Positions 1-64,000 of a DNA stretch of 64,000 nt are shown in pieces. A program made the position numbers and the translations under genes. Numbering within the stretch: the stretch's first letter is position 1; the number at the start of each line of letters is the position of its first letter. Source of the stretch: Gammaproteobacteria bacterium (lineage in GTDB: Bacteria > Pseudomonadota > Gammaproteobacteria > UBA4575). The notes below the pieces were generated by a model. It made no database searches, had not been told where the DNA came from, and worked only from the letters and a program-made list of their open reading frames with translations. The stretch lies in contig OZ245760.1 in NCBI GenBank assembly GCA_965227695.1, positions 594,236-658,235 on the forward strand. Direction: 5' to 3'.

Positions 1-135
1 GCGAATATTGAGGGAGATCAGGTGACAGTAGACGCCAATCATCCTCTGGCAGGTGTGACACTGAATTTTGATGTAAAAATTGTCGGTGTGAGAGAGGCCA
101 CTCAGGAAGAATTATCGCATGGGCATGCACATTAA
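1..135 (+). CDS. FKBP-type peptidyl-prolyl cis-trans isomerase, C-terminal fragment (SlyD/FkpB-like); 5' end lies outside the window
   Basis: Open frame from base 1 translates to ANIEGDQVTVDANHPLAGVTLNFDVKIVGVREATQEELSHGHAH, with stop TAA at 133-135. The HPLAG...REAT.EEL.HGH pattern resembles SlyD/FkpB C-termini. Confidence 0.55.
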   Translation, partial: ANIEGDQVTVDANHPLAGVTLNFDVKIVGVREATQEELSHGHAH

Positions 136-219
136 AAAATATAGCGGTGTGACTGTGTTGTGACTCCCGGGCGGGAGTTTAGAATAAGGTCATTTGACCT
201 GTGTGCCCGGGTTGCACCG

Positions 220-2019
220 CTAACCAGAAATTGATTTACAGTCTTCAATTTGCTTTTTTACTCTTTTATTTTTATTCGGTTTTCTGGCCTGGTTGCGCAC
301 ACCTGATGTGCATGCCTGCTTTGGTCTGTCTGATTTTTTGAGGCGATTATTTTTCCAAAGCGAAATCCTCAGTTGTTGGCCTGACACACGAGTTTTCTGT
401 AATTCTTTGTAAATCTCCTTTGGCATTCCCACTGGCAGGTCCACCAGGCTAAATTCATTAAATATACTGATTTGACCAATGTGCTGACTCTCCAGCCCGG
501 ATTCATTTGCTATCGCACCTACTATATGGCCTGGTTTGACATTGTGATTATGACCGACCTCAATGCGGTAGCGCTGCTGTCCTGGCTGGGGCGACATAAC
601 TTCCCGTTGTGTGCCAGATTGCTTTAGCTGTTGTTTTTCCTTGCTTTTATTTTGTCTGCTTTCCCGGGATTTTGATTTATTTTTATTGTTATCTGGTATC
701 GGGGACAGTAACAATGATTTGTTACCAACTAATAACCTGGCAAGTGCGGCACCAATCTCAATTGGCATCACATTATTATCGCGGTGATATTGCTCGAGTA
801 ATTTGGTATATAGAGCCAGATCCTCACTGGCGATTGTATCAGTAATCCTTTGTTTAAACCTGGCGATGCGGTTACTGTTTATGGTCTCCACTGAAGGCAG
901 TTCCATGCGTTCAATTTTTTTGCGAGTCGCTTTTTCGATCGCGGTCAGTAAGTGCTTTTCGCGTGGTGCTACAAATAAAATTGCATCACCGCTGCGTCCA
1001 GCCCGACCTGTACGACCAATACGATGAACATAGGCTTCGCTATCATAAGGAATATCATAGTTTATGACATGGCTGATTCTTTCAACATCGAGTCCCCGTG
1101 CAGCAACATCAGTCGCGACAAGAATATCGATTTTCCCGTTTTTTAATAGTTCGATAGTGCGTTCACGCTGATTTTGTGCGATATCTCCATTCAATGCTGT
1201 ACACGAATATCCACGCGCGGTGAGTTTTTCGGCCAATTCCACTGTTGCAGTTTTGGTGCGGACAAAGATAAGCATAGCGTCATAATCTTCGCCTTCAAGA
1301 ATTCGTGTGAGAGCATCCAGTTTATTCAATCCGTTAACCTGCCAGTATCTTTGGCGTATTGTTTCCGCCGTTGTGGTTTTTACCTTGATGGTAATATGTG
1401 CAGGATCATCTAAATGTTTATTGGCGATTTCGCGGATTTGCGTTGGCATTGTTGCTGAAAATAAGGCGATCTGGCGGTTGCCCGGGGTTTTTTCCAATAT
1501 CCATTCCACGTCATCAATAAAACCCATGCGCAGCATTTCATCGGCCTCATCCAGTACCAGCGTAGTAAGATTTTCCAGCGCTAGCGTACCCCGACGCATA
1601 TGATCCATTACCCGCCCGGGGGTTCCGACAATAACGTGAACACCACGCGCGAGTGCACGAATTTGTCCGCGATAATCCTGACCTCCATAAACGGGTAACA
1701 CATGAAAGCCTTTCATGTCAGAAGCATATTTTTGAAAAGCCTGTGCAACCTGTATTGCTAATTCACGTGTTGGAGTAAGTACGAGCACTTGCGGCTGCTT
1801 TTGGTCAAGCCTGAGGCTGGATAATACAGGTAATGCAAAAGCCGCTGTTTTACCGGTACCTGTTTGTGCCTCGCCGAGAACATCCTTGCCGGACATTAGC
1901 AATGGGATGGTACGCGCCTGAATAGGCGAGGGCGTCTCGTAGCCTGCCTGGCATAATGCCTTAATGACAGACTTGCTCAAACCGAGTTGATTAAACTGGG
2001 GAGGTGTTTCATGGCTCAT
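220..2019 (-). CDS. deaD: DEAD-box ATP-dependent RNA helicase DeaD/CsdA
   Basis: 599 aa. Contains Q-motif, Walker A AQTGTGKT, DEAD box VLDEADEM, SAT motif, HRIGRTGR, and a C-terminal DbpA-like RNA-binding domain with a basic Lys/Arg tail. Confidence 0.9.
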   Translation of the reverse strand: MSHETPPQFNQLGLSKSVIKALCQAGYETPSPIQARTIPLLMSGKDVLGEAQTGTGKTAAFALPVLSSLRLDQKQPQVLVLTPTRELAIQVAQAFQKYASDMKGFHVLPVYGGQDYRGQIRALARGVHVIVGTPGRVMDHMRRGTLALENLTTLVLDEADEMLRMGFIDDVEWILEKTPGNRQIALFSATMPTQIREIANKHLDDPAHITIKVKTTTAETIRQRYWQVNGLNKLDALTRILEGEDYDAMLIFVRTKTATVELAEKLTARGYSCTALNGDIAQNQRERTIELLKNGKIDILVATDVAARGLDVERISHVINYDIPYDSEAYVHRIGRTGRAGRSGDAILFVAPREKHLLTAIEKATRKKIERMELPSVETINSNRIARFKQRITDTIASEDLALYTKLLEQYHRDNNVMPIEIGAALARLLVGNKSLLLSPIPDNNKNKSKSRESRQNKSKEKQQLKQSGTQREVMSPQPGQQRYRIEVGHNHNVKPGHIVGAIANESGLESQHIGQISIFNEFSLVDLPVGMPKEIYKELQKTRVSGQQLRISLWKNNRLKKSDRPKQACTSGVRNQARKPNKNKRVKKQIEDCKSISG

Positions 2020-2193
2020 AATTGATACCTTTTAAAAAGTGATTGCACGAAACACGATGGACTAATGTAAAAGTATATAATCAAAAGGTTCATGTATGCT
2101 GATTATGCTCCGGGCTCTGCTGGCACCAGAATGGCTGCGTAGTTTAACTGTTTACCTGGCCAAGGACATCAACCATTTGGGAGGGTATGGCAG

Positions 2194-2667
2194 TCACAAT
2201 AGTAATTCGGGGGTGATTGTATAAAAAGAGGTTGCTTTGCTGATCAGAGAGTTTGCGGTCAGTCCTGCCACGCCATAGATGCATGTTTCGACTTTATATT
2301 TGGTCATGATATGTGTAAGAAGCACATCAAAGTCTCCATCGCCCGAAATCAGGACAATTTTATCGACGTAGGCAGATTGCTCCAGAACATCAATGGTAAT
2401 TCCTACATCCCAATCCCCCTTTGCTGAACCATCACTACGCTGTATAAATGGTTTCAGTTTCACACTGAATCCGATTTGTCGAAGGGCAGTCTGAAATTGC
2501 TTTTGTTTTTCATCATCACGGTCAATAGCATAAGCATATGCACATACGATATTGCCCTGTGCAGAAATTTTTTGCCATAATGCCCGATAATCCAGGTGAC
2601 GTTGAAATACTTCACGGGTAGTGTAGTAGATATTCTGGACATCCGCGAAAACTGCGATTGATTTCAC
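2194..2667 (-). CDS. NYN/LabA-like (PIN-fold) domain protein, putative RNase
   Basis: 157 aa. The IAVFADVQNIYY ... ISGDGDF pattern is typical of NYN/LabA-like proteins. Sits 3 bp downstream of purC on the same strand. Confidence 0.65.
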   Translation of the reverse strand: MKSIAVFADVQNIYYTTREVFQRHLDYRALWQKISAQGNIVCAYAYAIDRDDEKQKQFQTALRQIGFSVKLKPFIQRSDGSAKGDWDVGITIDVLEQSAYVDKIVLISGDGDFDVLLTHIMTKYKVETCIYGVAGLTANSLISKATSFYTITPELLL

Positions 2668-2669
2668 GT

Positions 2670-3560
2670 TTATTGCTCGGAGAGTAATCTGTCAGCGGCT
2701 TCCTGATATTTGCGTTGTGTGTTGATAATTATTTCGTCGGGAAGATCTGGCCCGGGGGCTTGTTTGTTCCAGTCCAGTGTTTCCAGGTAATCACGGATAT
2801 ATTGCTTATCAAAACTGCCAGGATTTTTCCCGGGAGTGTATTCATCTGCCGGCCAAAAACGTGATGAATCCGGGGTGAGTACTTCATCAATCAATGTCAG
2901 TGTGCCATCGGCATCCAGCCCAAACTCAAATTTTGTATCTGCAATAATAATTCCTTTGCTGATAGCATAGTGTGCGGCATTCTCATATAACTGGATGCTA
3001 ATATCCCTGATATTTGTAGCAATCTCTTTGCCTACCAGACTGATGGCAGCCGAGAATGAAATATTTTCATCGTGATCACCTGCCATGGCCTTGGTCGATG
3101 GCGTAAACAGGGTATCTGGCAGTTTGCCGGCAAGAGGGATATCCGCGGGGAGATGAATTCCACAGGCTGTTTGTTGCGACTGGTATTCTTTCCATGCGGA
3201 ACCGATCAGGTAGCCGCGTACAATGGCCTCAATGGGTAATGCGTTGAGACGCTTTACAATCACGCAACGCCCGGTGGCCTGCTCTTTTTCTTGTTCTGTG
3301 AGATCAAGATCATCCAGTGAAAGTGTGCTGACCTGGTTCGGGATTAAATCGGCAAAACGCTCAAACCAAAAATTTGAAACGCGTGTTAGCAAAGCCCCTT
3401 TGCCGGGGATCGGGTTTGGCAGGACGACATCAAATGCAGAAATGCGGTCCGTGGCAATGACCAGCATATGGCTATCATCGATCTCATAGATATCCCGAAC
3501 CTTGCCCCTGTGCAGGAGCTGTAGAGATGTAAACTGGGTTTCAAACACTGTGTTTGACAT
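2670..3560 (-). CDS. purC: phosphoribosylaminoimidazole-succinocarboxamide synthase (SAICAR synthetase, long form)
   Basis: Contains GKVRDIY...LVIATDRISAFDV, the PurC signature. The ORF track extends to 3641, but an internal ATG at 3560 (MSNTVFETQ...) fits PurC N-termini better. Start uncertain. Confidence 0.8.
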   Translation of the reverse strand: MSNTVFETQFTSLQLLHRGKVRDIYEIDDSHMLVIATDRISAFDVVLPNPIPGKGALLTRVSNFWFERFADLIPNQVSTLSLDDLDLTEQEKEQATGRCVIVKRLNALPIEAIVRGYLIGSAWKEYQSQQTACGIHLPADIPLAGKLPDTLFTPSTKAMAGDHDENISFSAAISLVGKEIATNIRDISIQLYENAAHYAISKGIIIADTKFEFGLDADGTLTLIDEVLTPDSSRFWPADEYTPGKNPGSFDKQYIRDYLETLDWNKQAPGPDLPDEIIINTQRKYQEAADRLLSEQ

Positions 3561-3700
3561 AAATCGGCCCTGAAAAATGGCCGATTGTAGAGTGATTAAG
3601 GGTGATTGCCTACACCTGCTTAAAGATATGGTGACTGGCACTGGCGTTCATGGCTTAAAAATAGCAAAATGTCCGTTTTTTCTCAGTGAATGCATAATCA

Positions 3701-4186
3701 ATGGCCAAAGTCGGAATCATAATGGGCAGTGACAGTGACTGGAAAGTGATGGAACATGCTGCCAACGTACTCAGCGAATTTGATGTCGAGCATGAATGCC
3801 ACGTAGTATCGGCTCATCGTACACCGGATTATCTGTATGAATATGCCGCGCATGCCAGGCAACGTGGCCTGACTTGTATCATCGCCGGTGCGGGTGGTGC
3901 CGCCCATTTGCCTGGTATGGTCGCGGCGATCAGTACGGTGCCGGTGCTGGGTGTTCCCGTGCAAGGTAAGTATATGCAGGGACAGGATTCCCTGCTGTCA
4001 ATCGTGCAAATGCCTAAAGGTATTCCCGTGGCAACATTTGCGATAGGAGAGCCCGGGGCTGCCAATGCGGCATTATTCGCGGTAGCAATGCTGGCGATCA
4101 ATAATGACAAACTAGCCCGGCAGCTAACGTCTTTTAGAGAAAACCAGCGCGATCAGGTACTGGCCAAAGTTTTACCGCCAAGGTGA
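3701..4186 (+). CDS. purE: N5-carboxyaminoimidazole ribonucleotide mutase
   Basis: 161 aa. KVGIIMGSDSDW...SAHRTP...AGGAAHLPGMVAA is the classic PurE motif set. Confidence 0.9.
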   Translation: MAKVGIIMGSDSDWKVMEHAANVLSEFDVEHECHVVSAHRTPDYLYEYAAHARQRGLTCIIAGAGGAAHLPGMVAAISTVPVLGVPVQGKYMQGQDSLLSIVQMPKGIPVATFAIGEPGAANAALFAVAMLAINNDKLARQLTSFRENQRDQVLAKVLPPR

Positions 4187-4220
4187 CAGCGAATTAACGC
4201 CATCGAGTGAGAATTAAAAG

Positions 4221-5351
4221 ATGATAGAACCTGATTCCATTCTGGGCATGCTGGGTGGCGGCCAATTAGGGAGAATGTTTGCCTTGGCTGCAGCAGATAT
4301 GGGCTATAAAGTTTGGGTATTGGATCCAAATGAGCATAGTCCGGCAGGGGAGGTTTCAGACCGGCATATAATGGCTGCTTATGATGACTGGTCCGCACTT
4401 GATGAGCTTGGTAAAGCCTGCGCAGTGGTTACGACCGAGTTTGAGAATGTCCCCTCCCGCACGCTGAAATTTCTGCAACAATACTGCGAGGTTTGCCCAG
4501 GGCCTCAAGCTGTTCATATTGCACAAAACCGCATTCGCGAAAAAACTTTTGTCAACGAACTTGGTATTCCCACCTCTAAATTTGTTGCGGTGTATGCCGA
4601 GAATGACGTGAATAATACAGAGCACATGAACTGGCCCTGCATCATGAAAACAGCAGAGTTTGGTTATGATGGTAAGGGACAGCAGGTCGTCGCCAGCGTT
4701 GAGGAAGCGAGACAGGCTTACCGCTATCTAGGTCAGGTACCATGCATACTTGAAGAACGTGTAAAGCTGCAATATGAAGTATCTATTGTACTAGGCAGGA
4801 ACCAGCAAGGTGAGGTCTGTTTTTTTCCAGTTTCGCGTAATACACATAAAAATGGAATATTACATATAAGCTCGGTACCTGCGGATTTGTCAGTCGAATT
4901 GCAGACCGAAGCTTGTGAAATTGCCCAGAAAATTGCAGAAAACCTGGATTATGTCGGGATCATGACAGTTGAGTATTTTGTAGATCAGAATCATCAGTTA
5001 ATGGTCAATGAAATTGCTCCTCGAGTACACAATAGCGGTCATTACACCATGGATGCCTGTCATATCTCACAATTTGAACAGCAAGTGCGCATGATTTGTA
5101 ACTGGTCGCCGGCTGACACCCAGAATTTCTGTGCCGTGGCCATGGTCAATATTCTGGGTGATGCCTGGAAAAATGGTAAATTTCCTGCGGCTAGTTTATT
5201 CAATGATGTCAATGTCAAGGTGCATCTTTATGGTAAAAGAGGTGCGAAGGCCGGACGTAAAATGGGCCACTTCACTGTGACAGCAGATAATGTCAACGAC
5301 GCCGTCAATCATGCTAACCGTGCCTATAAAAGGATGATGCAGGGCTCATAA
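4221..5351 (+). CDS. purK: N5-carboxyaminoimidazole ribonucleotide synthetase
   Basis: 376 aa ATP-grasp protein. Starts ILGMLGGGQLGRM, and sits directly downstream of purE as in the canonical purEK operon. Confidence 0.9.
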   Translation: MIEPDSILGMLGGGQLGRMFALAAADMGYKVWVLDPNEHSPAGEVSDRHIMAAYDDWSALDELGKACAVVTTEFENVPSRTLKFLQQYCEVCPGPQAVHIAQNRIREKTFVNELGIPTSKFVAVYAENDVNNTEHMNWPCIMKTAEFGYDGKGQQVVASVEEARQAYRYLGQVPCILEERVKLQYEVSIVLGRNQQGEVCFFPVSRNTHKNGILHISSVPADLSVELQTEACEIAQKIAENLDYVGIMTVEYFVDQNHQLMVNEIAPRVHNSGHYTMDACHISQFEQQVRMICNWSPADTQNFCAVAMVNILGDAWKNGKFPAASLFNDVNVKVHLYGKRGAKAGRKMGHFTVTADNVNDAVNHANRAYKRMMQGS

Positions 5352-5352
5352 A

Positions 5353-6342
5353 ATGCAGCAGCCATTTAAAGTCTTTCGCATTCATGCCGGTAAAGAATTT
5401 GAGCGCGCCGGTATAGAAACCATGACAATTGATGGTCTGTCGCCTGGCGATGTGGTTATTAAAGTTGAGTATTCCAGTGTCAATTATAAAGATGCACTTG
5501 CAGGCACGGGTACCGGTAAAATTTTGCGCAAATCACCGCTGAATGGGGGAATTGATCTGGCAGGCACCATTGTTTCATCTGAAAGTAAAAAATTCAGTGC
5601 CGGTCAGGAAGTGCTTGTCAATGGTTGCGGGCTCAGTGAAGTACATGATGGAGGCTACAGCCACTATGCAAGAGTCCCGTCTGACTGGGTTATACCTATA
5701 CCTGCAAGGTTGACGACACGCACGTCGATGATTATTGGAACTGCGGGATTCACAGCGGCGCTAGCCATACAGCGGATGCAGGATAATCACCAGTTACCAG
5801 ACAATGGACCCATACTGGTCACGGGTGCCACCGGTGGCGTAGGCAGCTTTTCTGTGCAATTGCTCAGTCAACTGGGTTACCACGTTGTGGCGATGACGCG
5901 TAAGCCACAACAACATGATTTTTTAACTGCACTTGGGGCAAAACAGATCATCTCACCCGGTGAAATTGAGATTGATTCACGTAGCCTGCACAAAGGATGC
6001 TGGGGTGGAGCTATCGATAATCTGGGTGGTGATACGCTGGCATGGCTGACTAAAACGGTGAAGCCATGGGGGAATATTGTGAGTGTCGGAATGGCCGCAG
6101 GTGTAAAAATCGAAACCACTGCAATGCCGTTTATTTTGCGCGGGGTGAGTGTGCTTGGGGTAAGTTCTGCATCATGTCCACAGGTGTTACGCGCAGCTCT
6201 ATGGGGTAAGTTGGGTGATGAATTACTGCCCGGGAACCTGGAAAACATATGCACCGCTGAAGTTGGCCTTGAGACGTTAACTGATGCCTTCAAGAATCTT
6301 TTGCATGGGAATGTGCATGGACGGCAGATTGTGCGTTTATAG
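5353..6342 (+). CDS. YhdH/AcuI-family NADPH-dependent quinone oxidoreductase / acrylyl-CoA reductase (MDR superfamily)
   Basis: 329 aa and aligns along its full length with E. coli YhdH. Shared motifs are VEYSSVNYKDALA, VTGATGGVGS and TTAMPFILRGV. Confidence 0.75.
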   Translation: MQQPFKVFRIHAGKEFERAGIETMTIDGLSPGDVVIKVEYSSVNYKDALAGTGTGKILRKSPLNGGIDLAGTIVSSESKKFSAGQEVLVNGCGLSEVHDGGYSHYARVPSDWVIPIPARLTTRTSMIIGTAGFTAALAIQRMQDNHQLPDNGPILVTGATGGVGSFSVQLLSQLGYHVVAMTRKPQQHDFLTALGAKQIISPGEIEIDSRSLHKGCWGGAIDNLGGDTLAWLTKTVKPWGNIVSVGMAAGVKIETTAMPFILRGVSVLGVSSASCPQVLRAALWGKLGDELLPGNLENICTAEVGLETLTDAFKNLLHGNVHGRQIVRL

Positions 6343-6362
6343 ACTAAATTGGCAGCTACGTA

Positions 6363-7601
6363 CTATCCGTGAGCAAAGAATCGGTATGAGATTAAAATCG
6401 CAGCACTAATTCCGGCAAAATCGGCTAGTAATCCACAAGTCATGGCATATCGTATTTTGGTAATACCTACGGCACCGCAATAGACTGCCAGCACATAAAA
6501 AGTCGTTTCCGTGCTGCCTTGCATGACAGCAGCGACTTTTGCTGCAAAAGAATCCACGCCATGGGTTTGCATGACTTCCAGCATTGCAGCCCGTGCACCG
6601 CTGCCACTGAAAGGCTTCATAATTGCCGTGGGTAATGCTTCAATGAAAGCATTATCGATATTGAAAGTTTGTAATGCGCGACTGACCAGCTCCAGAATCA
6701 CATTAAGTATGCCACTTACTCTAAGTAGTGCGATAGCCAGCAACATGGCAATCAGGTAGGGAATCAGTTTAATTGCAGTGCCAAATCCCTGCTTGGCACC
6801 GACAATAAAAGCTTCATATACATTTATTTTTTTTATCCAGCCGCACACCAGGAATAAGGTAATTGTGGCAAACAGAATAAAGTTGGCAAATAACTGGGCC
6901 TGGTTGCTCATCTGGTCGCTGGGTAACGATAAAAAATACCATGCAAGTACAATCGGGATTGCGCTTAATACAAGCAGATAAGTCAGGACAGTCTTATTGA
7001 ACAGAGGAAGTTTTTGTACGTAGGAAACAGCAAGCAAACCTGTCATGGTTGAGGTAAATGTCGCGAGCAGGATGGGTACAAATACTTCTGTTGGGTGTGC
7101 GGCACCTTGTTGCGCCCGAAATAAAAAAACAGTCACGGGCAATACTGTGACAGAAGAAGTGTTTAATACTAAAAATAGTATTTGTGCGTTGGATAGAACT
7201 GATTTCTGTCTGTTGAGTTTTTGTAAATCATACATCGCTTTTATACCAAAAGGCGTGGCTGCATTATCGAGCCCGAGCGCATTTGCACCCATGTTCATGG
7301 TCATGGAAGTGATGGCCGGGTGATTTCGGGGGACCTCTGGCATGAGCTTGCGGAATAAAGGCGCCAGTATGCGTGCAATAAAATCAGCCAGGCCTGCGCG
7401 TTCGGCAATTTTAAAAAAACCCAGCCAAACCGCCATTAGCCCAATCAGACCCAGCGATATTTCAACGCCGAGTTTTGCAGTCTCGAACAATGCTTCGATG
7501 GCTTGAGTGAAAATCTGCTGATGGCCAAAAACGGATAACTGAATAAAGCAGGCAACAAACGAAAATACAATACAACCGGACCAAAACCAGCCAAGCATCA
7601 C
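6363..7601 (-). CDS. nucleoside-recognition (Gate) domain membrane protein, fused SpmA/SpmB-like
   Basis: 412 aa polytopic membrane protein. The N-terminal segment ...GLIGLMAVWLGFFKIAERAGL...MNMGANALGLDNAATPFG is typical of the nucleoside transporter/FeoB gate family. Confidence 0.55.
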   Translation of the reverse strand: MMLGWFWSGCIVFSFVACFIQLSVFGHQQIFTQAIEALFETAKLGVEISLGLIGLMAVWLGFFKIAERAGLADFIARILAPLFRKLMPEVPRNHPAITSMTMNMGANALGLDNAATPFGIKAMYDLQKLNRQKSVLSNAQILFLVLNTSSVTVLPVTVFLFRAQQGAAHPTEVFVPILLATFTSTMTGLLAVSYVQKLPLFNKTVLTYLLVLSAIPIVLAWYFLSLPSDQMSNQAQLFANFILFATITLFLVCGWIKKINVYEAFIVGAKQGFGTAIKLIPYLIAMLLAIALLRVSGILNVILELVSRALQTFNIDNAFIEALPTAIMKPFSGSGARAAMLEVMQTHGVDSFAAKVAAVMQGSTETTFYVLAVYCGAVGITKIRYAMTCGLLADFAGISAAILISYRFFAHG

Positions 7602-7604
7602 TGA

Positions 7605-7922
7605 TTATCTGAAAATTGCCAGAAAGTAAGGCAACCAGCCAAGCAACATAAAGGCGACGACAGCCAGTTCGATCCACATAATGGTTTTAAATTTCTCGCG
7701 CTCCTTGCCGGTACTATCGCTGGCCCGAATCTTGGACATTAATGCGTCAAACAGTATGACCATCATAATGATGGGTGCAGCCGCTGGTGCAACCAGGGTA
7801 GTGATCACTTCCGCTCCTTGCTTGGCAGCATAGGTTCCCGGAGCAGGTGCAATTAATGTATCCAATACACCTAGTAGCAATAATGAAATTCGCAAGAAAC
7901 CCAATGATTGGATGATAGCCAT
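7605..7922 (-). CDS. hypothetical small membrane protein (3 predicted TM segments)
   Basis: 105 aa hydrophobic ORF immediately upstream (4 bp) of the SpmAB-like gene on the same strand. No family recognised. Confidence 0.4.
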   Translation of the reverse strand: MAIIQSLGFLRISLLLLGVLDTLIAPAPGTYAAKQGAEVITTLVAPAAAPIIMMVILFDALMSKIRASDSTGKEREKFKTIMWIELAVVAFMLLGWLPYFLAIFR

Positions 7923-8108
7923 AGTATAGTATGTTCACTGTTAAAGGTTGCATTGTACCAGAGCGACAGGCAGAACTTGATCATATAAATCATCAGGATA
8001 TTATGACCTGCATCATGCAAACTGACCAAAGCATTTGTGAAATTGTTAGTTAAATGTACAATGCATACGCCTTTGCTGGAATTATTATATTTACAGGAGT
8101 TTTAAGTT

Positions 8109-8417
8109 ATGAAATCAATTTTATTAGGGTTTGCTGTCAGTATGATGTTCGTATCGGGGATGGCTCATGCGGGTGATATTGAAGCTGGTAAAGCGAAATC
8201 TGCAACATGTGTGGCATGTCATGGCAGCGCGGGCATTAGCCCCACCCCTGTGTGGCCGGACCTTGCGGGTCAAAAAGAGCAATACCTTTTGGCGCAGCTA
8301 AAAGCATTTAAAGACGGGACACGTCAAAACGCTCAAATGGCCCCAATGGTTGCCAATCTCAGCGATGAGGATATGGCAAACCTGGCTGCTTACTATGCCA
8401 GTCTGCCTTGCCAGTAA
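8109..8417 (+). CDS. class I c-type cytochrome (c551/c552-like), monoheme
   Basis: 102 aa with a signal peptide. Has a single CVACHG heme-binding motif and a distal Met in the QMAPMV segment. A good SD (AGGAG) precedes the ATG. Confidence 0.8.
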
Positions 8418-8532
8418 GCGACGGGCGAGAAGAGATGTACCTGGCTGACTTTATGGTCGCCTGAGTTTATTCAGTCGACCATATCTGCCTGCAAACAGGG
8501 TATTATCTGCATATCTATTTAGTCTGGGCTTT

Positions 8533-9015
8533 TTACATGGGCAAGTGTTCAAAACCTGCCGCAGTAATAATTGTGAACAGGCCAATAAGCAGATTTATGC
8601 CGATCAGCTTTCTGATCTGGGCCAGGTTTTTGCCCGCTTCCTGGAAATTTTCCTCGTTTACGGCTCGGCGCAGTCGTTTGAATGGTGCAAAAAAAACATG
8701 CAGGTAAATTAATATCATGATGACACCCAGTGCCTGCATGATATGTACGTACCAGGCGACACCTGCAAATCCATTAAATGCGGAAAAAATCATCCAGTAT
8801 CCGCTGACCGGGAGGATAATCACGGCCAGCCAGACCCAGATGAAAAACCGTGTCAGGGTACGGGACCAAAGGGACAAGCGCACGGCCGGTTCTAATAATT
8901 TTGCTGCGACGGGTCTAAGCGCCATATAGGCAAAGAACATTCCGCCAACCCATACAACAGCTGACAGAACATGCAAAGAAATTGCAATAGAGAAGTAGTA
9001 AGGTTCGATATCCAT
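8533..9015 (-). CDS. conserved 4-TM membrane protein with CopD/HemJ-like His motif (family uncertain)
   Basis: 160 aa. Carries LHVLSAVVWVGGMFF, an H-x-WxGG motif like the CopD/HemJ 4-helix heme-binding family, plus a second His in LHVFF. Convergent with the cytochrome c gene. Confidence 0.45.
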   Translation of the reverse strand: MDIEPYYFSIAISLHVLSAVVWVGGMFFAYMALRPVAAKLLEPAVRLSLWSRTLTRFFIWVWLAVIILPVSGYWMIFSAFNGFAGVAWYVHIMQALGVIMILIYLHVFFAPFKRLRRAVNEENFQEAGKNLAQIRKLIGINLLIGLFTIITAAGFEHLPM

Positions 9016-9160
9016 AATGTCTAATTAAGAGGTTGCTCTTTGTTTTTTGAAAAAACCTATTATAGATCAGAATTGTCCGGCGGATCATCTGAATTGCCGT
9101 TCAACACATGCAAAAGAATCAAGTCTGCGTTATCGTTAGTGCTTTTTAGCGGTAATCATC

Positions 9161-9832
9161 ATGGATAACTGGATCGCACCCTCAATACTTTCTGCCGACT
9201 TTGCACGATTGGGTGAAGAAGTCAATCATGTTCTTGCTGCCGGTGCCGATATTATTCATTTTGATGTCATGGATAATCATTATGTGCCTAATCTTACCAT
9301 TGGGCCGCTGGTATGTGAGGCATTAAGAAAATACGGCGTAACAGCGCCTATAGATGTTCACTTGATGGTGTCACCGGTGGATCGTTTAATCACCGATTTT
9401 GCAAAAGCTGGCGCTACTTATATTACATTCCATCCTGAAGCGTCTGACCATGTTGATCGCAGTCTGCAGTTGATACGTGACGCTGGCTGTAAAAGTGGTC
9501 TGGTATTTAATCCTGCCACTCCGCTTTATCATTTGAATCATGTTATGGATAAGATAGATATGATTTTGTTAATGTCTGTCAATCCCGGATTTGGCGGTCA
9601 GGGTTTTATTGAATCCAGCATCGATAAGCTCAAGCAGGCGCGCGGGCTTATCGATGCATCCGGGTTGCCTGTTCGTCTTGAAATAGACGGGGGTGTCAAG
9701 GTGGAAAATATCCAGAGAATCAAGGCTGCAGGGGCAGATACTTTTGTTGCAGGTTCTGCGATTTTTAATTCTGAGGATTACCATAAAACGATTGCAGCTA
9801 TGCGGTCCGAGATTGCAAAAGCAAAGACATAA
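9161..9832 (+). CDS. rpe: ribulose-phosphate 3-epimerase
   Basis: 223 aa. [17 protein letters not shown]...[14 protein letters not shown] is a near-canonical Rpe sequence. Confidence 0.9.
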
Positions 9833-9933
9833 ATACAGGCTATCTACTTTGCTACTGCAGAATATACAAATACATAATGTTATTGTCAGGCATGCCTGTC
9901 TGCGCATTTCTTCCAGTTGATCACTAATATCAG

Positions 9934-10608
9934 GTGCCGGGTGTGCAAAAGCTTAAGGCGGATTGGCTAAGCTTCGATTTGGACGGTACTCTGGTAGACA
10001 GTGTGCCCGACATTACATTTAGTCTTAATCAAATGCTAAATAGGATGGGACTGCCCGCGGTCAACGAAGTATTGGCCCGAAACTGGATAGGTAATGGTGC
10101 TGAATTGTTAATTAAACGTGCGTTACATCATGTGCTGGCGTCCAGTCCTTCACAAGTCAGTCAGGAGCAGGCCAGGGAATATTTTTTTGATGCTTATCAG
10201 GAAAATATTGCTGCCAAGACAGTTGTCTATCCGGGTTGCATGGACTTGCTGGAGCACATTGCAGAAAAATCGATACCGATGGCATGTGTCACTAACAAGC
10301 CAAGGAAATTCACTCAGTCTCTTTTGGAGAGGTTATCAATTACCGGATACTTTAATGTGTTGGTATGTGGCGATGACCTGCCAACAAAAAAGCCGGATCC
10401 GGCGATGATTCTTAAAGCGATAGAAGATATGAACAGTACGCCTCGGGATGGTTACCTGGTAGGGGATTCACATACGGACATGGCTGCTGCCAGGGCTGCG
10501 GGTGCAGGTGCAATTTATGTTTCCTATGGCTATAATCGCGGCGTTTGCGTGGAAAAATATTCACCAATTCGCGTGAATAGCCTAAATGAACTGATTGACT
10601 TAATATAA
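9934..10608 (+). CDS. gph: phosphoglycolate phosphatase (HAD superfamily)
   Basis: 224 aa. Has the HAD motif I FDLDGTLVDS and sits downstream of rpe, the same rpe-gph arrangement as in E. coli. Confidence 0.8.
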   Translation: MPGVQKLKADWLSFDLDGTLVDSVPDITFSLNQMLNRMGLPAVNEVLARNWIGNGAELLIKRALHHVLASSPSQVSQEQAREYFFDAYQENIAAKTVVYPGCMDLLEHIAEKSIPMACVTNKPRKFTQSLLERLSITGYFNVLVCGDDLPTKKPDPAMILKAIEDMNSTPRDGYLVGDSHTDMAAARAAGAGAIYVSYGYNRGVCVEKYSPIRVNSLNELIDLI

Positions 10609-10642
10609 CAGTCATCCGCAATAACTGATCGTAAGGTATTTA

Positions 10643-10720
10643 ATGCTTATATTTCATAGAAAATGCTGGTGCTGGGGAAATTTTTGGCAGCAATATGTCA
10701 AATTATTCCAATACACATAA
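10643..10720 (+). promoter_or_regulatory. candidate Trp-codon-rich leader peptide ORF upstream of trpE (MLIFHRKCWCWGNFWQQYVKLFQYT)
   Basis: A 25-codon ORF with an ATG at 10643 carries UGG codons at 10667, 10673 and 10685 (the run C-W-C-W ... W). It ends only 22 nt before the trpE ATG, and no terminator hairpin lies between. Confidence 0.3.
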
Positions 10721-10742
10721 ATCACTATGAACTTAAGCGTGC

Positions 10743-12212
10743 ATGAACAAAAAACAATTCTTAAATCTGGCTGACCAAGGCTACACCCATATTCCCCTAT
10801 ATCGTGAAGTTGCAGCTGATCTTGAAACACCACTCAGTGCCTATTTAAAGCTCGCCAACTGTAAAAACAGTTTTCTTTTTGAGTCTGTGCAGGGAGGCGA
10901 ACGCTGGGGTCGTTATTCCATTATTGGACTGCGTTGTCAGGAACACATAGAAATTCGGGGGAAGCATATTTCTGAATGGGACAATGGACAATGTGTGAAT
11001 GAACTCGATTGTCAGGATCCATTGCAGTGGATCAACAGTTACCGTGAAAAATTCAAAGTTCCAGAAATCGAACAGCTTCCACGTTTTGTAGGAGGCCTGG
11101 TGGGTTATTTTGGTTATGACACGATTCGTTACATTGAGCCGAAACTGGGTAAATGCCCAAATACAGATGAATTTGGATCGGCTGATATCCTGCTATTGTT
11201 AACGCGTGAGATCCTGGTATTTGATAACCTGAAAAGCTCGGCCTTTATCGTCGTGCTGGCTCCTGCCAGTGCACAAGGTTATCAGCAAGCACATGCGCGT
11301 ATTGATCTGCTGGCACAGAAACTACAGTCTTCAGCCCCTCCATTAGCATTGGATGTAAGTCATCAACCATTGCGCGAGCTGGATTTTGTCTCCGGATTTA
11401 GTGAAGCCGGTTTTAAGCAGGCGGTAGAAAAAGCCAAAAGTTATATTGTATCTGGTGATGTCATGCAGGTTGTATTGTCGCAACGTTTAAATGCAGCTTT
11501 TAAAGGTAAAGCCATTAATATGTACAGGCACCTGCGACGCATGAATCCTTCACCGTACATGTATTATTTAAATATGGGTGATTTTGAGATTGTAGGGTCA
11601 TCACCAGAAATACTGGTCAGGCAGGAGGGGAGTGAAGTTACTGTGCGACCCATAGCCGGAACCAGGCCACGTGGTAGTAACCCTGCTGAGGATGTTGCTC
11701 TTGAAAAGGAACTCCTTGCTGATCCCAAGGAACTGGCCGAACATTTAATGTTGATTGACCTTGGCCGTAATGATATTGGTCGTGTTGCTGAAACAGGCAG
11801 CGTCGAACTTACAGATAAAATGATCGTCGAGCGTTATTCTCATGTCATGCATATAGTGTCAAATGTTAAAGGCCGGCTTGCATCTGGCCAGTCTTGTATG
11901 GATGTACTGAGAGCGACCTTCCCGGCAGGTACAGTCTCAGGTGCACCAAAAATTCGCGCGATGGAAATTATTGATGAGTTAGAGCCGGTTAAACGTGGAA
12001 TCTATTCTGGTGCGATTGGCTATATTTCCTGGCAGGGAGACATGGATACCGCAATTGCAATAAGAACAGCGGTAATCAAAGATGAGGTGGTTTCGGTTCA
12101 GGCCGGTGCAGGTATTGTGTATGATTCCCTGCCCGATAATGAATGGGTAGAAACACTGAATAAAGCGAAAGCATTGTTGCGTGCTGCGGCATTGGCTGAA
12201 CAGGCAGAATAA
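10743..12212 (+). CDS. trpE: anthranilate synthase component I
   Basis: 489 aa. The N-terminus [21 protein letters not shown] and the C-terminal chorismate-binding domain ([20 protein letters not shown]) identify TrpE. Confidence 0.9.
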
Positions 12213-12214
12213 CT

Positions 12215-12799
12215 ATGATTTTAATGATCGATAACTATGATTCCTTCACTTATAACCTGGTGCAGTATTTTGGTGAATTAGGGGAACAGGTTAAAGTGGT
12301 TCGTAATGACCAGATCAGTATTTCACAGATTTCTGAGTTGAGGCCTGATCATATTGTACTTTCCCCGGGCCCCTGTACGCCAAATGAAGCAGGGGTATCG
12401 TTAAGCGTTGTGGAAAACTTTGCCGGGAAAGTCCCCATACTCGGTGTATGTTTGGGTCATCAGACGATTGGTCAGGCGTATGGTGGAAAAATTGTCAGAG
12501 CAGGCGACATTATGCACGGCAAGACTTCACTGGTATACCATCACGGTCGCAATGTCTTTGAAGGGTGCGATCTGCCGCTGACCGCTACGCGATATCACTC
12601 GCTTGTTATTGAAAAACAATCATTACCGGAATGTTTATCTGTTACTGCATGGACGCAACAGGATAATGGCCAGCTCGATGAAATAATGGGCGTGAGACAT
12701 AAAGAATTGGCGGTTGAAGGGGTTCAGTTTCATCCGGAGTCAATACTTACAGATTGTGGCCATCATTTACTGAATAATTTCATTAAGCAGAATCCATGA
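12215..12799 (+). CDS. trpG: anthranilate synthase component II (glutamine amidotransferase)
   Basis: 194 aa class I glutamine amidotransferase. The catalytic Cys lies in GVCLGHQ and the His/Glu pair in QFHPES. Sits 2 bp after trpE. Confidence 0.9.
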
Positions 12800-13818
12800 A
12801 AACAATTTTACAAAAATCGCTCAATACTGTGCTTGAAAAGCAGGATCTTACCGCCGAACAAATGCATGAGACTATGAGTAGCATTATGCACGGTGAGGCA
12901 AGCCCTGTACAGATTGCCGCCTTCATTGTCGCCCTGCGCATGAAGGGAGAAACTGTTGAGGAGCTTGCTGCCGCAGCTCGTGTTATGCGCAATCTTTCCA
13001 CTCAAGTAGATATCGATGCAGACATGCTGGTTGATACCTGCGGCACCGGTGGTGATGGTCAGAATACTTTCAATATTTCCACGGCATCTTCGATTGTTGC
13101 CGCATCAGCCGGCGTAAAAATTGCCAAGCACGGTAATCGGTCAGTATCAAGTCAATCCGGTAGTGCGGATGTTCTGGAGGCTCTGGGTGTAAAGCTGGAT
13201 TTGAATCCACAACAAATTGCTGCCTGTGTCGAACATGTCGGGATTGGATTTATGTTTGCACCCATGCATCATAGCAGTATGAAGCACGCCATAGGACCGC
13301 GCAGGGAACTGGGGGTACGCACTTTGTTTAATTTGCTTGGACCACTGACCAATCCTGCAAATGCTAAAAGGCAAGTGCTCGGCGTATATGATGATTACTG
13401 GTTAAAACCTCTTGCAGAGGTGTTGCACAGATTGGGTACGCAGCACGCGTTGATTGTGCATGCACAAGATGGGTTGGATGAGATCAGTATTTCCTCAGCT
13501 ACCAATATCTGTGAGCTGAAACACGGCGAATTAAAGCAATTTCAAGTGAGTCCGCAAGAGTTTGGTCTCAATATGGCACCGGTTGCCTCGATACAAGTGG
13601 ATGATGTTAAGCAAAGTGCTTCCATCATCCAGGCGGTGCTTGCGGGCCAGCAAGGTGCGGCTGCCGATATCGTGTGTTTAAATGCAGGAGCCGCAATTTA
13701 TGTGTCCGGAAAAACTGAAGACCTTTCTGAGGCAATCAGTATTGCACAACAGATACTCCGCTCAGGCGCAGCACAAGAGACACTAAAACGGTTGATTGCA
13801 TTCACCAACCAGGTATAA
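12796..13818 (+). CDS. trpD: anthranilate phosphoribosyltransferase
   Basis: 340 aa. Carries the TrpD GTGGDG motif ([18 protein letters not shown]) and overlaps trpG by 4 bp. Confidence 0.9.
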
Positions 13819-13822
13819 ACAG

Positions 13823-14638
13823 ATGGCCCAGCATACCCCCGAGATTCTGAACAAAATCCTATCGCATAAAAGCAAAGAACTGATTGACAAGCAGGCGCGT
13901 GTTCCCCTGGCGCAAATGAAGGAATGGGCTAGGGATGCAGATGCTAAACGCCCATTTGAAATGATGCTGCGAGGTGCTGTAAGTGCTCAAAAAGCAGGCG
14001 TCATTGCTGAAATCAAGCGTGCGTCACCAAGTCAGGGAATTATAAGAGAAGACTTTGACCCAATGGCGATAGCCAGAAGCTATCAGCACAGTGGGGCGAC
14101 CTGTTTGTCAGTACTGACTGACAACGAATTTTTTAAAGGAGGTGGGCCAATCCTGGAACTGGCGCGAAAAGCCTGCTCTCTGCCTGCGCTTAGAAAAGAT
14201 TTTATCATTGACCCTTATCAGGTGTTTGAATCCAGAGTGCTGGGAGCAGATTGTCTGTTGTTAATCGTTGCAGCATTAGATCAGAAAATGCTGCATACAC
14301 TTTACTCGCTCGCCATTGATAACAACATGGATGTTTTAGTTGAAGTGCATGATGAACAGGAACTTTCACGTGCGCTTGAGCTTGAATTGACAATGGTGGG
14401 TATCAATAATCGTAATCTAAATTCTTTTGAAGTTGATTTGAATACTACACTGCGACTGCATGAGAACATTCCCAGTGAATGCCTGGTAGTCACAGAAAGC
14501 GGAATACATACACCCGAGGATGTGGCTAGAATGCAGTCGCATGGGGTGAATGCATTTCTGGTCGGTGAGGCGTTTATGCGTGCCCCTGAACCGGGTGCCA
14601 GGCTTAAAGAGTTATTTTTTGCTGATCGTGCTTATTAG
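13823..14638 (+). CDS. trpC: indole-3-glycerol phosphate synthase
   Basis: Contains IAEIKRASPSQG and the downstream TIM-barrel motifs. The internal ATG at 13823 (MAQHTPEILNKIL) was chosen over the ORF-track TTG at 13796 to avoid overlap with trpD. Confidence 0.85.
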   Translation: MAQHTPEILNKILSHKSKELIDKQARVPLAQMKEWARDADAKRPFEMMLRGAVSAQKAGVIAEIKRASPSQGIIREDFDPMAIARSYQHSGATCLSVLTDNEFFKGGGPILELARKACSLPALRKDFIIDPYQVFESRVLGADCLLLIVAALDQKMLHTLYSLAIDNNMDVLVEVHDEQELSRALELELTMVGINNRNLNSFEVDLNTTLRLHENIPSECLVVTESGIHTPEDVARMQSHGVNAFLVGEAFMRAPEPGARLKELFFADRAY

Positions 14639-14686
14639 TAGGGTTGTTAAATACCCTACTAATAGCCTGTTCGATGCCTGCAAAGC

Positions 14687-15325
14687 TTAGCGTGTTCCAA
14701 ATACCACGATGGTTTTGCCATGCGCGGTGATAAGCCCCTGATCTTCCAGCTCTTTTAATACCCGGCCCGCCATTTCGCGCGAACATCCAACGATTTTCGC
14801 AATCTCCTGTCGAGTGATACGTATCTGCATTCCATCCGGGTGCGTCATGGCGTCAGGCTGATGTGCCAAGTCGAGTAAAGTGCGAGCTACGCGGCCTGCA
14901 ACATCCAGAAAAGCCAGATTAATCACCTTGCGGCTGGTTGCACGCAGGCGGCGAGTCATCTGTCCTGCGAGCAGCATCAGGATGTCAGGATCCTGGTGAG
15001 CCAGTTCACGGAATTTGACGTAACTGATCTCAGCGACTTCGCACTCTCCTCGCGCAATCACGAGAGCACTGCGCTCATCTTCTTCAAACAGGCCCATTTC
15101 ACCAAAAAAGTCTCCTTGATTCAGATAGGCAAGGACCATTTCATGGCCAGTTTCGTCTTCAATCATTACACTGACAGAGCCACCGGTTATATAATAAAGG
15201 GTTGTAGAAGGGTCGCCGGCATGGATAATGCGACTGCCATTACTGTAGCGCTTGGTATGGCAATTTTCTAACAGGCGTGCAACTGTGGGGTCAATAGTAG
15301 GCATTTTAATTTGTAAGCTTGACAC
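14687..15325 (-). CDS. crp: cAMP receptor protein family global regulator (CRP/Vfr)
   Basis: Aligns over its entire length with E. coli CRP ([33 protein letters not shown]). The true start may instead be the internal ATG at 15304. Confidence 0.9.
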
Positions 15326-15412
15326 AGAGAACCTCTGACTTCTCGTTTATTTGGATGAAGTCTATGACAGGAAGTTCCCATTGTCGATTTGTGGAAGAAT
15401 GAAAGGTAGTAA

Positions 15413-15853
15413 ATGAACGTACGAATAAAGTGGTTAGACCATAAGAGCTTTGTAGGCGAGACCGCCAGCGGGCATTCCGTGGTGATGGACGGTTCTACTG
15501 AACATGGAGGACGCAATCTTGGTGCGCGCCCGATGGAAATGATTCTGCTTGGATTGGGCGGCTGTACTTCTTTTGATATTGTAAGCATCCTGAAAAAATC
15601 CCGTGCTCCAGTCGATGACTGTACTGTGGATATTCAAGCACAGCGGGCTGATTCTGTTCCGGCGGTTTTCACACATATCCATATACACTATATTGTGAAG
15701 GGCAGGGGTTTACAAGACAAGACAGTAAAACGGGCGGTTGAGCTAAGTACCGAGAAGTATTGCTCGGTATCCATGATGCTTAAACAAAGTGTTAGTATTA
15801 CTCATGACTATGAAGTGGTTGATTCAGCCATGATTTTAAATAATAACGACTGA
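15413..15853 (+). CDS. OsmC/Ohr-family protein (YhfA-like)
   Basis: 146 aa OsmC fold with the GGCTSFD Cys motif. Divergent from crp, as yhfA is in E. coli and Pseudomonas. Confidence 0.75.
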
Positions 15854-15861
15854 TTAAATGC

Positions 15862-16665
15862 ATGCCGACACAGGATTCAAAAATCGCATTATATGGTTTT
15901 AATAATTTAACAAAAACACTCAGTTTCAACTTTTATGATATCTGTTATGCAAAAACAGACAGGCAAAGGGACGAATATATTGAGTATATTGATGAAACCT
16001 ACAGTGCACATCGACTGACAGAAGTACTTACCAATGTTTCTGACATAATTGGCGCCACTATTTTAAATGTTGCAACACAGGATTATGACCCAAATGGCTC
16101 AAGCGTAACGATGTTGATTTCGGAAGAAAATGCATACGTCGAATCGCCCGAGGAGCAAAACAGGGAAGCTGAAAACCATAGTGTTGTGGCACATTTGGAT
16201 AAAAGTCATTTGACCGCACATACTTATCCTGAGTCTCATCCGGATGGCGGAATTAGTACATTTCGAGCCGACCTGGATATCTCCACCTGTGGGAAAATAT
16301 CACCGTTGAAAGCACTTAATTACCTGATTGACAGCTTCGATGAGGATATTGTTATCCTTGATTACAGGATTCGCGGTTTTACACGCGATGTGCAGGGGCG
16401 AAAATTCTATAAGGACCATAGTATTTCTTCCATACAGGAATATATGTCGGAAAAAACCCGGCAACAATATCAGATGATCGATGTGAATGTTTATCCTGAA
16501 AAAATCTTTCATACTAAAATGATGCTCAAGCAATTTGAGCTGGATAACTACCTGTTTGGTGATGACCAGGAGGTCATGTCACATGAGGAGCAGGAACATA
16601 TAGAGAACCTGCTGCGTAATGAAATGACAGAAATTTTTTATGGTATGAATCTGAATCAGTTCTAG
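15862..16665 (+). CDS. speD: S-adenosylmethionine decarboxylase proenzyme
   Basis: 267 aa. [23 protein letters not shown] and [14 protein letters not shown] match E. coli SpeD closely. Confidence 0.9.
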
Positions 16666-16689
16666 ATGTGCGGTTATATGACCAAAGGA

Positions 16690-17331
16690 TTAGAGCCAAT
16701 AAGCCCCGGTTGTCATCACTTTGGAGACCGCTCGCATGGCTTGTTGAATTATAGGCGGCAGTGTTGCTCCACCGAGGCGGCGTGCCTGGTCACCGTGGCG
16801 GCGCTCGTCCTGCTGCATTACCTCAATGACAGCCCGGCTCTTTTTATCCTCTACCGGCAATTTCTGTAAATGACTCTGTAAGTGTTTTTCTACCTGGTCC
16901 TCTGTCTCTGCGACAAAGCCCAAACTCCATTTATCACCAAATAGGCCGGCTCCGGCACCAATGGCGTATGAACCCAGGTACCATAAGGGAGTGATCATGC
17001 TTGGTGGGGTTTGTAATTCATTAAGTCGTTGTTCGCACCAGGCAAGGTGCTCTTCCTCCTCTTTTGCTGATAAATGCATCTGTTTAAGTGTTGCTTCATT
17101 GCGGGCCGTCAGTGCCTGACCATGGTATAGACCCTGTGCAGCAATTTCGCCGGCATGGTTTACTCTCATCAGACGTCCACTTAGTTTCATGTCCTGTGGT
17201 GACAAACTGTTGCTGGATTGAATTTTGTCAGCGGGATTTTCTCTCGGGGTATTGCGAGAAGTATGTGTGAGTGTGCGTAGACTACGGTCAAACTCATGTA
17301 TTAATCTGTCACAGACCATTTGTTTATTCAT
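16690..17331 (-). CDS. coq7: 2-nonaprenyl-3-methyl-6-methoxy-1,4-benzoquinol hydroxylase (di-iron Coq7 family)
   Basis: 213 aa. Contains LMRVNHAGEIAAQGLYHGQ and the EExHL/E..H carboxylate-bridged di-iron motifs. Follows speD in the same order as Pseudomonas. Confidence 0.85.
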   Translation of the reverse strand: MNKQMVCDRLIHEFDRSLRTLTHTSRNTPRENPADKIQSSNSLSPQDMKLSGRLMRVNHAGEIAAQGLYHGQALTARNEATLKQMHLSAKEEEEHLAWCEQRLNELQTPPSMITPLWYLGSYAIGAGAGLFGDKWSLGFVAETEDQVEKHLQSHLQKLPVEDKKSRAVIEVMQQDERRHGDQARRLGGATLPPIIQQAMRAVSKVMTTGAYWL

Positions 17332-17333
17332 CG

Positions 17334-18506
17334 TTATGTCGTTATCAGGTTTGTTGCCAGTAATGTTAACGGATGAACAACATCAATGTCCAAGTTGTCA
17401 TGTTCCAGCTGCATGCGGAAATTGAGGGCGCAACCAATATTGGGAGAGACAATGACGTCGGGTTTTAAAACCTGAATAGTTTGCACCTTTTTCTTTATCA
17501 GACGTAAGTTGCTGCTTTTTGGTGATAATAGCTGTGAACCACCGGCACCGCAGCAGGTTATCCCGTCAGTGAAATTCAACAGCCTGATCTCGGGTAAATA
17601 CCGCAGTAACTGATAGATGTACTTTTGTAATGCATCATCAGCGGTACACGGCATGTGAACTAAAATGCGTTGAGGCAGGGGCGAAAACTGCAGGCGCTTA
17701 AAGTTCTTCTGTGTACATAACCAGTGCATGGCATCAAAGTGACGAGTAGCGGTATTCTCTAGTTGCCGGTTAAGCTGTTGACCACACCCGCTGGCAAAAG
17801 AGAGCAACGTATTGGTGGTTTCTGACACTGAATATTGCAGTACTCGCTCTTGATGATAATGTGTTTCTTTCAACAACCCGCTGTGCTGATGGATCGCGCC
17901 ACAACATGTGATTTTGTCCGGCAAACAGGCAGACACCTGCATGGCTTTCAGTATCTTCATCAGGCTGTTTAATGTTTGTTGATCAAATAGACTCCCGGTA
18001 CAGCCCGGGAAGACACTGACACTGTAATTGTGTGATCGATCTGTTTGAGCGGGAAACGGTTTGGAAACCTGCCTGAGTAGCTCTATATAACGGTTTTTGA
18101 AAGGCGTATGCTTGACCAGGTGGTGAGCTGATTTAATTAGGCAGTGTCCCCATGAGTTTGTCATTAATTTGATTGAAGCAGCGTGCTTTGCCCGTGAAAA
18201 GAAACCTTGATTGTGGCGATATAGGTCACGTCCTGAATCAATGATAGCCTGGTAATTCACTTTGGCCGGGCAGACCTGCTGGCACGCCAGGCATCCTGTA
18301 CAACTTTGTATATGCTCATTCAGGGCATCACTCGCTGGAAGCATCCCTTCTGTATAGGCTTTAATCAGTGATATCCTGCCGCGCGGTGACTCTGCTTCAT
18401 TTTGACTAACCTGGTAGGTGGGACAGTCAGGGAGGCACAATCCACACATCACGCACTGGTCAGTGAGCCTGCTCAATTCAGTTGTGTCGGTGTCAGTGTT
18501 TGCCAT
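17334..18506 (-). CDS. GlcF/GlpC/HdrD-like iron-sulfur oxidoreductase subunit (two 4Fe-4S motifs plus two CCG domains)
   Basis: 390 aa. Has the ferredoxin motifs CVMCGLCLPDCP and CTGCLACQQVCP, then CCG-type cysteine clusters (FPGCTG, ITCCGA, ITCCGAGG). Its stop lies 2 nt upstream of coq7. Confidence 0.7.
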   Translation of the reverse strand: MANTDTDTTELSRLTDQCVMCGLCLPDCPTYQVSQNEAESPRGRISLIKAYTEGMLPASDALNEHIQSCTGCLACQQVCPAKVNYQAIIDSGRDLYRHNQGFFSRAKHAASIKLMTNSWGHCLIKSAHHLVKHTPFKNRYIELLRQVSKPFPAQTDRSHNYSVSVFPGCTGSLFDQQTLNSLMKILKAMQVSACLPDKITCCGAIHQHSGLLKETHYHQERVLQYSVSETTNTLLSFASGCGQQLNRQLENTATRHFDAMHWLCTQKNFKRLQFSPLPQRILVHMPCTADDALQKYIYQLLRYLPEIRLLNFTDGITCCGAGGSQLLSPKSSNLRLIKKKVQTIQVLKPDVIVSPNIGCALNFRMQLEHDNLDIDVVHPLTLLATNLITT

Positions 18507-18600
18507 GGGATGTTATGAGTTTAGAGGGATAAACATTTATAATAAGCATAACAGCCAATACAGTCTCTTAAATACACCACTATATATTGGACATCACAAA

Positions 18601-18906
18601 ATGAATTATTACAGGCGCCATATGTTTATCTGCACGAATATGCGGGAAGACGGGATTTGTTGCCAGCACCATGATGCACTTGAAAAACGTAATGAATTAA
18701 AGCAGTACGCAAAATCACTTGGTTTAACGGGGCAGGGTGCAATAAGAATTAATACTGCGGGATGCCTGGATCGATGTGATGAAGGGCCGGTGGCAGTGGT
18801 TTACCCTGATGCTGTCTGGTATCGCTATGAAAGCCTCGATGACCTCAAAGATATTGTCCATAGCCATCTGGAAAATGGGGTAATTGTTGACCGGCTGAAG
18901 ATTTAA
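18601..18906 (+). CDS. thioredoxin-like [2Fe-2S] ferredoxin
   Basis: 101 aa from the ATG at 18601 (MNYYRRHMFICTN...). The cysteine pattern C-x11-CC ... GCLDRC-x-EGPVAVVYPDAVWY is typical of Trx-like Fdx. The ORF-track start at 18418 would overlap the divergent Fe-S gene and is rejected. Confidence 0.6.
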   Translation: MNYYRRHMFICTNMREDGICCQHHDALEKRNELKQYAKSLGLTGQGAIRINTAGCLDRCDEGPVAVVYPDAVWYRYESLDDLKDIVHSHLENGVIVDRLKI

Positions 18907-19022
18907 TAAAAAATTCATGTGGGAGTATTGACAAGCGAAATACTATATTAGAAAATGCGCATATTCAAATATTATTGTATATTTGTTTTTACTCCTCCAT
19001 CTACCCTTGGTAGTATGTTTTA

Positions 19023-19054
19023 CGCGGCCTAAGGTGATTAGGCCGCGTTTTTTT
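19023..19054 (+). terminator. rho-independent terminator/attenuator hairpin (CGCGGCCTAA-ggtga-TTAGGCCGCG plus a 7-T run)
   Basis: A perfect 10-bp stem with a 5-nt loop is followed by TTTTTTT. It lies 117 nt after the ferredoxin gene and 95 nt before rplM. Confidence 0.7.
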
Positions 19055-19088
19055 CTTGGGTACACGAAATCAGTGCAACATATCTCTC

Positions 19089-19117
19089 TTGTCTGATCCC
19101 TCGGACTTTAGTACTAT
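19089..19117 (+). promoter_or_regulatory. candidate sigma70 promoter for rplM-rpsI (TTGTCT-N17-TACTAT)
   Basis: A -35/-10-like pair with 17-bp spacing sits about 30 nt upstream of the rplM ATG. Found by eye, not experimentally supported. Confidence 0.25.
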
Positions 19118-19148
19118 TGCGCGCCTTTGTTATGGTCCTGATTATAAA

Positions 19149-19577
19149 ATGAAAACGTTTAACGCAAAACCGGCTGAAGTCAGCCGACAGTGGTTTGTCA
19201 TTGACGCCAGCGGCAAAACGCTGGGTCGGCTATCCACAGAAGTGGCACGCAGGCTACGTGGAAAGCATAAGCCAGAATATACCCCTCATGTAGACACCGG
19301 TGACTATATCGTTATTGTCAATGCCGAAAAAGTGCGCGTGACTGGCAATAAAGCGCAAGACAAAATGTATTATCGCCATACCGGGTATATTGGTAATCTT
19401 AAGCAGACAAACTTTAGTGACCTTATCAGCTCTCATCCTGAAAGGGTGATCCAAAAAGCAGTTAAAGGTATGCTGCCGAAAAACCCACTCGGGCGGGCGA
19501 TGTTTAAAAAACTAAAGGTTTATGCGGGTCCTGATCATACTCATCAATCCCAGCAGCCTGAGCCACTGGAAATATAA
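19149..19577 (+). CDS. rplM: 50S ribosomal protein L13
   Basis: 142 aa starting [20 protein letters not shown], a canonical L13. The ORF-track start at 19056 is a spurious N-terminal extension. Confidence 0.9.
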
Positions 19578-19589
19578 GGCGGATAAAAT

Positions 19590-19982
19590 ATGGCAACCAC
19601 ACAATATTACGGCACAGGCCGAAGAAAAAGTTCGTCGGCAAGAGTCTATCTGAAGCCCGGCAACGGTGAGATAACCATCAACTCGCGTGCAGAGGACCAG
19701 TATTTTGGACGTGAGACGTCACGCAGAATCATTCGCCAGCCACTGGAATCGACAGAATTGGATTCAAAATTTGATCTCACCATTAAAGTTAAGGGTGGAG
19801 GGATGAATGGCCAGGCAGGTGCAATACAGCTTGGTATTGCCAGAGCCCTGCTTCAGTATGATGAGGAACTGCGTACACTATTACGACAGGGCGGCTTTTT
19901 AACCAGGGATGCGCGCGAGGTAGAGCGTAAGAAAGTCGGTCTTCGCAAAGCCAGAAAGAAAGAACAGTTTTCAAAACGCTAA
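19590..19982 (+). CDS. rpsI: 30S ribosomal protein S9
   Basis: 130 aa. Begins [14 protein letters not shown] and ends ...[18 protein letters not shown], a canonical S9. Confidence 0.9.
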
Positions 19983-20010
19983 TTACGAATTGTTCCCGAT
20001 CTGCTATAAA

Positions 20011-20039
20011 ATGGGCTGCACAGGCAGCCCATTTTTTTG
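20011..20039 (+). terminator. rho-independent terminator of rplM-rpsI (ATGGGCTGC-acag-GCAGCCCAT plus T7)
   Basis: A 9-bp perfect stem followed by TTTTTTT, starting 29 nt after the rpsI stop. Confidence 0.8.
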
Positions 20040-20127
20040 TGACGGCAGATAACAATTGTGATTACAGTCTATCGCGGTATTATTTGAGATAAGTTTATCT
20101 TTTGCTGCGTGGAGAAGGCGCGATGAT

Positions 20128-20673
20128 ATGAAAAAAGTAATTTTTCCATTTATTTTATTTGTCACTATATGTCTGTTGCCGGTTCAGCCTGGTAGTGCGG
20201 CAAGTGCACACGAAATTGATATACGAGTTAAAGCAGCGATTGATATATTCAACGAGCGGATAAAAGAAGGGAAACAGTTTTTAAACTCAGCAAAAGGTGT
20301 CCTGGTTTTCCCTAATATTGTTAAAGCCGGATTTTTTGTTGGTGGCGAGTTCGGGGAAGGTGCATTATTAATTGATAATCAGCATGTTGATTATTATCGT
20401 ACAACAGGTGCCTCATTTGGATTTCAGTTTGGTGCACAGACCAAGTCTGTAATAATTGTATTCCTGGACGAGGAAGCTTTGCGTAAATTCAGGAACAGTG
20501 CTGGCTGGCAGGTTGGCGTTGATGGCTCTATTGCTATTGCCGATACCGGGGCGGGCGGTTCAATTGACTCAACCAATATTTCAGATCCGATCGTGGCTTT
20601 TGTATTTGGTAACAAGGGCTTAATGATTGATGTTTCCCTTGCTGGAACCAAATACTCCAGAATAAGCAAGTAA
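20128..20673 (+). CDS. SYLF (Ysc84-like, DUF500) lipid-binding domain protein, secreted/periplasmic
   Basis: 181 aa with a signal peptide (MKKVIFPFILFVTICLLPVQPGSA). GFFVGGEFGEGALL...GASFGFQFGAQ is typical of SYLF domains. Confidence 0.65.
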   Translation: MKKVIFPFILFVTICLLPVQPGSAASAHEIDIRVKAAIDIFNERIKEGKQFLNSAKGVLVFPNIVKAGFFVGGEFGEGALLIDNQHVDYYRTTGASFGFQFGAQTKSVIIVFLDEEALRKFRNSAGWQVGVDGSIAIADTGAGGSIDSTNISDPIVAFVFGNKGLMIDVSLAGTKYSRISK

Positions 20674-20676
20674 AGA

Positions 20677-21057
20677 TTATATATCCCAGTCTAACAGTAC
20701 TTCATCACCTGGCGCGGCCGTCATTAGCATAGTGACGTCATCAATCGCATCGGCCCATATGTTGGTGATAGCAGCCAGTCTGATCTCTTCATATTCAGAT
20801 AGTGGCGTGGGACCAAAACCAATCGCAATACAGTGCCCCTCGACCCAGAAAGCGATTTCGCCTGCCACTACAACATCTTTGGCGTCAGGTTCCAGACTGG
20901 ATGCTACCGCTACAGGAAAATATACCTCCTGGCCCCAGGTATTCGCTTCAGAACGCATCGGGAGGGCTTCGAGTACTGCAAGTGCCGTGGGAGTGTTGCG
21001 TGCAATAGCCCTGATACCAATGTTGCCCACAGTAATTCTGATGCGATTATTCTGCAT
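20677..21057 (-). CDS. hypothetical protein, possibly DUF3830 cyclophilin-like fold
   Basis: About 127 aa from the internal ATG at 21057 (MQNNRIRITVGNIGIRAI...). The longer ORF-track version would run 215 bp into the upstream gene. The family assignment is from memory only. Confidence 0.4.
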   Translation of the reverse strand: MQNNRIRITVGNIGIRAIARNTPTALAVLEALPMRSEANTWGQEVYFPVAVASSLEPDAKDVVVAGEIAFWVEGHCIAIGFGPTPLSEYEEIRLAAITNIWADAIDDVTMLMTAAPGDEVLLDWDI

Positions 21058-21805
21058 GGCGTAATTTTTCCAGTTCCTGAGTTGCCGCGGATTGTAAAAA
21101 TACCGTGTCAACGCCCATGGCCAGTAGTGTAAATCCCATGGATCGATAAGGGGCAACATCGGTGGCTTGGATACCAAAAATACCCAGGGGTGTAGAGTGA
21201 CGGTCACAGGCAGCCTTAATGTGCTGTATTGCCTGTTGCATCTTTTGATGCGTGAGTTCACCGGTTACACCGAGACTGGCTGACAGGTCATAGGGCCCAA
21301 CCAGAATCGCATCGACCGCATCCAGGGACGCGATGGCATCAATGTTATCAAGCGCGGCCTGCGTTTCAGCCTGCAGCACGATCACTGTTTCCTGATTGGC
21401 TGCATTGAGGTAGGTTGAAAAATCCTTGCCATAACCATGAGCCCGGCCCAGGCCAACGCCACGTTTGCCTTTTGGGGGATACTTGGCATAGCGCACAACG
21501 GCTTCAGCTTCCTGCAAAGTATTTATTTGCGGTACGATGAGACCGCTTGCACCTGCATCCAGGGTTTTTTTCACCCAGCCTTCATCTGGCGCAGGTATGC
21601 GTACCAGGCATGGACAAGCATGAGCAGCCTGCAGTAAAGCCTGTATCTGGGCAGGCCCAAGTGCACCATGCTCAGCATCGATAAAAATCCAGTCAAAATC
21701 CAGCGCCGACAGCGATTCAATGATTTCAGGACTGGCAATTGTCACGAGAGTGCCAATGAGTGTTTGTCTGGCCAGTAATTTCTGGCGAAAAGACTGATGT
21801 TGCAT
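21047..21805 (-). CDS. HpcH/HpaI-family 2-keto-3-deoxy-acid aldolase
   Basis: Contains FIDAEHG, the conserved RYPPKGKRG, and ILVGPYDLS. The start was set at the ATG giving MQHQSFRQKLLARQTLIG, which aligns with HpaI N-termini and removes the overlap with rpiA. Confidence 0.75.
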   Translation of the reverse strand: MQHQSFRQKLLARQTLIGTLVTIASPEIIESLSALDFDWIFIDAEHGALGPAQIQALLQAAHACPCLVRIPAPDEGWVKKTLDAGASGLIVPQINTLQEAEAVVRYAKYPPKGKRGVGLGRAHGYGKDFSTYLNAANQETVIVLQAETQAALDNIDAIASLDAVDAILVGPYDLSASLGVTGELTHQKMQQAIQHIKAACDRHSTPLGIFGIQATDVAPYRSMGFTLLAMGVDTVFLQSAATQELEKLRHAE

Positions 21806-21809
21806 AAGC

Positions 21810-22463
21810 TCAGATTTTTTTGATTCCGTTATCGCATCCAAGCAGTATCACATCTGCCGGACGGTGTGCAAAAATTCCTGCAGTGACAACCCCCGGCATA
21901 AGGCTGATATCTGATTCCATTTTTAGCGGTTGCGATATATCAAGATTGTAGACATCGAGAATTATATTGCCGTTATCTGTAGTAAATCCTTCGCGTAATT
22001 CCGGTACCCCGCCTAATTTAACCAGCTGTCGTGCCACAACGCTGCGTGCCATGGGAATTACTTCTACCGGGAGTGGAAATTTACCCAGTATTTCAACCAG
22101 TTTTGAGTCATCGGCAATACAGATAAACTGGCTGCTGGCGCTAGCAACGATTTTTTCCCGCGTGAGCGCGCCTCCTCCTCCTTTGACGAGCGATTTTTGT
22201 GTGGTGGCTTCATCGGCACCATCAATGTAAACTGGCAGCGGGCCGGTCGCATTCAAGTCCAATATGCGTATGCCGTGTGACTGAAGTTGTCGTGCGCTTG
22301 CCTCGGAACTGGCGACTGCGCCATCTATTTTATTTTTTATGTTGGCTAATGCACTGATGAAGTAATCGGCGGTTGAGCCGGTTCCTACACCGACGACATC
22401 ACCAATTTGTATATAATCAATCGCAGCTTCAGCAGCAATTTTCTTTTTATTATTTACATCCAT
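21810..22463 (-). CDS. rpiA: ribose-5-phosphate isomerase A
   Basis: 217 aa. [26 protein letters not shown] and the C-terminus GVVTAGIFA match RpiA. Confidence 0.9.
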
Positions 22464-22520
22464 AGACTATGCCTGTTGAATGACTAATGATTCTGAACCA
22501 TGTAAAGGCTGATTTAACAC

Positions 22521-24074
22521 GTGAGTAATCTAATTTTGGCTAATGATATCACTGATTACAGTGTAACTCAGATAATTGAGATGATTTCCAGCGCGACTGT
22601 TTATGATGTTGCAGATATCTCGGCATTACATACCGCAAAACGCCTTTCCAGGCGCCTTGATAATACTATATGGTTCAAGCGAGAAGACCAGCAAACTGTA
22701 TTTTCGTTCAAGCTGCGAGGGGCATACAATAAAATCAGTCACCTCGATGAGGCACAAAAGAAAGCAGGTATCATTGCTGCTTCCGCAGGAAATCACGCGC
22801 AAGGGGTAGCATTGGCGGCACAACGTCTGAATATCAATGCGACCATTGTGATGCCAGTGACAACACCCAGCATAAAAGTAGATTCAGTACGCGCCATGGG
22901 TGCGGAGGTGGTACTTCATGGTGATAACTACGATGCCGCCTGCTCACATGCTTACCAACTCACACAGGATCAAAATAAAGTATTTATACATCCTTATGAT
23001 GACATAGAAGTAATCGCCGGGCAGGGGACGATCGGCAAAGAGATAATAGAACAATCTGACATGCATATTGACGCAGTGTTTGTTCCGGTTGGAGGCGGTG
23101 GCCTGATTGCGGGTGTATCAACCTGGATTAAACACTTTTCTCCATCTACGAAAATAATAGGTGTAGAACCGGAAGATGCACCTACACTTTTTACCGCATT
23201 GAAGTCAGGTGAGCGGGTCAAGCTGGCTCAAGTGGGAATTTTTGCAGATGGGGTTGCTGTCAAGCAGATCGGGTTAAATACCTTTGAGCTGGCTAAAAAA
23301 TATGTCGACGAGGTTATTCTCGTGAGTATTGATGAGCTGTGTGCTGGTATCAAGGATATATTTGACGATACGCGCGTTGTCTCTGAGCCGGCAGGCGCTT
23401 TAGCTATTGCTGGATTGAAAAAATATGTACAACGGGAAAAATGCAAAAACCTGAATCTTGTTGCGATTAATAGTGGTGCAAATATGAATTTTGACCGGTT
23501 AAGGCATGTTACGGAACGCACCGAATTAGGGGAAGGCAGAGAAGGGCTGTTTGCAGTCACGATTCCTGAATGTAAAGGTAGTTTCCTCAGGTTTTGTACC
23601 CTGATCGGCAATCACAGTATTAGTGAATTTAATTATCGTTATGCCAGTGAAAGCGAGGCACATATTTTTGTAGGCATAAAATTTGAAGATGCGCAAAAAG
23701 AAAAATCATCTATGATCGAAATGCTGAAATCGCACCAATATCCAGTCACGGACTTGTCTGATAATGAAATGGCCAAGCTTCACTTGAGGCATCTTGTTGG
23801 TGGGCATTCGCCACAATCGCAGCATGAGGTGATATACAGGTTTGAGTTTCCGGAACGCCCGGGTGCTTTACTCGAGTTTTTATCGGTAATGGGCTCGCAA
23901 TGGAACATTACCCTGTTTCATTACCGTAATCATGGCGCAGCTTATGGACGTGTGCTGGTGGGAGCCCAGGTGCCTCCTTCCGAAGTCGATGATTTTAAAG
24001 AGTTTTTGCGAAAAGTCGGCTACACGTACTATGATGAAACTGCAAATCCAATCTACGATTTATTCTTAAAATAG
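22521..24074 (+). CDS. ilvA: biosynthetic threonine dehydratase (with C-terminal tandem regulatory domains)
   Basis: 517 aa. Has the PLP-lysine context FSFKLRGAYN, the GGGGL glycine loop, and two ACT-like repeats in the C-terminal third. Confidence 0.9.
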   Translation: MSNLILANDITDYSVTQIIEMISSATVYDVADISALHTAKRLSRRLDNTIWFKREDQQTVFSFKLRGAYNKISHLDEAQKKAGIIAASAGNHAQGVALAAQRLNINATIVMPVTTPSIKVDSVRAMGAEVVLHGDNYDAACSHAYQLTQDQNKVFIHPYDDIEVIAGQGTIGKEIIEQSDMHIDAVFVPVGGGGLIAGVSTWIKHFSPSTKIIGVEPEDAPTLFTALKSGERVKLAQVGIFADGVAVKQIGLNTFELAKKYVDEVILVSIDELCAGIKDIFDDTRVVSEPAGALAIAGLKKYVQREKCKNLNLVAINSGANMNFDRLRHVTERTELGEGREGLFAVTIPECKGSFLRFCTLIGNHSISEFNYRYASESEAHIFVGIKFEDAQKEKSSMIEMLKSHQYPVTDLSDNEMAKLHLRHLVGGHSPQSQHEVIYRFEFPERPGALLEFLSVMGSQWNITLFHYRNHGAAYGRVLVGAQVPPSEVDDFKEFLRKVGYTYYDETANPIYDLFLK

Positions 24075-24084
24075 AATAAAAAAA

Positions 24085-24105
24085 GGACCCGTTCAGGGCC
24101 CTTTT
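24085..24105. terminator. bidirectional intrinsic terminator between ilvA (+) and the H1-like gene (-)
   Basis: GGACCC-gttca-GGGCCC is flanked by an A-run on the left and a T-run on the right. It reads as a better hairpin plus U-tract on the minus strand (with a G-U wobble), but is usable on both. Confidence 0.55.
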
Positions 24106-24124
24106 CAATGTCTACGCGTTAAGC

Positions 24125-24451
24125 CTAGCGTTTTTTCTTGGCTGTTTTGCGTTTTGCAGTTTTACGCTTGGCAGTTTTCTTTTTCACTGTTTTGCGTTTT
24201 GCAGTTTTACGCTTGGCAGTTTTCTTTTTCACTGTTTTGCGTTTTGCAGTTTTACGCTTGGCAGTTTTCTTTTTCACTGTTTTGCGTTTTGCAGTTTTAC
24301 GCTTGGCAGTTTTCTTTTTCACTGTTTTGCGTTTTGCAGTTTTACGCTTGGCAGGTGCTTTGCGTTTTGCGGTCTTTCTTACTGCTTTGCGCTTGGCAGG
24401 TGCTTTGCGTTTTGCAGTTTTGCGTTTCGCAGTTTTGCGTTTGACGGCCAT
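24125..24451 (-). CDS. histone H1-like / AlgP-like Lys-Ala-rich nucleoid-associated protein
   Basis: 108 aa made almost entirely of K, R, T and A, with the 15-aa unit TAKRKTAKRKTVKKK repeated about 4 times. This resembles bacterial Hc1/AlgP/BpH1-type basic proteins. Confidence 0.65.
   Translation of the reverse strand: MAVKRKTAKRKTAKRKAPAKRKAVRKTAKRKAPAKRKTAKRKTVKKKTAKRKTAKRKTVKKKTAKRKTAKRKTVKKKTAKRKTAKRKTVKKKTAKRKTAKRKTAKKKR
24141..24353. repeat. 45-bp direct tandem repeat, about 4.7 copies (coding repeat inside the H1-like gene)
   Basis: The motif GCAGTTTTCT recurs at 24171, 24216, 24261 and 24306, an exact 45-bp period. The copies are nearly identical and degenerate toward 24353. Confidence 0.9.
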
Positions 24452-24771
24452 TTGTGTTCCTCCAAACTTTAACGTTAACGTTTTTTGACGACGTGAGTAT
24501 AAACAATAGACTAAAAATTACTAGTTTTTTTATATTGTTTTTTTATCTTTTTGTCTGAGTTTTTTATTTTTTTGCAAATATCAAAGAAAAATTTAATTAA
24601 ATATACTGCAAATTGTATTCTTTCAAATTAAAACATGACATGTTCATATTTGAAAAATACTTCGTTTTTTTAACATAACAACAATTCTGATACGTCTGTA
24701 ATTTTTAATGCATTAGACTTAAATTATTGCAAAATGTGGTGCAGCTGTTCACCTGCTATATGAAATAAAGC
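24452..24771. promoter_or_regulatory. 320-bp AT-rich, T-tract-phased (probably curved) intergenic region upstream of the H1-like gene
   Basis: Much more AT-rich than the flanking DNA. Contains repeated T5-7 tracts at roughly helical spacing (tttttttatattgtttttttatctttttgtctgagttttttattttttt). No ORF with coding character. Confidence 0.5.
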
Positions 24772-25224
24772 TTACTCCAGATTAAGAATGTAATCCCAGT
24801 GTTGTTTTGTAACAGGCATTATTGAAAGTCGGTTGCCTTTGCGAAGCAGCGGTAAATCCTGCAGTGTTTTGTGATTTTTAAGTTCCTGAAGTGTAATGGT
24901 ACGCTTTAATTTGCGTTTATATTTCACATCCACCATCATCCATCGGGGATTATCCGGATCGCTTTTAGGGTCGTAATGCTTATCTTTTTTATCAAATGCA
25001 GTATGGTCAGGGTACCCTTCGCGATGTATTGTCATGATCCCGACAATCCCTATCTCATCGCAATTGGAATGATACATAAAAGCTAAATCACCTTTTTTCA
25101 TCTGGTCACGCATCATGTTGCGTGCTTGATAGTTGCGTACCCCGTCCCAGTGCTCGATTTTGTCCTTCTTTAAATCATCTATGCTGTATTCGCCGGGTTC
25201 GGACTTCATTAACCAATATTGCAT
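24772..25224 (-). CDS. EVE (PUA-like) domain protein
   Basis: About 150 aa from the ATG at 25224 (MQYWLMKSEPGEYSIDDL...). The WLMKSEP...W.GVRNYQARN pattern is typical of EVE/DUF55. The ORF-track start at 25242 is a TTG. Confidence 0.7.
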   Translation of the reverse strand: MQYWLMKSEPGEYSIDDLKKDKIEHWDGVRNYQARNMMRDQMKKGDLAFMYHSNCDEIGIVGIMTIHREGYPDHTAFDKKDKHYDPKSDPDNPRWMMVDVKYKRKLKRTITLQELKNHKTLQDLPLLRKGNRLSIMPVTKQHWDYILNLE

Positions 25225-25317
25225 AACAAATATCTCTTTCAAACTTTAACAAGATGTTAATCCTAGCACATGGTCAATGAGATCAAGGCATTTATAGGAG
25301 TGTAGGCGAGTAGAAGA

Positions 25318-25524
25318 GATATTGGGAAAGCGCACTCCATGAGTACCGTGGCGATGGCCGTTGACCTTGAACCAGAGGTTCAAGTGGGTTCACTGTAAAA
25401 GTCTTAAGGCTCCCTGCTTTTGCAGGTATGCACACTGACTATTAACAAGCAATCCCGAGGTTTGTTAATAGGCTCAAGGGATTTAACGACGTGCTCACGC
25501 ATATCGCAGAGGCGCTGACTCCAA
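25318..25524 (-). ncRNA. ssrS: 6S RNA (SsrS), immediately downstream of zapA; ends approximate
   Basis: The minus-strand transcript contains, in the same order as E. coli 6S, the segments CUCUGCGAUAUG / UCCCUUGAGCC / AGCCUUAAGAC / the hairpin CUUGAACC-ucu-GGUUCAAGG / a 3' end ...GUGCGCUUUCCC. It sits at the conserved zapA-ssrS position. Confidence 0.6.
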
Positions 25525-25541
25525 TTCTACGACGCGGGATA

Positions 25542-25850
25542 TCAGAATTCCAACTGATTTGATGTACGAATGGCGCTATCTATCCGCTCATGTAGTGTAC
25601 GTACACGCTGATTGATGCTTGAGGTATAGGCCTGGTGCTGTGAACGCTCCGACAGATACTCATGGGCAAGATTCAGTGCTGCCATTACTGTGATCCTGTC
25701 AGGGCCAATCACTTTGCCGCTCTCACGAACTTCTGAGATGCGCTCATTAAGAAATGTTGCAGATTGTCTGAGTGCATCTTCCTGCCCTTCTGGACATGCG
25801 ATGCGGTATTCTTTGTCGAGTATTTGGACTGTGATCGGCTTTGAGCTCAT
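25542..25850 (-). CDS. zapA: cell division protein ZapA
   Basis: 102 aa. ITVQILDKEYRIACPEGQEDALRQSATFLNERI is the ZapA family pattern. The 6S RNA lies downstream. Confidence 0.8.
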   Translation of the reverse strand: MSSKPITVQILDKEYRIACPEGQEDALRQSATFLNERISEVRESGKVIGPDRITVMAALNLAHEYLSERSQHQAYTSSINQRVRTLHERIDSAIRTSNQLEF

Positions 25851-25881
25851 AGTGCGTATATTGGTTAGGCGTTGTGTCGTG

Positions 25882-26097
25882 TTAACCTGCCGTCTCCATG
25901 GCTTTTAATCGATTTATCATAGTCTGTACCCGTTGACGTGCTTCTTCCTGTTTCTCCAGCAGTTTGGCCCGCTCAGTGCTGTATGATTGCTGCTGGGCTT
26001 TAAGTAGCCTGTTCTCCTGCTTTAACTGTTCACATGTCTGTATAAGTTCATCAATGCGAATTTCTAGCCTCTGGAATTCTTCTTCTGAAATATTCAT
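25882..26097 (-). CDS. zapB: ZapB-like coiled-coil cell division protein
   Basis: 71 aa all-coiled-coil protein (EEEFQRLEIRIDELIQTCEQLKQENRLLKAQQQ). Sits upstream of zapA as in Pseudomonas. Confidence 0.55.
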   Translation of the reverse strand: MNISEEEFQRLEIRIDELIQTCEQLKQENRLLKAQQQSYSTERAKLLEKQEEARQRVQTMINRLKAMETAG

Positions 26098-26259
26098 GGT
26101 ATTTCTTATTATTATTCAAGCCGTTAACAGTAACAATATGCTATCACACAAACAGGCAGAACGACAAAGTAAAATATATGACAGTTTCCAGCTTACAACA
26201 GTATTATTTAGCCGTGACTGGATATAAATATTTGAATTTAATAGTGGTAAACTTCAATC

Positions 26260-26811
26260 ATGAGTTTACCTGCCTATGAAGAATTAAATGAAGCTTTGCG
26301 CCAGCTCGATTTCGGTGAGCGTGCTTCTGAGCTGCATGGCTTTTTATGTGGTGTCGTCGCACTGGATATCGCTTATCCTCTTGGTTCGTCAATTACCACA
26401 CTGGCGCCTGATCTTCGTCAGGATGCAATGAACGAGCAATTCACACAAACCCTTGACTGTTTGTACGACGCAGTACGTCAGCAAATGACCGATCCGGTGC
26501 TACAACTCGAACTGCTTATCCCTGAGGAAAATTCAGTGAATTTAAGCGCACGGGTAAAAGCCTTGGGCAGCTGGTGTGATGGTTTCTTGTTTGGGCTTGC
26601 CAATGCAGGACTGAGGGAACGTTCTGACCTGCCTGAAGACACTTCTGAAATTCTGTTGGACCTGACTCGCATTTCACAGCTGCAGGGCGCTGATACTGGC
26701 GATGAAGATGAAGAATCTTCTTTCAATGAGTTGCTCGAGTATGTGCGCATGTCTGCTTTGCTGGTGGCAGAAGAGCTCCAGCCGATCAAAATGTCTACGG
26801 AGTTGCAATAA
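26260..26811 (+). CDS. ygfB: UPF0149 family protein YgfB
   Basis: 183 aa. Divergent from zapA and directly upstream of pepP, exactly as E. coli ygfB. Has an acidic C-terminal region. Confidence 0.75.
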   Translation: MSLPAYEELNEALRQLDFGERASELHGFLCGVVALDIAYPLGSSITTLAPDLRQDAMNEQFTQTLDCLYDAVRQQMTDPVLQLELLIPEENSVNLSARVKALGSWCDGFLFGLANAGLRERSDLPEDTSEILLDLTRISQLQGADTGDEDEESSFNELLEYVRMSALLVAEELQPIKMSTELQ

Positions 26812-28119
26812 GTGAGAAATGAATTCACGAAGCGCAGGAAGAACCTGATGCGAATGATGGGGCCTGATGCCATTGCAATAATCCCCGCCTCTTCGGTTAA
26901 GGTGCGTAACCGCGATGTTGAGTTTGATTATCGCCAGGATAGCGATTTTTTGTATTTAACCGGCTTCCATGAGCCGGAGTCTGTCGCTGTTTTGATCCCC
27001 CAACGTGAACAGGCACAGTATGTCCTGTTCTGTCGTGAGCGCGATCTGGAGATGGAAACCTGGAATGGACGCCGGGCAGGCCAGAAAGGCGCGATCGAAT
27101 ACTACGATGCTGACGATGCCTTTCCTATTGGTGACATTGATGAAATCCTGCCTGGATTACTGGAACAGCGTGAACGTGTTTTTTACACGATGGGGGTGAA
27201 TACTGATTTTGACCACAGAGTGATTGGCTGGGTGAATCAGATACGCGAAAAGGGTCGCGGAGGGGCACATACTCCCAATGAATTTATTGCATTGGAGCAC
27301 TTATTACACGAGTTAAGGTTGTTCAAGTCGGGTGCGGAAATTCAGTCAATGAAAAAGGCGGCAAAAGCGGCCATGGCCGGACACCGTCGCGCCATGCAGC
27401 GCTGTCGGCCTGGTATGTATGAATATCAGGTTGAAGCTGAACTTCTATATGAATTTAAAAAGGCCGGTTGCCAGACTGCCTACCCGTCTATCGTAGGAGG
27501 TGGTGAAAATGGCTGTATATTACATTACACGGATAACAACCATATTCTTAAGGAGGGCGAGTTACTATTGATCGATGCCGGTGCGGAATTTCAGGGCTAT
27601 GCGAGTGATATAACACGTACATTTCCTGTGAATGGTGAATTCAGTGAACCACAACTTGAGTTATATAATCTTGTGCTTGAAGCTCAGTTAGCCGCAATTG
27701 ATGCGGTACGGCCGGGCAATCACTGGAACGATCCGCATGACATTGCCATCAAGGTACTCACTAAGGGTTTGATCAGGCTTGGCATTTTGAAAGGAAGACC
27801 TGCGCAGTTAATCAGGGATGAAGAGTATCGGCGCTTCTATATGCACCGCACCGGCCACTGGCTGGGTTTGGATGTGCATGATGTCGGCGACTACAAAGTT
27901 GACAATCAGTGGCGCCTGTTTGAACCAGGTATGGTGCTTACGGTTGAACCGGGACTATATATCCCCGCCAAATCAAAAGGGGTGCCAAAACGTTACTGGA
28001 ATACAGGTATTCGTATCGAAGATGATGTGCGTGTTACTCGCAGTGGCCACGAAGTTCTTACTCAGGCGCTAATTAAAGAAGCTGAGGATATTGAACAATG
28101 GATGGCATCAGCCCGGTAA
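26812..28119 (+). CDS. pepP: Xaa-Pro aminopeptidase (aminopeptidase P II)
   Basis: 435 aa M24 peptidase. Has the HTGHWLGLDVHD metal-ligand motif and the N-terminal creatinase-like domain. Confidence 0.9.
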   Translation: MRNEFTKRRKNLMRMMGPDAIAIIPASSVKVRNRDVEFDYRQDSDFLYLTGFHEPESVAVLIPQREQAQYVLFCRERDLEMETWNGRRAGQKGAIEYYDADDAFPIGDIDEILPGLLEQRERVFYTMGVNTDFDHRVIGWVNQIREKGRGGAHTPNEFIALEHLLHELRLFKSGAEIQSMKKAAKAAMAGHRRAMQRCRPGMYEYQVEAELLYEFKKAGCQTAYPSIVGGGENGCILHYTDNNHILKEGELLLIDAGAEFQGYASDITRTFPVNGEFSEPQLELYNLVLEAQLAAIDAVRPGNHWNDPHDIAIKVLTKGLIRLGILKGRPAQLIRDEEYRRFYMHRTGHWLGLDVHDVGDYKVDNQWRLFEPGMVLTVEPGLYIPAKSKGVPKRYWNTGIRIEDDVRVTRSGHEVLTQALIKEAEDIEQWMASAR

Positions 28120-28123
28120 CTTC

Positions 28124-29344
28124 ATGGCAGATGTAAACCTGAATGCAGATATCGTCATCGTCGGAGGTGGCCTGGTCGGCATGTCTTTGGCGATTGGTTT
28201 GGCAAAGAGTCCCTGCCGGGTGATTCTGCTGGAGCGCAGCCAGAATGCTCCGCTGCATCACAATGTTCTGGACCTGCGTACTACCGGCCTGGCAATGAGT
28301 TCAAAAGTCATGTTTTCCCGTTTGGGCTTATGGGAAAAGATCGTAAAAGCTGCCAGTCCGATCGATCGACTGGATGTCTCCGAGCAGGCAAATTTTGGTG
28401 TGGCAAGAATTGATGCCAAACAGCATGGCATTTCATCTATCGGTTATATGGTTCCAAATGACCACCTGATGGAAGTGTTGAGCAAGGAAGTCATGCAGCT
28501 GCCGAATTTAACAATAATGTCACCGGCGAGCTGCGAGAGTATTGAGCGCTGCGGTAATGCATACCGTCTTGGTATCACGCATGGCCAGGAGTATCAGCAA
28601 ATAACCGCATCACTGGTGGTAGGCGCGGATGGCTCAAACTCCAAGGTGCGGGACCTGCTAAATATTACTGCGACTCACAAAAAATATAACCAAACTGCAA
28701 TTATTACTAACGTGTGTACGCAAAAGCCTCACAACAATGTGGCCTATGAGCGTTTCACACAACACGGCCCGTTAGCCGTTTTACCTATACAGAAGAATTA
28801 CTGTGCACTGATATGGACCCAGCCTGATGATCATGTCGATTATTATCTGAGTTTGGATGATCGGGTGTTTATGCGGGAATTACAAAAAGCGTTTGGATAC
28901 CGTCTGGGCAGATTTCTGGCCGTAGGCCAGCGAGTTGGGTATCCTTTGACAATGATCACCAGTGACCAACTTACTTGCGACACGGCTGTGCTGGTAGGGA
29001 ATGCTGCCCAAACAGTGCATCCGGTCGCGGCTCAAGGTTTTAACCTTGGATTAAGAGATGTCCAGACACTGATTCATATGCTTAACAAGATAGACTTTAA
29101 TCCTGACTGCTTCCCGGATATGTTGACTGAATATGAACATCTTCGCGATCCGGATCGGCAGCATGTCATTCGTTTAACCGATGGCTTAACGCGTCTTTTT
29201 GCGCCACAGATATGGCCTGCAAAAATTCTGCGCGGCGTGGGTATACGCATGATTGGCAATTTCTACGCCGCCCAGCGCAGCATACTGAGACGAAATATGG
29301 GTCTGCGTTATCTGCCCTGTCTGGAAAGTGATGCCAATGATTGA
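28124..29344 (+). CDS. ubiH: 2-octaprenyl-6-methoxyphenol hydroxylase (FAD monooxygenase)
   Basis: ADIVIVGGGLVGMSLAI is an FAD-binding fingerprint, and the protein aligns across its length with E. coli UbiH. The ATG at 28124 was chosen over the ORF-track TTG at 28091 that overlaps pepP. Confidence 0.85.
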   Translation: MADVNLNADIVIVGGGLVGMSLAIGLAKSPCRVILLERSQNAPLHHNVLDLRTTGLAMSSKVMFSRLGLWEKIVKAASPIDRLDVSEQANFGVARIDAKQHGISSIGYMVPNDHLMEVLSKEVMQLPNLTIMSPASCESIERCGNAYRLGITHGQEYQQITASLVVGADGSNSKVRDLLNITATHKKYNQTAIITNVCTQKPHNNVAYERFTQHGPLAVLPIQKNYCALIWTQPDDHVDYYLSLDDRVFMRELQKAFGYRLGRFLAVGQRVGYPLTMITSDQLTCDTAVLVGNAAQTVHPVAAQGFNLGLRDVQTLIHMLNKIDFNPDCFPDMLTEYEHLRDPDRQHVIRLTDGLTRLFAPQIWPAKILRGVGIRMIGNFYAAQRSILRRNMGLRYLPCLESDAND

Positions 29345-30524
29345 CCAGCTCACTGACTGCGAGATCGCTGTCGTTGGCACAGGCGCGGTGGGTCTGACAG
29401 CTGCGTGCTGTTTGGCTGAACGATTCACAAAAGTGGTCCTGATTGGAGACATATCTATTCCGGACTGGCGACCACAGGATGATTATGGGTTGCGTGTCAG
29501 TGCGCTTAACCCCGCCAGCATTGAATTATTAAAAACGCTGGACGTCTGGCAGCAAGTCCGTTCGATGCGTGTGTGTCCGTATTATTCGATGTATGTGTGG
29601 GAGCAAAACACAAGCACCCACATTGAATTTAGTAGCCGGGAGACATCGCATGCATCGTTGGGTGCCATTGTTGAAAATCAGGTATTGCTGGCGGCTTTAA
29701 AAAATAAAGTAGACCAGTGTTCTAATATTACCTGTATTGAGAAAACCGGTCTTGATAACATGAGTGCGATATCCGGGGCTGGTATGCTATTGGAGCTGGG
29801 TAATGGGAAGCGATTAACCGCTGAACTGGTATTGGGAGCGGATGGCCACCATTCTAAAGTGAGGGACTGTATTGGTGCATCTAGTATTCGCACACCCTAC
29901 CGGCAAATGGGTATTGTATGCACGATAGCAACACAGCTTGATCACCAGCATACTGCCTGGCAATGTTTCACGCGCCATGGCCCGCTGGCATTACTGCCAC
30001 TGGATGAAAATATATGTTCTGTTGTATGGAGTGTCCCTGAAGACAAATGTCGCCAATTGATGGAACTGCCAATTTCGCAATTTAATCTTGAATTGACTGA
30101 GCACTTCGAATCCAGGCTTGGCCAGCTGGAGGTGATATCCGAGCTAAGATCATTTCCTCTGCAGGGGGCGCAATCAAGTTCTTACATCGGCCATCGTGCT
30201 ATTTTACTCGGTGATGCCGCACATGTTATTCACCCGCTAGCCGGATTAGGCCTAAATATGGGGCTGATGGATGCGCAATTTTTGAGTCAGCTGTTAAATA
30301 ACAGTGACCGTCCGCTTGGGAGCGAACGGGTTTTGAGGCGTTACGAAAGAGCGCGTAAAAGTGAAAATATACTTATGCAAAAGTCGTTGGAAAGCATTGA
30401 TATGCTGTTTCGTGAAAAACGCGGTCTTGCAATGCACGCACGATCTGTTGGCGTGAATTTCACAAACAAATTGCTACCGGTAAAGATGCTTTTCATGAGA
30501 CGGGCTTTAGGAATGCCCGTATAG
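29328..30524 (+). CDS. ubiI: 2-octaprenylphenol hydroxylase (UbiI/VisC, paralogue of UbiH)
   Basis: 398 aa. Has the FAD fingerprint IAVVGTGAVGLTAA and the GDAAHVIHPLAGLGLNMG motif. Sits in tandem after ubiH as in E. coli. Confidence 0.8.
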   Translation: MMPMIDQLTDCEIAVVGTGAVGLTAACCLAERFTKVVLIGDISIPDWRPQDDYGLRVSALNPASIELLKTLDVWQQVRSMRVCPYYSMYVWEQNTSTHIEFSSRETSHASLGAIVENQVLLAALKNKVDQCSNITCIEKTGLDNMSAISGAGMLLELGNGKRLTAELVLGADGHHSKVRDCIGASSIRTPYRQMGIVCTIATQLDHQHTAWQCFTRHGPLALLPLDENICSVVWSVPEDKCRQLMELPISQFNLELTEHFESRLGQLEVISELRSFPLQGAQSSSYIGHRAILLGDAAHVIHPLAGLGLNMGLMDAQFLSQLLNNSDRPLGSERVLRRYERARKSENILMQKSLESIDMLFREKRGLAMHARSVGVNFTNKLLPVKMLFMRRALGMPV

Positions 30525-30621
30525 AATGTTGCGGTCACTAATATAGGCTGGCCGCGAAATGATATATTGGAATGTTCAATCAGTATCAGTAATATAGATC
30601 AATTAACATCAAGGAATAAAC

Positions 30622-30837
30622 ATGAAAGAAATTAAATCAGTTGGGGAGTATAAAATATACGAAAAGAAATCAGGCAGGTATGCAATCAAGGACGTTAATA
30701 AGAAATTTATAAACGGGGAAGAAAAGACTAAAATACTTGTCAGTGCCGGATTAATTACGGTTCCTGAGCCCAAGCCGGCACCTGTCGAACAAGTTGAAGA
30801 AGACGCCTCGCAAGCAGACGAACAGTCAGATCAGTAA
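30622..30837 (+). CDS. hypothetical small protein with acidic proline-rich C-terminal tail
   Basis: 71 aa. A good SD (AAGGAA) precedes the ATG. A lysine-rich N-terminal half is followed by PEPKPAPVEQVEEDASQADEQSDQ. No family recognised. Confidence 0.4.
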   Translation: MKEIKSVGEYKIYEKKSGRYAIKDVNKKFINGEEKTKILVSAGLITVPEPKPAPVEQVEEDASQADEQSDQ

Positions 30838-30859
30838 TAATCACACATAAGGAGCAAAA

Positions 30860-31141
30860 ATGGCCAAGGCGACCGCACGACATATTCTGGTTGAAACCGA
30901 ACAGCAGTGTAACACGTTGAAGGATCAAATTTCACAGGGTATGGATTTTGGAGAAGCCGCCAAGCAGCACTCAAAGTGTCCCTCGGGTGCTTCTGGGGGG
31001 GAATTGGGTGAGTTTGGACCCGGAATGATGGTAAAAGAGTTTGATCAAGTTGTATTTAGTGCACCCATCAATGAGGTGCAGGGACCGGTCCAGACTCAGT
31101 TTGGTTTCCACCTGCTGGAAGTCACCTCGCGTACGGATTAA
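30860..31141 (+). CDS. ppiC: parvulin-type peptidyl-prolyl cis-trans isomerase C
   Basis: 93 aa. HILV...CPSG..GGELGEF...QFGFHLLEV aligns with E. coli PpiC residue for residue. Confidence 0.85.
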   Translation: MAKATARHILVETEQQCNTLKDQISQGMDFGEAAKQHSKCPSGASGGELGEFGPGMMVKEFDQVVFSAPINEVQGPVQTQFGFHLLEVTSRTD

Positions 31142-31190
31142 TCTCCGGCAACGGTGAACAGGAAATATCTGTCAGTATAAATACGATGGT

Positions 31191-31928
31191 TTAAACTAAT
31201 TCTCCACTAATGAAGTTCTGTGCCTGCCTGGATGCCGGGCCGGCAAAGAATTTCTCAGCCGACGACTGCTCTATCATCTCTCCCTTGTCGATAAATACAA
31301 TTTCTTTTGCAAGCCGCCTGGCTTGAGCAAGATCATGTGTCGTCATAATAACTTTCGTGTTGGAACTTTCAAACTGCTGAATAATATTTTCAAAACTAAT
31401 TACAGACGGCGGGTCCAGCGCAACGGTAGGCTCATCCAGTAAAATTACTCTGGGTTTTAACACCCAGGCACGAGCAAGGGAGACTTTTTGTAATTCTCCG
31501 CCGGAAAGACATTTCGTATTGCGCCTGGCGAGATGACTTAAGCCACAGATCTCAAGTGCATGCTGGCAGCGTTGCTGGTGCTCAGACCTGGGAATTCCCG
31601 CGATACGTAAAACAAAACCAATATTATATTCTACTGTTTGATTAAAAAATGTGGGCTGCTGTAATAATAATGTACGCCAGTACTGCCTGACACTGGGTGC
31701 CTGATTTGCCCAGGTAATGCTACCCGAACTGGGTACAATTACTCCGTGTAATAATTTTAGTAGAAGGCTTTTGCCTGAGCCGTTGTGACCAAGAATGATG
31801 CTTGTTCCGGATGAGGTAAGTTGTAAATTAAAATTATTAATTAACGTGTCATTTTTAATACGGTAAGAAACATCAATCATGCAAAGAGATACAGGCCGGT
31901 CCGTAAGTTTAGGTTTGTAAGTATTCAT
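31191..31928 (-). CDS. ABC transporter ATP-binding protein (single NBD, no C-terminal regulatory domain)
   Basis: 245 aa. Has Walker A GHNGSGKS, the signature LSGGELQKVSLARA, Walker B ILLDEPT, and the H-loop TTHD. Confidence 0.8.
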   Translation of the reverse strand: MNTYKPKLTDRPVSLCMIDVSYRIKNDTLINNFNLQLTSSGTSIILGHNGSGKSLLLKLLHGVIVPSSGSITWANQAPSVRQYWRTLLLQQPTFFNQTVEYNIGFVLRIAGIPRSEHQQRCQHALEICGLSHLARRNTKCLSGGELQKVSLARAWVLKPRVILLDEPTVALDPPSVISFENIIQQFESSNTKVIMTTHDLAQARRLAKEIVFIDKGEMIEQSSAEKFFAGPASRQAQNFISGELV

Positions 31929-32620
31929 GCTGAATGCGACTTACGAACGATAATCATCAGGCTTGTAATTGTGAATGATATCATCAATAAAATGATTCCC
32001 AGAGCCATGGCTAACTCCAGGTTGCCCTTGCTGGTTTCAAGAGCGATGGTGGTCGTCATGACGCGAGTGACATGGTTAATATTGCCACCCACAATCAATA
32101 CTGCGCCGACTTCCGCCGAAGCCCTGCCAAAACCGGCCAGCACGGCGGTGAATAAGCTTGTCCTGGCATCTTTTAGTAAGGGTAATATAGTAAAACGGGT
32201 TGGTGCTCCAAGCGCCTTAAACTGAAGTGCATGCTGCTTAAACAAGTCTTCAATCGTTTGTTGTGTCAACGAACTGATTATAGGGGTAATCAGGATGCAT
32301 TGCGCAATGATCATTGCCGTAGATGTAAACAATAGTTCGAGATCGCCTAAAGGCCCTGACCGGGTCAGTAACAAATACAGGGCCAATCCCACTACGACGG
32401 GTGGTAATCCCATGAGGGTATTAAGCACTCCCGTAATAAGATCCTTGCCGCGAAAAAAATAGACACCAAGGATAGTGCCCAGCGGAATGGAAATTAGCGT
32501 CGCAATGATAACGGCACTCAGGCTTACTTTGAGAGATAATAATACGATCTCTAGGAGTTCCGGCTCACATGCAATAATCAGCTGGAAGGCAGTATAGAAA
32601 ATGCCGTCATCATTATTCAT
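31925..32620 (-). CDS. ABC transporter permease, importer-type (BPD_transp_1 / EAA-loop family; TupB/ModB-like size)
   Basis: 231 aa with about 5-6 TM segments. The EAA-like loop ALGAPTRFTILPLLKDARTSLFTAVLAGFGRASAEVGA is present. Overlaps the ATPase gene by 4 bp. Confidence 0.7.
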   Translation of the reverse strand: MNNDDGIFYTAFQLIIACEPELLEIVLLSLKVSLSAVIIATLISIPLGTILGVYFFRGKDLITGVLNTLMGLPPVVVGLALYLLLTRSGPLGDLELLFTSTAMIIAQCILITPIISSLTQQTIEDLFKQHALQFKALGAPTRFTILPLLKDARTSLFTAVLAGFGRASAEVGAVLIVGGNINHVTRVMTTTIALETSKGNLELAMALGIILLMISFTITSLMIIVRKSHSA

Positions 32621-32652
32621 GAGCTAATTTGTAGTTTGTGCTCCTTATTACG

Positions 32653-33099
32653 CTACTGAAGCATCTTTCTTACCGGGACCACAACCTCTACTTGCTGTTG
32701 CTCGCTGAAGGTCAAGGTGAGCGTCACTTGATCCCCATCAGTTAATTGTCTTTGCGGTCTGAAAAGCATTAAATGATAGTCGCCGGGTTCCAGAACAAAT
32801 GTACTGTTAGCCGCAATATGCAAGTGTAGATGAGGTATCATTCTGTATACGCCATCTTTTTCCACGCTACGATGAAACTCAATCGAATTAAAGTCAGGAC
32901 TGGATGCGCTATGCAGAATTATATGCTTATCCGTTGTATTGGTAATGCGCATATAACCCGCCATCGCGGTCGCGTTTGGCGGCGCCTCACGAATCCAGCC
33001 GTCTTCAATTAGAACGGGACTAACGGGAGTATCCTGGCCACAAGCAGTAAAAGTCAGTAGCAGCATCAGGGCGAAACTTAAAAATATGATTTTACGCAT
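32653..33099 (-). CDS. periplasmic copper chaperone PCu(A)C (DUF461) lipoprotein
   Basis: 148 aa. Has a signal peptide with the lipobox LTFTAC, and an H-x-M / M-x-H-x-M copper(I)-site pattern (ITNTTDKH...IEFHRSV...MIPHLHLH...YHLMLF). Confidence 0.65.
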   Translation of the reverse strand: MRKIIFLSFALMLLLTFTACGQDTPVSPVLIEDGWIREAPPNATAMAGYMRITNTTDKHIILHSASSPDFNSIEFHRSVEKDGVYRMIPHLHLHIAANSTFVLEPGDYHLMLFRPQRQLTDGDQVTLTLTFSEQQQVEVVVPVRKMLQ

Positions 33100-33173
33100 A
33101 GATTTATTATTTTGTTTTAACTTAATCTGATATTATACCATTGTTAATCAAAATTTGAGATAAAACGCTGAGT

Positions 33174-33575
33174 TTGAGAATGGGCGCTGAACCGAACGAT
33201 AGAATCTATACACAAGATCATGTCTGGCTGAAGACTTTCTCTGATGGAACGTATGAATTAGGTATCACCTCGTACGCGCAACAGGAACTGGGAGATATTG
33301 TGTTTGTTGATCTGCCGTCTGTGGGAACTTCAACGCAACCCGGACAAGCGTGTGCCATTGTGGAATCGGTTAAATCAGCGTCGGATATAATTTGCCCCGT
33401 GGAAGGCGTGGTCTCACAGGTTAATCAGCAGCTGGCTGACGAGCCTGAGCTTATTAATGAATCCCCCTATACCGAAGGCTGGATTTTGCGGATCAAAATG
33501 GATCAGGACAATACAATAGAGAATAAAATGTCTGCGGATGAGTATGTTGCTCAACTATCCGCAAGCACTGTTTAG
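33174..33575 (+). CDS. gcvH: glycine cleavage system H-like lipoyl carrier protein
   Basis: 133 aa and aligns along its length with E. coli GcvH, including the lipoyl-lysine context VESVKSASDI. No gcvT or gcvP lies adjacent. Confidence 0.8.
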   Translation: MRMGAEPNDRIYTQDHVWLKTFSDGTYELGITSYAQQELGDIVFVDLPSVGTSTQPGQACAIVESVKSASDIICPVEGVVSQVNQQLADEPELINESPYTEGWILRIKMDQDNTIENKMSADEYVAQLSASTV

Positions 33576-33604
33576 TTCAACATCGATAATTTAGCGAGGA
33601 GTTC

Positions 33605-34105
33605 ATGGCAACAATAACATTACAGGGAAACAATATTCAAACAAACGGCAACTTGCCGGCCATCGGAGAGCGCGCGCCAGATTTTACTCTGGTTAACCAG
33701 GATCTTGGAAACGTTGGACTTGATGATTTTGCGGGTAAGAAGAAACTTATAAGCATTGTTCCAAGTCTGGACACACCTGTATGCGCAAGTTCTACCAAAA
33801 AGTTTGCAGCTCTGGCCGCCGAGAGGGAAGACATCATCGTAATAATCGTATCCGCTGATCTGCCATTTGCCATGTCACGCTTTTGTAGTAGCGAAAAAGT
33901 GGAAAATGTTGTGACACTCTCAATGATGCGCAGCCAGAAATTCGCCGAAGATTATGGTGTTTTAATTCAGGATGGACCACTGGCAGGAATTACGGCCCGC
34001 GCAGTTGTCATTCTCGATGCAGATAATAATGTCAAATATACAGAACTTGTTGGTGAAATTGCTGATGAGCCTGATTATGATGCTGCTGTAGACGCACTGG
34101 CTTAG
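33605..34105 (+). CDS. tpx: thiol peroxidase (atypical 2-Cys peroxiredoxin)
   Basis: 166 aa. Has the peroxidatic Cys in [11 protein letters not shown] and the resolving Cys downstream, matching E. coli Tpx. Confidence 0.9.
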
Positions 34106-36174
34106 CTGCGAGGCGGGTCTTTTAATACTTGTGTCAGGTTCTCCAGTGATTCTATTGGAGCCTGACACTCCAACCCATGGCACAAGAAAGCACGCGTTGC
34201 ACCCGCCGCTGAATTTTTGATGGCGAGGCTTTCTGGCAGATTTTGTGCATCATCCGGAATTGAAAACACCATGCAGTCCGGCTGATATTGTTTTTGACAA
34301 GTTCTTTGCCAACTCTCTATTGTGGGCTGTATACCGCGTATAATGATTATTGTCGGGGGTTCTATAAGTTCCTCGTAACATCGTAAAAGCGACCCATATG
34401 CCATTGGATTATTGTTTATCTGCTGCCCTGCATTATTAATGGTGCGCTCTGCGGCATCAATGTATCGAGTCTCTGAAAGCAGGTAACCCAAGCGCAGCAG
34501 ACTATAAGCTGCCACGCCATTGCCTGAGGGAGTGGCTTCATCTGAACTGATTTTGGGTCGCTGAATGAGATTTTCGTGATCATTGGATGTAAAATAAAAC
34601 CCACCGTATTGTTGATCTTCAAAATGTGCCAGTAATGTATTGGCTATTTCAATTGCAAAAAGCAGATAACTGCTCTGCCATTGTGTCTGCAGGTATTCCA
34701 GTAAAGCATCCAGTAAAAACGCATAATCATCAAGATAGGCATTCAAATGAGCTTTACCATCTTTGTAGCTTGCATAGAGACGACCCTGATCTGTGATCAT
34801 GTTGCGTCTGATAAATTCAAGTGCATCAAGTGCTGAACGGCTATACTCATCTTTGTCAAATACCCGGCTGGCGATCGACATGGACTTGATTACTAATGCA
34901 TTCCAGCCTGTGAGTATTTTATCATCCCGGTCGGGTGGGGTATTGCTAGATCTATATGTAAATAACTTGTCACGTGCGCGTTGCCAGGTTTCATTGCATG
35001 TTGCGATATCAATGCAATGCTGTCTTGAATATTCATCGAAATCCATCCATTCGTTTAAATGGTATTTATCCTCGAAGTTAGGGCCACGCTCCAGGCCAAA
35101 ACGTTGATTTACAAGGTCCAGTTCTTTTTTGTCGAGTAATGTCTTTATTTGTTCCATGTCCCAGGTATAGTACTTTCCTTCTACACCATCAAAATCAGCA
35201 TCTAAAGAAGAAAAGTAACCGCCTTCTGGTGCTTGCATCTCACGTATGATCCATTCTGCTGTATCCAGCGCGGTTGATTTGAAGCGTTCCTGGCGCGAGG
35301 CAAGATAAGCCTGGGTATAGATGCTGAGTAAGAGGCCGTTGTCATAAAGCATTTTTTCAAAATGCGGTATCATCCAGTAATCATCTACTGAGTAACGATA
35401 AAAACCGCCGCTGACGTGATCAAACAATCCTCCCGCGGCCATTTTTTCCAATGTAAAAAACAGTAAATGAAATGTAATGTTGTCTTCAATTCCATGTTGT
35501 TGAGATCGATAGTAGTCTCGAAGCAGTAAATCGAGATTACCGGGATGAGGGAATTTTGGTGCCTTGCCAAATCCGCCATGCTGTCTGTCGAAAACTTCCA
35601 TTAACTGATTTTTTGCCCGAAGCAGAATGTTATTTTCAAGTGTTACCGGTTCACCTGAGGATTGGTAAATGGCGTTTAACTGATTCTGCAGGGACTGGTT
35701 CTGCTCTTGGACCTGTTCGGGTTTTGTGTAATAAATTTCAGCGATATATTTAAGGAGATCCTTGAAAGCGGGTAATCCATGGCGTGCTTTTTTCGGGAAA
35801 TAAGTGCCAGCAAAGAATGGAATATGGTCAGCAGGGGTCAGAAACATGGTTAGCGGCCACCCTCCACTGCGTTGCGTCAGCACAATAAAGGAAGTCTGGT
35901 ATATCTTGTCAATATCGGGTCGTTCTTCCCGGTCAACTTTGATGTTGATAAATAAGTCATTCATAATAGAGGCTGTCTGGGCGTCCTCGAATGATTCATG
36001 TGCCATTACGTGGCACCAGTGGCAGGCAGAGTAACCAACAGATAACAATATTGGCTTGTTTTCACGTAATGCCCGGTTCAGCGCCTGTTCTCCCCATGGA
36101 TACCATTCCACGGGATTCTGAGCATGCTGTAATAAGTATGGACTGGTTTCGTGGCAGAGGTAGTTGGCTGACAT
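34102..36174 (-). CDS. thioredoxin-domain protein of the YyaL/DUF255 (SSP411-like) family
   Basis: 690 aa. The N-terminal thioredoxin-like domain has a CHWC motif ([18 protein letters not shown]), followed by a long (alpha/alpha)6-like region. Confidence 0.75.
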
Positions 36175-36272
36175 GAATAAGAAAAAGTAATCACAAACAA
36201 TGTATGATGCTACTTTATCGTAAACGATAAGCTGTGTATGTAATGCCTAAGATGTATATACTCTAACCATGT

Positions 36273-37079
36273 TTGTATAACGTGATGTTTGTACACCCCC
36301 AGATTGATCCTGTCATATTTCAACTAGGTCCATTAGCGGTGCGCTGGTATGGATTGATGTACTTGCTCGGCTTTATTGCCTTCTGGTATCTGGGCTCGCA
36401 ACGGGCAAAAAAAACAAACAGCTTTATCACTAAAGATCAGGTGAGTGATTTTTTATTTTATGCGGTTTTAGGTGTGGTGATTGGTGGTCGACTGGGCTCT
36501 GTTTTATTCTATAACCTCGATCACTTTTTGAATGATCCATTGTATCTGCTGAGAGTCTGGGAAGGGGGCATGAGTTTTCATGGCGGGCTACTTGGCGTGT
36601 TGTTTGTGATCTGGGTATACCAGCGAAAACATCGCTGGGGTTTCTTTAGACTGGCCGATTTTATTGCACCACTTGTGCCCCCTGGTCTGGGATTCGGGCG
36701 CATAGGTAATTTTATTAATGGGGAATTGTGGGGCAGACCGACGGATATGCCCTGGGGAATGGTATTTCCTCATGTCGACCAGGTGGCACGACACCCATCA
36801 CAATTATATCAGGCCGCCCTGGAGGGGTTACTATTGTTTCTCATACTATGGCTGTATTCAGCAAAGAATCGAATGACAGGTCAGGTATCCGGCTGGTTTC
36901 TGATTTTATATGGCGTGTTCCGATTTTTAGCTGAATTCACTCGTCAGCCTGATATGCATCTTGGATTTATTGTCTTCAACTGGATGACGATGGGGCAACT
37001 GCTAAGTATTCCGATGTTCTTTGCTGGCATAATTCTACTTTGGATGAGCAAACGCGGCACTTTTGAGAGAAGTCATTAA
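36273..37079 (+). CDS. lgt: prolipoprotein diacylglyceryl transferase
   Basis: 268 aa. [23 protein letters not shown] and [11 protein letters not shown] with the downstream Lgt signature align with E. coli Lgt. Confidence 0.9.
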
Positions 37080-37080
37080 T

Positions 37081-37875
37081 ATGAAACAGTACCTGGAATT
37101 ATTACATCATGTATTAACTCACGGCGTCGAACAGAGTGATCGAACAGGTACTGGCACGATCTCGACATTTGGTTATCAGATGCGTTTTGATCTGGCGCAG
37201 GGCTTTCCATTGTTAACGACAAAAAAACTTCATATCAAATCGATTATCCATGAGTTATTGTGGTTTATTCGGGGTGAAACTAATGTCAGATCCCTGCAGG
37301 AGGTCGGGGTAAGTATTTGGGATGAGTGGTCTGACGAACAGGGAAACCTTGGTCCGATTTACGGTGCTCAGTGGCGTGCCTGGCCAACTGAACGCGGCGA
37401 AAAGATTGATCAGTTAAGCCGCCTGATTGAGCAGATAAAGAATAATCCTGCATCCCGGCGTCATATTATCAGCGCATGGAATGTGGGAGAAATAGAAAAA
37501 ATGGCATTACCGCCCTGCCATACTCTATTTCAGTTTTACGTCGCCAATGGAACACTTTCCTGTCAGCTATATCAGCGCAGCGCAGATGTGTTTCTGGGTG
37601 TCCCGTTTAACATAACTTCCTATGCATTACTGCTTATGATGGTTGCGCATGTCACTGACTTGGAGGCGGGTGAATTCATTCATACATTTGGCGATGTGCA
37701 TATTTATCAAAACCATCTTGATCAGGTACGGCTACAATTGCAACGATGTCCATTACCCTTGCCATCACTTGAAATTAAGAGGAAAGTCGATTCAATTTTT
37801 GACTTTGTTTATGAGGATTTTGAGCTAAAAAATTACCAGGCCCATCCGCACATAACTGCCCCTGTTGCAGTATGA
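37081..37875 (+). CDS. thyA: thymidylate synthase
   Basis: 264 aa from the ATG at 37081 (MKQYLELL...). Has the catalytic Cys in [11 protein letters not shown] and the DRTGTGT motif. Follows lgt as in E. coli. Confidence 0.9.
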
Positions 37876-37902
37876 TGTTAATCATATAGTTGTGCCTGTT
37901 TC

Positions 37903-38397
37903 ATGAAGATAGCGATCATTGTTGCATTAGCCAAGAACAACATTATTGGTGCTGACAATACCATACCCTGGTATTGTCCAGAGGACCTGAAATATTTTAA
38001 ACGCACCACACTGGGCTCACCTGTGCTGATGGGACGAAAAACCTATGAGTCTTTAAAAGTAAAGCCTTTGCCAGGTCGTCATAATATTATCGTCACGAGA
38101 GGATGTCGACAGTATCAGGGTTGTCATAGTGTTGCGAGTATTGAGGAAGGGATTGCCTTGGCCGAATCGATCACTACGGAAAAGCTGTTTATTATTGGTG
38201 GCGCTGACATATACCAGCAGTCTTTATCCCTGGCTCACCAGTTATATGTGACAGAAATAGATGTTGAGGTGGATGGTGATTGTTTCTTTCCTTCGATTGA
38301 TGCATCCCAGTGGTCCCTGATCAGAACGTCAGTTTATCCTGCTGATGACAGCAATCCACACACAATGACCTTTAAGGTTTTTTCGCGTGAGAAGTAA
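37903..38397 (+). CDS. folA: dihydrofolate reductase
   Basis: 164 aa. IAIIVALAKNNIIGADNTIPW and GRKTYESL are canonical DHFR motifs. Confidence 0.9.
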   Translation: MKIAIIVALAKNNIIGADNTIPWYCPEDLKYFKRTTLGSPVLMGRKTYESLKVKPLPGRHNIIVTRGCRQYQGCHSVASIEEGIALAESITTEKLFIIGGADIYQQSLSLAHQLYVTEIDVEVDGDCFFPSIDASQWSLIRTSVYPADDSNPHTMTFKVFSREK

Positions 38398-39219
38398 TTA
38401 TTTTTGTTTGTTGCATTGAATCTGATGGATAGTCACCGGGCTGACATCAATCCTTGCAGCAGTAAGTTCATTACCCCAGATGCAGCCAGTATCGAGCGCT
38501 AGAAGATTACTTTTATTTACCAGCCCAAGTGCAGACCAGTGACCAAAGATAATGTTGATATCTGCAGAATTTCTGGGTAGCTCAAACCAGGCATGTAAAT
38601 GCTTTGGCTGCATCCCTAATGGACCTTTATAGTCAAAATTCATCCGACCCTGCTGATCACACATGCGCAGCCTGGTAAATGCATTGAGTATGATTCGACT
38701 CCTGTCCCTGCCGCGGAGATTTTTATCCCATTTGTCAGGTTGGTTACCGTAGGCATATTTTAAAAAATCAGCATACTGATCTGATCGCAGTTGTTGTTCT
38801 ACCTCGCTGGCACATTCAAGTGCAGTTTTTAAATCCCACTCGGGTAAAAAGCCGGCATGTACCATCACCCAGTTCAGTTCATGGCAAGCATGCAGCAGTG
38901 GTTGTTGACGAAGCCAGAAGACAATGTCTTCGGCCTGCTTACTATTGAGTATCTGATTGAGGGAGCTATTGGGTTTGCAGTTTTTTATGCCCGCATGACA
39001 GGCGATGAGGTGAATGTCATGATTGCCCAGCACGCATTTAACATTCTGTTGGGGTAACGCGCGAATAAATTCAATTGTATCCAGTGATTGCGGTCCACGA
39101 TTAACAAGGTCGCCTACAAACCAGAGTTGGTCCAGCTGGGGGCTGAACTCAATTTCAGATAGTAGCTGCTCGAGTTCGCTAAAGCACCCCTGAAGATCGC
39201 CAATTGCATATATGGCCAT
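38398..39219 (-). CDS. apaH: bis(5'-nucleosyl)-tetraphosphatase, symmetrical
   Basis: 273 aa. Has the metallophosphatase motifs GDLQGC...GDLVNRGP...GNHD. Confidence 0.9.
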   Translation of the reverse strand: MAIYAIGDLQGCFSELEQLLSEIEFSPQLDQLWFVGDLVNRGPQSLDTIEFIRALPQQNVKCVLGNHDIHLIACHAGIKNCKPNSSLNQILNSKQAEDIVFWLRQQPLLHACHELNWVMVHAGFLPEWDLKTALECASEVEQQLRSDQYADFLKYAYGNQPDKWDKNLRGRDRSRIILNAFTRLRMCDQQGRMNFDYKGPLGMQPKHLHAWFELPRNSADINIIFGHWSALGLVNKSNLLALDTGCIWGNELTAARIDVSPVTIHQIQCNKQK

Positions 39220-39243
39220 ATAGCGAGATTAGGGTTTATGCCA

Positions 39244-39627
39244 CTAATGAAGCACGCGGGGAGCAGACAGGGTGAAAAGTTCTATCTCTGCATCAAATTC
39301 AGTACCATCATCAGCCAGCATTTGATAACTTCCATGCATGGTTCCAACAGGCGTCTCCAGCATGGTACCGCTTGTATACTGAAACCCTTCACCTGGTTTC
39401 AAGTGCGGTTGTTCGCCCACCACGCCATCGCCTTTGACCTCCTGGGTTTTGCCGTTCGAATCTGTGATGATCCAGTGCCTTGTCAGTAACTGTGCCGATA
39501 CATCACCATTATTTTGTATAGTGACTGTATAAGCAAAAACGTATCGATCATCATCTGAACTGGATTGCGACTCAAGGTAGGTCGTATCTACGCTGACGGT
39601 AATATTATAAGGGGTTATTTCTTCCAT
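39244..39627 (-). CDS. apaG: ApaG (DUF525) protein
   Basis: 127 aa. ...YVFAYTVTIQN...LLTRHWIITD... is the ApaG pattern. Conserved position between rsmA and apaH. Confidence 0.85.
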   Translation of the reverse strand: MEEITPYNITVSVDTTYLESQSSSDDDRYVFAYTVTIQNNGDVSAQLLTRHWIITDSNGKTQEVKGDGVVGEQPHLKPGEGFQYTSGTMLETPVGTMHGSYQMLADDGTEFDAEIELFTLSAPRVLH

Positions 39628-39684
39628 CTGCTTATTATGCCGTACTTGAAAGAAAATATCTTTGATCCAGGTGGCAAAGTTTTG

Positions 39685-40461
39685 TCAGATTTTGCCCTCT
39701 TGCATGAGCTTTGCCAGATTAATTAAATTATCCAGTGTCAGCTGCTGAGGCCGGCAGGAAGGGTCGATATTGGCTTTGCTAATGACGGATGATTCTAGAA
39801 TATTTTTAAGATTGTTACGCAAGGTTTTTCTTGGTTGAGCAAAACATGCTTTGACTATCCGTCTAAAATGGTTTTCCAATAACGGAGGAACAAGTGGTTG
39901 ATTTCGCGGTGTCAGCCTGATGAAAGCAGAATCAACTTTTGGCGGGGGAGAAAAACATTCCGGGGCAACGTCAATTAACTTTTGGGCCTGGCAACTTGCC
40001 TGAACCATCACCGACAGGCGGCCATAGTTACGTTCGCCGGTAGTGGCGCATATTCTATTGACTACCTCTTTTTGCAGCATAAAGTGCATATCACGAATAT
40101 TGTCAAGATGATCAAGAAGCAGGAAGATGATTGGCGTTGATATATTATAAGGCAGGTTGCCTACAATGCGCCTTGGGGTGCGGGTATCTGAGAAGTCAAA
40201 TTTCAGTACATCCAAAGCGTGAATCGTTAGCTTATTCGCCTGTTTATCAAGAATCTGCAGATGCCGGATTAAATCTCTATCCAGCTCTATCACTTCCATA
40301 TGCTCGACAATATCCAGAATTGGTCTGGTTAATGCACCGGTTCCAGGGCCGATTTCCAGTATATTATCTGATGGCAACGGGGAGATCGCCCGGACCAGGG
40401 ATTGGATAATATCCGCATCCTCTAAAAAGTGCTGGCCAAATCGTTTACGTGCGCGGTGCAT
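39685..40461 (-). CDS. rsmA: 16S rRNA (adenine1518/1519-N6)-dimethyltransferase
   Basis: 258 aa. Has the SAM-binding motif LEIGPGTGALT, and the NLPYNISTPI motif is typical of KsgA. Confidence 0.9.
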   Translation of the reverse strand: MHRARKRFGQHFLEDADIIQSLVRAISPLPSDNILEIGPGTGALTRPILDIVEHMEVIELDRDLIRHLQILDKQANKLTIHALDVLKFDFSDTRTPRRIVGNLPYNISTPIIFLLLDHLDNIRDMHFMLQKEVVNRICATTGERNYGRLSVMVQASCQAQKLIDVAPECFSPPPKVDSAFIRLTPRNQPLVPPLLENHFRRIVKACFAQPRKTLRNNLKNILESSVISKANIDPSCRPQQLTLDNLINLAKLMQEGKI

Positions 40462-40722
40462 GGGGGTTATTCAGTAGTAGCTAAAGTCACTGTGGTCCGG
40501 ATTGTAACTCGTGATTGAGAAATAATAATCCGGCCATTATATGGCGAGACCATCATTGATGTGCATAATGTCAATTGGACATTGGTTCAGGACGTGTGAA
40601 ATAACCGTTTATGCCAACAGAGCACTCCGGGGCCGACAAAATTTGATTTAACCAGGGCAATCCTGTGGAGCTCCGCCCTTGTATAAAATTTAACAGGGCC
40701 AAGAAAACATACCCCGGCTTTT

Positions 40723-41244
40723 TCACATCCGGTCTTCGCTATTCGAAGCAAGCGTGGATGACATGCTGTCACCACTGACGGGGATTGCATAAGTTCCGAT
40801 TAGGGTGTATTCGGGACTGTCCTCTATCTTTGTTAGCGCAAGTGTGATCACCAGCCGGGGATGATACAACAGCAACATCTCATGAGGTTTCAGTGACTCT
40901 GAAGTGGTTGAGTCGGTAATTAGCGCAAGGTCGATACCGAGTCCATTAGAAATCTGGACCGAGAGTTCCCGCAGTACGGTAAGCGGAGTCGCATTATCGC
41001 TGATTGTTAACTTTCCAAGGTAGGTGATGCCCACTGCCTCAGTATTTTTCAGATTTTCAATGGAGCGCAGCTTTTCCTTGAGTGGACGGATTGTGAGTGT
41101 TGCCTGCTGTTGATTTAATAGCTGAAACTCCGAAGTCGAACTCAGCGTTATTGATCTTGCGTCCAATGCGCTGCTTTCTGCTGACACGCCAGTTATTGGC
41201 AGACAGAGTAAGGTGATCACGAGTAAAAACGCAGGCTTTGACAT
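40723..41244 (-). CDS. hypothetical secreted protein (signal peptide; Ser/Thr/Leu-rich)
   Basis: The ATG at 41244 lies one nt after the stop of the upstream PNPOx-like gene (TGAtATG). The N-terminus MSKPAFLLVITLLCLPITGVSA-ESS is a signal peptide. An alternative ATG at 41268 is possible. No family recognised. Confidence 0.4.
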   Translation of the reverse strand: MSKPAFLLVITLLCLPITGVSAESSALDARSITLSSTSEFQLLNQQQATLTIRPLKEKLRSIENLKNTEAVGITYLGKLTISDNATPLTVLRELSVQISNGLGIDLALITDSTTSESLKPHEMLLLYHPRLVITLALTKIEDSPEYTLIGTYAIPVSGDSMSSTLASNSEDRM

Positions 41245-41245
41245 A

Positions 41246-41629
41246 TCAAAATACTTTTTCAGCGCCATAATAGATAGACTCAATGTTAAGAACGACTGCT
41301 CCGATACCGGCAAACTTGGGGTCCAGCCACGCTTTCATATCCTGATATATTTCGCCTTCGGTATGGTATTCCAGACTACCCTTGATCTGGTAGGCTTCTC
41401 TTTCAGGCGCGATCATTAATAATGCTCCACGGCTTTGAGACTTGATGTTATTGAGTGTTTTGTGGAAAAAATTATTGGCTATCAGTATTCTTCTTTCATC
41501 CAGCATCTTGACGCATAGTACCCAAACTGAATTTGGCTCGCCTTTCGGACTCACCGTTGTGAGAATCATGCGTGGTTCTTTATTGTTCCATGCATCCAGG
41601 AAAGCCTGTGGTAATGTACTCATTATCAT
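41246..41629 (-). CDS. pyridoxamine 5'-phosphate oxidase-like FMN-binding split-barrel protein
   Basis: 127 aa. ...RMILTTVSPKGEPNSVWV...LIANNFFHKTLNNI... matches the PNPOx-like small family. Confidence 0.55.
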   Translation of the reverse strand: MIMSTLPQAFLDAWNNKEPRMILTTVSPKGEPNSVWVLCVKMLDERRILIANNFFHKTLNNIKSQSRGALLMIAPEREAYQIKGSLEYHTEGEIYQDMKAWLDPKFAGIGAVVLNIESIYYGAEKVF

Positions 41630-41633
41630 GTCC

Positions 41634-42215
41634 TTAATTTTCTATTGTTCGGGAAACCGAAAAAGCGCCGCGAATTTCACCTGTCTGATAACCGGTGGCG
41701 AGATCATTTGGGTATAATTTTTCCAGTCTTCCCAATAACACGGGGTCCATGTTATTTTCATCGCCATGACAGGCCAAGCATAAACCCTGCACGGGGATTG
41801 CGCGCATCATTCTCAGGGTGGTGCCGCTCTCTGATTTGAAAGATTCCATATGAGACAATTCAGAGGCCGGGGTCCCTTTTGCAAGTTTATCCTCGAATGA
41901 CTCTAGCACCTGTCGTTCCCAGGCGTCAGGTATATTGTTCGGATTGCGCAGTTTTAAGCTTGTACGTTTGATTGAAATATCATCACTGGCATTAAGGTCA
42001 TGCGTGATTTGAGGTGCTTTCAACTGGCATATTTCAACCGCGGCGACTGGACCGCCGGATTGCATGGCGGCACCAAGCTCCTGTTTTAGACTGCTGGCCA
42101 GAGTCTTGATCTTTACGGTGGCGTCCTGGCGGAATGTTTCAATGGCCTGTTGTGTATCTTGTGCACAAGCGACCAACGCAGTGAAAAATGTCAATAATAA
42201 AACGAGTACTTTCAT
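41634..42215 (-). CDS. periplasmic DUF3365 / Tll0287-like domain protein with a c-type heme-binding motif
   Basis: 193 aa. Has a signal peptide (MKVLVLLLTFFTALVACA-QD) and a single CLACHG (CxxCH) motif. Its size and layout are consistent with Tll0287-like PAS-fold heme proteins. Confidence 0.5.
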   Translation of the reverse strand: MKVLVLLLTFFTALVACAQDTQQAIETFRQDATVKIKTLASSLKQELGAAMQSGGPVAAVEICQLKAPQITHDLNASDDISIKRTSLKLRNPNNIPDAWERQVLESFEDKLAKGTPASELSHMESFKSESGTTLRMMRAIPVQGLCLACHGDENNMDPVLLGRLEKLYPNDLATGYQTGEIRGAFSVSRTIEN

Positions 42216-42224
42216 GGTATTGCT

Positions 42225-43190
42225 CTAAACATGTCGGGTTGAAGTTAGTTGCTCTCTGGCCAGCATGATAGCGGATATTAAACTTCCTGCGTCTGTTTTT
42301 CCGCTGCCGGCGAGATCGAGCGCGGTACCGTGATCAACAGATGTGCGTATGAAGGGTAATCCCAGTGTTGTGTTAACCGCGTTTCCAAACCCTATATGCT
42401 TCAGGGTTGGCAGTCCCTGGTCATGGTACATGGCTAAAACCACATCCACAGATTGTAACTGCTTTGGTGTGAAAATTGTATCTGCCGGATATGGGCCTGA
42501 GACGTTGATGCCATTGCTTTTTAACTGTGTCAGGGTGGGTATTATTATCTCTATCTCTTCACGCCCGAGATGACCCTGTTCGCCAGCGTGCGGGTTCAGG
42601 CCGCATACACCAATCCTGGGATCTTGAATGCCGAATTTATTTTTAAGATCAGTATGCAGGATGCGGATGACTTGTAATAACAATTGCGGAGTTATGCTGG
42701 ATGGCACATCGGATAATGGCAGGTGCGTGGTCGCCAGTGCAACCCTGACATGATCTGCGACCAGCATCATGACAACGTCTGATCTGGCCTCCTTTGCAAG
42801 ATATTCAGTATGTCCGGTAAAGGCGATACCTGCGTCGTTAATTACTCCCTTGTGCAATGGGGCAGTAACGATCGCGGAATATTCCCGTTGCCGAACCCCA
42901 CGCAATGCTTCATCGAGACAGCTCAAAACATAGGTGGCATTGGCAGGCTGGAGTTGTCCGCATTCTACGGGTTTGTTAACTGGGATATGTTTCACACGCA
43001 CTTGATTGTTCTGTGCTGGCTGGTCTTCACAAATATCAATATTAATTTCTAATATTGCAGCACGGCGAGCCAGCTCGTGTTTATCTGCAATCACAATGCA
43101 ATCATTGAGCTGATCGAGAGACTGCAAAATAATATCAAAACCGATACCTGCTGGTTCTCCGGCGGTAATGGCGAGAGGAGCTGTACTCAT
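42225..43190 (-). CDS. pdxA: 4-hydroxythreonine-4-phosphate dehydrogenase
   Basis: 321 aa. PLAITAGEPAGIG...GLNPHAGE...HGTALD are PdxA motifs. Follows surA as in E. coli. Confidence 0.9.
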   Translation of the reverse strand: MSTAPLAITAGEPAGIGFDIILQSLDQLNDCIVIADKHELARRAAILEINIDICEDQPAQNNQVRVKHIPVNKPVECGQLQPANATYVLSCLDEALRGVRQREYSAIVTAPLHKGVINDAGIAFTGHTEYLAKEARSDVVMMLVADHVRVALATTHLPLSDVPSSITPQLLLQVIRILHTDLKNKFGIQDPRIGVCGLNPHAGEQGHLGREEIEIIIPTLTQLKSNGINVSGPYPADTIFTPKQLQSVDVVLAMYHDQGLPTLKHIGFGNAVNTTLGLPFIRTSVDHGTALDLAGSGKTDAGSLISAIMLAREQLTSTRHV

Positions 43191-43218
43191 TTGTCACTGG
43201 CCAACGTGCTTGAATTAA

Positions 43219-44544
43219 TCAGTTTCCGTAGACAAGTCTGTTTTCAACATAGCTTTCATCACGTAATTGGCGCAGCCATAATTCCTTTTCTTCGCTGATT
43301 TTTCTTTGGCGGATAAACTCACGAGCCTGGTTTCGGCGTGCTTCTTCAGAGTTGTCATGTTTTCTTTTGTCTAATACCTGCATGATATGCCAGCCAAAAC
43401 GGCTTTTAAATGGTTCACTGATTTCCTGAACAGGTATACTTTCAGCAACTTCACGAAAGGCTGGCGCAAATACATTGGGAGCCAGCCATCCCAGTTCTCC
43501 GCCTTTTGAAGCGCTGCCAGGATCTTCAGAGTGCGCACGCGCCAGTTCAGAGAAGTCTTCGCCGTTGATGATGCGTGAGCGAAGTGCCCGCAAATCTCTT
43601 TGTACCTCCTTATCGCCGCGCACTGCATTGGTCTTAATTAAGATATGTCGTGCCAGGACCTGTTCTACCATGACACGATCCTGCCCACGCATGTCAAGAA
43701 TGCGAAAAATATGGAATCCGCTATTGCTGCGCAGAGGCTTGCTAATATCGCCTGGTCCCATGTTGTTTAATTGGCGGGAAAACACTCCAGGTAACTGATC
43801 TTTGTTGCGCCAGCCGAGATCGCCACCCTCGAGGGCATCTTGTGCCTGGGAGTGCGCTATTGCCAGCTGTGTGAAGCTCTCATTTCCCTGAGTGGCGCGT
43901 TGATGCAAGGCGTCGATTTCGTTGCGGCCTTTTTCGATATCCTGCGGCGTTGGGTCCTGCGGCAGTTGTATGAGGATATGGGCGATACGATATTCTGTGT
44001 TTGCATTTAATTCGTCTGCCTGATTAGCCAGCAGGTCCTCTACTTCCTTGGGAGAGACTTGTACATTCGACTCCACGGCCCTGCGCTGAACTTGCGCGAT
44101 AGTCATTTCAGTTCTTACCTGATTGCGAAATGCTACGTAGTCTATGCCTTGCTGAAGCAGTGCGCTTCGAAACTCGTCGAGACTTAAGCGATTGCGCTCG
44201 GCAAGATTTCGCATTGCCTGATCAAGGGAAATATCATCGATAGTGATTCCCCTGCGTTCTCCCCAGGCGACCTGTAGCTTTTCAATGATAATACGCTGTA
44301 ACACCTGCTCTGCCAGAGTTGCCTCGTCAGGCAGACTGGCCTGATCGCCCGCCTGGGCCTTGATGACATTAATGCGTTCCAGTAACTCGCTTTCTGTGAT
44401 GACATCATTCTCAACCACCGCAACAATGCGATCAACCAGCAGGCTCGATTGCGCCTGGTTAATGAATGTCAGCGACGTGTAACAAATGCAGACAATGAAT
44501 ATTAGTAAACTAGTATTTGAATGTGTTGCGATCTTCATAACCAC
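43219..44544 (-). CDS. surA: periplasmic chaperone / peptidyl-prolyl isomerase SurA
   Basis: 441 aa. A signal peptide and N-terminal chaperone domain are followed by two parvulin domains (GGDLGW..., GGELGW...). The start may be 6 nt downstream, at MKIA. Confidence 0.9.
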   Translation of the reverse strand: MVMKIATHSNTSLLIFIVCICYTSLTFINQAQSSLLVDRIVAVVENDVITESELLERINVIKAQAGDQASLPDEATLAEQVLQRIIIEKLQVAWGERRGITIDDISLDQAMRNLAERNRLSLDEFRSALLQQGIDYVAFRNQVRTEMTIAQVQRRAVESNVQVSPKEVEDLLANQADELNANTEYRIAHILIQLPQDPTPQDIEKGRNEIDALHQRATQGNESFTQLAIAHSQAQDALEGGDLGWRNKDQLPGVFSRQLNNMGPGDISKPLRSNSGFHIFRILDMRGQDRVMVEQVLARHILIKTNAVRGDKEVQRDLRALRSRIINGEDFSELARAHSEDPGSASKGGELGWLAPNVFAPAFREVAESIPVQEISEPFKSRFGWHIMQVLDKRKHDNSEEARRNQAREFIRQRKISEEKELWLRQLRDESYVENRLVYGN

Positions 44545-46666
44545 GAATATTGCGTTGTAATTGTTCTGTTAGCGGTGAACCCAGAGAAGTTAACCCTTTG
44601 AGTGTTAACTGTATTTCAATACTATTGTTGTAATCCCCTTCACTGTCATTGGTGAAGCGGCGTGCCGCGAAGCTCAGTTTCCAGCAGCATGTGTCGTATT
44701 CTAGCCCGCCAAGCAAGTCCAGGTCACGACTGTCTTTTAAATCATAATTCCAGCGGCCGACTGCTCTCCACTGCTGATTTATCGGATATATGAACGAGAT
44801 ATCCGACTGTGAGAAATCATTTCGTCGAAACCTATGGCCAATATTAAATATAAAGTTATTACTACTACGATATTGCAGGCGGGCATTAGTTCGATTGAAT
44901 TCATCTTCCTGCGGATCCCATAAAGCCGCGCCGATAGCATGCCATCGATCTGTCAGGCCAATGCGTAATTCACCAGCAATGTTGGATGACTGATCATCGT
45001 CATCGCCACTATTATTCAGCGACACTTTACGGTCTTCGAAATAATAAATCTGTCCAATGCTTGCACGTGCAATCTCATCGCCATTATTCTGATTGATTAA
45101 ACGGCTGGTGATTGCTGCCGTCAGCTGGTTGGCATCTGACACTCTGTCGGCACTGGTAAAGCGATCAGTTCGGAATAACTGGGCAAAACTGAACTCATAT
45201 TCCCCGGTGTCAAATAATGGAATATCCGTGTGGTTTCTCTCCGGTGTATATAAATAGAATAATCGTGGCTCGAGGGTGTGTCTAAATCGACTGGACAAAG
45301 CCTCGCGTTCAAATATGAGTCCGCTATCGACGGAGAAACTTGGCAATGTTCTGCTGGGATCATTATTATTATCTGAACTGGATAAGTCGTATGAAGTATG
45401 CATAAGCCGCATCGAGGGAGTAATAAAATATCCCGGCGCGATCCAGGGGCGAGATATCTCGCCAAATAAATGTAAACGATTACCATCAATTCGGTCGTCA
45501 TGCTCAAAAGCAACCCACTCACTTTCTGAATTGAATTCCAGGCCAAGTGGTAAATTACTGAATGAATTATTGATGAGGATCTGGGGCAATCTCTTAAATG
45601 GGTCATTAACGGGTAAGCTCTCGTCGTCCACTATTTGAAATTGCTGGGCGCGAAACAGCGCATTCCAGTGGCCACCGAAATGTCTGTTTGCATATCGCAG
45701 GTCTCCCCTTCGTTCCAGTCTTCGGGTGCTTGAGACACCAATAGAGTCGCCCAGGTCTTCAAAGTAGTCGTCATCAGATGCATTGTTATAAATCAAATCC
45801 CCATAAAAGTGGTCAGTAAAACTGTGTTCATGTGCAATTGAGACAAGATATCTGTCATCATCAAACTCACGATCATCAAGGAACTGAAAGTTGACTTCAC
45901 CGCGATTTGTATCATTAAGATAGCGCCCATTAGCTCCCAGCAGGACGCCGCGTTTGTCGAGGTAGCGTGGAACAAACAGGGCATCCCGATGTGGTGCAAT
46001 ATTCCAGTAAAAAGGTGTTTCCAGATCGATGCCGGAACTGCTGCTGCGGCCAAAAACGGGTGCGAGAAAACCGGTTTTTCTCTCGTTGTTAATTGGGAAG
46101 CTCATCCAGGGTGAGTAGAAGAATGGCACGCCTTTGAATTTGGCTGTGACATTACGGGCGGTGCCGACGCCCTTTTTTCTGTCGAGAGTGGCTTTACTGG
46201 CTTTGAGTTCCCAGTCTCTGTCTTCAAAGTCACAGGTCGAATATGTCGTTTTATCCAGTTTGACGACGTCCTGGGATACCCGCTCTACCTGGTCCGCCGT
46301 GCCGCTACCATGGGATGGGTGGTACCAGTAACGCACATTTTCAGCTTTGGCGGTTTCATCTTCTGTCCAGTAGTCAACACGCTCGGCGGTAATATCAAGA
46401 TCCGGGTCGCGCAGAAGTACATTACCTGTTGCAATGGCTTTTTTGTCTTTCTCTGAGTACTGTACGCGATCTGCATGCACGTCCTGGTCAATTCGAAAAA
46501 GATGAACACGCTGGCTATCATTGCGCGGGTCTTCGGCTGTTGAAGGATCATTGCCAGGTTCATACTGGCTGGGTTGCCTTGTGCATTGGCGCCATTGCGA
46601 ATCATCCGCAAGCAGGCTGGTGCTTAGGACGCATATCAGGATAATAATGTGTGCGCGCAGGTGCAT
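44510..46666 (-). CDS. lptD: LPS-assembly outer membrane protein LptD
   Basis: 718 aa with a signal peptide. Has an N-terminal OstA-like domain and a large C-terminal beta-barrel rich in aromatic/Asx residues. Sits upstream of surA as in E. coli. Confidence 0.85.
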   Translation of the reverse strand: MHLRAHIIILICVLSTSLLADDSQWRQCTRQPSQYEPGNDPSTAEDPRNDSQRVHLFRIDQDVHADRVQYSEKDKKAIATGNVLLRDPDLDITAERVDYWTEDETAKAENVRYWYHPSHGSGTADQVERVSQDVVKLDKTTYSTCDFEDRDWELKASKATLDRKKGVGTARNVTAKFKGVPFFYSPWMSFPINNERKTGFLAPVFGRSSSSGIDLETPFYWNIAPHRDALFVPRYLDKRGVLLGANGRYLNDTNRGEVNFQFLDDREFDDDRYLVSIAHEHSFTDHFYGDLIYNNASDDDYFEDLGDSIGVSSTRRLERRGDLRYANRHFGGHWNALFRAQQFQIVDDESLPVNDPFKRLPQILINNSFSNLPLGLEFNSESEWVAFEHDDRIDGNRLHLFGEISRPWIAPGYFITPSMRLMHTSYDLSSSDNNNDPSRTLPSFSVDSGLIFEREALSSRFRHTLEPRLFYLYTPERNHTDIPLFDTGEYEFSFAQLFRTDRFTSADRVSDANQLTAAITSRLINQNNGDEIARASIGQIYYFEDRKVSLNNSGDDDDQSSNIAGELRIGLTDRWHAIGAALWDPQEDEFNRTNARLQYRSSNNFIFNIGHRFRRNDFSQSDISFIYPINQQWRAVGRWNYDLKDSRDLDLLGGLEYDTCCWKLSFAARRFTNDSEGDYNNSIEIQLTLKGLTSLGSPLTEQLQRNIRGYEDRNTFKY

Positions 46667-46811
46667 GGAGTCCGTGTGGTTTTTATCGTGATAAATAATA
46701 GAGAGTGACTTGTGCGGTTTGATGAATACAAATGTGATTTTTAGGTGTTTAAATCGTCAAAATAAGCCCAAAAAGTGAACAAAAAGTACGCATAAGGACC
46801 ATAACAGATTA

Positions 46812-48008
46812 ATGAACATAATTATAAAGCATAAACAGCAGAAAGGTGCTGTTTTGCCAGTTGTGGGCGCGATTACCCTCATTACGGTGGTCGCCATAAT
46901 ATTGGTCTGGTTGTTAGTATGGACCAAACCCCAGCCGCAGGCCACATTGGCCCCGTTACCGCCGGTCAAGGTGGCTGTCACTGAAGTGGATAAACGATCA
47001 GTGCAGCCTATGGAGGCACAGACCGGCCGTTTACAGCCGATTAAAACGGCTCAACTGGGTTTTGAGGTGGCAGGAAAAGTGACCCGGCGACAGGTTGAAC
47101 CAGGTATCAAGGTAGACCAAGATAGCGTCCTGATGCAGCTGGAATCATCCGATTACCGGAATCAATTTGAACAAATCACGGCGGAGCTTGAGATCGAGCA
47201 GGAAAGTGTGGCTCGCGACAAAAAACTGCTTCAGTACGCACGCAACAATCTCGATCTGCAACAACAGGAGGTGCAGCGCCTGCAAGGTCTGGTAACGCGC
47301 AATCTCATTGCACAATCACAACTGGATAGCGTGCGCCAGCGCGTTTATGATCTGCAATCTGAAGTAGCGCGACTTGAATTTACCGTAGCTACCAGTCATG
47401 CCCGCTTAAAGATGAAAAAAGCCCAGCATGATATTGCCCAGCGTAATCTCTCCCGCACAACTTTGTATGCTGCTTTTGAAGGTGTAGTGAATGAAGTATT
47501 TGTTAATGTCGGTGATTATGTTAATGCAAATGAAGTTGCGCTGACGCTGGTTGATGCGAGTGAATATGATGTGCAGCTGGATGTGCGCGGAGAAATAATC
47601 AGGCAATTACACCTGGGCCAATTAGTAGAGGTAGCCATTGGAGAACATAAATCAATGGGTAAAATTGTCGCACTCCAGCCTGATCCGGATATAAATACAA
47701 ATACCCACGGCGTAAGAGTAAGGGTATCAAGGGAAAATTGGCAGTCCGGAATGCTGGCAACTGTATACCTTCCGTTATCAGAACTTGAACAATCCCTGAT
47801 GATTCCTGTCGCCTCGGTACTGAATCAATATGGCAAGTCTTATGTTTTTATAGTTAATAACAATAACCTGGTTGAAAAAAAACCGGTAAAACTCGGACGC
47901 AGGATTGATAATCAGATTGTTGTACGTCAGGGCGTGGTTGCAAGCCAGTTAATCGTTGCACGCGATGTGAGTTCTCTTGCTGATCAACAGCAAGTCACCA
48001 TTGAATAG
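46812..48008 (+). CDS. efflux RND periplasmic adaptor (membrane fusion protein, HlyD family)
   Basis: 398 aa. Has an N-terminal TM anchor, a long coiled-coil hairpin (QLESSDYRNQFEQITAELEIEQESVARDKKLL...), and lipoyl/beta-barrel domains. Sits directly upstream of the RND pump. Confidence 0.8.
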   Translation: MNIIIKHKQQKGAVLPVVGAITLITVVAIILVWLLVWTKPQPQATLAPLPPVKVAVTEVDKRSVQPMEAQTGRLQPIKTAQLGFEVAGKVTRRQVEPGIKVDQDSVLMQLESSDYRNQFEQITAELEIEQESVARDKKLLQYARNNLDLQQQEVQRLQGLVTRNLIAQSQLDSVRQRVYDLQSEVARLEFTVATSHARLKMKKAQHDIAQRNLSRTTLYAAFEGVVNEVFVNVGDYVNANEVALTLVDASEYDVQLDVRGEIIRQLHLGQLVEVAIGEHKSMGKIVALQPDPDINTNTHGVRVRVSRENWQSGMLATVYLPLSELEQSLMIPVASVLNQYGKSYVFIVNNNNLVEKKPVKLGRRIDNQIVVRQGVVASQLIVARDVSSLADQQQVTIE

Positions 48009-48016
48009 ACATTACT

Positions 48017-51000
48017 GTGGGCATTATAAAATTTTCCATAAGTAATTCCCTGATTGTTAATTTACTATTGGTGGTCATTGTCGTTGCCGGGATTCTTTCA
48101 TGGCGTAGCATGCCGCAGGAGATGTTTCCGATTGTAAATCTCGATCTGGTACGCATAGTCACTGAATATGAAGGGGCCCCTCCTGAAGAAGTTGAGAAGC
48201 AAATTACTGTGATCATCGAGGAGGAAATTGAGACACTGCCGGATGTTGATGTAATTACCTCGGAAAGCTCAGAAGGACTTTCCAAAATAGAAGTCAAGTT
48301 AAAAACCGATGTCGATGTCGATGACTTTTTGCGCGAAGTGCGTTCTGTCATTGATGCCATAGATGATCTGCCCGAGTTGGCTGAAACACCTGAGATCAGC
48401 CGATTAAAAACACGTTTCCCGGTAATCAGTGTTGCACTTTATGGAAGTACGGACCTGGGGGTTTTATATGACACTGCAGAAGATGTAAGAAGAGAATTAT
48501 TAAGCCTTGACGGCGTAGCAAGTGTTGGTATAGCGGGCAACCAGGAATGGGAGTTATGGGTTATTGTTAACCCTCATCAAATGGCTGCGCGTAACGTGAC
48601 GCTTTCAGAGGTGCAAAATGCCCTGAGTAAAAATCTACAGGACTTGCCCGGTGGTTCATTGCAGGCCGCGGAAGGAGATATTCTGTTGAGGGGAATGGGG
48701 GTCGCACCAAATGCAGCAGAAGTCGGGAAACTGGTACTAAGAGGAACAGCCGGGGCAGGGCAGTTAACTCTTTCGGAAGTTGCACAAGTTGACTTGCGTT
48801 TAGAGGAAGCTAAAACAATTGGTCGATTTAACAGTGAGCCCTCAGTAAACCTGACTGTCACGAAAACAGCCCGCGCGTCGACAATTGATGTTGCCGAGTC
48901 TGTTAAAGAGTTTACGGCCAGTCTGCAACAGCGACTGCCTGTCAGTATTAAGGTTGGCCTGTTTAGTGATTTGTCAGTGTATGTAAAAAATCGTCTTGAA
49001 ACAGTGATATCTTCAGGTGTAGTCGGTCTGGTCCTGGTGCTTATCTCCCTGTATGTGTTTTTAAATTTTCGAGTTGCCTTTATTACTGCGCTGGGAATAC
49101 CTGTTTCTTTTTTGGTGGCCATTATTCTCATACATTATCTTGGTTACACCATTAACATGATCTCACTATTTGCATTTTTGATTGCACTTGGGATGATTGT
49201 CGATGATGCCATTATTGTGACTGAGAATGTTTACAGGCATATTGAGGATGGGGTCGAACGCGGCAAAGCTGCCCTGATGGGTGCCAAAGAGGTTTTTTGG
49301 CCGGTTGTGGCATCTACATGTACAACGGTCGCCGCTTTTATTCCCATGTTTGGTGTGAGTGGAACATTGGGAAAATTCATAGAAGTGATACCCGTAGTGG
49401 TTAGTGCAGCATTGATAGGTTCGCTTATTGAAGCTTTTTTAATCTTGCCTTCGCACTCTGCGGAATTCTTAAAAATAGATAAAACAAGACGCAAAGAAAG
49501 TGTGTTCTGGCAGCGTTCACTGGCTAAATATACTTCTATTCTCGGTTGGGCGCTGAGAAACCGTTACATTGTATCGGCGCTTACCATCGCAATCCTCGCG
49601 GTTATCCTTGCATATGCAAATACTCGCCTGCCCTATAATCAGTTTGGGAATGTGGAGATAGGCCAGTTTTTGATTAATATAGAAGCGCCTAATACCTATA
49701 GCGTTGAAGATTCGACCGAATTGGCGAAACAAATAGAAGAAAAAATTAATAAGGTAGTCAAGCAGGAAGAATTAAAGAGCATGCTGACAAATGTTGGTGT
49801 TATTTTAATTGATTTTAATCGGTTAAAAATGGGCAGCCACTATATTCAGTTTATTATTGATCTGCAAAAACCGGCGCCGAAAACCATAATCGAGAAATAT
49901 ATTTCACCAGTGGTGAATCTCAAGTTTGAAACGGATGGCACACGGACAAGAAGCACAGAAGAAATTATTGATGCCATTCGTAGCGAAATTCATGTCATAG
50001 CAGGGATACAGAGATTCTCAATCCTGCGACCTCAGGGTGGACCTTCAGGTGCGGATATAGAAGTAGGCGTTATGGGAGAGAATATTGAACAGCTTATCGA
50101 GCATTCCAGAAAAATCAGCGGGTTTCTGGAAAGGCTGCCGGGTGTCAGGGACGTGCGTCAGGACCTGGAACCCGGGAAGCTGGAGTATCAGTACACATTA
50201 AATGAACGTGGCAGAAGCCTGGGGTTAACACAGGCTGAGTTGGCAAATGCGGTGAGAACAGGATTTGTCGGACTGGAGGTGACTCAGGTTAACTGGAAGG
50301 ATGACCGCTACCCTGTGCGCGTGATTTATCCGGATACATTAAGAAAAAGTGGCAGTAGCCTGGAAAGCCTGCCAATCACACTGTCAGGGGGCAGGACTGT
50401 TTACCTTGGTGAGGTGGCAGATATATCACTGGGGCGAGGATTAGGCACCATACTTCGCAGGGACGCACAGCGACTTGCCATTGTTACTGCAGAGGTTGAT
50501 CTGGAAACAACAACACCGCTAAAAGTGAATGAACTTGTAGAGATTGAGTTTGCAGACCTCATGAGCAAAAGGTCGGGTTATCAGTTATTATTTTTAGGGG
50601 AAAAGAAAGAGGCCAATGATTCATTTAATGACATGTTTAATGTCTTGATTATGTCGTTGGCCGTCATATTTTTTATACTGGCTGCACTGTTCAAGTCGGT
50701 GCTTGATCCTTTTGTTATCATGCTGGCAATTCCTTTTGCGATTGTTGGTGTAGTCATTGGGCATATCATATTCGATTACAATCTGCAGTTTCTTTCCATG
50801 ATAGGTTTTTTGGCCCTCACCGGTATTGTGGTTAATGATTCCTTGATCCTGGTCGATTTTGCAAAAAAACGGCGCGCCCAGGGACTGGATTGTTATGACG
50901 CGGTAATTGATGCCGGTAGAGTCCGGATTCGCCCAATTCTGCTGACAACCATTACAACTTTTTTGGGGATTTCGCCTTTGATATTTTTTGCCAGCGGCCA

Positions 51001-51163
51001 AACGGCTTTCCTTTCCCCGATGGCAGTAAGCCTGGGGTTCGGCCTGGTGTTTGCCACGGCATTAATTTTAATTGTAGTTCCATGTTTTTATATGGTCCTG
51101 GATGATATGCGCCAGGCGACTTATGCAGGCATCAGAAAGCTGAAGCAACAAGATGGTGATTAA
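48017..51163 (+). CDS. efflux RND transporter permease subunit (AcrB/AcrD/AcrF superfamily)
   Basis: 1048 aa with 12 TM segments and two large periplasmic loops. The N-terminus MGIIKFSISNSLIVNLLLVVIVVAG is typical. No outer-membrane factor gene is adjacent. Confidence 0.9.
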   Translation: MGIIKFSISNSLIVNLLLVVIVVAGILSWRSMPQEMFPIVNLDLVRIVTEYEGAPPEEVEKQITVIIEEEIETLPDVDVITSESSEGLSKIEVKLKTDVDVDDFLREVRSVIDAIDDLPELAETPEISRLKTRFPVISVALYGSTDLGVLYDTAEDVRRELLSLDGVASVGIAGNQEWELWVIVNPHQMAARNVTLSEVQNALSKNLQDLPGGSLQAAEGDILLRGMGVAPNAAEVGKLVLRGTAGAGQLTLSEVAQVDLRLEEAKTIGRFNSEPSVNLTVTKTARASTIDVAESVKEFTASLQQRLPVSIKVGLFSDLSVYVKNRLETVISSGVVGLVLVLISLYVFLNFRVAFITALGIPVSFLVAIILIHYLGYTINMISLFAFLIALGMIVDDAIIVTENVYRHIEDGVERGKAALMGAKEVFWPVVASTCTTVAAFIPMFGVSGTLGKFIEVIPVVVSAALIGSLIEAFLILPSHSAEFLKIDKTRRKESVFWQRSLAKYTSILGWALRNRYIVSALTIAILAVILAYANTRLPYNQFGNVEIGQFLINIEAPNTYSVEDSTELAKQIEEKINKVVKQEELKSMLTNVGVILIDFNRLKMGSHYIQFIIDLQKPAPKTIIEKYISPVVNLKFETDGTRTRSTEEIIDAIRSEIHVIAGIQRFSILRPQGGPSGADIEVGVMGENIEQLIEHSRKISGFLERLPGVRDVRQDLEPGKLEYQYTLNERGRSLGLTQAELANAVRTGFVGLEVTQVNWKDDRYPVRVIYPDTLRKSGSSLESLPITLSGGRTVYLGEVADISLGRGLGTILRRDAQRLAIVTAEVDLETTTPLKVNELVEIEFADLMSKRSGYQLLFLGEKKEANDSFNDMFNVLIMSLAVIFFILAALFKSVLDPFVIMLAIPFAIVGVVIGHIIFDYNLQFLSMIGFLALTGIVVNDSLILVDFAKKRRAQGLDCYDAVIDAGRVRIRPILLTTITTFLGISPLIFFASGQTAFLSPMAVSLGFGLVFATALILIVVPCFYMVLDDMRQATYAGIRKLKQQDGD

Positions 51164-51229
51164 ATCGGGTTCTTTAATTTCCTGGCCAAACTGCTACTAT
51201 TGCCCGGCAAAGAATTATTAGGTGCAACA

Positions 51230-52072
51230 ATGAAACTTACCTCGAATGAACTTTACGCACTTCCCAATAAAGCGATTACATTGCTGGGAATGTCTGGTGT
51301 TGGTAAAACCACACTGGCAAATAAACTGGATAGGTCAAAGTGGTTTCATTACTCTGGTGATTATCGTATCGGCACAAAATATCTTGAGGAGCCAATACTT
51401 GACAATATCAAGGAGAAAGCGATGAAAATTGACTTTCTTGCCGATCTTCTGCGTACTGATTCAATATATATCTGCAGTAATATTACAGTCAATAATCTTG
51501 ATCCTGTCTCTACATTCCTGGGTAAAGTAGGCAACGAAGAACTGGGAGGATTGGAGTTGAGTGAGTTTAAACGTCGCCAGTTTCTGCATCGCCAGGCTGA
51601 AATATTTGCTATGCTTGATGTGCCTGAGTTTATCGGTAAAGCAAAAAATATCTATGGTTATCCCAATTTCCTCAATGATGCAGGTGGCAGCTTGTGTGAG
51701 TTGGATGACCCCGAGGTATTTGAAGTACTGTCCAAGCACACTATTATTTTATATATACGTGCGGATAGTGAACATGAACAGACCTTGTGTGAAAGAGCGC
51801 TAAAACACCCCAAGCCGCTTTATTTTCAGGAGGAGTTTCTTGATAAACATCTGGCGATGTTCCTGGAAGAAAAAAACATCAGTTCTGTGAACGAGATTGT
51901 GCCGGATGAATTTAGCGGCTGGGTATTTCCCAAATTATTAGAGCATCGTAAACCAATGTATGAACTAATCGCAGAAAGATATGGGTACACTGTCAGCTTG
52001 CAGGATGTCCAGCAAGTACGTGATGAAAACGACTTTATTGAGTTGGTCGGTGAAGCGATAGATCGCAGTTAA
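51230..52072 (+). CDS. P-loop NTPase with shikimate-kinase/NMP-kinase-like motifs and an approximately 100-aa insertion; function unknown
   Basis: Has Walker A LLGMSGVGKTT, a GGS box (NDAGGSL), and a KHPKPLYF segment that resembles the shikimate kinase RPLL region. It is about 280 aa, whereas canonical shikimate kinase is about 170 aa. Start is the ATG at 51230 (good SD), or alternatively the TTG at 51200. Confidence 0.5.
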   Translation: MKLTSNELYALPNKAITLLGMSGVGKTTLANKLDRSKWFHYSGDYRIGTKYLEEPILDNIKEKAMKIDFLADLLRTDSIYICSNITVNNLDPVSTFLGKVGNEELGGLELSEFKRRQFLHRQAEIFAMLDVPEFIGKAKNIYGYPNFLNDAGGSLCELDDPEVFEVLSKHTIILYIRADSEHEQTLCERALKHPKPLYFQEEFLDKHLAMFLEEKNISSVNEIVPDEFSGWVFPKLLEHRKPMYELIAERYGYTVSLQDVQQVRDENDFIELVGEAIDRS

Positions 52073-52090
52073 GGATATTTATTTTCTGTT

Positions 52091-53089
52091 TTGCCTCTAA
52101 TCCAGCATAATAAGTTACCAAGTATTGAACGCGTCGGTATGGAAGGCGTCAGCGTACGCTCGTGCGATCAGGTCAATACACAATTACCAAGTATTAATGT
52201 TGGTTTTCTAAACATGATGCCAGATGCCGCCTTGGCAGCAACGGAAAGACAGTTTTTAAGACTGATAGGCGCTAATACTGATGTAAACTGCTATTTTTAT
52301 CCATTTACTATTGAAGGCGTGGCGCGGTCCGACCAGGCGCAAACTTATGTGGATGAATTCTATTTCGATTACGATTTACTTAAAACGCAAAAAATCGATG
52401 CACTGATCATCACCGGTGCGAATGTGAAGCAGCCCCTGCTGCAAAATGAATTATTCTGGCCGGAGTTAACACAGGTGCTAGCCTGGGCAAAGCGTCATGT
52501 CCGTTCTACATTATGTTCGTGTCTGGCAACTCATGCTGCAATCAAAGTATTTTATGGCGTTGATCGTCAACATCTGGGTGAAAAATGCTGGGGAGTATTT
52601 GAACACCAGGTTCTAATCAAAGAGCACAAACTGGTCAACCAGGTTTCCCAGAAATTGCAAATGTGTCACTCGCGCTTCAATGACATACCTGAACGAGAAT
52701 TTATCAATCATAATATTGAAATATTGATCGAAAGTGATCAGGTCGGGGTGCAGCTGGCGGCTGAGAAAGATATGAGTGTAGTTTATTTTCAGGGGCACCC
52801 GGAATATGATGATATAAGTCTGCTCAAAGAATATAAGAGAGAGGTTGCCCGCTTTCTTGCCGGTGAAATCAGTCAATATCCTGTGGTTCCGCTTAATTAT
52901 TTTGATGCCCGGGCAATGGAAGATGTCAACCGATTTCGATCAAGGGCAGAGCATGCTGATAATGGTGTGTCGCTGCTTGACATTTTCCCTGAGGACGACC
53001 TGAAACTGCGCGTGACTAATTTATGGAATCAGGCCGCCCGACAAATATTTACAAACTGGGTCAACATTGTTGTGAATGAAAGTTTCTGA
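52091..53089 (+). CDS. homoserine O-acyltransferase family protein (MetA/HTS-like)
   Basis: 332 aa from a TTG start. The N-terminus MPLIQHNKLPSIERVGMEGVSV...NVGFLNMMP aligns with E. coli MetA ([22 protein letters not shown]...LILNLMP). Carries Cys-His-Glu triad contexts (STLCSCLA, QGHPEYD) and FTNW near the C-terminus. Confidence 0.7.
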   Translation: MPLIQHNKLPSIERVGMEGVSVRSCDQVNTQLPSINVGFLNMMPDAALAATERQFLRLIGANTDVNCYFYPFTIEGVARSDQAQTYVDEFYFDYDLLKTQKIDALIITGANVKQPLLQNELFWPELTQVLAWAKRHVRSTLCSCLATHAAIKVFYGVDRQHLGEKCWGVFEHQVLIKEHKLVNQVSQKLQMCHSRFNDIPEREFINHNIEILIESDQVGVQLAAEKDMSVVYFQGHPEYDDISLLKEYKREVARFLAGEISQYPVVPLNYFDARAMEDVNRFRSRAEHADNGVSLLDIFPEDDLKLRVTNLWNQAARQIFTNWVNIVVNESF

Positions 53090-53729
53090 TCCTGCCTTTT
53101 GTTGCCAGCAACAACAAAGCCGAGGCGAACAACCACACAGCTCCGGGCAATGGAACCGGGCTGGCTGTCAATGTGACGGAACCTGCCTCACCGGGCGTAC
53201 CAATATCTCCCAACCCATATACACGGTCCTGAGTTAACTGATAGTCCGCTGGGGTTGGAATGGTTGTCTGTCTGATGAGTTCAGCGCTTACCCCTGAAAT
53301 TCCAAATGGGTCACCTGCATAATCGAGGCGGGTTAATACCTGACTGTCGTCAGAGATAATAATCTGGTCGCCAGCATTATTCAATGTGAAGTTGCTATAG
53401 ATATAGTCTGCAGTTAATCCGCCATTGAGCGTGCTGTCTCCATTTCTTGCCATCACGAAATAACTTCCTGCATTGATAGTCAGGCTTTCATTACTGCTTA
53501 TCTGGTGAAGATTACTTCCGTCATCACTGATGATGAGTCCATTCATGTCGATGGGCTGCATGGTTGTGTTAAAAATCTCAAACCATTCACCCGCAGTGTC
53601 ACTGGATTGTGCCGGATTAGCCATTACCTCACTGATTATCAGGTGTCCTGGTTGTAAGGTTGCACTGTAACTTTCACTGTGAGCGCCAATGGAAATAAAG
53701 AAAAAAATAATTGGGATAATTTTACGCAT
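53061..53729 (-). CDS. lamin-tail-domain (LTD) protein with PEP-CTERM-like C-terminal sorting signal
   Basis: 222 aa from the ATG at 53729. A signal peptide (MRKIIPIIFFFISIGAHS) is followed by the LTD core LIISEVMANP...GEWFEIFNTT. The C-terminus is VPLPGAVWLFASALLLLATKGRIRN (VPxP plus TM plus basic). The 3' end overlaps the metA-like gene by 29 bp, convergently. Confidence 0.55.
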   Translation of the reverse strand: MRKIIPIIFFFISIGAHSESYSATLQPGHLIISEVMANPAQSSDTAGEWFEIFNTTMQPIDMNGLIISDDGSNLHQISSNESLTINAGSYFVMARNGDSTLNGGLTADYIYSNFTLNNAGDQIIISDDSQVLTRLDYAGDPFGISGVSAELIRQTTIPTPADYQLTQDRVYGLGDIGTPGEAGSVTLTASPVPLPGAVWLFASALLLLATKGRIRNFHSQQC

Positions 53730-53928
53730 GTTATCGTGTCCTGGTGAGTGTGAAGACAAAGCATAATTATCTATTGAGCGTTATCAATGATGGTCGTGCG
53801 TAGTCGCACAATGTGCCGCAATCAACATGATCGCGGTGAAAGAAAACTGGCGCTGTTCAGGCACAGAGATTAAGCTTGGCAATATTTTCTATCTGAGATT
53901 TTGTAGTGTATTTACTGAAGGTGAAAAT

Positions 53929-54372
53929 ATGGTTTTTCTGAGGCCCTGGTGCTTGATATGCGGCTATGCGTGTGTTTGTTTCATCTTCAGTACAGTGCAG
54001 GCACAGGAATTCGATTACTATCCATATATTGCCAAATATGCCAGGTGTGAGGCGATACAGAATGTAATGGCAAATGTAGCCAGTGAATCGGAACAGGAAT
54101 TTTTTCAACACGCACTCCATCATGCGTCGCTGGCGTCAAGAAAAATTGCCCTCGCTTTTGCAAAAGCGGGGAGTTATCCGGCGGGAATGGTTGATGAACT
54201 TTATCAAACTTATCTGGATGAATATCGGCAACAGCTCAGAAGCAATGCTCAGGCTGAAAGTCTGATCGCCGCACTTCGTCCGTATGTGAAAAAATGCCAG
54301 CACCTGCTGGATATGCAGGCAGATCTGATCGTTGACCCCAAAACAAATGCTCTTTATCAGGATGAACCGTGA
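53929..54372 (+). CDS. hypothetical secreted protein
   Basis: 147 aa from the ATG at 53929, preceded by an AAGGTGA SD. The signal peptide is MVFLRPWCLICGYACVCFIFSTVQA-QE, followed by a helical, Ala/Gln-rich mature part. No family recognised. Confidence 0.4.
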   Translation: MVFLRPWCLICGYACVCFIFSTVQAQEFDYYPYIAKYARCEAIQNVMANVASESEQEFFQHALHHASLASRKIALAFAKAGSYPAGMVDELYQTYLDEYRQQLRSNAQAESLIAALRPYVKKCQHLLDMQADLIVDPKTNALYQDEP

Positions 54373-54446
54373 ATAAGGTGATGGTACGCTTTATTCCTGA
54401 TGAAAAGCTGTACCACCACCAATCCGAGAATACTGTCAGGCCAGCG

Positions 54447-56453
54447 TTACAGTAGCGGAGCGATGACCAGGCTGACAATTGCCATGACGTTAATTAAAAT
54501 ATTCATGGAAGGGCCAGATGTATCTTTAAATGGATCACCAACAGTATCGCCGACCACGGCGGCTTTGTGAACATCAGAACCCTTGCCGCCAAGATTTCCT
54601 TTTTCGACATATTTCTTGGCATTATCCCACGCGCCACCAGCATTGGCCATCATTAATGCAAGTAACACGCATCCCAACAGTGCGCCTCCTAGCATTCCGC
54701 CCAGGGTTTGAGGCCCCAGACCAAAGCCGACAACCACCGGTGCGATGACCGCGAGTAACCCGGGCAGCACCATTTTTTTCAATGCCGCGGTCGTTGCAAT
54801 GTCCACGCATCGAACCGTGTCCGGTTTGGCAGTACCCTCCAGTAGTCCCGGTATTTCTTTAAATTGGCGACGGATTTCCTTGATCATGTCAAACGCGGCA
54901 TCGCCGACAGCGGTCATTGTCAGTGAAGCGACCAGGAAGGGGAAAACACCACCTATGAACAGGCCTATCAGGACCATTGGATTGCTTAGGTCAAGATTTA
55001 CTGCACCACTACCATGGCTGCTGATTTCAGTGATAAAAGCGGTGATGATCGCCAGCGCCGCAAGGGCCGCCGCGCCGATCGCAAAACCTTTTCCAATCGC
55101 GGCAGTCGTGTTACCAACTTCGTCTAAACTGTCGGTAATCTTACGCGTGTCTTCGCCCATTTCCGCCATCTCCGCAATTCCGCCGGCATTATCTGCCACC
55201 GGACCATAGGCATCTATGGCCATAGTGATACCCACTGTGGCAAGCATACCGACTGCAGCAATCCCAACGCCGTATAAATCTGCCCAGTGATTGGCAAAAA
55301 AGATAATCGCGGCGATACTCAACACGGGGATCAGTACGGATTGCATGCCTGTTGCAAGGCCAATAATCATGACTGTCGCAGGTCCGGTTTCGCCGCCTTT
55401 TGCAATTTTACGAATAGGATTGCCGCCAGTGTAGTATTCAGTGACCAGGCCGATAATGATGCCACCCACAGCACCACTTAGTACGGCAGCCCATACACCG
55501 GTGGAGATGCCCAGCAAATTGATACAAAAATAAGAAGCGATTATAAAAATGATCGCCGCCGAAAATGTTCCCAGGCGCAAAGCGCTGGCAGGCGCCATGT
55601 TGCTTTGAAGTTTGACAACGATAATTCCGACCAGTGAACAAAGCAGGCCAACGGAGGCCAGTCCAAGGGGTAAAAACATCAGGGCTTGCTGGGGTCCCAG
55701 CGTTGCAAGTACAGTACCCCCAAGAGTGGATGCAATGGCTATGGTGGCGATGATAGAACCGCAATATGACTCGAAGATATCTGAGCCCATGCCGGCAACG
55801 TCCCCGACGTTATCACCCACATTATCTGCAATGACGCCGGGATTGCGGGGATCATCCTCAGGGATGCCCGCTTCGACTTTGCCAACCAGGTCCGCACCAA
55901 CATCCGCACTTTTAGTAAATATACCACCGCCAACACGGGAGAATAACGCGACGGTCGAGGCGCCCATGCCGAAACCGTGAATGATATGAGCCGTGTCCGG
56001 ATCGGAACCATATAGCAGGTAAAGGCTGCCAAGCCCAAGCAGACCCATGGCAGCGACAGTCAAGCCCATAATCGAACCACCAAAAAATGCGACGTCTAGG
56101 GCGCGGTCGAGCCCGTGCTGATTGGCTGCAACTGTGGTTCTTACATTGGCATGGGTGGCAGTATACATCCCAATATAGCCTGCAGCCGCGGAGCTGAAAG
56201 CGCCGACAACAAATGCAATGGCAGTTGGCGCACCAAGGTCGGAAAAGTAAATAGCCAGAGTAACAATTGCGGCGAATATAAACAGGATGGAATATTCCCT
56301 GCGCATAAAAGTCATCGCACCAAGATGGATTTGCTCGGCAATCTCCCTGACTTTGCCTTCACCTGGTGAGTGACGTAAAACAACACGGTAAATAACTAGC
56401 GCCGCAAACAGCCCGAATATTCCCAGGGCGACTGGAATTTGATCTAAAGACAT
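54447..56453 (-). CDS. hppA: membrane-bound proton (or Na+)-translocating pyrophosphatase
   Basis: 668 aa with about 16 TM segments. Carries the conserved acidic motifs [33 protein letters not shown] and [19 protein letters not shown], typical of V-type H+-PPases. Confidence 0.9.
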
Positions 56454-56631
56454 GGTTAGTATTACTCCCGGTAGTGGTTGTTAAATGCTGTAAACTATGA
56501 TGTACACAGAATAGACAACTTATTATTGTTTGATGAATTTTTATACCGTTGCCGGCTCATTATATAATCAATTGTGATTGTACGGCTAACAATCAATCAA
56601 AATTATTACGGATATCCAGGCTTCGCTTTGT

Positions 56632-58512
56632 ATGGCCCGACGCATCACCTTAAAAAATCTAAGACTTGAAGGTCTGATCTTCAGGGAACGCGCGATCCTT
56701 TCGTCCATACTGGTGGCAGGCACGTTTATATTATTACTGGTGCGTTTATATGATTTGCAGATTTCAAACTACTCCCATTATCAGACGCTTTCGGATGATA
56801 ATAGGGTACGGATTGTGCCGGTTGCACCGACACGCGGACTGATTATGGATCGAAACGGTGAAATACTGGCTGATAACACACCGAACTATCAACTGGTCAT
56901 CACCCCGTCACAAGTGAAAGACATGGACACCCTGATTGGGGAGTTGTCGACATTTATTGAAATTCAGCCGCATGAACTGCAGCGCTTTCACAAAACCCTG
57001 AAACGCCATCAGTCGTTCCAGCAGACACCGATAAAGTTCAATCTTGCGGATGAAGAAGTGGCAAAATTTGCGGTTAATCAGCATCGCTTTCCCGGTGTGG
57101 AAATCACCGCACACTCCACCCGTTACTACCCACAAAAAAATACCTTTGCTCATGCTTTGGGATATGTCGGACGCATAAATGAGAAAGAATTAAGCAGACT
57201 TGATAAACATAATTATCAGGGCACCACCCATATTGGCAAGCTGGGAATTGAAAAGCACTATGAAAACCAATTACATGGCATCGTTGGCCACCGGCATGTG
57301 GAGATTAATGCGCAGGGTCGTACACTCAGAGTGCTTAAAACACAGCCTTCTTCACCGGGCATGGATATTCAACTATCACTACTGGCAAGGTTGCAGGAAG
57401 TTGCGCATGAGTCACTGGGTGATCAGAAAGGCGCCATTGTCGCGATTGACCCCAATAATGGTGATGTCCTGTCCTTTATCAGTCGGCCAAACTATGATCC
57501 GAATGCATTTGTAAACGGCATTGGCCGCAATGCATATGCCGCACTGCGCGATGACAAGCAACGACCCTTGTTTAACCGGGCATTAGTGGGGCAGTACCCG
57601 CCCGGCTCCACAGTCAAACCCATCGTGGCCCTGGCCGCTTTACAGTATGGACTGACCTGGCCCGAAAAAACCATGTATGCCGGTCCTTTTTTTCAATTGC
57701 CCGGCAGGGAGCGTAAATATCGTGACTGGAAAAAAGAGGGTCATGGCAAAGTAAACATGATCAGTGCCATTGCGCAGTCCTGTGATGTCTACTTTTATGA
57801 ATTGGGTAATGAGCTGGGTATCGACCGCATGCACGCCTTCTTAAGTCAGTTTGGCCTGGGAGAGCGGACCCGGCTTGATACGGTCGGAGAGGTAAAGGGA
57901 TTACTTCCCTCCCGTGAATGGAAGAGAGCAGCCAGGGGGCAGCCCTGGTATCCGGGTGAAACGATTATTGCCAGCATTGGCCAGGGATATATGCTAACAA
58001 CACCATTACAGCTGGCCGTCATGACGGGTTATATAGCCAACCATGGCAGGATGTACCGGCCAAGATTTGTGCGTGCGGTGCGTGAACCGGGTTCAGATCA
58101 GTTTCAAATAAAAACACCGCTTGAGATGGAACAGGTCTTGGTTGCCAATCCTGGCCACTGGCATGCCATTGAGCAATCCATGATAGATGTTGTGCACGCT
58201 TCAAATGGAACGGCCCGGAGAATTGGGGCTGATATCGCATATAAAATGGCAGGCAAAACAGGAACATCGCAGGTATTTGGTATTGCACAAGATGAAGAAT
58301 ATGAAGAAGATCAAGTGCCGAAGCATTTGCGTGATCATGCGCTTTTTATTGCCTATGCGCCGGTTGAGGACCCCCAGATTGCAGTGGCGGTCGTCGTTGA
58401 AAATGGCGGCAGTGGCGGTTCTACGGCAGCCCCCATTGCGCGTAAAATTATCGATAGTTATCTGCTGGAAGAATTGCCATTGAGAGAGAGCCGTCAAATT
58501 GTCCGTCACTAA
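56632..58512 (+). CDS. mrdA: penicillin-binding protein 2 (elongasome transpeptidase)
   Basis: 626 aa. Has an N-terminal TM anchor, the SxxK motif in PPGSTVKP, SxD in SCDVYF, and KTG in KTGTSQ. Confidence 0.9.
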   Translation: MARRITLKNLRLEGLIFRERAILSSILVAGTFILLLVRLYDLQISNYSHYQTLSDDNRVRIVPVAPTRGLIMDRNGEILADNTPNYQLVITPSQVKDMDTLIGELSTFIEIQPHELQRFHKTLKRHQSFQQTPIKFNLADEEVAKFAVNQHRFPGVEITAHSTRYYPQKNTFAHALGYVGRINEKELSRLDKHNYQGTTHIGKLGIEKHYENQLHGIVGHRHVEINAQGRTLRVLKTQPSSPGMDIQLSLLARLQEVAHESLGDQKGAIVAIDPNNGDVLSFISRPNYDPNAFVNGIGRNAYAALRDDKQRPLFNRALVGQYPPGSTVKPIVALAALQYGLTWPEKTMYAGPFFQLPGRERKYRDWKKEGHGKVNMISAIAQSCDVYFYELGNELGIDRMHAFLSQFGLGERTRLDTVGEVKGLLPSREWKRAARGQPWYPGETIIASIGQGYMLTTPLQLAVMTGYIANHGRMYRPRFVRAVREPGSDQFQIKTPLEMEQVLVANPGHWHAIEQSMIDVVHASNGTARRIGADIAYKMAGKTGTSQVFGIAQDEEYEEDQVPKHLRDHALFIAYAPVEDPQIAVAVVVENGGSGGSTAAPIARKIIDSYLLEELPLRESRQIVRH

Positions 58513-59617
58513 AGCCAGCCTGTATGAACACCCTTTGAGGGTCATATACCATTTTCTTAAGATTGATACTGCGCTGTTCATGGCGCTTGTCATCCTGAGT
58601 CTGAGCGGTTTAGTAGTGCTGTATAGCGCCAGCGGCGGAGATGTAGATGCGCTTCAGCGCCAGCTGATTCGTCTGGGTATCGGTTTTGCCGGCCTGCTCA
58701 TTTTTGCCCAGATCCCATCTGACCAGCTACGAAACTGGTCACTGGGTCTGTACTTAATTGGCGTAGCCCTGTTAGTTCTTGTGCTCATTTCAGGAGATAC
58801 CGGCAAAGGTGCGCAGCGCTGGCTCAATGTGGGTATAAGATTTCAGCCTTCGGAGCTTATGAAAATCTGGTTGCCGATGATGATGGCCTGGTATTATGCC
58901 AAACGGCCACTACCGCCCAGCATAAAAGATATATTTGTCGGTTTTGCGATCCTGCTGGTTCCCACCGCGCTTATTATTAAACAGCCGGATCTTGGCACTT
59001 CCATTCTGGTGGCAGGGGCTGGTTTGTTTGTTATTTTTCTCGCGGGTATTCGCTATCGGGTTATTGCTGCTTTTATTGCTTTGTTACTGGCGGCCGCTCC
59101 TGCTTTTTGGTTTTACCTGCATGATTATCAGCGTGGACGTATTCTGACTTTGCTTGATCCTGAACGTGATCCGCTGGGTGCCGGCTATCATATTATTCAG
59201 TCTAAAATTGCGATTGGATCGGGCGGATTATACGGACGTGGATGGCTAAATGGCACGCAATCCCAACTCGACTTTATTCCTGAACGGTCGACAGATTTTA
59301 TTTTTTCAGTACTTAGTGAAGAATTTGGTTTTTTTGGAACTTCATTGTTGATAATGGTCTACTTATTTATCATTGTGCGGGGACTGGTTATCGCAGCACG
59401 TGCACAGACATGTTATGCGCGTTTACTGGGAGGTGCGATAAGTCTGTCATTTTTTTCTTATGTATTTGTTAATATCGGCATGGTGTCCGGGTTGCTCCCG
59501 GTCGTTGGTGTACCATTGCCATTAATTAGCTACGGCGGCACCTCTATGGTAACGTTACTGACTATGTTTGGAATCCTGATGTCAATTCATTCTCACAGAA
59601 AACTGCTAGGCCATTGA
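58499..59617 (+). CDS. mrdB: peptidoglycan glycosyltransferase RodA (SEDS family)
   Basis: 372 aa with 10 TM segments. Overlaps mrdA by 14 bp, and ends with the SEDS C-terminal motif ...VGVPLPLISYGGTSM. Confidence 0.9.
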   Translation: MSVTKASLYEHPLRVIYHFLKIDTALFMALVILSLSGLVVLYSASGGDVDALQRQLIRLGIGFAGLLIFAQIPSDQLRNWSLGLYLIGVALLVLVLISGDTGKGAQRWLNVGIRFQPSELMKIWLPMMMAWYYAKRPLPPSIKDIFVGFAILLVPTALIIKQPDLGTSILVAGAGLFVIFLAGIRYRVIAAFIALLLAAAPAFWFYLHDYQRGRILTLLDPERDPLGAGYHIIQSKIAIGSGGLYGRGWLNGTQSQLDFIPERSTDFIFSVLSEEFGFFGTSLLIMVYLFIIVRGLVIAARAQTCYARLLGGAISLSFFSYVFVNIGMVSGLLPVVGVPLPLISYGGTSMVTLLTMFGILMSIHSHRKLLGH

Positions 59618-60621
59618 AACTATTATTTTCACATATTGTAATACTTTTGCTGATACTGCCCTGGTCTTCGGGATGGGCTGACTCATATTATGCACGCGCT
59701 GAAGTGAAAAATTTTATTCAGCGTATGATTGACGAGCATGGCTTTGAATATCCGCAGCTAAAATTATTATTCAAAAGCGTACAACAGCAGGAAGGCGTGC
59801 TCAAGGCGATTGCAACCCCTGCTGAACGTGAAAAAAAATGGTTTGAATATCGCCCTATTTTCCTGAAGCCGGCACGTGCCCAGGCAGGAGTCGCTTACTG
59901 GAAAGAGAATGAATCAATCCTGAAGGAAGCTGAAGAGATTTATGGTGTGCCGGCAGAAATTATTGTTGCCATTATCGGTGTTGAGACCTATTACGGCCGA
60001 ATTACTGGCACGCACCCTGTATTTGATAGTCTGGTTACACTTGGTTTTGATTATCCAAAGCGTGCAAAATTTTTCCTCAGTGAGCTGGAACACTTTCTTC
60101 TTATGTGTCGGGAAGAAGGGTTTGATCCGTCTCAACTTAAAGGTTCTTATGCCGGTGCCATGGGTGTTGGTCAGTTTATTTCCAGCAGTTATCGTCATTA
60201 CGCCGTGGATCATGACCAGGATGGCAGGCGCGACCTGTGGAATAGCCATGAAGATGTAATTGGCAGTGTCGCCAATTACTTCAAACAACACGGCTGGCGA
60301 CAACATCATGCCATTGCCAGTTCCGCGGTGTTCAAGGGTAACCCGAATCATATTGATACTTCCAACACTCTCAAGCCCGGCATCAAGTATGCGCAGCTAA
60401 ATAAACAGGGTTTTATTGCTGACAAGCCCGTTGGCATGAATGAATTAGTGTCATTATTTGTACTCGACAGTGATCGTGACTCCCAGGAATACTGGATCGG
60501 GCAGCATAATTTTTATGTTATCACCCGTTATAACCACAGCCACATGTACGCAATGGCGGTCTACCAGCTAAGCCAGGAAATCAAGAAGCAGTGGGTTCTG
60601 ACTGCACAGGGATTATATTAA
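59614..60621 (+). CDS. mltB: lytic murein transglycosylase B-like (SltB1/MltB)
   Basis: 335 aa with a signal peptide. YAGAMGVGQFISSSYRHYAVDHDQDGRRDLW is the MltB/Slt35 catalytic-domain signature, including the EF-hand-like D.DGR.D motif. Confidence 0.85.
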   Translation: MKLLFSHIVILLLILPWSSGWADSYYARAEVKNFIQRMIDEHGFEYPQLKLLFKSVQQQEGVLKAIATPAEREKKWFEYRPIFLKPARAQAGVAYWKENESILKEAEEIYGVPAEIIVAIIGVETYYGRITGTHPVFDSLVTLGFDYPKRAKFFLSELEHFLLMCREEGFDPSQLKGSYAGAMGVGQFISSSYRHYAVDHDQDGRRDLWNSHEDVIGSVANYFKQHGWRQHHAIASSAVFKGNPNHIDTSNTLKPGIKYAQLNKQGFIADKPVGMNELVSLFVLDSDRDSQEYWIGQHNFYVITRYNHSHMYAMAVYQLSQEIKKQWVLTAQGLY

Positions 60622-60629
60622 ATAAGATC

Positions 60630-61544
60630 ATGCGATTACTTGTTGTTGTGATAATCTCCGCCCTGACCGTAACGGCCTGCTCTCCTTACCAGATCAAAGA
60701 CTCGGCTCCAAAAACACCGACCCGGATTGATCGCACTGAAAAAGTAGTGCCGAAAGTAGAACCCAAAAGCAAATACGGAAATCCCAAATCATATGTGGTT
60801 TTTGGCAAACGCTACTACACGCTGCCTTCATCCAGGGGTTACGTAGAGCAGGGGATTGCTTCATGGTACGGTACCAAATTTCATGGCCGACGCACCTCCA
60901 GCGGTGAAACATATGACATGTATGCCATGACCGCTGCACATAAAACCCTACCTTTACCCACTTATGCCCGAGTGACCAATAAAAAAAATGGGCGTTCTAT
61001 TATTGTGCGTATTAATGACCGAGGACCATTTCATGATAATAGGATTATTGACCTGTCATATGCTGCTGCTACCCGGCTTGGAATCGTGACAATGGGCACA
61101 GGTTTGGTCGAGGTGCGTGCGATTGATCCACGCGCCAGTCAGGTTGCAGAAGACAGCGCCGGTAAAATCGCCGCCATGGCTGATGATGGCCTTGTCGATG
61201 TTGCAACCCCGGCCAGTAACACACAGACTGCTGATTCCGCGGTGAAGCAGAAATCCGGATCTTCACTTTTAACCTCTGTGCCACAAAATGATGAAAATGA
61301 GGTGGGTATTTTTGTTCAGATTGGTGCGTTTCGCAGTCAACAAAACGCATATAAACTGCGCAATCAGTTTAAAGCTTTTCAGTTGGGTCAGCTGGATGTG
61401 AAAACTGATAGGCTGGAAGACAGCCCAATCTATAAAGTCAGAATTGGCCCGATGTCAACAGTGGAGCAGGCAGATGAAACTGTCGCCAGGCTCAATCAAC
61501 TCGGACACATGGAATATAAGCTGGTCTTTCAGGAGACACGGTGA
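60630..61544 (+). CDS. rlpA: septal ring lytic transglycosylase RlpA with C-terminal SPOR domain
   Basis: From the ATG at 60630, with the lipobox LTVTAC. The DPBB domain is YGTKFHGRRTSSGETYDMYAMTAAHKTLPLPTYARVTN...NDRGPF, followed by a C-terminal SPOR-like domain (GIFVQIGAFRSQQNAYKL...). Confidence 0.85.
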   Translation: MRLLVVVIISALTVTACSPYQIKDSAPKTPTRIDRTEKVVPKVEPKSKYGNPKSYVVFGKRYYTLPSSRGYVEQGIASWYGTKFHGRRTSSGETYDMYAMTAAHKTLPLPTYARVTNKKNGRSIIVRINDRGPFHDNRIIDLSYAAATRLGIVTMGTGLVEVRAIDPRASQVAEDSAGKIAAMADDGLVDVATPASNTQTADSAVKQKSGSSLLTSVPQNDENEVGIFVQIGAFRSQQNAYKLRNQFKAFQLGQLDVKTDRLEDSPIYKVRIGPMSTVEQADETVARLNQLGHMEYKLVFQETR

Positions 61545-61589
61545 CACTGATTGTCTGTTAATTAAGTAATGTTTCTCTATTTTTATTGT

Positions 61590-62738
61590 ATGAATAAATT
61601 TGTTCCCCACCTGGTAATGGCGTTTGTTTTTTTATTGGCATTGATTGTACCCGCGTTGGCCGATCCGATACCAATACCGAAAGCTCCTATGATTAGCGCC
61701 AAAAGCTATATTTTGATGGATCATAATACAGGCACGGTGATTGCTGAAAAAAATGCTGATGAGCGTAATGATCCGGCCAGTATCACTAAGCTGATGACTG
61801 CTTATGTGGTATACAAAGTTCTCTCCGAAGGAACCTTGCAGCTAAATGATGAAGTGCTGATAAGTGAAAAAGCCTGGCGGGCGATTGGTTCGCGCATGTT
61901 CGTTGAAGTTGGCAAACGAGTTACTGTGGATGAGTTACTGCAGGGGCTGATCGTGCAATCAGGCAATGATGCAAGTATTGCACTGGCAGAGCATATTGCT
62001 GGCAGTGAAGAAGCCTTTGTTGGCATGATGAATATAGAAGCAGCCCGGCTCGGGCTGGTGAGTTCGCACTTCAGGAATGTGACCGGTTTGACCGATGAGC
62101 AGCATTTTATGACTGCACGTGATATTGCCGCGCTAAGCAGTGCGATTATCCGTGACTTTCCAGAGCAGTACCGGCGATATTCGCAAAAGGAGTATACATT
62201 CAACGGCATTACGCAACATAACCGTAACAAATTATTATGGCGTGACCCGGCGGTTGACGGTTTGAAAACAGGTCATACCGATGCAGCCAAATACTGCCTG
62301 GCTTCATCCGCGCAACGTGAAGATATGCGTTTAATTTCCGTGGTACTGGGTGCAAGCTCCGCGGATGCGCGGGCGACACATTCACAGGCGTTGCTTAACT
62401 ATGGTTTTCGATTTTTCGAATCACATCATCTTTATCAGGCAGGACAGGAATTAGTCAAAAAGCGTGCCTGGTTTGGTGAGAAGAAACAGGTAAGTCTGGG
62501 TATTGAGGAAGATATTACTATCACGATCCCGCGTGGTCGATACGATGATTTAAAGCCGGTTATGAAGGTCGCCTCGCAGCTGGAAGCGCCAATATCAAAA
62601 TATCAATCCGTTGGTAAAGTGGTAGTTAGCCTGGACGATGAAAAATACGCTGAAGTAGATTTGGTAGCGCTTGAAGAAATTGCCGAAGGCAGTTTATTTC
62701 AGAAATTGTCTGACTATGTCATGAGTTATTTTGAGTAA
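61590..62738 (+). CDS. dacA: D-alanyl-D-alanine carboxypeptidase (PBP5/6 class)
   Basis: From the ATG at 61590, with a signal peptide. Has SxxK in PASITKLMT, SGN in IVQSGND, and KTG in GLKTGHT, plus a C-terminal beta-sandwich domain. Confidence 0.85.
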   Translation: MNKFVPHLVMAFVFLLALIVPALADPIPIPKAPMISAKSYILMDHNTGTVIAEKNADERNDPASITKLMTAYVVYKVLSEGTLQLNDEVLISEKAWRAIGSRMFVEVGKRVTVDELLQGLIVQSGNDASIALAEHIAGSEEAFVGMMNIEAARLGLVSSHFRNVTGLTDEQHFMTARDIAALSSAIIRDFPEQYRRYSQKEYTFNGITQHNRNKLLWRDPAVDGLKTGHTDAAKYCLASSAQREDMRLISVVLGASSADARATHSQALLNYGFRFFESHHLYQAGQELVKKRAWFGEKKQVSLGIEEDITITIPRGRYDDLKPVMKVASQLEAPISKYQSVGKVVVSLDDEKYAEVDLVALEEIAEGSLFQKLSDYVMSYFE

Positions 62739-63579
62739 TACAATGCCAATTGCCTATCTCAACGGAGATTACCTGCCGCTTGAAGAATGTAAAATCTCTG
62801 CCCTTGACCGGGGTTTTATTTTTGGAGACGCGATCTATGAGCTCATTCCAGTGTATCACTCAGTGCCATTTTATCTCGATGCGCATCTGGAACGTTTGTA
62901 TCGTAGCCTTCAGCAGGTACAGATAAGTAATCCTTATTCGCAACAGCAATGGAAAGAAATTGTACAGCGGCTGATAGATAAGTCCGGTCTGCAGCAGTTA
63001 TCTGTATATATTCAGATCTCACGGGGAGTGGCGCCAAGAGATCATGCCTTTCCAGTTGGGACTTCCCCTACAGTATTCGCGATGACTAATCCATGGCCAG
63101 CAGATAGCGGCAATGCTCATATACATGGAGTCAGTGCAATCACTGCTGACGATATACGTTGGGACCGATGTGATATTAAGGTGACCAGCCTATTGGCAAA
63201 TGTGATGAAAAAACAATATGCCATAGACAACGATGCGCAGGAAGCCATTCTTGTTCGTGATGGTTATGTTCTTGAAGGTTCGGCGACCAATGTTTTTGTT
63301 GTTATCAATGGCACTATTATGACTGCACCCAAGAATCATTTGATCCTGCCTGGGATTACACGCGATATTACCGTAATGATAATTGGAGAGCTTGGTCTGC
63401 CACTTGTTGAGCAGGCTGTCACCCGGCAGCAACTGTATTCTGCGGATGAAGTATGGGTGACCAGTTCGACCAAAGAGTGCGCACCTGTTGTTTTGATAGA
63501 TAACCAGCCGGTTGGGACCGGTAAACCCGGCAAGCTCTGGCAACAGGTTGATGACGCTTTCCAGCAACGTAAGAAGTAA
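62731..63579 (+). CDS. dat: D-amino acid (D-alanine) aminotransferase, fold-type IV PLP enzyme
   Basis: 282 aa. Aligns with Bacillus Dat at DRGFIFGDAIYELIPVY, the IRWDRCDIKV segment (Dat Lys context), EGSATNVF, ILPGITRD and EVWVTSSTKE. Confidence 0.75.
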   Translation: MSNTMPIAYLNGDYLPLEECKISALDRGFIFGDAIYELIPVYHSVPFYLDAHLERLYRSLQQVQISNPYSQQQWKEIVQRLIDKSGLQQLSVYIQISRGVAPRDHAFPVGTSPTVFAMTNPWPADSGNAHIHGVSAITADDIRWDRCDIKVTSLLANVMKKQYAIDNDAQEAILVRDGYVLEGSATNVFVVINGTIMTAPKNHLILPGITRDITVMIIGELGLPLVEQAVTRQQLYSADEVWVTSSTKECAPVVLIDNQPVGTGKPGKLWQQVDDAFQQRKK

Positions 63580-63581
63580 AA

Positions 63582-63902
63582 ATGTCGCGGCAAAATAGCA
63601 AAGCAAATGGCGCCGGCGAAAAAGGTGCTAACGGCAATGGGGAGCAACCTCAAGGACTGGTATTTCCCTGTGAATTCCCCTTAAAGATGCTGGGTAAAAA
63701 TACGTTGCACTTTATAGCTGCCGTGGAAAAAGCAGTTGAAGATCACATACCAAGAGAGGACTGGGCTTCTACAAAAACCACTCCCAGTAAAAATAATAAC
63801 TATATCAGTTATACTATTGTTGTCATTGCACGTGATCGTGAGCAGCTTGATAGAGTGTGCGCCGCAGTAACCCGGTGCCCTGAAGTAATTATGGCATTAT
63901 AG
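63582..63902 (+). CDS. ybeD: YbeD/UPF0250 (DUF493) family protein with Gly/Asn-rich N-terminal extension
   Basis: 106 aa. The C-terminal 80 aa align with E. coli YbeD (FPCEFPLKMLGK ... RCPEVIMAL). It lies downstream of dacA, as ybeD does in enterics and Pseudomonas. Confidence 0.7.
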   Translation: MSRQNSKANGAGEKGANGNGEQPQGLVFPCEFPLKMLGKNTLHFIAAVEKAVEDHIPREDWASTKTTPSKNNNYISYTIVVIARDREQLDRVCAAVTRCPEVIMAL

Positions 63903-63961
63903 CCGATCGGTTACATTATAATTCAAATCTGCGGGTTTGAAGTCCTGGTAGATTCTTTCTG

Positions 63962-64000
63962 ATGTCAGCGCTGAATGGTCTGGTTGGCTACCTTTTTCAA
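63962..64000 (+). CDS. 5' end of an unidentified ORF running off the window (MSALNGLVGYLFQ...)
   Basis: An ATG at 63962 opens a frame that continues to the window edge. Synteny would predict lipB here, but 13 residues cannot confirm it. Confidence 0.15.
   Translation, partial: MSALNGLVGYLFQ

Follow-up and report, generated by a model that had tools for sequence, protein, structure and literature searches.

In a 64-kb stretch of DNA from a SUP05/Thioglobus-like gammaproteobacterium (the window), the gene for a periplasmic copper(I) chaperone of the PCu(A)C family (PCuAC) lies directly upstream of the permease and ATPase genes of an importer-type ABC system that has no gene for a substrate-binding protein (SBP) beside it. 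The favored explanation, with a probability of about 55%, is that an ordinary Cu(I) chaperone is co-transcribed with a functional TupBC-like importer whose SBP is supplied from elsewhere in the genome. Synteny with sister lineages shows an ancestral locus of the form gcvH, PCuAC-permease-ATPase-TupA-like SBP, and shows the loss of the SBP gene from this locus in the window's clade, the SUP05/Thioglobus-like Gammaproteobacteria (the core clade). The chaperone has probably not replaced the SBP. The long-conserved linkage of PCuAC with TupBC(A) appears to be undescribed, and no paper that we found links PCuAC to importer-type ABC systems, whether Tup-type or other.

Organization of the three genes

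All three genes are on the minus strand: PCuAC (148 amino acids; 32653..33099), the permease (231 amino acids; 31925..32620), and the ATPase (245 amino acids; 31191..31928). The gap between PCuAC and the permease is 32 bp, and the start of the ATPase shares 4 bp (ATGA) with the stop of the permease. This tight linkage had been described in a reading of the DNA without database searches (the sequence-only reading). Profile and motif matches agree with its family calls: a PCuAC that has the H/M motif, a permease of the importer type, and an ATPase with a single nucleotide-binding domain (NBD).

The 74-bp spacer upstream of PCuAC contains a candidate extended -10 element, TGGTATAAT (33132..33140, minus strand), which we noticed by reading the sequence directly. 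It is the sole promoter-like element upstream of the trio. A consensus promoter scan that requires both hexamers did not call it, and we only infer that it serves as a promoter element for these genes. Promoter and terminator scans found no terminator-like or promoter-like site in the 32-bp gap and gave background levels when PCuAC-permease spacers were compared. PCuAC thus has no promoter and terminator in these scans that would separate it from the ABC genes, an arrangement that the sequence-only reading had raised as evidence against a joint role. The trio is probably transcribed as a single unit today. Searching the window and six related loci with Rfam identified 6S RNA only, and no Moco or other riboswitch.

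The chaperone looks canonical

PCuAC matches PF04314 over the full profile (positions 1–109 of 109; E = 2.9e-32; 111.2 bits, with a cut-off of 29.4). The ligand motif H-x10-M-x21-H-x-M is intact, as His76-x10-Met87-x21-His109-x-Met111 (HRSVEKDGVYRM...YHLM, where the first residue is 76). PCuAC aligns to the solved structures 9yah, 2k6w (TTHA1943), and 1x9l (DR1885), and its copper ligands are in register with those of 9yah and 2k6w. By inspection, the N-terminal signal sequence contains a lipobox (LTFTAC, followed by G), as expected for export to the periplasm, so the protein is a predicted lipoprotein (Cys20).

The copper ligand motif is kept in 9/9 PCuAC proteins from the core clade (including the window) and in the PCuAC of the more distant locus L079. 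Inspection of the alignment showed that the sister proteins from L091, L097, and L098 retain all four ligands. The PCuAC of locus L046 is missing two of the four. SUP05 PCuAC has an additional His-rich tail. Compared to the proteins from SBP-containing sisters, the core-clade proteins have no clade-specific remodeling. Anchoring in the membrane is inconsistent, as the residue after the lipid-modified cysteine varies (G, N, S, R, T, or D) and the PCuAC proteins from L079 and L098 lack the lipobox cysteine.

The closest PCuAC homologs that are not linked to ABC systems are in Sco/SenC-PCuAC pairs. We noticed no sco gene when reading the ORFs of the 64-kb window by eye. Among the homologs listed, each long core-clade contig has just one PCuAC. 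Judging from these features, the protein looks like an ordinary, canonical chaperone that is predicted to bind and transfer Cu(I).

The permease and ATPase are TupBC-like and conserved

The permease matches PF00528 (BPD_transp_1; residues 45–219) with 37.6 bits (cut-off 26.4) and the full 184-position profile of NF038017 ("ABC_perm1") with 245.4 bits (cut-off 100). The permease from L046 has a similar score for NF038017 (247 bits). Among named profiles, the best matches are to TupB, followed by ModB and CysT/W, but the scores for the TupB equivalog (166.5 bits) and the ModB equivalog TIGR02141 (84.9 bits) are below the cut-offs of 320 and 182.6 bits. The best matches in PDB are the ModB structures 2onk and 3d31, and these are weak (E = 3e-8). 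Hydrophobicity and the location of the EAA loop predict five transmembrane (TM) helices with the N-terminus outside. The EAA consensus is degenerate (HALQFKALGA) and does not match a strict regular expression for the motif.

The ATPase matches PF00005 with 93.6 bits. Its catalytic motifs are intact (Walker A, GHNGSGKS; signature, LSGGE; Walker B, VILLDEP; H-loop, THD), and a Q-loop was also found. It lacks a C-terminal TOBE-type domain. It matches the TupC profile at positions 6–209 of 319 only, with 117.6 bits (cut-off 400). With a BPD_transp_1 permease that has an EAA-loop region and an NBD with the full motif set, the pair has the hallmarks of a type I importer. Because the TupB and TupC scores are below the equivalog cut-offs and TupA is absent from the window, we consider the pair to be a TupBC-like paralog and not TupBC itself. 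It is not ModABC either, given the ModB score and a 245-amino-acid ATPase without a TOBE domain. By profile, the pair is placed in the TupBC-like oxyanion family (NF038017), and the predicted substrate is a tungstate/molybdate-type oxyanion.

Both genes are under strong purifying selection in the core clade. For the permease, the median pN is 0.154, as compared to 0.159 for the neighboring gene tpx, with synonymous sites saturated; where dS was measurable, omega was 0.03–0.10. We rejected the idea that the pair is a pseudogenized remnant, as the motifs are intact and selection is purifying.

The periplasmic loops are the most conserved parts of the permease between the SBP-less and the SBP-linked lineages. 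Core-clade and SBP-linked permeases have an overall identity of 0.56, but loops 1 and 2 reach 0.68 and 0.90, respectively. Just one clade-specific fixed change is in loop 1 and none are in loop 2. The fixed changes are in TM3, TM5, and a cytoplasmic loop instead, so we rejected a remodeling of the periplasmic face after the loss of the SBP.

The SBP gene is present in relatives and absent here

The sequence-only reading had noted that there was no adjacent SBP gene, and this extends to the entire 64-kb window: tblastn with three TupA-like SBPs had a best E value of 0.87. There is also no SBP within 6 kb of any core-clade locus. In contrast, among relatives with 54–63% identity, about 55 of 70 have the arrangement permease-ATPase-SBP, with a TupA-like SBP directly after the ATPase. 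The best profile for these SBPs is TupA (200–238 bits; cut-off 400).

The sister loci L091/L092, L096/L097, and L098 share the gene order thyA-lgt-dsbH-tpx-gcvH, then PCuAC-permease-ATPase-SBP, and further on ubiF-ubiH-pepP. In the genomes of L091, L097, and L098, the TupA-like SBP gene is where the window has a 49-bp spacer (31142..31190) between the stop of the ATPase and a convergent ppiC-like gene. No remnant of the SBP was found in this spacer by tblastn. Since the syntenic sisters have both PCuAC and the SBP, the adjacency of PCuAC is older than the loss of the SBP, and PCuAC did not arrive as its replacement.

The sequence-only reading had asked if the adjacency is conserved in related genomes. 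It is: our neighborhood survey found PCuAC next to the SBP-less pair in 9/9 distinct core-clade loci (including the window). In L079, PCuAC is also linked and the gcvH neighborhood is shared. In L046, PCuAC, permease, ATPase, and SBP form an overlapping four-gene operon; this is the only PCuAC-linked locus in a different genomic context (priA / truA-trpFB). No PCuAC is near the ABC pair in about 65 other members of the family. The linkage is kept across a deep divergence, at which PCuAC is 44% identical and the permease is 58% identical.

In a tree of the concatenated proteins, for which the only support values are neighbor-joining bootstraps, the core clade was recovered in 40/40 replicates and the core with sisters of the L091/L097/L098 type in 36/40; the wider group was less well supported. 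Independent origins of the linkage were not supported, as L079 shares the gcvH neighborhood and the trees fit a single origin. The spacer between PCuAC and the permease is 23–63 bp in the core clade versus about 120–230 bp in the sister lineages, whose spacers have little conservation in alignments beyond a short palindrome.

Which protein serves the importer?

We propose that the permease and ATPase would assemble as a (permease)2(ATPase)2 importer of the tungstate/molybdate type. The core clade has lost the SBP gene at this site, and the spacer between PCuAC and the permease would have been shortened to 23–63 bp. The importer would still function, with the oxyanion delivered by a TupA-like or related SBP that is encoded elsewhere, and PCuAC would keep its usual role of handing Cu(I) to Sco or to cuproenzyme sites. 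The SBP most likely acts in trans. Other lineages contain orphan permease-ATPase pairs that have neither SBP nor PCuAC nearby (L008, L031, L036, and L064), which implies that members of this family can manage with a distant SBP gene even if PCuAC is missing. Counting against our proposal, the search for an SBP covered 64 kb of the genome and found none there. Also, none of the best 120 homologs found with the SBP of the sister lineage, all with identities of 58% or more, are on long core-clade contigs. The alphaproteobacterial SBPs of this family are only 51–57% identical to the sister SBP that we used as the query, so a diverged orphan SBP would escape this list.

Three observations hint at a functional tie and not just a shared location: the linkage has persisted through deep divergence, it survives in the L046 operon in a changed genomic context, and the spacer has tightened exactly in the clade that lost the SBP. 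PCuAC might be a functional accessory of a TupABC-like transporter and not a substitute for the SBP, which would be in cis in the sisters and in trans here. Coordinated supply of copper and Mo/W for respiratory metalloenzymes is one possibility, and handling of copper-thiometallates in sulfidic habitats is another. Conservation in the core clade, the L091/L097/L098 lineage, L079, and L046 fits with such a role, as do the overlap of the four genes of L046 in an unrelated context and the compressed, terminator-free spacer of the core clade. On the other hand, all of the linked pairs may stem from a single ancestral juxtaposition (see the bootstraps above), and since most linked loci are in one conserved syntenic block, the linkage could just be an inherited neighborhood. 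The longer sister spacers (122–230 bp), with their palindrome, suggest separate regulation. The L046 protein lacks half of the copper ligands, most of the family does without a nearby PCuAC, and we found no biochemical precedent in the literature. We consider an accessory role to be rather unlikely.

The sequence-only reading had proposed that PCuAC substitutes for the SBP of a copper importer. This proposal is weakened, and we now view it as improbable, given the oxyanion family of the pair, the coexistence of PCuAC and SBP, the conserved loops, and the orphan pairs that lack PCuAC. In a version that allows for the history of the locus, PCuAC would have become the periplasmic donor to the pair after the SBP was lost, giving an ABC-type uptake of Cu(I) or another soft metal (for instance, for CcoI/cbb3 assembly, as with CcoA). 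This version is also a long shot. It would account for an SBP-less pair beside PCuAC in every core-clade locus, for purifying selection on an importer without an SBP in cis, for the tightened spacer, and for copper ligands that are invariant across the clade, with a His-rich tail in SUP05; that no close SBP ortholog is on core-clade contigs among the best 120 homologs listed (at least 58% identity) is also consistent with it. But the ancestral arrangement has PCuAC and SBP together, the permease is from an oxyanion family, and its periplasmic docking loops have not changed compared to those of SBP-dependent relatives. PCuAC itself has not been remodeled relative to the SBP-containing sisters, its anchoring is inconsistent, and orphan pairs exist without it. 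Also, we know of no type I importer that is served by a beta-sandwich protein. More speculatively, the TupBC-derived pair of the SUP05/Thioglobus-like clade might be fed by the co-transcribed PCuAC lipoprotein with no Venus-flytrap SBP at all, and the cargo might be Cu(I) or a copper-thiomolybdate or -thiotungstate held on the copper site; we doubt this.

The sequence-only reading had also offered an alternative, a TupBC pair that is merely adjacent to PCuAC. The evidence is closer to this alternative, a pair of the Tup/Mod type, but "merely adjacent" probably understates the age of the linkage. As for the finding that it had named against its copper proposal, a pair that clusters with oxyanion transporters and has a cognate SBP gene elsewhere, we can confirm the first half, and the relatives carry TupA-like SBPs.

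Finally, it is very improbable that the pair works without any periplasmic partner, as a low-affinity, SBP-independent oxyanion importer or in some other ATP-driven role to which PCuAC is unrelated: orphan pairs do recur in the family, the ATPase has no regulatory domain, and type I importers have known mutants that do not depend on a binding protein, but such independence is rare among natural type I importers, and the strong conservation of the periplasmic loops speaks for the retention of a docking surface.

Implications

If the SBP does act in trans, then the locus is a case of ordinary operon erosion, while a natural importer without a classical SBP would change the understanding of ABC importers. 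If PCuAC feeds the pair, no type I ABC importer before this one would have had a beta-sandwich metallochaperone as its partner, and this import would take place in some of the most abundant sulfur-oxidizing bacteria of oxygen-minimum zones. The clade includes sulfur oxidizers of the SUP05/Thioglobus type. These bacteria are abundant in oxygen-minimum zones as well as in vent and symbiotic habitats, and they need copper and Mo or W for their respiratory and sulfur enzymes. That the genes for a copper chaperone and a tungstate/molybdate-type importer have remained neighbors through deep divergence suggests an unrecognized coupling of copper and Mo/W supply.

Comparison with known systems

In the NosDFY-NosL system, a copper-chaperone lipoprotein and an ABC transporter work together in the periplasm for CuZ assembly, which is a precedent for combining a Cu(I)-chaperone lipoprotein with an ABC system (PMC7558416). 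Unlike that system, the window contains none of its genes. NosFY is also a different type of ABC transporter, not a BPD_transp_1 importer, and it needs NosD; the fold of NosL is different as well.

CcoA is a copper importer of the MFS family that provides cytoplasmic copper before delivery to cbb3 oxidase assembly (PMC7558416). This is the role that the trio would have if PCuAC were the donor, but CcoA belongs to an unrelated protein family, and copper transport by the trio is only a hypothesis.

ModABC (ModBC-A; PDB 2onk and 3d31) includes the only solved structures that are detectably related to the permease, and it shares the superfamily and the architecture. It differs in that the similarity of the permease is weak, the ModB score is below the cut-off, and the ATPase here has no TOBE domain.

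The TupABC system (Eubacterium acidaminophilum type; NCBIfam NF041772–NF041774) is also an oxyanion-type system and a type I importer with small, homodimer-forming permeases. Among named profiles, the permease matches TupB best, and the relatives' SBPs match TupA best. But the parts score at about half of the equivalog cut-offs (166/320 for the permease, 118/400 for the ATPase, and 200–238/400 for the relatives' SBPs), and the SBP-linked relatives have the order permease-ATPase-SBP. Also, the ATPase in the window lacks the C-terminal domain, the SBP gene is absent from the locus, and a PCuAC gene is upstream.

Known PCuAC chaperones (TTHA1943 from T. thermophilus, DR1885 from D. radiodurans, and PccA/PcuC) share the full-length PF04314 domain and the aligned H-x10-M-x21-H-x-M ligands with the protein in the window, whose closest relatives outside of ABC loci adjoin Sco/SenC, as is typical for these chaperones. 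Unlike them, the PCuAC in the window is predicted to be lipid-anchored, and its gene is immediately 5' of the genes for an ABC importer.

A copper chaperone gene beside an importer that lacks a neighbouring binding-protein gene

The three minus-strand genes described by the sequence-only reading are all present where it placed them. The first (32653-33099, minus strand) encodes a 148-aa member of PCuAC, a family of periplasmic Cu(I) chaperones. This protein matches Pfam PF04314 from end to end (111 bits versus a cut-off of 29.4) and has a lipoprotein signal (LTFTAC|G). The Cu(I) motif that this reading claimed is present and complete (H-x10-M-x21-H-x-M), and in an alignment its ligands are in register with those of the solved PCuAC structures 9yah, 2k6w, and 1x9l. 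The second gene (31925-32620, minus strand) encodes a 231-aa permease that matches BPD_transp_1, the family of binding-protein-dependent importer permeases, which agrees with the importer type originally assigned. The third (31191-31928, minus strand) encodes a 245-aa ATPase with a single NBD, also as described, and with all catalytic motifs; profile and motif searches found no C-terminal regulatory domain.

The permease and ATPase genes do share the 4-bp overlap reported for them (ATGA). The PCuAC-permease gap is 32 bp, and scanning it for terminator-like or promoter-like sites found none. Upstream of PCuAC is an extended -10-like element, TGGTATAAT (33140-33132, minus strand), which was read from the sequence. 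The sole Shine-Dalgarno-like site before the permease, AAGGAG (32641-32646, minus strand), lies 20 nt 5' of the ATG, beyond the usual distance; an earlier start is excluded because of an in-frame TAG two codons 5' of the ATG.

The reported lack of an adjacent gene for a periplasmic substrate-binding protein (SBP) extends to the whole 64-kb window: tblastn found no TupA-like SBP encoded there, and no other binding-protein genes are apparent among the ORFs. The best explanation, to which we give a probability of roughly 0.55, is co-transcription of a gene for a canonical periplasmic Cu(I) chaperone with those for a TupBC-like importer of oxyanions. The importer's cis-encoded TupA-like SBP would have been lost in the window's clade, and its SBP would be supplied from elsewhere. 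Depending on whether such an SBP is encoded elsewhere, the trio could prove to be either ordinary operon erosion or a real anomaly.

The permease and ATPase are related to TupBC

The permease belongs to a family of the oxyanion type: it matches the NCBIfam subfamily NF038017 (245 bits versus a cut-off of 100), followed by TupB (166 bits, under the equivalog cut-off of 320), ModB, and then sulfate permeases. Among solved structures, only 2onk and 3d31 are related to it, through their ModB subunits. Scanning species-representative genomes gave 80 loci. Those with permeases at 54-63% identity are chiefly from Alphaproteobacteria (e.g. Roseibium), plus other Proteobacteria, and about 55 of these roughly 70 loci have the order permease-ATPase-SBP. 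Their SBPs are PBP_like_2/SBP_bac_11 proteins whose top family match is TupA, at 200-238 bits versus a cut-off of 400. Because these SBPs are most similar to TupA yet fall below its cut-off, and the permease is below the equivalog level, the family scores indicate a TupABC paralogue of tungstate/molybdate type, not TupABC itself. Short ATPases without TOBE are a trait of the whole TupBC-like family.

One TupBC-like pair (locus L008) is near xanthine-dehydrogenase/CoxSML-like molybdoenzyme genes, and another system (L009) adjoins a YqeC-family gene. These contexts hint at a link between the family and Mo/W cofactors.

The trio is conserved and probably once included an SBP

The order PCuAC-permease-ATPase is found in all nine distinct loci of the core clade (9/9, including the window), and none of the nine has an SBP gene within 6 kb. 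Apart from the window, these loci come from uncultured Gammaproteobacteria and from Ca. Thioglobus/SUP05 contigs, with permeases 69-88% identical to the window's. The entire neighbourhood is syntenic (pepP-ubiH-ubiF-...-ppiC, then ATPase-permease-PCuAC, then (gcvH)-tpx-dsbH-like-lgt-thyA-folA), so adjacency within the core clade counts for little by itself.

Through PCuAC proteins of lower identity (44%) we reached a sister lineage: L091/L092, then L096/L097 (CP046178.1, 2.65 Mb) and L098 (2.03 Mb). Here the block is dsbH-like - acyltransferase - tpx - gcvH, then PCuAC - permease - ATPase - TupA-like SBP, and in L098 ubiF-ubiH-pepP come after the SBP. In a neighbor-joining tree of concatenated permease and ATPase, bootstrap support was 40/40 for the core clade and 36/40 for core clade plus sister lineage. 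A Ca. Porisulfidus MAG (L046) has, in another genomic context (priA / truA-trpFB), a four-gene operon of PCuAC-like lipoprotein, permease, ATPase, and SBP with all junctions overlapping. From the sister-lineage and L046 arrangements, we conclude that the ancestral locus had PCuAC plus a full TupBCA-like system, and comparison of the loci indicates that the SBP gene was lost at this site in the window's clade. The ATPase-ppiC interval in the window is only 49 bp, and tblastn found no SBP remnant in the window.

The L046 PCuAC-like lipoprotein (5537-6004; PF04314, 39 bits) has a 6-residue deletion, and two of its four Cu(I) ligands, the first His and the final Met, are missing. This degenerate chaperone is still translationally coupled to the permease, ATPase, and TupA-like SBP.

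SBP-containing lineages and the related locus L079 have 122-230 bp between PCuAC and the permease, versus 23-63 bp in the SBP-less clade. The 155-bp spacer of L091 has a palindrome upstream of the permease, GATCACATTGTGATC (~5540-5560), which may be an operator for separate control of the ABC genes. Similar dyads occur in the L097 and L098 spacers; the palindrome is missing from the window's 32-bp spacer.

The sequence-only reading had also considered a TupBC pair that is merely adjacent to PCuAC. The Tup-like membership stands, and mere adjacency probably undersells the long conservation of the linkage to PCuAC. This linkage could reflect real functional coupling of PCuAC and the transporter, without SBP replacement; we rank this second, and consider it rather unlikely.

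The SUP05/Thioglobus PCuAC orthologue (L001, 5513-5974) has a C-terminal His-rich tail, HTEDHSHHHH, which may be an additional metal-binding site; it is missing from the window's PCuAC and from other clade members. In the window, the ubiF-like and ppiC-like genes are separated by a conserved 71-aa ORF (30622-30837, plus strand), acidic at its C-terminus and without a Pfam match, that has counterparts at the equivalent place in L001 and L006. In L098, this position beside ubiF is occupied by the SBP gene.

The SBP-less pair appears to be functional

Synonymous sites are saturated across the core clade. Even so, the median pN of the permease (0.154) is on a par with that of tpx (0.159), and omega is 0.03-0.10 where dS is measurable. 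These values, along with the intact motifs, indicate that the SBP-less pair is functional.

The original proposal was that PCuAC replaces the SBP, making a copper importer. We consider this idea improbable: the ABC pair belongs to an oxyanion family, and PCuAC and SBP occur together in the sister lineage and L046, so they coexisted in the ancestral state. Also, the periplasmic face of the permease is unchanged, given the predicted topology (5 TM, N-out, with the cytoplasmic EAA loop as anchor). When SBP-less lineages are compared with SBP-linked ones, the most conserved segments are the two predicted periplasmic loops (identity 0.68 and 0.90 versus 0.56 overall; one and zero clade-specific fixed substitutions), and most of the divergence falls in the cytoplasmic loop and TM5. 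The alignment shows no clade-specific remodelling of PCuAC relative to the SBP-containing sisters, and its nearest relatives outside the ABC context are in overlapping Sco/SenC-PCuAC pairs. Finally, orphan permease-ATPase pairs (L008, 6001-7461; L031; L036; L064) lack both an SBP and a PCuAC gene within 5-6 kb, so the family tolerates a distant SBP gene and does not need PCuAC for this.

As to an SBP supplied from elsewhere, in an indirect search none of the best 120 homologues of the sister-lineage SBP (at least 58% identity; the search is insensitive below this) fell on a long core-clade contig. No riboswitch or other substrate-indicating RNA element was found with Rfam in the window or six related loci. 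That the pair operates without any SBP seems very improbable.

Other features of the window

A perfect 45-bp tandem repeat (24142-24354; 4.7 copies, 100% matches) lies inside a longer degenerate 15-bp array that reaches 24442; a repetitive 116-aa ORF (24138-24488) is a spurious product of this repeat. A full-length 6S/SsrS RNA is at 25329-25515 (minus strand; 73.7 bits). In L098, the 6S RNA (10456-10638) is downstream of zapA.

Comparison with known systems

Our literature search found no paper that connects PCuAC to a Tup-type ABC system or to any other of the importer type. The sole precedent we found for an ABC system with a copper chaperone is NosDFY-NosL (PMC7558416), which differs from this trio in having another type of ABC transporter.

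Follow-up and report, generated by a model that had tools for sequence, protein, structure and literature searches.

Gene order at the pdxA/rsmA junction

As listed in Table 1, the minus strand of the window (the whole stretch of 64,000 nucleotides that we analyzed) carries, in this order, lptD, surA and pdxA, three open reading frames here called ORF-A, ORF-B and ORF-C, a 261-bp spacer and, finally, rsmA, apaG and apaH. Few strings of genes are as well conserved in Proteobacteria as the lptD-surA-pdxA-rsmA-apaG-apaH cluster, and the operon of E. coli (where rsmA is also named ksgA) comprises the same six genes, in the same order and on the same strand. Unlike in the E. coli operon, however, pdxA is separated from rsmA by the three extra genes and the 261-nt spacer.

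Table 1. Features of the lptD-apaH region and their positions in the window
Feature	Positions	Strand	Description
lptD	44510-46666	-	718 aa; first gene of the cluster; PF04453 LptD in related loci, 74-85% identity
surA	43219-44544	-	441 aa; periplasmic chaperone/PPIase; Pfam SurA_N and two Rotamase domains
pdxA	42225-43190	-	321 aa; 4-hydroxythreonine-4-phosphate dehydrogenase; PF04166, E 2e-111
ORF-A	41634-42215	-	193 aa; stand-alone sCache_heme (Tll0287-like/DUF3365) protein
ORF-B	41246-41629	-	125-127 aa; minimal PNPOx-fold (putative FMN-binding split-barrel) protein
ORF-C	40723-41244	-	173 aa; predicted exported alpha/beta protein; its family is small and unnamed
Spacer	40462-40722	-	261 nt, non-conserved, upstream of rsmA
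Candidate sigma-70-type promoter of rsmA-apaG-apaH	40536-40565	-	TGCACA-18-TATAAT; consensus match only
rsmA/ksgA	39685-40461	-	258 aa; 16S rRNA dimethyladenosine transferase; PF00398, E 3e-69
apaG	39244-39627	-	127 aa; PF04379, E 4e-39
apaH	38398-39219	-	273 aa; diadenosine tetraphosphatase-type metallophosphatase; PF00149, E 6e-16

A preliminary description of this DNA, made from the sequence alone, had reported three tightly spaced minus-strand genes between pdxA and rsmA, and we could confirm their coordinates, the gap of 261 nt before rsmA and the tight packing, the intervals being 9 nt (pdxA/ORF-A), 4 or 10 nt (ORF-A/ORF-B) and 1 nt (ORF-B/ORF-C). At the upstream end of the cluster lptD overlaps surA by 35 nt, and the synteny of apaH is kept in relatives.

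The three ORFs are real genes, not chance ORFs, and purifying selection acts on them to a degree comparable with their neighbors. This follows from the number of their homologues (1579 for ORF-A, 121 for ORF-B and 93 for ORF-C) and from their low dN/dS ratios (0.13, 0.17 and 0.08, respectively, with 0.05-0.12 for the flanking genes), as estimated on one unsaturated pair of relatives. A recent horizontal transfer of the trio was rejected, because the GC content of the three genes (0.43-0.49) is similar to that of their flanks and because they are present throughout the clade.

Among 65 other proteobacterial loci carrying both pdxA and rsmA, the two genes were adjacent (gap of at most 200 bp) in 59, in agreement with the adjacency previously noted for E. 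coli, and the arrangement described here is absent from most proteobacteria. The further suggestion that this is an unusual place for accessory genes did not hold. The same junction contains an opposite-strand membrane protein gene in L027 (EamA-like as judged by eye), a gene for a protein in L072 that by eye looks patatin-like and an opposite-strand oxidoreductase-like gene in L064/L073. Clade relatives hold other genes there as well: in L081, L087, L096 and L099 the interval from ORF-C to rsmA contains orfD and a 302-aa ORF, and L103 has a frameshifted copy of orfD.

Predicted properties of the three proteins

ORF-A had been described as a Tll0287-like (DUF3365) protein, an assignment upheld by its match to PF11845 (E 6e-26; 92 bits, cutoff 24.1), which covered positions 2-142 of the 144 in the profile. 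Tll0287 itself (PDB 5B82) was matched at E 3e-10 with CLACHG aligned, and the single CxxCH motif reported for ORF-A, C146-L-A-C149-H150, coincides with the CLACH of that protein. Residues C63, C146, C149 and H150 were invariant in 121 of 121 ORF-A homologues. Cys63 is one residue off the position expected by offset from the axial Cys of Tll0287; it lies outside the HMMER alignment of the two proteins, which begins at residue 71, and is a candidate distal ligand.

The signal peptide also reported for ORF-A is recognizable by eye as a hydrophobic N-terminal signal with a lipobox (L-V-A-C17) or an SPase I site (ACA/Q), both again read by eye. Inspected in the same way, the N-termini of homologues showed a lipobox, an AxA motif or an anchor, and the N-terminal Cys was kept in the ~36 closest ones. 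Because of this lipobox Cys in its subclade, ORF-A is probably a membrane-anchored lipoprotein. Either kind of N-terminus would give the protein the extracytoplasmic location that heme-c attachment requires.

ORF-A is a single-domain protein, with no fused signaling, transmembrane or output domain. According to the paper that describes the sCache_heme family (Deshpande et al. 2026, bioRxiv 10.64898/2026.02.01.703092), the CXXCH motif is conserved in at least 99% of the members, a stand-alone member behaves as a redox protein, and a member with a fused signaling domain resembled known NO sensors in its binding of NO. Since ORF-A has a predicted Cys/His ligation and no signaling output, we infer that it is a periplasmic c-type heme lipoprotein acting as a low-potential redox protein rather than as a transducing sensor. 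The preliminary reading of ORF-A as a heme sensor thus appears unlikely, given that the protein is stand-alone, has an invariant, candidate distal Cys and no output domain, and that its class is of the redox type according to the same study.

With Tll0287 (from Thermosynechococcus) and the 'Target 1' protein of P. putida, ORF-A shares a length of ~190 aa, the single domain and the signal peptide; with the Cys/His-ligated stand-alone members of the family, it shares one CXXCH and an invariant upstream Cys, the distal axial ligand being a Cys in Tll0287 and C59 in the P. putida protein. Unlike these stand-alone references, the subclade of ORF-A carries the lipobox Cys. Its gene, moreover, lies inside the lptD-apaH cluster, whereas Deshpande et al. 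2026 are silent on gene neighborhoods.

For ORF-B, homologues support a start at ATG 41623, preceded by AAGGA 7 nt upstream and yielding a protein of 125 aa. The PNPOx fold attributed to it was corroborated by a match to PF01243 (PNPOx_N; E 7e-14; 52.6 bits, cutoff 28.1), and the lack of a signal peptide is consistent with the cytosolic location proposed. The AlphaFold2 (AF2) model (pLDDT 93) gave 70 Foldseek matches in the PDB at E ≤1e-3, and those listed were split-barrel proteins. The closest solved relative was HupZ of Group A Streptococcus (E 1e-5 to 4e-7), which superposed with a TM score of 0.84; the scores were 0.74 for the Desulfovibrio FMN-binding protein (FMN-bp) and 0.55-0.61 for E. 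coli PdxH. Like HupZ and the D. vulgaris FMN-bp, ORF-B is a single split-barrel domain of ~120-130 aa, albeit with an identity to them of only 21-23%. Its W34, H54-K55-T56 and N59 align with W32, H52-K53-T54 and N57 of the FMN-bp, of which W32, K53, T54 and N57 are presumably flavin-site residues, and among ORF-B homologues W34, K55, T56 and N59 vary hardly or not at all. HupZ lacks these residues. In contrast to ORF-B, neither HupZ nor the FMN-bp is known to have an exported partner or a gene next to pdxA.

PdxH is built of two parts (~215 aa in all) and binds its substrate through a C-terminal region, and this C-terminal half is missing from the 125-aa ORF-B. On the PdxH equivalog models, ORF-B reached only 14.3 bits (TIGR00558, cutoff 180) and 15.2 bits (NF004231, cutoff 129). 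Identity with PdxH was therefore rejected on model scores, length and TM score, and the PLP-related role previously suggested for this protein is weakened by the same scores, by the lack of the C-terminal half and by the HupZ-like fold. ORF-B also differs from the HugZ/HutZ heme proteins: it scored 13.2 bits on the HutZ model (TIGR04110, cutoff 225), it was matched by HutZ 3tgv only at E 0.07, and its chain ends right after the last barrel strand, with no C-terminal loop bearing an axial His. Sequence and model together suggest a cytoplasmic, putatively FMN-binding split-barrel protein of the HupZ/FMN-bp type and not a PNP oxidase.

HupZ is similar to Pden_1323, which is an oxygenase of c-type heme (PMC8131568). 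Together with the closeness of HupZ to ORF-B and the adjacency of ORF-B to a gene for a heme-c protein, this might suggest that ORF-B is a HupZ/Pden_1323-like oxygenase of c-type heme (hemopeptide), or a heme chaperone, tied to ORF-A. On the other hand, the heme activity of HupZ has been attributed to its His tag (PMC7865249), ORF-B keeps the flavin-type W/HKT/N residues of the FMN-bp that HupZ lacks, and the score on the HutZ model is very low. The two proteins are also predicted to reside in different compartments, ORF-B in the cytoplasm and ORF-A in the periplasm, and ORF-B predates ORF-A, which an entire clade with ORF-B lacks (see below). We consequently regard a heme-handling role as extremely doubtful.

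ORF-C had been described as a secreted, Ser/Thr-rich protein of no recognized family, and each part of this description was borne out: a signal peptide (…LPITGVSA/ES) is present, Ser and Thr make up 23.7% of the residues (14.5% in ORF-A and 9.4% in ORF-B), and neither Pfam nor NCBIfam returned a match. The alignment of the family shows an invariant block, DSxTS…P-H-E…LLLYHP. An alternative start at ATG 41268 would give a 23-nt overlap with ORF-B, and the translation of ORF-C is possibly coupled to that of ORF-B. An upstream start giving MALKKYF was considered and rejected as the true one: the corresponding M-[AV]-Q-K-K-[FY] of the homologues simply results when the conserved YGAEKV at the C-terminus of ORF-B is read in another frame and, because of this, does not decide the choice of the ORF-C start.

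All 93 homologues of ORF-C belong to this lineage, and a profile search of 1.84 billion cluster representatives gave only 19 matches. The weakest of these lacked Pfam domains or, in the case of a 2520-aa RTX protein, were unrelated; a distant homologue that is a lipoprotein lies in a different, unrelated neighborhood. Against PDB sequences, the profile found only a chance match to FliC (E 0.26). The AF2 model had a core pLDDT of ~90 or above, and the best, but weak, Foldseek matches were to DcrB/Mog1/PsbP-like folds (E 7e-3 at best, TM 0.28-0.35). Like the periplasmic proteins of Mog1/PsbP fold (DcrB, LpqN, MTC28, EagT6/SciW), ORF-C appears to be an exported alpha/beta protein of ~150 aa; these proteins, however, show no relation to it at the sequence level, and the structural match is weak. 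Taken together, the profile searches and the model suggest that ORF-C is a periplasmic alpha/beta protein from a new, tiny and lineage-restricted family.

Distribution and order of gain

Relatives carry different subsets of the three genes at the pdxA/rsmA junction. The trio was found in the same synteny in L001, L081-L083 and L087, ORF-B and ORF-C without ORF-A in L088, L090, L106, L110, L112 and others, ORF-B alone in L127/L128 and ORF-A alone in L084/L085. A metagenome scan returned the same four variants (all three genes, ORF-B with ORF-C, ORF-B, or ORF-A), nearly always at this junction. ORF-C occurred almost only behind ORF-B at the pdxA/rsmA junction. In every fetched locus but L105, L108 and L119, homologues of ORF-B with at least 56% identity lay beside genes of the pdxA/rsmA cluster, whereas relatives at 41-48% identity sit in unrelated contexts. 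ORF-B follows pdxA directly, after 24 nt, in L088, after 13 nt in L090 and after ~50 nt in L127 (HSP coordinates), and across relatives it is more conserved than PdxA (56-83% vs 45-75% identity).

A neighbor-joining tree was built from SurA, PdxA, RsmA, ApaG and ApaH, with 200 bootstraps. Carriers of the extra genes were monophyletic in 195 of the 200 replicates, while the clade with ORF-B and ORF-C and the clade bearing ORF-A were each recovered in all 200; the locus with ORF-B only (L127) was basal among carriers. The preliminary description had taken the trio for one three-gene insertion. Its recurrence at pdxA/rsmA in relatives agrees with that description, but a single arrival does not stand, as partial sets exist at the same junction and the five-protein host-gene tree implies a stepwise gain: ORF-B arrived first, ORF-C joined behind it, and ORF-A was inserted later, between pdxA and ORF-B. 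The loci with ORF-A alone (L084/85) were nested inside the trio clade in only 125 of 200 bootstraps; whichever their placement, the parsimonious explanation is that this one sublineage afterwards lost ORF-B and ORF-C.

The same data bear on the proposal, put forward in the preliminary description, that a single heme-sensor or redox module was inserted, through which a redox or PLP-related signal would act on the biogenesis of the envelope and the maturation of rRNA. The genes indeed lie close together on the strand of the operon, two of their three products are predicted to be extracytoplasmic, like LptD and SurA, the trio is stably kept in many genomes, and sCache_heme domains can sense when fused to output domains. 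However, partial sets of the genes exist at this junction, their gains took place at different times, and ORF-A has no output domain and shows the predicted Cys/His signature of the redox-type subclass. ORF-B, furthermore, is not PdxH-like, and no regulator or transducer gene was found near the trio. We judge such a module to be highly improbable.

The early arrival of ORF-B next to pdxA might instead mean that it was recruited there as a flavoenzyme linked to PdxA or to the PLP pathway, for instance as a PNP/PMP oxidase of non-canonical type or as a redox partner, with ORF-C and ORF-A as later and unrelated additions. Its position directly after pdxA in the lineages with ORF-B only and with ORF-B and ORF-C, its conservation exceeding that of PdxA and the near invariance of the FMN-site residues that it shares with the FMN-bp would all fit. 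Set against this are the very low pdxH equivalog score, the absence of a PdxH-type C-terminal domain and the structural similarity to PdxH, much lower than that to HupZ. In addition, ORF-A separates ORF-B from pdxA in the trio clade, the more distant relatives of ORF-B are found in unrelated contexts, and Pden_1323, the minimal homologue, does not act as a PNP/PMP oxidase (PMC8131568). A role of this kind is, in our estimate, unlikely.

Transcription, retention and significance

The 261-nt spacer showed no nucleotide similarity to related loci and no remnant of orfD, and its RNA fold is not unusual (z -1.4). Among relatives, the spacer ranges from ~45 to ~1600 nt, and some spacers hold extra genes. 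No terminator-like site was found on the minus strand at the spacer or between the genes of the trio. An internal promoter for rsmA had been considered for the spacer, and a candidate is present there, TGCACA-18-TATAAT, which at 10/12 is joint-best in the region, as a consensus match only; the scan of positions 38300-46900 yielded 24 sites vs ~15 in shuffles. Neither lptD nor surA showed a sigma-E-type promoter motif upstream. Rfam detected no element in the region, the sole match in the window being a distant 6S RNA.

The lptD-surA-pdxA-rsmA-apaGH genes of E. coli form a complex operon that has eight promoters or more (PMC10495129). The present locus resembles it in the candidate internal promoter ahead of rsmA, but differs in that no sigma-E-like motif was detected ahead of lptD or surA. 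Because the three genes share the strand of surA-pdxA, are spaced by 1-10 nt and are interrupted by no terminator-like site, they presumably ride on surA-pdxA transcription, while rsmA-apaG-apaH would keep a promoter of its own within the variable spacer, as in the multi-promoter operon of E. coli. If both upstream co-transcription and a separate rsmA promoter apply, the pdxA/rsmA junction would be a tolerant landing site, where accessory genes may accumulate. A landing site of this sort leaves unexplained the retention of ORF-B and ORF-C at this exact place across deep divergence. ORF-B keeps at least 56% identity, with PdxA down to 45%, and this retention of the two genes hints at a functional tie to the operon.

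One could also suppose that the genes simply hitch-hike, unrelated to each other and to the operon, and persist at a neutral, well-expressed site upstream of an internal promoter. Such a scenario would agree with the unrelated inserts at the same junction in other lineages, with the variable extra genes and pseudogenized orfD of relatives, with the non-conserved spacer and with the occurrence of ORF-A homologues elsewhere in other bacteria (e.g., beside a GGDEF gene in L086). Neutrally placed genes, though, would be expected to relocate or decay, whereas ORF-B homologues above the 56% threshold keep their place beside genes of this cluster with the three exceptions given above, and ORF-C is found here almost only behind ORF-B, despite deep divergence and under strong constraint. 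Pure hitch-hiking thus seems very unlikely.

Conceivably, ORF-B and ORF-C and, in the younger clade, ORF-A as well constitute an accessory system of the lptD-surA-pdxA operon that is coherent in function and has so far gone unrecognized. We regard this as quite unlikely. In one form of such a system, the cytoplasmic flavoprotein ORF-B and its exported partner ORF-C would act on the envelope; in the younger clade, the Cys/His heme lipoprotein ORF-A could serve as a periplasmic redox component. The entirely uncharacterized, predicted periplasmic ORF-C family would then have been kept at one locus for the whole existence of the clade.

We think it reasonably probable, albeit far from certain, that ORF-A, ORF-B and ORF-C are functional genes by which an uncultured gammaproteobacterial clade, marine for the most part, has extended the cluster stepwise and in a lineage-specific manner. 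Read in this way, one junction of a highly conserved cluster gains genes step by step and retains them under strong long-term selection, a clean natural example of operon growth. The locus also provides a context for the poorly understood stand-alone sCache_heme proteins, one of which is here a probable lipoprotein encoded beside outer-membrane biogenesis genes, and for a new and tiny exported family, given that ORF-C is almost only paired with a HupZ/FMN-bp-like flavoprotein. Should the ORF-B/ORF-C pair have no envelope- or PLP-related role, the arrangement would be an ordinary lineage-specific variant of gene order; if it does have such a role, the pair would represent a lineage-specific addition to a well-studied pathway.

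Three extra genes between pdxA and rsmA

As listed in the table, three minus-strand genes (ORF-A, ORF-B and ORF-C) lie between pdxA and rsmA. Their presence had been proposed in a preliminary description, and is borne out by the open reading frames, Pfam searches and homologues; ORFs and gaps re-derived from the sequence also reproduced its coordinates and spacing. The gaps are 9 nt between pdxA and ORF-A, 4-10 nt between ORF-A and ORF-B, and 1 nt between ORF-B and ORF-C, followed by a 261-nt spacer before rsmA. The ORF-B start favored by homologues is preceded, at 7 nt, by AAGGA. The GC content of all three genes is like that of the flanks.

Features of the lptD-apaH cluster in the window, and copies of the small gene orfD in related loci (L numbers)
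Feature	Sequence	Position	Strand	Remarks
lptD	window	44510-46666	minus	Pfam-confirmed
surA	window	43219-44544	minus	Pfam-confirmed
pdxA	window	42225-43190	minus	Pfam-confirmed
ORF-A	window	41634-42215	minus	193 aa
ORF-B	window	41246-41629	minus	homologues favor second ATG, 41623, as start
ORF-C	window	40723-41244	minus	173 aa; alternative ATG 41268 overlapping ORF-B
rsmA	window	39685-40461	minus	Pfam-confirmed
apaG	window	39244-39627	minus	Pfam-confirmed
apaH	window	38398-39219	minus	Pfam-confirmed
orfD	L081	7601-7849		
orfD	L087	7702-7962		
orfD	L099	3834-4085		
orfD	L096	1888-2073		
orfD	L103	3716-3962		frameshifted

At the other end of the cluster, the lptD 3' end overlaps the called GTG start of surA by 35 nt (44510-44544), with a similar overlap in relatives' gene calls (e.g., L081, 3689-3717). 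Near the cluster, past lgt-thyA-folA, lies the gene for a 690-aa thioredoxin-domain protein (34102-36174, minus strand), whose homologues in related loci match PF03190 (DsbH-type) and whose neighborhood is kept in the relatives examined (L081-L085, L088). A 290-aa ORF immediately downstream of the RND pump gene (51200-52072, plus strand) had no Pfam match at E 1e-5. The sole Rfam match in the window was a 6S RNA (RF00013, 73.7 bits; 25329-25515, minus strand), and no tRNA genes were found within the 64 kb.

Predicted properties of the three proteins

ORF-A scored 92 bits against PF11845 (Tll0287-like; Pfam cutoff 24.1) and matched the Tll0287 crystal-structure sequence 5B82 (E 3e-10) with its CLACHG motif aligned. 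Cys63, Cys146, Cys149 and His150 did not vary in ORF-A or in any of its 120 best homologues. The family, renamed sCache_heme, has CXXCH as its defining feature, and about half of its members are stand-alone proteins (10.64898/2026.02.01.703092, a 2026 preprint). According to the same preprint, the stand-alone Cys/His protein tested was redox-protein-like, with weak NO binding and slow autoxidation; the member tested with a fused signaling (HAMP) domain showed the tight NO binding of known NO sensors. ORF-A resembles the former in having no output domain, and therefore probably falls into the stand-alone redox-type class. Since its N-terminus ends in L-V-A-C17, with the Cys conserved in its closest homologues (about 36), ORF-A is probably a lipoprotein; homologues further removed show either AxA cleavage sites or an anchor that looks uncleaved. 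We infer that ORF-A acts in the periplasm as a redox protein with Cys/His-ligated heme and a membrane tether. In L086 (4709-8542), which is a more distant genome, a stand-alone sCache_heme gene located away from the pdxA cluster adjoins genes for a MASE6-GGDEF protein, a Pro/Ala-rich 195-aa ORF and an amine oxidase, a context more suggestive of signaling than that of the window.

ORF-B matched PF01243 (52.6 bits, Pfam cutoff 28.1), and scored far below the cutoffs of the PdxH, HutZ and F420-class NCBIfam models. Its closest solved relative by sequence was HupZ (E 1e-5 with a single sequence, 4e-7 with a profile), followed by COG3576-type FMN-binding proteins. Superposition of the AlphaFold model (pLDDT 93) gave a TM of 0.84 for HupZ and 0.74 for Desulfovibrio FMN-bp; for E. 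coli PdxH it was only 0.55-0.61. This last value and the NCBIfam score led us to reject ORF-B as a PdxH; to the PLP hypothesis for this PNPOx-fold protein we assign a modest probability. In the HMMER alignment, W34, H54-K55-T56 and N59 of ORF-B, invariant or nearly so among homologues, pair with W32, H52-K53-T54 and N57 of FMN-bp. An involvement in c-heme degradation, for which Pden_1323 and HupZ offer a comparison (PMC8131568, PMC7865249), likewise has a modest probability: HupZ is the nearest solved structure, but it does not have the FMN-bp-type residues found in ORF-B. Our preferred reading is that ORF-B is a predicted cytoplasmic, FMN-binding small flavoprotein and not a PNP oxidase.

Ser and Thr make up 23.7% of ORF-C, which bears a signal peptide and matched no family in Pfam or NCBIfam. 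Homologues were few: 93 among 5.8 billion cluster representatives, and just 19 when a profile was run against 1.84 billion representatives. Alignment revealed strong conservation over a core of about 120 residues, in which a DSxTS…P-H-E…LLLYHP block is invariant. The structure model was confident in the core, and Foldseek returned weak matches to DcrB, LpqN, MTC28, Mog1p, PsbP and EagT6/SciW (E 7e-3 or worse, TM about 0.3), so that a DcrB/Mog1/PsbP-like fold class is tentative. ORF-C would be an exported neighbor of ORF-B, possibly coupled to it in translation.

Of the family assignments first proposed, a Tll0287-like ORF-A with CXXCH, a PNPOx fold for ORF-B and an unmatched ORF-C all stood.

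Stepwise history at a single junction

When GTDB species representatives were scanned with the window's PdxA, the trio appeared only in L001, an uncultured gammaproteobacterial MAG (PdxA 75% identical), at the same place. None of the three genes was present in the remaining 79 loci (PdxA 51-58% identical). Of the 65 loci having both pdxA and rsmA, 59 had them no more than 200 bp apart. Among contigs encoding ORF-A or ORF-B homologues, L081, L082, L083 and L087 carried the trio with the extended synteny of the window (RND efflux genes, lptD…apaH, folA-thyA-lgt and a DsbH-like gene); L084/L085 had this synteny with ORF-A as the only trio member, and L088/L089 and L090 had ORF-B with a diverged ORF-C (34-37% identity, E 1e-25 to 1e-27), without ORF-A. 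A metagenome scan with an ORF-B profile covered 80 loci. Among those fetched, ORF-B of at least 56% identity adjoined genes of the pdxA/rsmA cluster everywhere but in L105, L108 and L119. The arrangements were of four kinds: the full trio, B+C, only B (L127/L128) and only A.

The ORF-B homologues of L105 and L108 (5001-5378), at 61-62% identity, lie outside the pdxA cluster, next to genes judged by eye to be of formyltransferase/formylmethanofuran-dehydrogenase type (Fhc-like). Relatives of 41-48% identity occupy unrelated gene contexts. Distant relatives in this identity range, from sediment and other metagenomes (L134, L144, L146, L155 and L162, at about 5000-7400) recurrently neighbor, by eye, a CTYDCIYC-motif (radical-SAM-like) protein, a Thi4-like FAD protein and an MBL-fold protein, which is a different conserved neighborhood for the same small flavoprotein family.

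In a neighbor-joining tree of concatenated SurA, PdxA, RsmA, ApaG and ApaH (1420 columns, 200 bootstraps), all carriers grouped together in 195/200 replicates. Basal among them was L127, a B-only locus; the B+C clade and the ORF-A-bearing clade were each recovered in 200/200, and the A-only loci were nested in the latter (exact placement, 125/200). The parsimonious history is a gain of ORF-B, then of ORF-C, then of ORF-A, with one loss of B+C. Hence the single three-gene insertion initially envisaged does not hold, and the idea of one sensor module built into the operon finds no support, given the separate histories and the missing output domain of ORF-A.

For the unsaturated pair L109/L120 (dS about 0.5), dN/dS was 0.13 for ORF-A, 0.17 for ORF-B and 0.08 for ORF-C, compared with 0.05-0.12 for flanking genes. 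Pure hitch-hiking of the trio has a modest likelihood; ORF-B and ORF-C have long been kept at this one site, which speaks for their being tied somehow to the operon.

The spacer and the tolerance of the junction

The spacer, considered early on as a possible site of an rsmA promoter, does contain a candidate, TGCACA-18-TATAAT (40565-40536), which by consensus match ties for best of 24 promoter-like sites in 8.6 kb. We found no terminator-like site on its minus strand, nothing unusual in its RNA fold, no Rfam match and no resemblance to any related sequence compared. The spacers of relatives are as short as about 45 nt (L083) and as long as about 1.6 kb (L099). In E. coli, where the cluster is a complex operon, it has at least eight promoters (PMC10495129), and RpoE-type sites lie ahead of lptD and surA in Shewanella (PMC4336711); unlike in Shewanella, a search for such a motif ahead of lptD or surA in the window found none.

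Other genes occur at the junction elsewhere. Some relatives have a fourth conserved small gene, orfD (82-86 aa; motif IEPIFI.HFK..HG.SP…ELKQHL) between ORF-C and rsmA, and L099 adds ORFs of 60 and 302 aa ahead of rsmA (4200-5309); all three are absent from the window. Over its last 66 residues, the 302-aa ORF is 50% identical to a stretch of the B+C-clade locus L110 (2921-3118), which suggests further gene turnover at this junction. Unrelated genes occupy the junction in other proteobacterial lineages. Judged by eye, an opposite-strand EamA-like membrane protein (L027, Dokdonella, 7990-8907) and a same-strand patatin-like protein (L072, Rhodocyclales, 7959-8903) separate pdxA from rsmA, and an opposite-strand Gfo/Idh/MocA-like oxidoreductase follows pdxA in L064 (7973-8926) and L073 (8527-9462), where rsmA is missing downstream.

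We propose that read-through from surA-pdxA would express ORF-A, ORF-B and ORF-C, while rsmA-apaG-apaH would keep its own promoter; the junction would therefore tolerate gene additions. The three genes, whose identity, conservation and stepwise history at this single junction are shown, make the cluster an altered form of a known operon. It draws on a domain family described recently, a fold already known and a small family that is new; the ORF-B/ORF-C pair is its most attractive point.

Follow-up and report, generated by a model that had tools for sequence, protein, structure and literature searches.

A shikimate-kinase-fold protein encoded with MetA: a candidate component of methionine metabolism beside an RND efflux pump

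The genes at the locus

The window analysed here is a stretch of 64,000 nucleotides from a 2.7-Mb contig of a gammaproteobacterium. An earlier note had placed four genes at 46812-53089, and ORF calls and profile searches recovered all of them there, on the plus strand. The first (46812..48008) encodes an RND periplasmic adaptor (MFP), which scores 168.5 bits against TIGR01730 (cut-off 94.9) and also matches HlyD_D23 and HlyD_3. The second (48017..51163) encodes an inner-membrane pump of 1048 aa, matching PF00873 (ACR_tran) over its full length (617.8 bits, 4.3e-185). With an ACR_tran permease and an RND_mfp adaptor, the two genes make up an RND efflux system, for which no adjacent OMF gene is required. 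The same note had remarked that no OMF gene is present, and indeed no OEP-family gene is found among the annotated genes of the window. Known two-gene RND systems with an unlinked TolC-type channel are similar, consisting of an adaptor and a 12-TM ACR_tran permease with no OMF gene nearby, but the permease of the window differs in scoring below the cut-off of every NCBIfam equivalog and subfamily model, so that these models assign it no substrate class. By these scores, the pump belongs to a divergent subfamily. The neighbours of the two pump genes are the divergently oriented lptD and the kinase gene described next. All annotated genes of the 64-kb window are housekeeping genes, and no other biosynthetic gene near the kinase and metA is found among them.

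The third gene encodes a P-loop protein. Its ORF ends at 52072 and can start at TTG 51200 or ATG 51230, which places it 36 or 66 nt behind the pump gene. The start is set at ATG 51230 by homologues and by a database protein that is identical over its 280 aa, and a Shine-Dalgarno sequence (AGGTG) is located 8 nt before this ATG; the gene is accordingly taken as 51230..52072. A spacer of 18 nt (52073..52090), typical of the junctions between such kinase genes and HTS-family genes, separates it from the fourth gene (52091..53089), which starts with TTG and encodes a predicted homoserine O-succinyltransferase (MetA) of 332 aa. No terminator-like site is predicted in the pump/kinase or the kinase/metA spacer.

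Assignment of the fourth gene is straightforward. Its product scores 257.8 bits against PF04204 (cut-off 27; 1.4e-76) and 380.3 bits against the MetA equivalog model NF003776 (cut-off 358). In an ungapped alignment with E. coli MetA (PDB 7cbe), C144 corresponds to C142 of the E. coli enzyme, and the motif GHPEYD holds the His and Glu (E. coli H235 and E237). The residues for substrate are also kept, namely K165 (E. coli K163), the Ser of HSR (S192) and the Arg of EYKRE (R249). This alignment, together with an exact match of the 332-aa TTG-start product to a protein of the same 2.725-Mb contig in a public collection, confirmed the Cys-His-Glu triad, the MetA-like N-terminus and the TTG start that had been read from the DNA earlier. 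The suggestion made at that time that the HTS protein serves something other than methionine synthesis found no support, since the NF003776 cut-off is passed and all annotated functional residues are kept; by family, the protein is an orthodox MetA. Some differences from E. coli MetA (7cbe, 6mtg) are found beside the shared triad, substrate residues and N-terminus. The window protein falls into the long subtype (332-356 aa), which carries additional sequence at the C-terminus; it has MMPDAA in place of the LMPKK motif, and Lys113 occupies the acyl-specificity site, a Gly (G111) in E. coli. Lys113, not Glu as in acetyl-type MetA, fits use of succinyl-CoA. In addition, E. coli metA is not preceded by a kinase gene. 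Neither metX nor a second metA is found among the annotated genes in these 64 kb. That neither an OMF gene nor other met genes are found nearby is nothing out of the ordinary, because TolC-type channel genes are commonly unlinked to RND pump genes, and metA of E. coli stands alone without other met genes beside it.

The P-loop protein has a shikimate-kinase fold in its AF2 model (pLDDT 96.3, pTM 0.91). The motifs pointed out from the sequence alone are all present (GMSGVGKTT, the GGS of DAGGSLCE, and HPKPLYF), and residues S22, G25, K26, D44, E124, D150, G153, S154, C156, K195, P196, R240 and G252 are invariant. Its structural matches include the shikimate kinases AroK/AroL (PDB 1e6c, 3vaa, 1kag, 2iyq), with which it shares the fold but only 15-22% identity. 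The matched chains have 149-192 residues, and the window kinase reaches 280 aa by a helical insertion of ~100 residues, roughly 52-145, which carries the invariant Arg116 and Glu124; the excess of about 110 residues claimed earlier was thus borne out. The shikimate-binding residues of AroK/AroL are D-x-D, R58, GGG and R136. As mapped by sequence and secondary structure only, D44, G153-S154 and R240 are placed comparably to such residues; the first Asp of D-x-D is Ser42, and the region of R58 is taken by the insertion. Cys156, Glu124 and Arg116 are extra invariant residues compared with AroK/AroL, and the kinase gene has a methionine context rather than an aroB or chorismate one. In Pfam and NCBIfam no family reaches its cut-off, and SKI (PF01202) and AroK are absent at E<=0.01. 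Gluconate kinase and AAA_33 are neither sequence-model matches nor the best structural match; some of the weaker structural hits are nucleoside kinases. The earlier view that this protein departs from ordinary shikimate and gluconate kinases agrees with these results, and the protein is a predicted member of an uncharacterised shikimate-kinase-fold family.

Conservation of the kinase–metA pair and of its neighbours

Two independent samples were used for comparison, 79 species-representative genomes and 71 metagenome contigs. An HTS gene lies directly downstream of the kinase gene in 53 of the genomes and 60 of the contigs (113 pairs), so that the two genes are conserved neighbours, as the earlier note had supposed, far beyond the lineage of the window. 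When all fetched loci are included, 119 kinase–HTS pairs are obtained. Both genes share one strand in every pair, and the gap has a median of 13 nt; >90% of the spacers are under 45 nt, and overlaps or spacers of 1-20 nt are frequent. The genes flanking the pair differ between clades and the contexts are otherwise unrelated, and HTS still follows kinases just 41-46% identical to that of the window. The MetA partners are of two types, the long NF003776 type and one near the acetyl-type model (455.2 bits, cut-off 460.5). Judged from this arrangement, kinase and metA form a tight two-gene operon, widespread in bacteria, and they are probably co-transcribed. No paper describing the kinase–MetA pair was found in the literature.

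Pairing tracks the kinase phylogeny, with two clades all paired and one all unpaired. The unpaired clade has no HTS within 10 kb, and its members are as similar to the window kinase (60-65% identity) as the paired kinases of Methylococcales; this equal similarity of kinases lacking a MetA neighbour was counted in favour of an independent enzyme. Between the window clade and Methylococcales, the kinases are 61-65% identical and the MetA proteins 42-48%. In three alphaproteobacterial genomes, kinase homologues belong to a conserved metK–metG–kinase operon, followed in one of the three by a gene of the cystathionine-gamma-synthase (CGS) family. For about one quarter of the kinase family no methionine gene lies in the vicinity, which weighs against a methionine role. 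Distant relatives occur with DUF3644 and a helicase, RNase H, a flavin reductase, a haloalkane-dehalogenase-like hydrolase or CoA-transferases, and one is fused to an HTH domain. The PADLOC defence models gave no match for the kinase, the HTS, or the alphaproteobacterial MetK, MetRS and STAND-like proteins.

The pump is distributed quite differently from the pair. It lies upstream in only 15 of the 113 pairs (13 of the 53 in genomes and 2 of the 60 in metagenomes), so that it does not travel with kinase and HTS. All 15 are close relatives of the window and also share lptD (and surA) synteny. Within this clade the arrangement is kept (loci L003-L016, L102 and L164), with a pump-kinase spacer that varies from ~60 to 260 nt as estimated from coordinates. 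The RND adaptor and pump are lineage-specific neighbours of the conserved pair and not members of it; they stand next to the pair because of shared ancestry, as one clade has retained the lptD/surA synteny.

Possible roles of the kinase

The explanation which we consider probable is that two units happen to lie side by side in this lineage, an RND pump and a kinase–MetA operon whose kinase serves the methionine network. The two-gene pump would be an insertion that separates lptD from the following operon. MetA would catalyse the first committed step of methionine synthesis, in which Cys144 receives the succinyl group of succinyl-CoA and hands it on to the gamma-hydroxyl of L-homoserine. The kinase would be an independent cytosolic enzyme of the methionine network, and two independent associations, with metA and with metK–metG, support this link. 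It appears to keep the phosphoryl-transfer core of shikimate kinase, that is, Walker A, the acceptor-binding Asp44, the G-G-S turn, Lys195 of the lid and the C-terminal Arg240, to which the helical sub-domain would add Arg116 and Glu124. From this retained core and added sub-domain we infer kinase activity, and the acceptor is most probably a small hydroxylated carboxylate or amino acid.

Other explanations must be weighed against this one. The best survivor among them, still rather unlikely, is that the kinase serves MetA as an accessory or regulatory partner, binding it and coupling its activity or stability to ATP or a downstream metabolite instead of producing an intermediate, as MetW may do for MetX. 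MetX commonly depends on the adjacent MetW, and the instability of E. coli MetA is notorious. The metX–metW pair of many beta- and gammaproteobacteria resembles kinase–metA in that an acyltransferase gene is tightly paired with a gene of unclear biochemical role. However, the two pairs are not homologous, MetX being an alpha/beta hydrolase and MetW a protein of methyltransferase fold, and the order is reversed, with the kinase gene first in the window. Overlaps or spacers of 1-20 nt in this very tight operon suggest translational coupling, the kinase pairs with two MetA subtypes, and its unusually high conservation, above that of MetA across orders, fits a protein-protein interface. Against this idea, a whole clade of close orthologues has no HTS in the neighbourhood, and alphaproteobacterial kinases pair with metK and metG instead. 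Furthermore, the lid and the conserved Asp of the acceptor site indicate genuine phosphoryl transfer onto a small molecule, and MetA of E. coli, like other MetA enzymes, functions without a partner.

Less probable again is a function in methionine/SAM recycling, in which the kinase would stand in for MtnK or adenosine kinase without being their orthologue, and would phosphorylate a by-product of SAM use such as 5-methylthioribose or adenosine. This one reading would fit all contexts, namely metA in Gammaproteobacteria, metK–metG with the CGS-family gene in Alphaproteobacteria, and stand-alone genes. The fold family includes sugar-acid and cyclitol kinases, beside the weaker nucleoside-kinase matches, and it would be physiologically sensible to co-regulate salvage genes with those of de novo methionine synthesis, the Bacillus S-box regulon being a precedent for joint control of methionine salvage and synthesis. 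Nevertheless, none of the salvage genes mtnA, B, C, D, N and P or ahcY occurs in the recurring or annotated neighbour clusters of ~170 loci.

It is quite improbable that the adjacency of kinase and metA is merely inherited gene order, with a kinase role unrelated to methionine. Pairing that follows the kinase phylogeny and the unrelated contexts of distant members would be expected from it, but the pair persists while its surroundings change, down to 41% kinase identity and with both MetA subtypes, the spacing is operon-like throughout, and another class has an independent association of its own, with metK, metG and a CGS-family gene. The least probable is the original proposal of a module in which pump, kinase and HTS serve the synthesis, modification and export of one dedicated small molecule, for example an amino-alcohol bearing a phosphoryl or acyl group, a signal or a siderophore-like compound: the four genes are co-directional with short gaps, no predicted terminator between pump and kinase, and an order retained in their own clade, but the comparative data have already largely refuted it, as the exporter is not co-conserved across lineages and the pump-kinase spacer varies even within its clade, the HTS passes the curated MetA model and has every functional residue, and the annotated genes of the 64 kb around are core housekeeping genes rather than a biosynthetic cluster.

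Homoserine as a candidate substrate

If the kinase is an independent enzyme paired with MetA, as in the two-unit explanation, the best single guess for its substrate would be L-homoserine, a tentative choice made by analogy. The operon would then encode both activations of the same hydroxyl, the phosphorylated product leading to threonine and the succinylated one to methionine. A precedent exists in DvMF_0971 of Desulfovibrio, a relative of shikimate kinase genetically proven to be a homoserine kinase by threonine-rescued mutants and complementation of E. coli thrB (PMC5764234). Here a shikimate-kinase-fold enzyme was recruited to the homoserine node, and its model, NF040667, is the sole specific NCBIfam kinase family touched by the window kinase. 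However, the proteins of NF040667 have ~163 aa and no insertion, and the window kinase matches the model in the P-loop region alone (residues 15-70; 23.8 bits, cut-off 197).

Several points are against homoserine. GapMind gives no low-confidence step for Methylomicrobium alcaliphilum 20Z, whose genus carries the pair; therefore a recognised ThrB is seemingly present already, and the kinase would be redundant or act on another substrate. Co-induction of a threonine-branch kinase with metA would make little regulatory sense, and a homoserine kinase would leave the metK–metG context unaccounted for. Conservation of the kinase above that of MetA suggests more constraint than a simple metabolic kinase would face.

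It is possible, at somewhat less than an even chance, that this shikimate-kinase-fold protein is an unrecognised and widespread component of methionine metabolism, either a new homoserine kinase working with MetA or an ATP-dependent partner controlling the first step. In prototrophs, thrB is still missing in 8% (bioRxiv 10.1101/2024.10.14.618325). If the protein is a homoserine kinase, it would set the threonine/methionine split together with MetA, and it would be one answer to these thrB gaps.

The predicted operon and its MetA

The four genes claimed in the earlier note, an RND adaptor, an RND permease, a P-loop protein and an HTS-family enzyme, were all found in the window, in the same direction. 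The adaptor gene (46812-48008, +) has a TIGR01730 match above cut-off, and the permease (48017-51163, +) is matched over its entire length by ACR_tran (4e-185); both are orthodox, ordinary pump genes. The permease falls below all NCBIfam subfamily cut-offs, which thus assign it to no substrate class. As already reported, no outer-membrane factor gene was seen among the annotated genes of the 64-kb window. The ORF of the P-loop protein, a predicted kinase, can be read from TTG 51200 or ATG 51230 to 52072 (+). The ATG is the start in all homologues and in an identical 280-aa database entry, and AGGTG is located 8 nt 5' of it. The HTS-family gene (52091-53089, +) starts with TTG, and its 332-aa product is on record as an exact entry from the same 2.725-Mb contig.

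The earlier note had suggested a role of the HTS protein outside housekeeping methionine synthesis, a view that its scores and residues do not support. The protein reaches 380 bits with NF003776, the NCBIfam equivalog model "homoserine O-succinyltransferase MetA" (cut-off 358), and 258 bits with the Pfam HTS model. In a gapless alignment with E. coli MetA (7cbe), the acyl-enzyme Cys is retained as C144, and the other residues kept at the same positions are the His and Glu of GHPEYD, Lys165, the serine of HSR, and the Arg equivalent to E. coli R249. Lys113 stands at the position of E. coli G111, which governs the choice of acyl-CoA; in work on Bacillus cereus, acetyl-type MetA reportedly has Glu there. 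Lys113 would thus fit succinyl-CoA as the donor. Neither the model scores nor the alignment to 7cbe gave any mark of a diverged paralogue, and the protein is best read as an ordinary MetA.

On the 5' side of the pump, lptD, surA and pdxA are divergently oriented. On the other side, a lamin-tail-domain gene (53061-53759, -), with a PEP-CTERM-like C-terminus and a weak PepA flocculation match, converges on metA with an ORF overlap of 29 nt (53061-53089) and is retained after metA by the majority of loci in the window's clade, i.e., the close relatives of this locus. A 181-aa ORF without Pfam or NCBIfam family (53827-54372, +) is conserved at the same position in these relatives with 47-55% identity. 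Downstream of the lamin-tail gene are also genes for an H+-pyrophosphatase, mrdA, rodA, mltB, rlpA and dacA, and the remaining window is housekeeping (deaD, purC, purK, rpe, trpEGDC, crp, speD, coq7, rpiA, ilvA, pepP, ubiH-like genes, lgt and thyA). Apart from speD, no other gene of the methionine or threonine pathways was seen among the annotated window genes. Rfam detected no riboswitch or other RNA 5' of the kinase and metA; its sole match in the window is a 6S (SsrS) RNA gene elsewhere (25329-25515, -; 73.7 bits, with a gathering score of 46.4).

Conservation of the kinase-metA pair

The kinase and metA genes form a real and widespread unit, a predicted operon. One genome per species was scanned, the best 80 loci were kept, and these were compared with the window proteins by tblastn; 79 loci have room for an HTS gene, and in 53 it lies directly 3' of the kinase. 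The paired loci include the window's clade (uncultured Gammaproteobacteria and 'Thiotrichales' MAGs) and all sampled Methylococcales, namely Methylomonas, Methylobacter, Methylovulum, Methylotuvimicrobium, Methylocaldum, Methyloprofundus and Methylothermaceae. The kinase tree has three clades: Methylococcales and the window's clade are paired throughout, and another gammaproteobacterial clade, in which the neighbours are Lhr helicase, rhomboid and EipA genes, is never paired. In a second, independent sample, metagenome contigs searched with a profile whose first row was a distant family member, HTS immediately follows the kinase in 60/71 loci. Kinases merely 41-46% identical to that of the window still precede HTS in very different surroundings, behind MacB-type ABC genes, behind ALAD and penicillin amidase genes, or overlapping the HTS start. 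Over all fetched loci, 119 pairs are on the same strand with a median spacer of 13 nt (>90% of spacers <45 nt), and the clades share no further conserved neighbour. Long NF003776-type MetA partners score 488-500 bits, and one partner is nearest to the acetyl-type model (455 bits, below its cut-off of 460.5); both MetA types are thus paired with the kinase, and the coupling is independent of the acyl donor. Full-text searching found no paper on the kinase or on the operon, and as far as such searching shows the coupling is undescribed.

The pump, together with lptD, adjoins the pair at 13 loci of the species sample, all of the window's clade, and is near just two of the metagenome loci. It is a lineage-specific neighbour. 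Thus, of the interpretation in the earlier note, the coupling of kinase and HTS stands, and the module for synthesis and export of a small molecule is not supported, the pump being such a neighbour and HTS an apparently ordinary MetA.

Methylococcales pairs (e.g., the fetched locus L076:9657-12391) usually follow a DUF6763 gene and precede a cytidine/deoxycytidylate-deaminase-family gene, both absent from the window. Two proteins of the public collection, P0209 and P0242, were considered as kinase-HTS Rosetta-stone fusions and rejected as frameshifted, Arg/Pro-rich, out-of-frame translations of high-GC reads; these artefacts still reveal that two more high-GC lineages have the genes in this order.

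A second genomic link to methionine is independent of metA. Alphaproteobacterial kinases, 55-71% identical among themselves and about 49% to the window protein, belong to a conserved four-gene unit in which a divergent protein of about 1000 aa is followed by metK, metG and the kinase. Three loci carry this unit, L088:1-5927, L171:1-7654 and L173:1-5852. The last is from Caulobacter sp. NIBR1757 (CP115463.1), and the other two are on metagenome contigs, one of them Hyphomicrobiales-like. The three genes metK, metG and kinase are tightly spaced; the gap between metG and the kinase is at most 8 nt, with a 4-nt overlap in L171, and a cystathionine-gamma-synthase-family gene lies 440 nt 3' in one locus. 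The large protein gives weak NACHT/TPR signals only, MetK is barely above its model cut-off and MetRS is a PRK12267-type match; metK and metG look like diverged, possibly additional copies. A defence role for this cassette was rejected, as none of its proteins matches a PADLOC model. Beside it in Caulobacter (L173:6057-10852), a 1095-aa protein matches RdrA (RADAR ATPase) marginally, and another, 779 aa long or more, gives a faint match to adenosine deaminase; the two may form a defence pair of the RADAR kind.

Two loci that have no HTS show a 4-nt overlap of the kinase gene with the next gene, a methyltransferase gene in L092:937-3553 and a haloalkane-dehalogenase-like hydrolase gene in L146:271-3218. 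The methyltransferase does not match the MetW model, and neither this hydrolase nor the generic one in L085 qualified as a MetX-like partner. A family III CoA-transferase gene comes next in both L092 and L146, a second recurring kinase neighbour related to acyl-CoA chemistry.

The kinase family and its predicted fold

In the profile-HMM comparison proposed earlier, HTS passed the MetA cut-off and the kinase matched no Pfam or NCBIfam model at its cut-off. The family is coherent, with strong conservation: of 8,000 candidates scored from 90%-identity clusters, at least 7,998 match at E<=0.001, and at 50% identity there are 584 clusters with a match. Members are usually 277-290 aa long, and source annotations are only 'ATPase' or 'hypothetical protein'. 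The AlphaFold model, built on 34 diverse members, has very high confidence (pLDDT 96.3, pTM 0.91). The P-loop protein is read as a predicted kinase of shikimate-kinase fold, and its family is an uncharacterised one.

Even when members of only 30% identity are included, thirteen columns are invariant: S22, G25 and K26 (Walker A), D44, E124, D150, G153, S154, C156, K195, P196, R240 and G252. Mapped onto shikimate kinase from sequence and secondary structure only, D44 would correspond by position to the acceptor-hydroxyl Asp and D150-G153-S154 to the GGG turn; K195-P196 would be placed in the lid, and R240 in the C-terminal helix, from which the carboxylate-binding Arg comes. About 100 extra residues (roughly 52-145) form a helical sub-domain, bearing E124, which is invariant, and R116, which is nearly so, in place of the small shikimate-binding domain. 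This mapping suggests real phosphoryl transfer, the predicted acceptor being a small acid or amino acid that carries a hydroxyl group. One distant member, P0196 (365 aa), ends in an HTH_3 (XRE-type) DNA-binding domain, so some relatives may be ligand- or ATP-sensing regulators.

Possible functions of the kinase

The data establish a genomic link of the kinase to methionine metabolism. The leading candidate for its substrate, at less than even odds, is L-homoserine, the only small alcohol in common with MetA. DvMF_0971, which is related to shikimate kinase, has been proven to be a homoserine kinase (PMC5764234), and thrB is still one of the four gaps most often left unexplained in prototrophs (GapMind 2026, bioRxiv 10.1101/2024.10.14.618325). 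However, the match to the homoserine-kinase model is confined to the P-loop region, co-induction of a threonine-branch enzyme with metA would be odd, and the metK-metG context is left unexplained. In addition, the GapMind gap counts show no low-confidence steps in Methylomicrobium alcaliphilum 20Z, a member of a genus with the pair, so a recognised ThrB seems present there.

Tight coupling, and the high conservation of the kinase (61-65% identity, against 42-48% for MetA), would also suit a MetW-like accessory partner of MetA, a role that we consider rather unlikely; the unpaired clade and the alphaproteobacterial branch do not fit it. A salvage or SAM-cycle kinase is compatible with all genomic contexts but lacks supporting neighbours and seems improbable. 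A speD-like S-adenosylmethionine decarboxylase gene lies about 35 kb from metA (15862-16665, +), so the genome probably produces methylthioadenosine, which bears on the salvage idea. Other substrates, or the absence of any functional link, take up the remaining probability.

To our knowledge, the methionine pathway of Proteobacteria is considered to be completely charted. Yet in many Gammaproteobacteria metA shares a predicted operon with a highly conserved kinase that has no assigned family, and among these bacteria are the genera to which genetically tractable methanotrophs belong (Methylotuvimicrobium, Methylomonas and Methylobacter). If the kinase acts on homoserine, it would be an additional type of homoserine kinase; if it regulates MetA, it would be a new control point in a pathway of biotechnological interest. 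The family is a well-defined lead, open to genetics, and merits a name.
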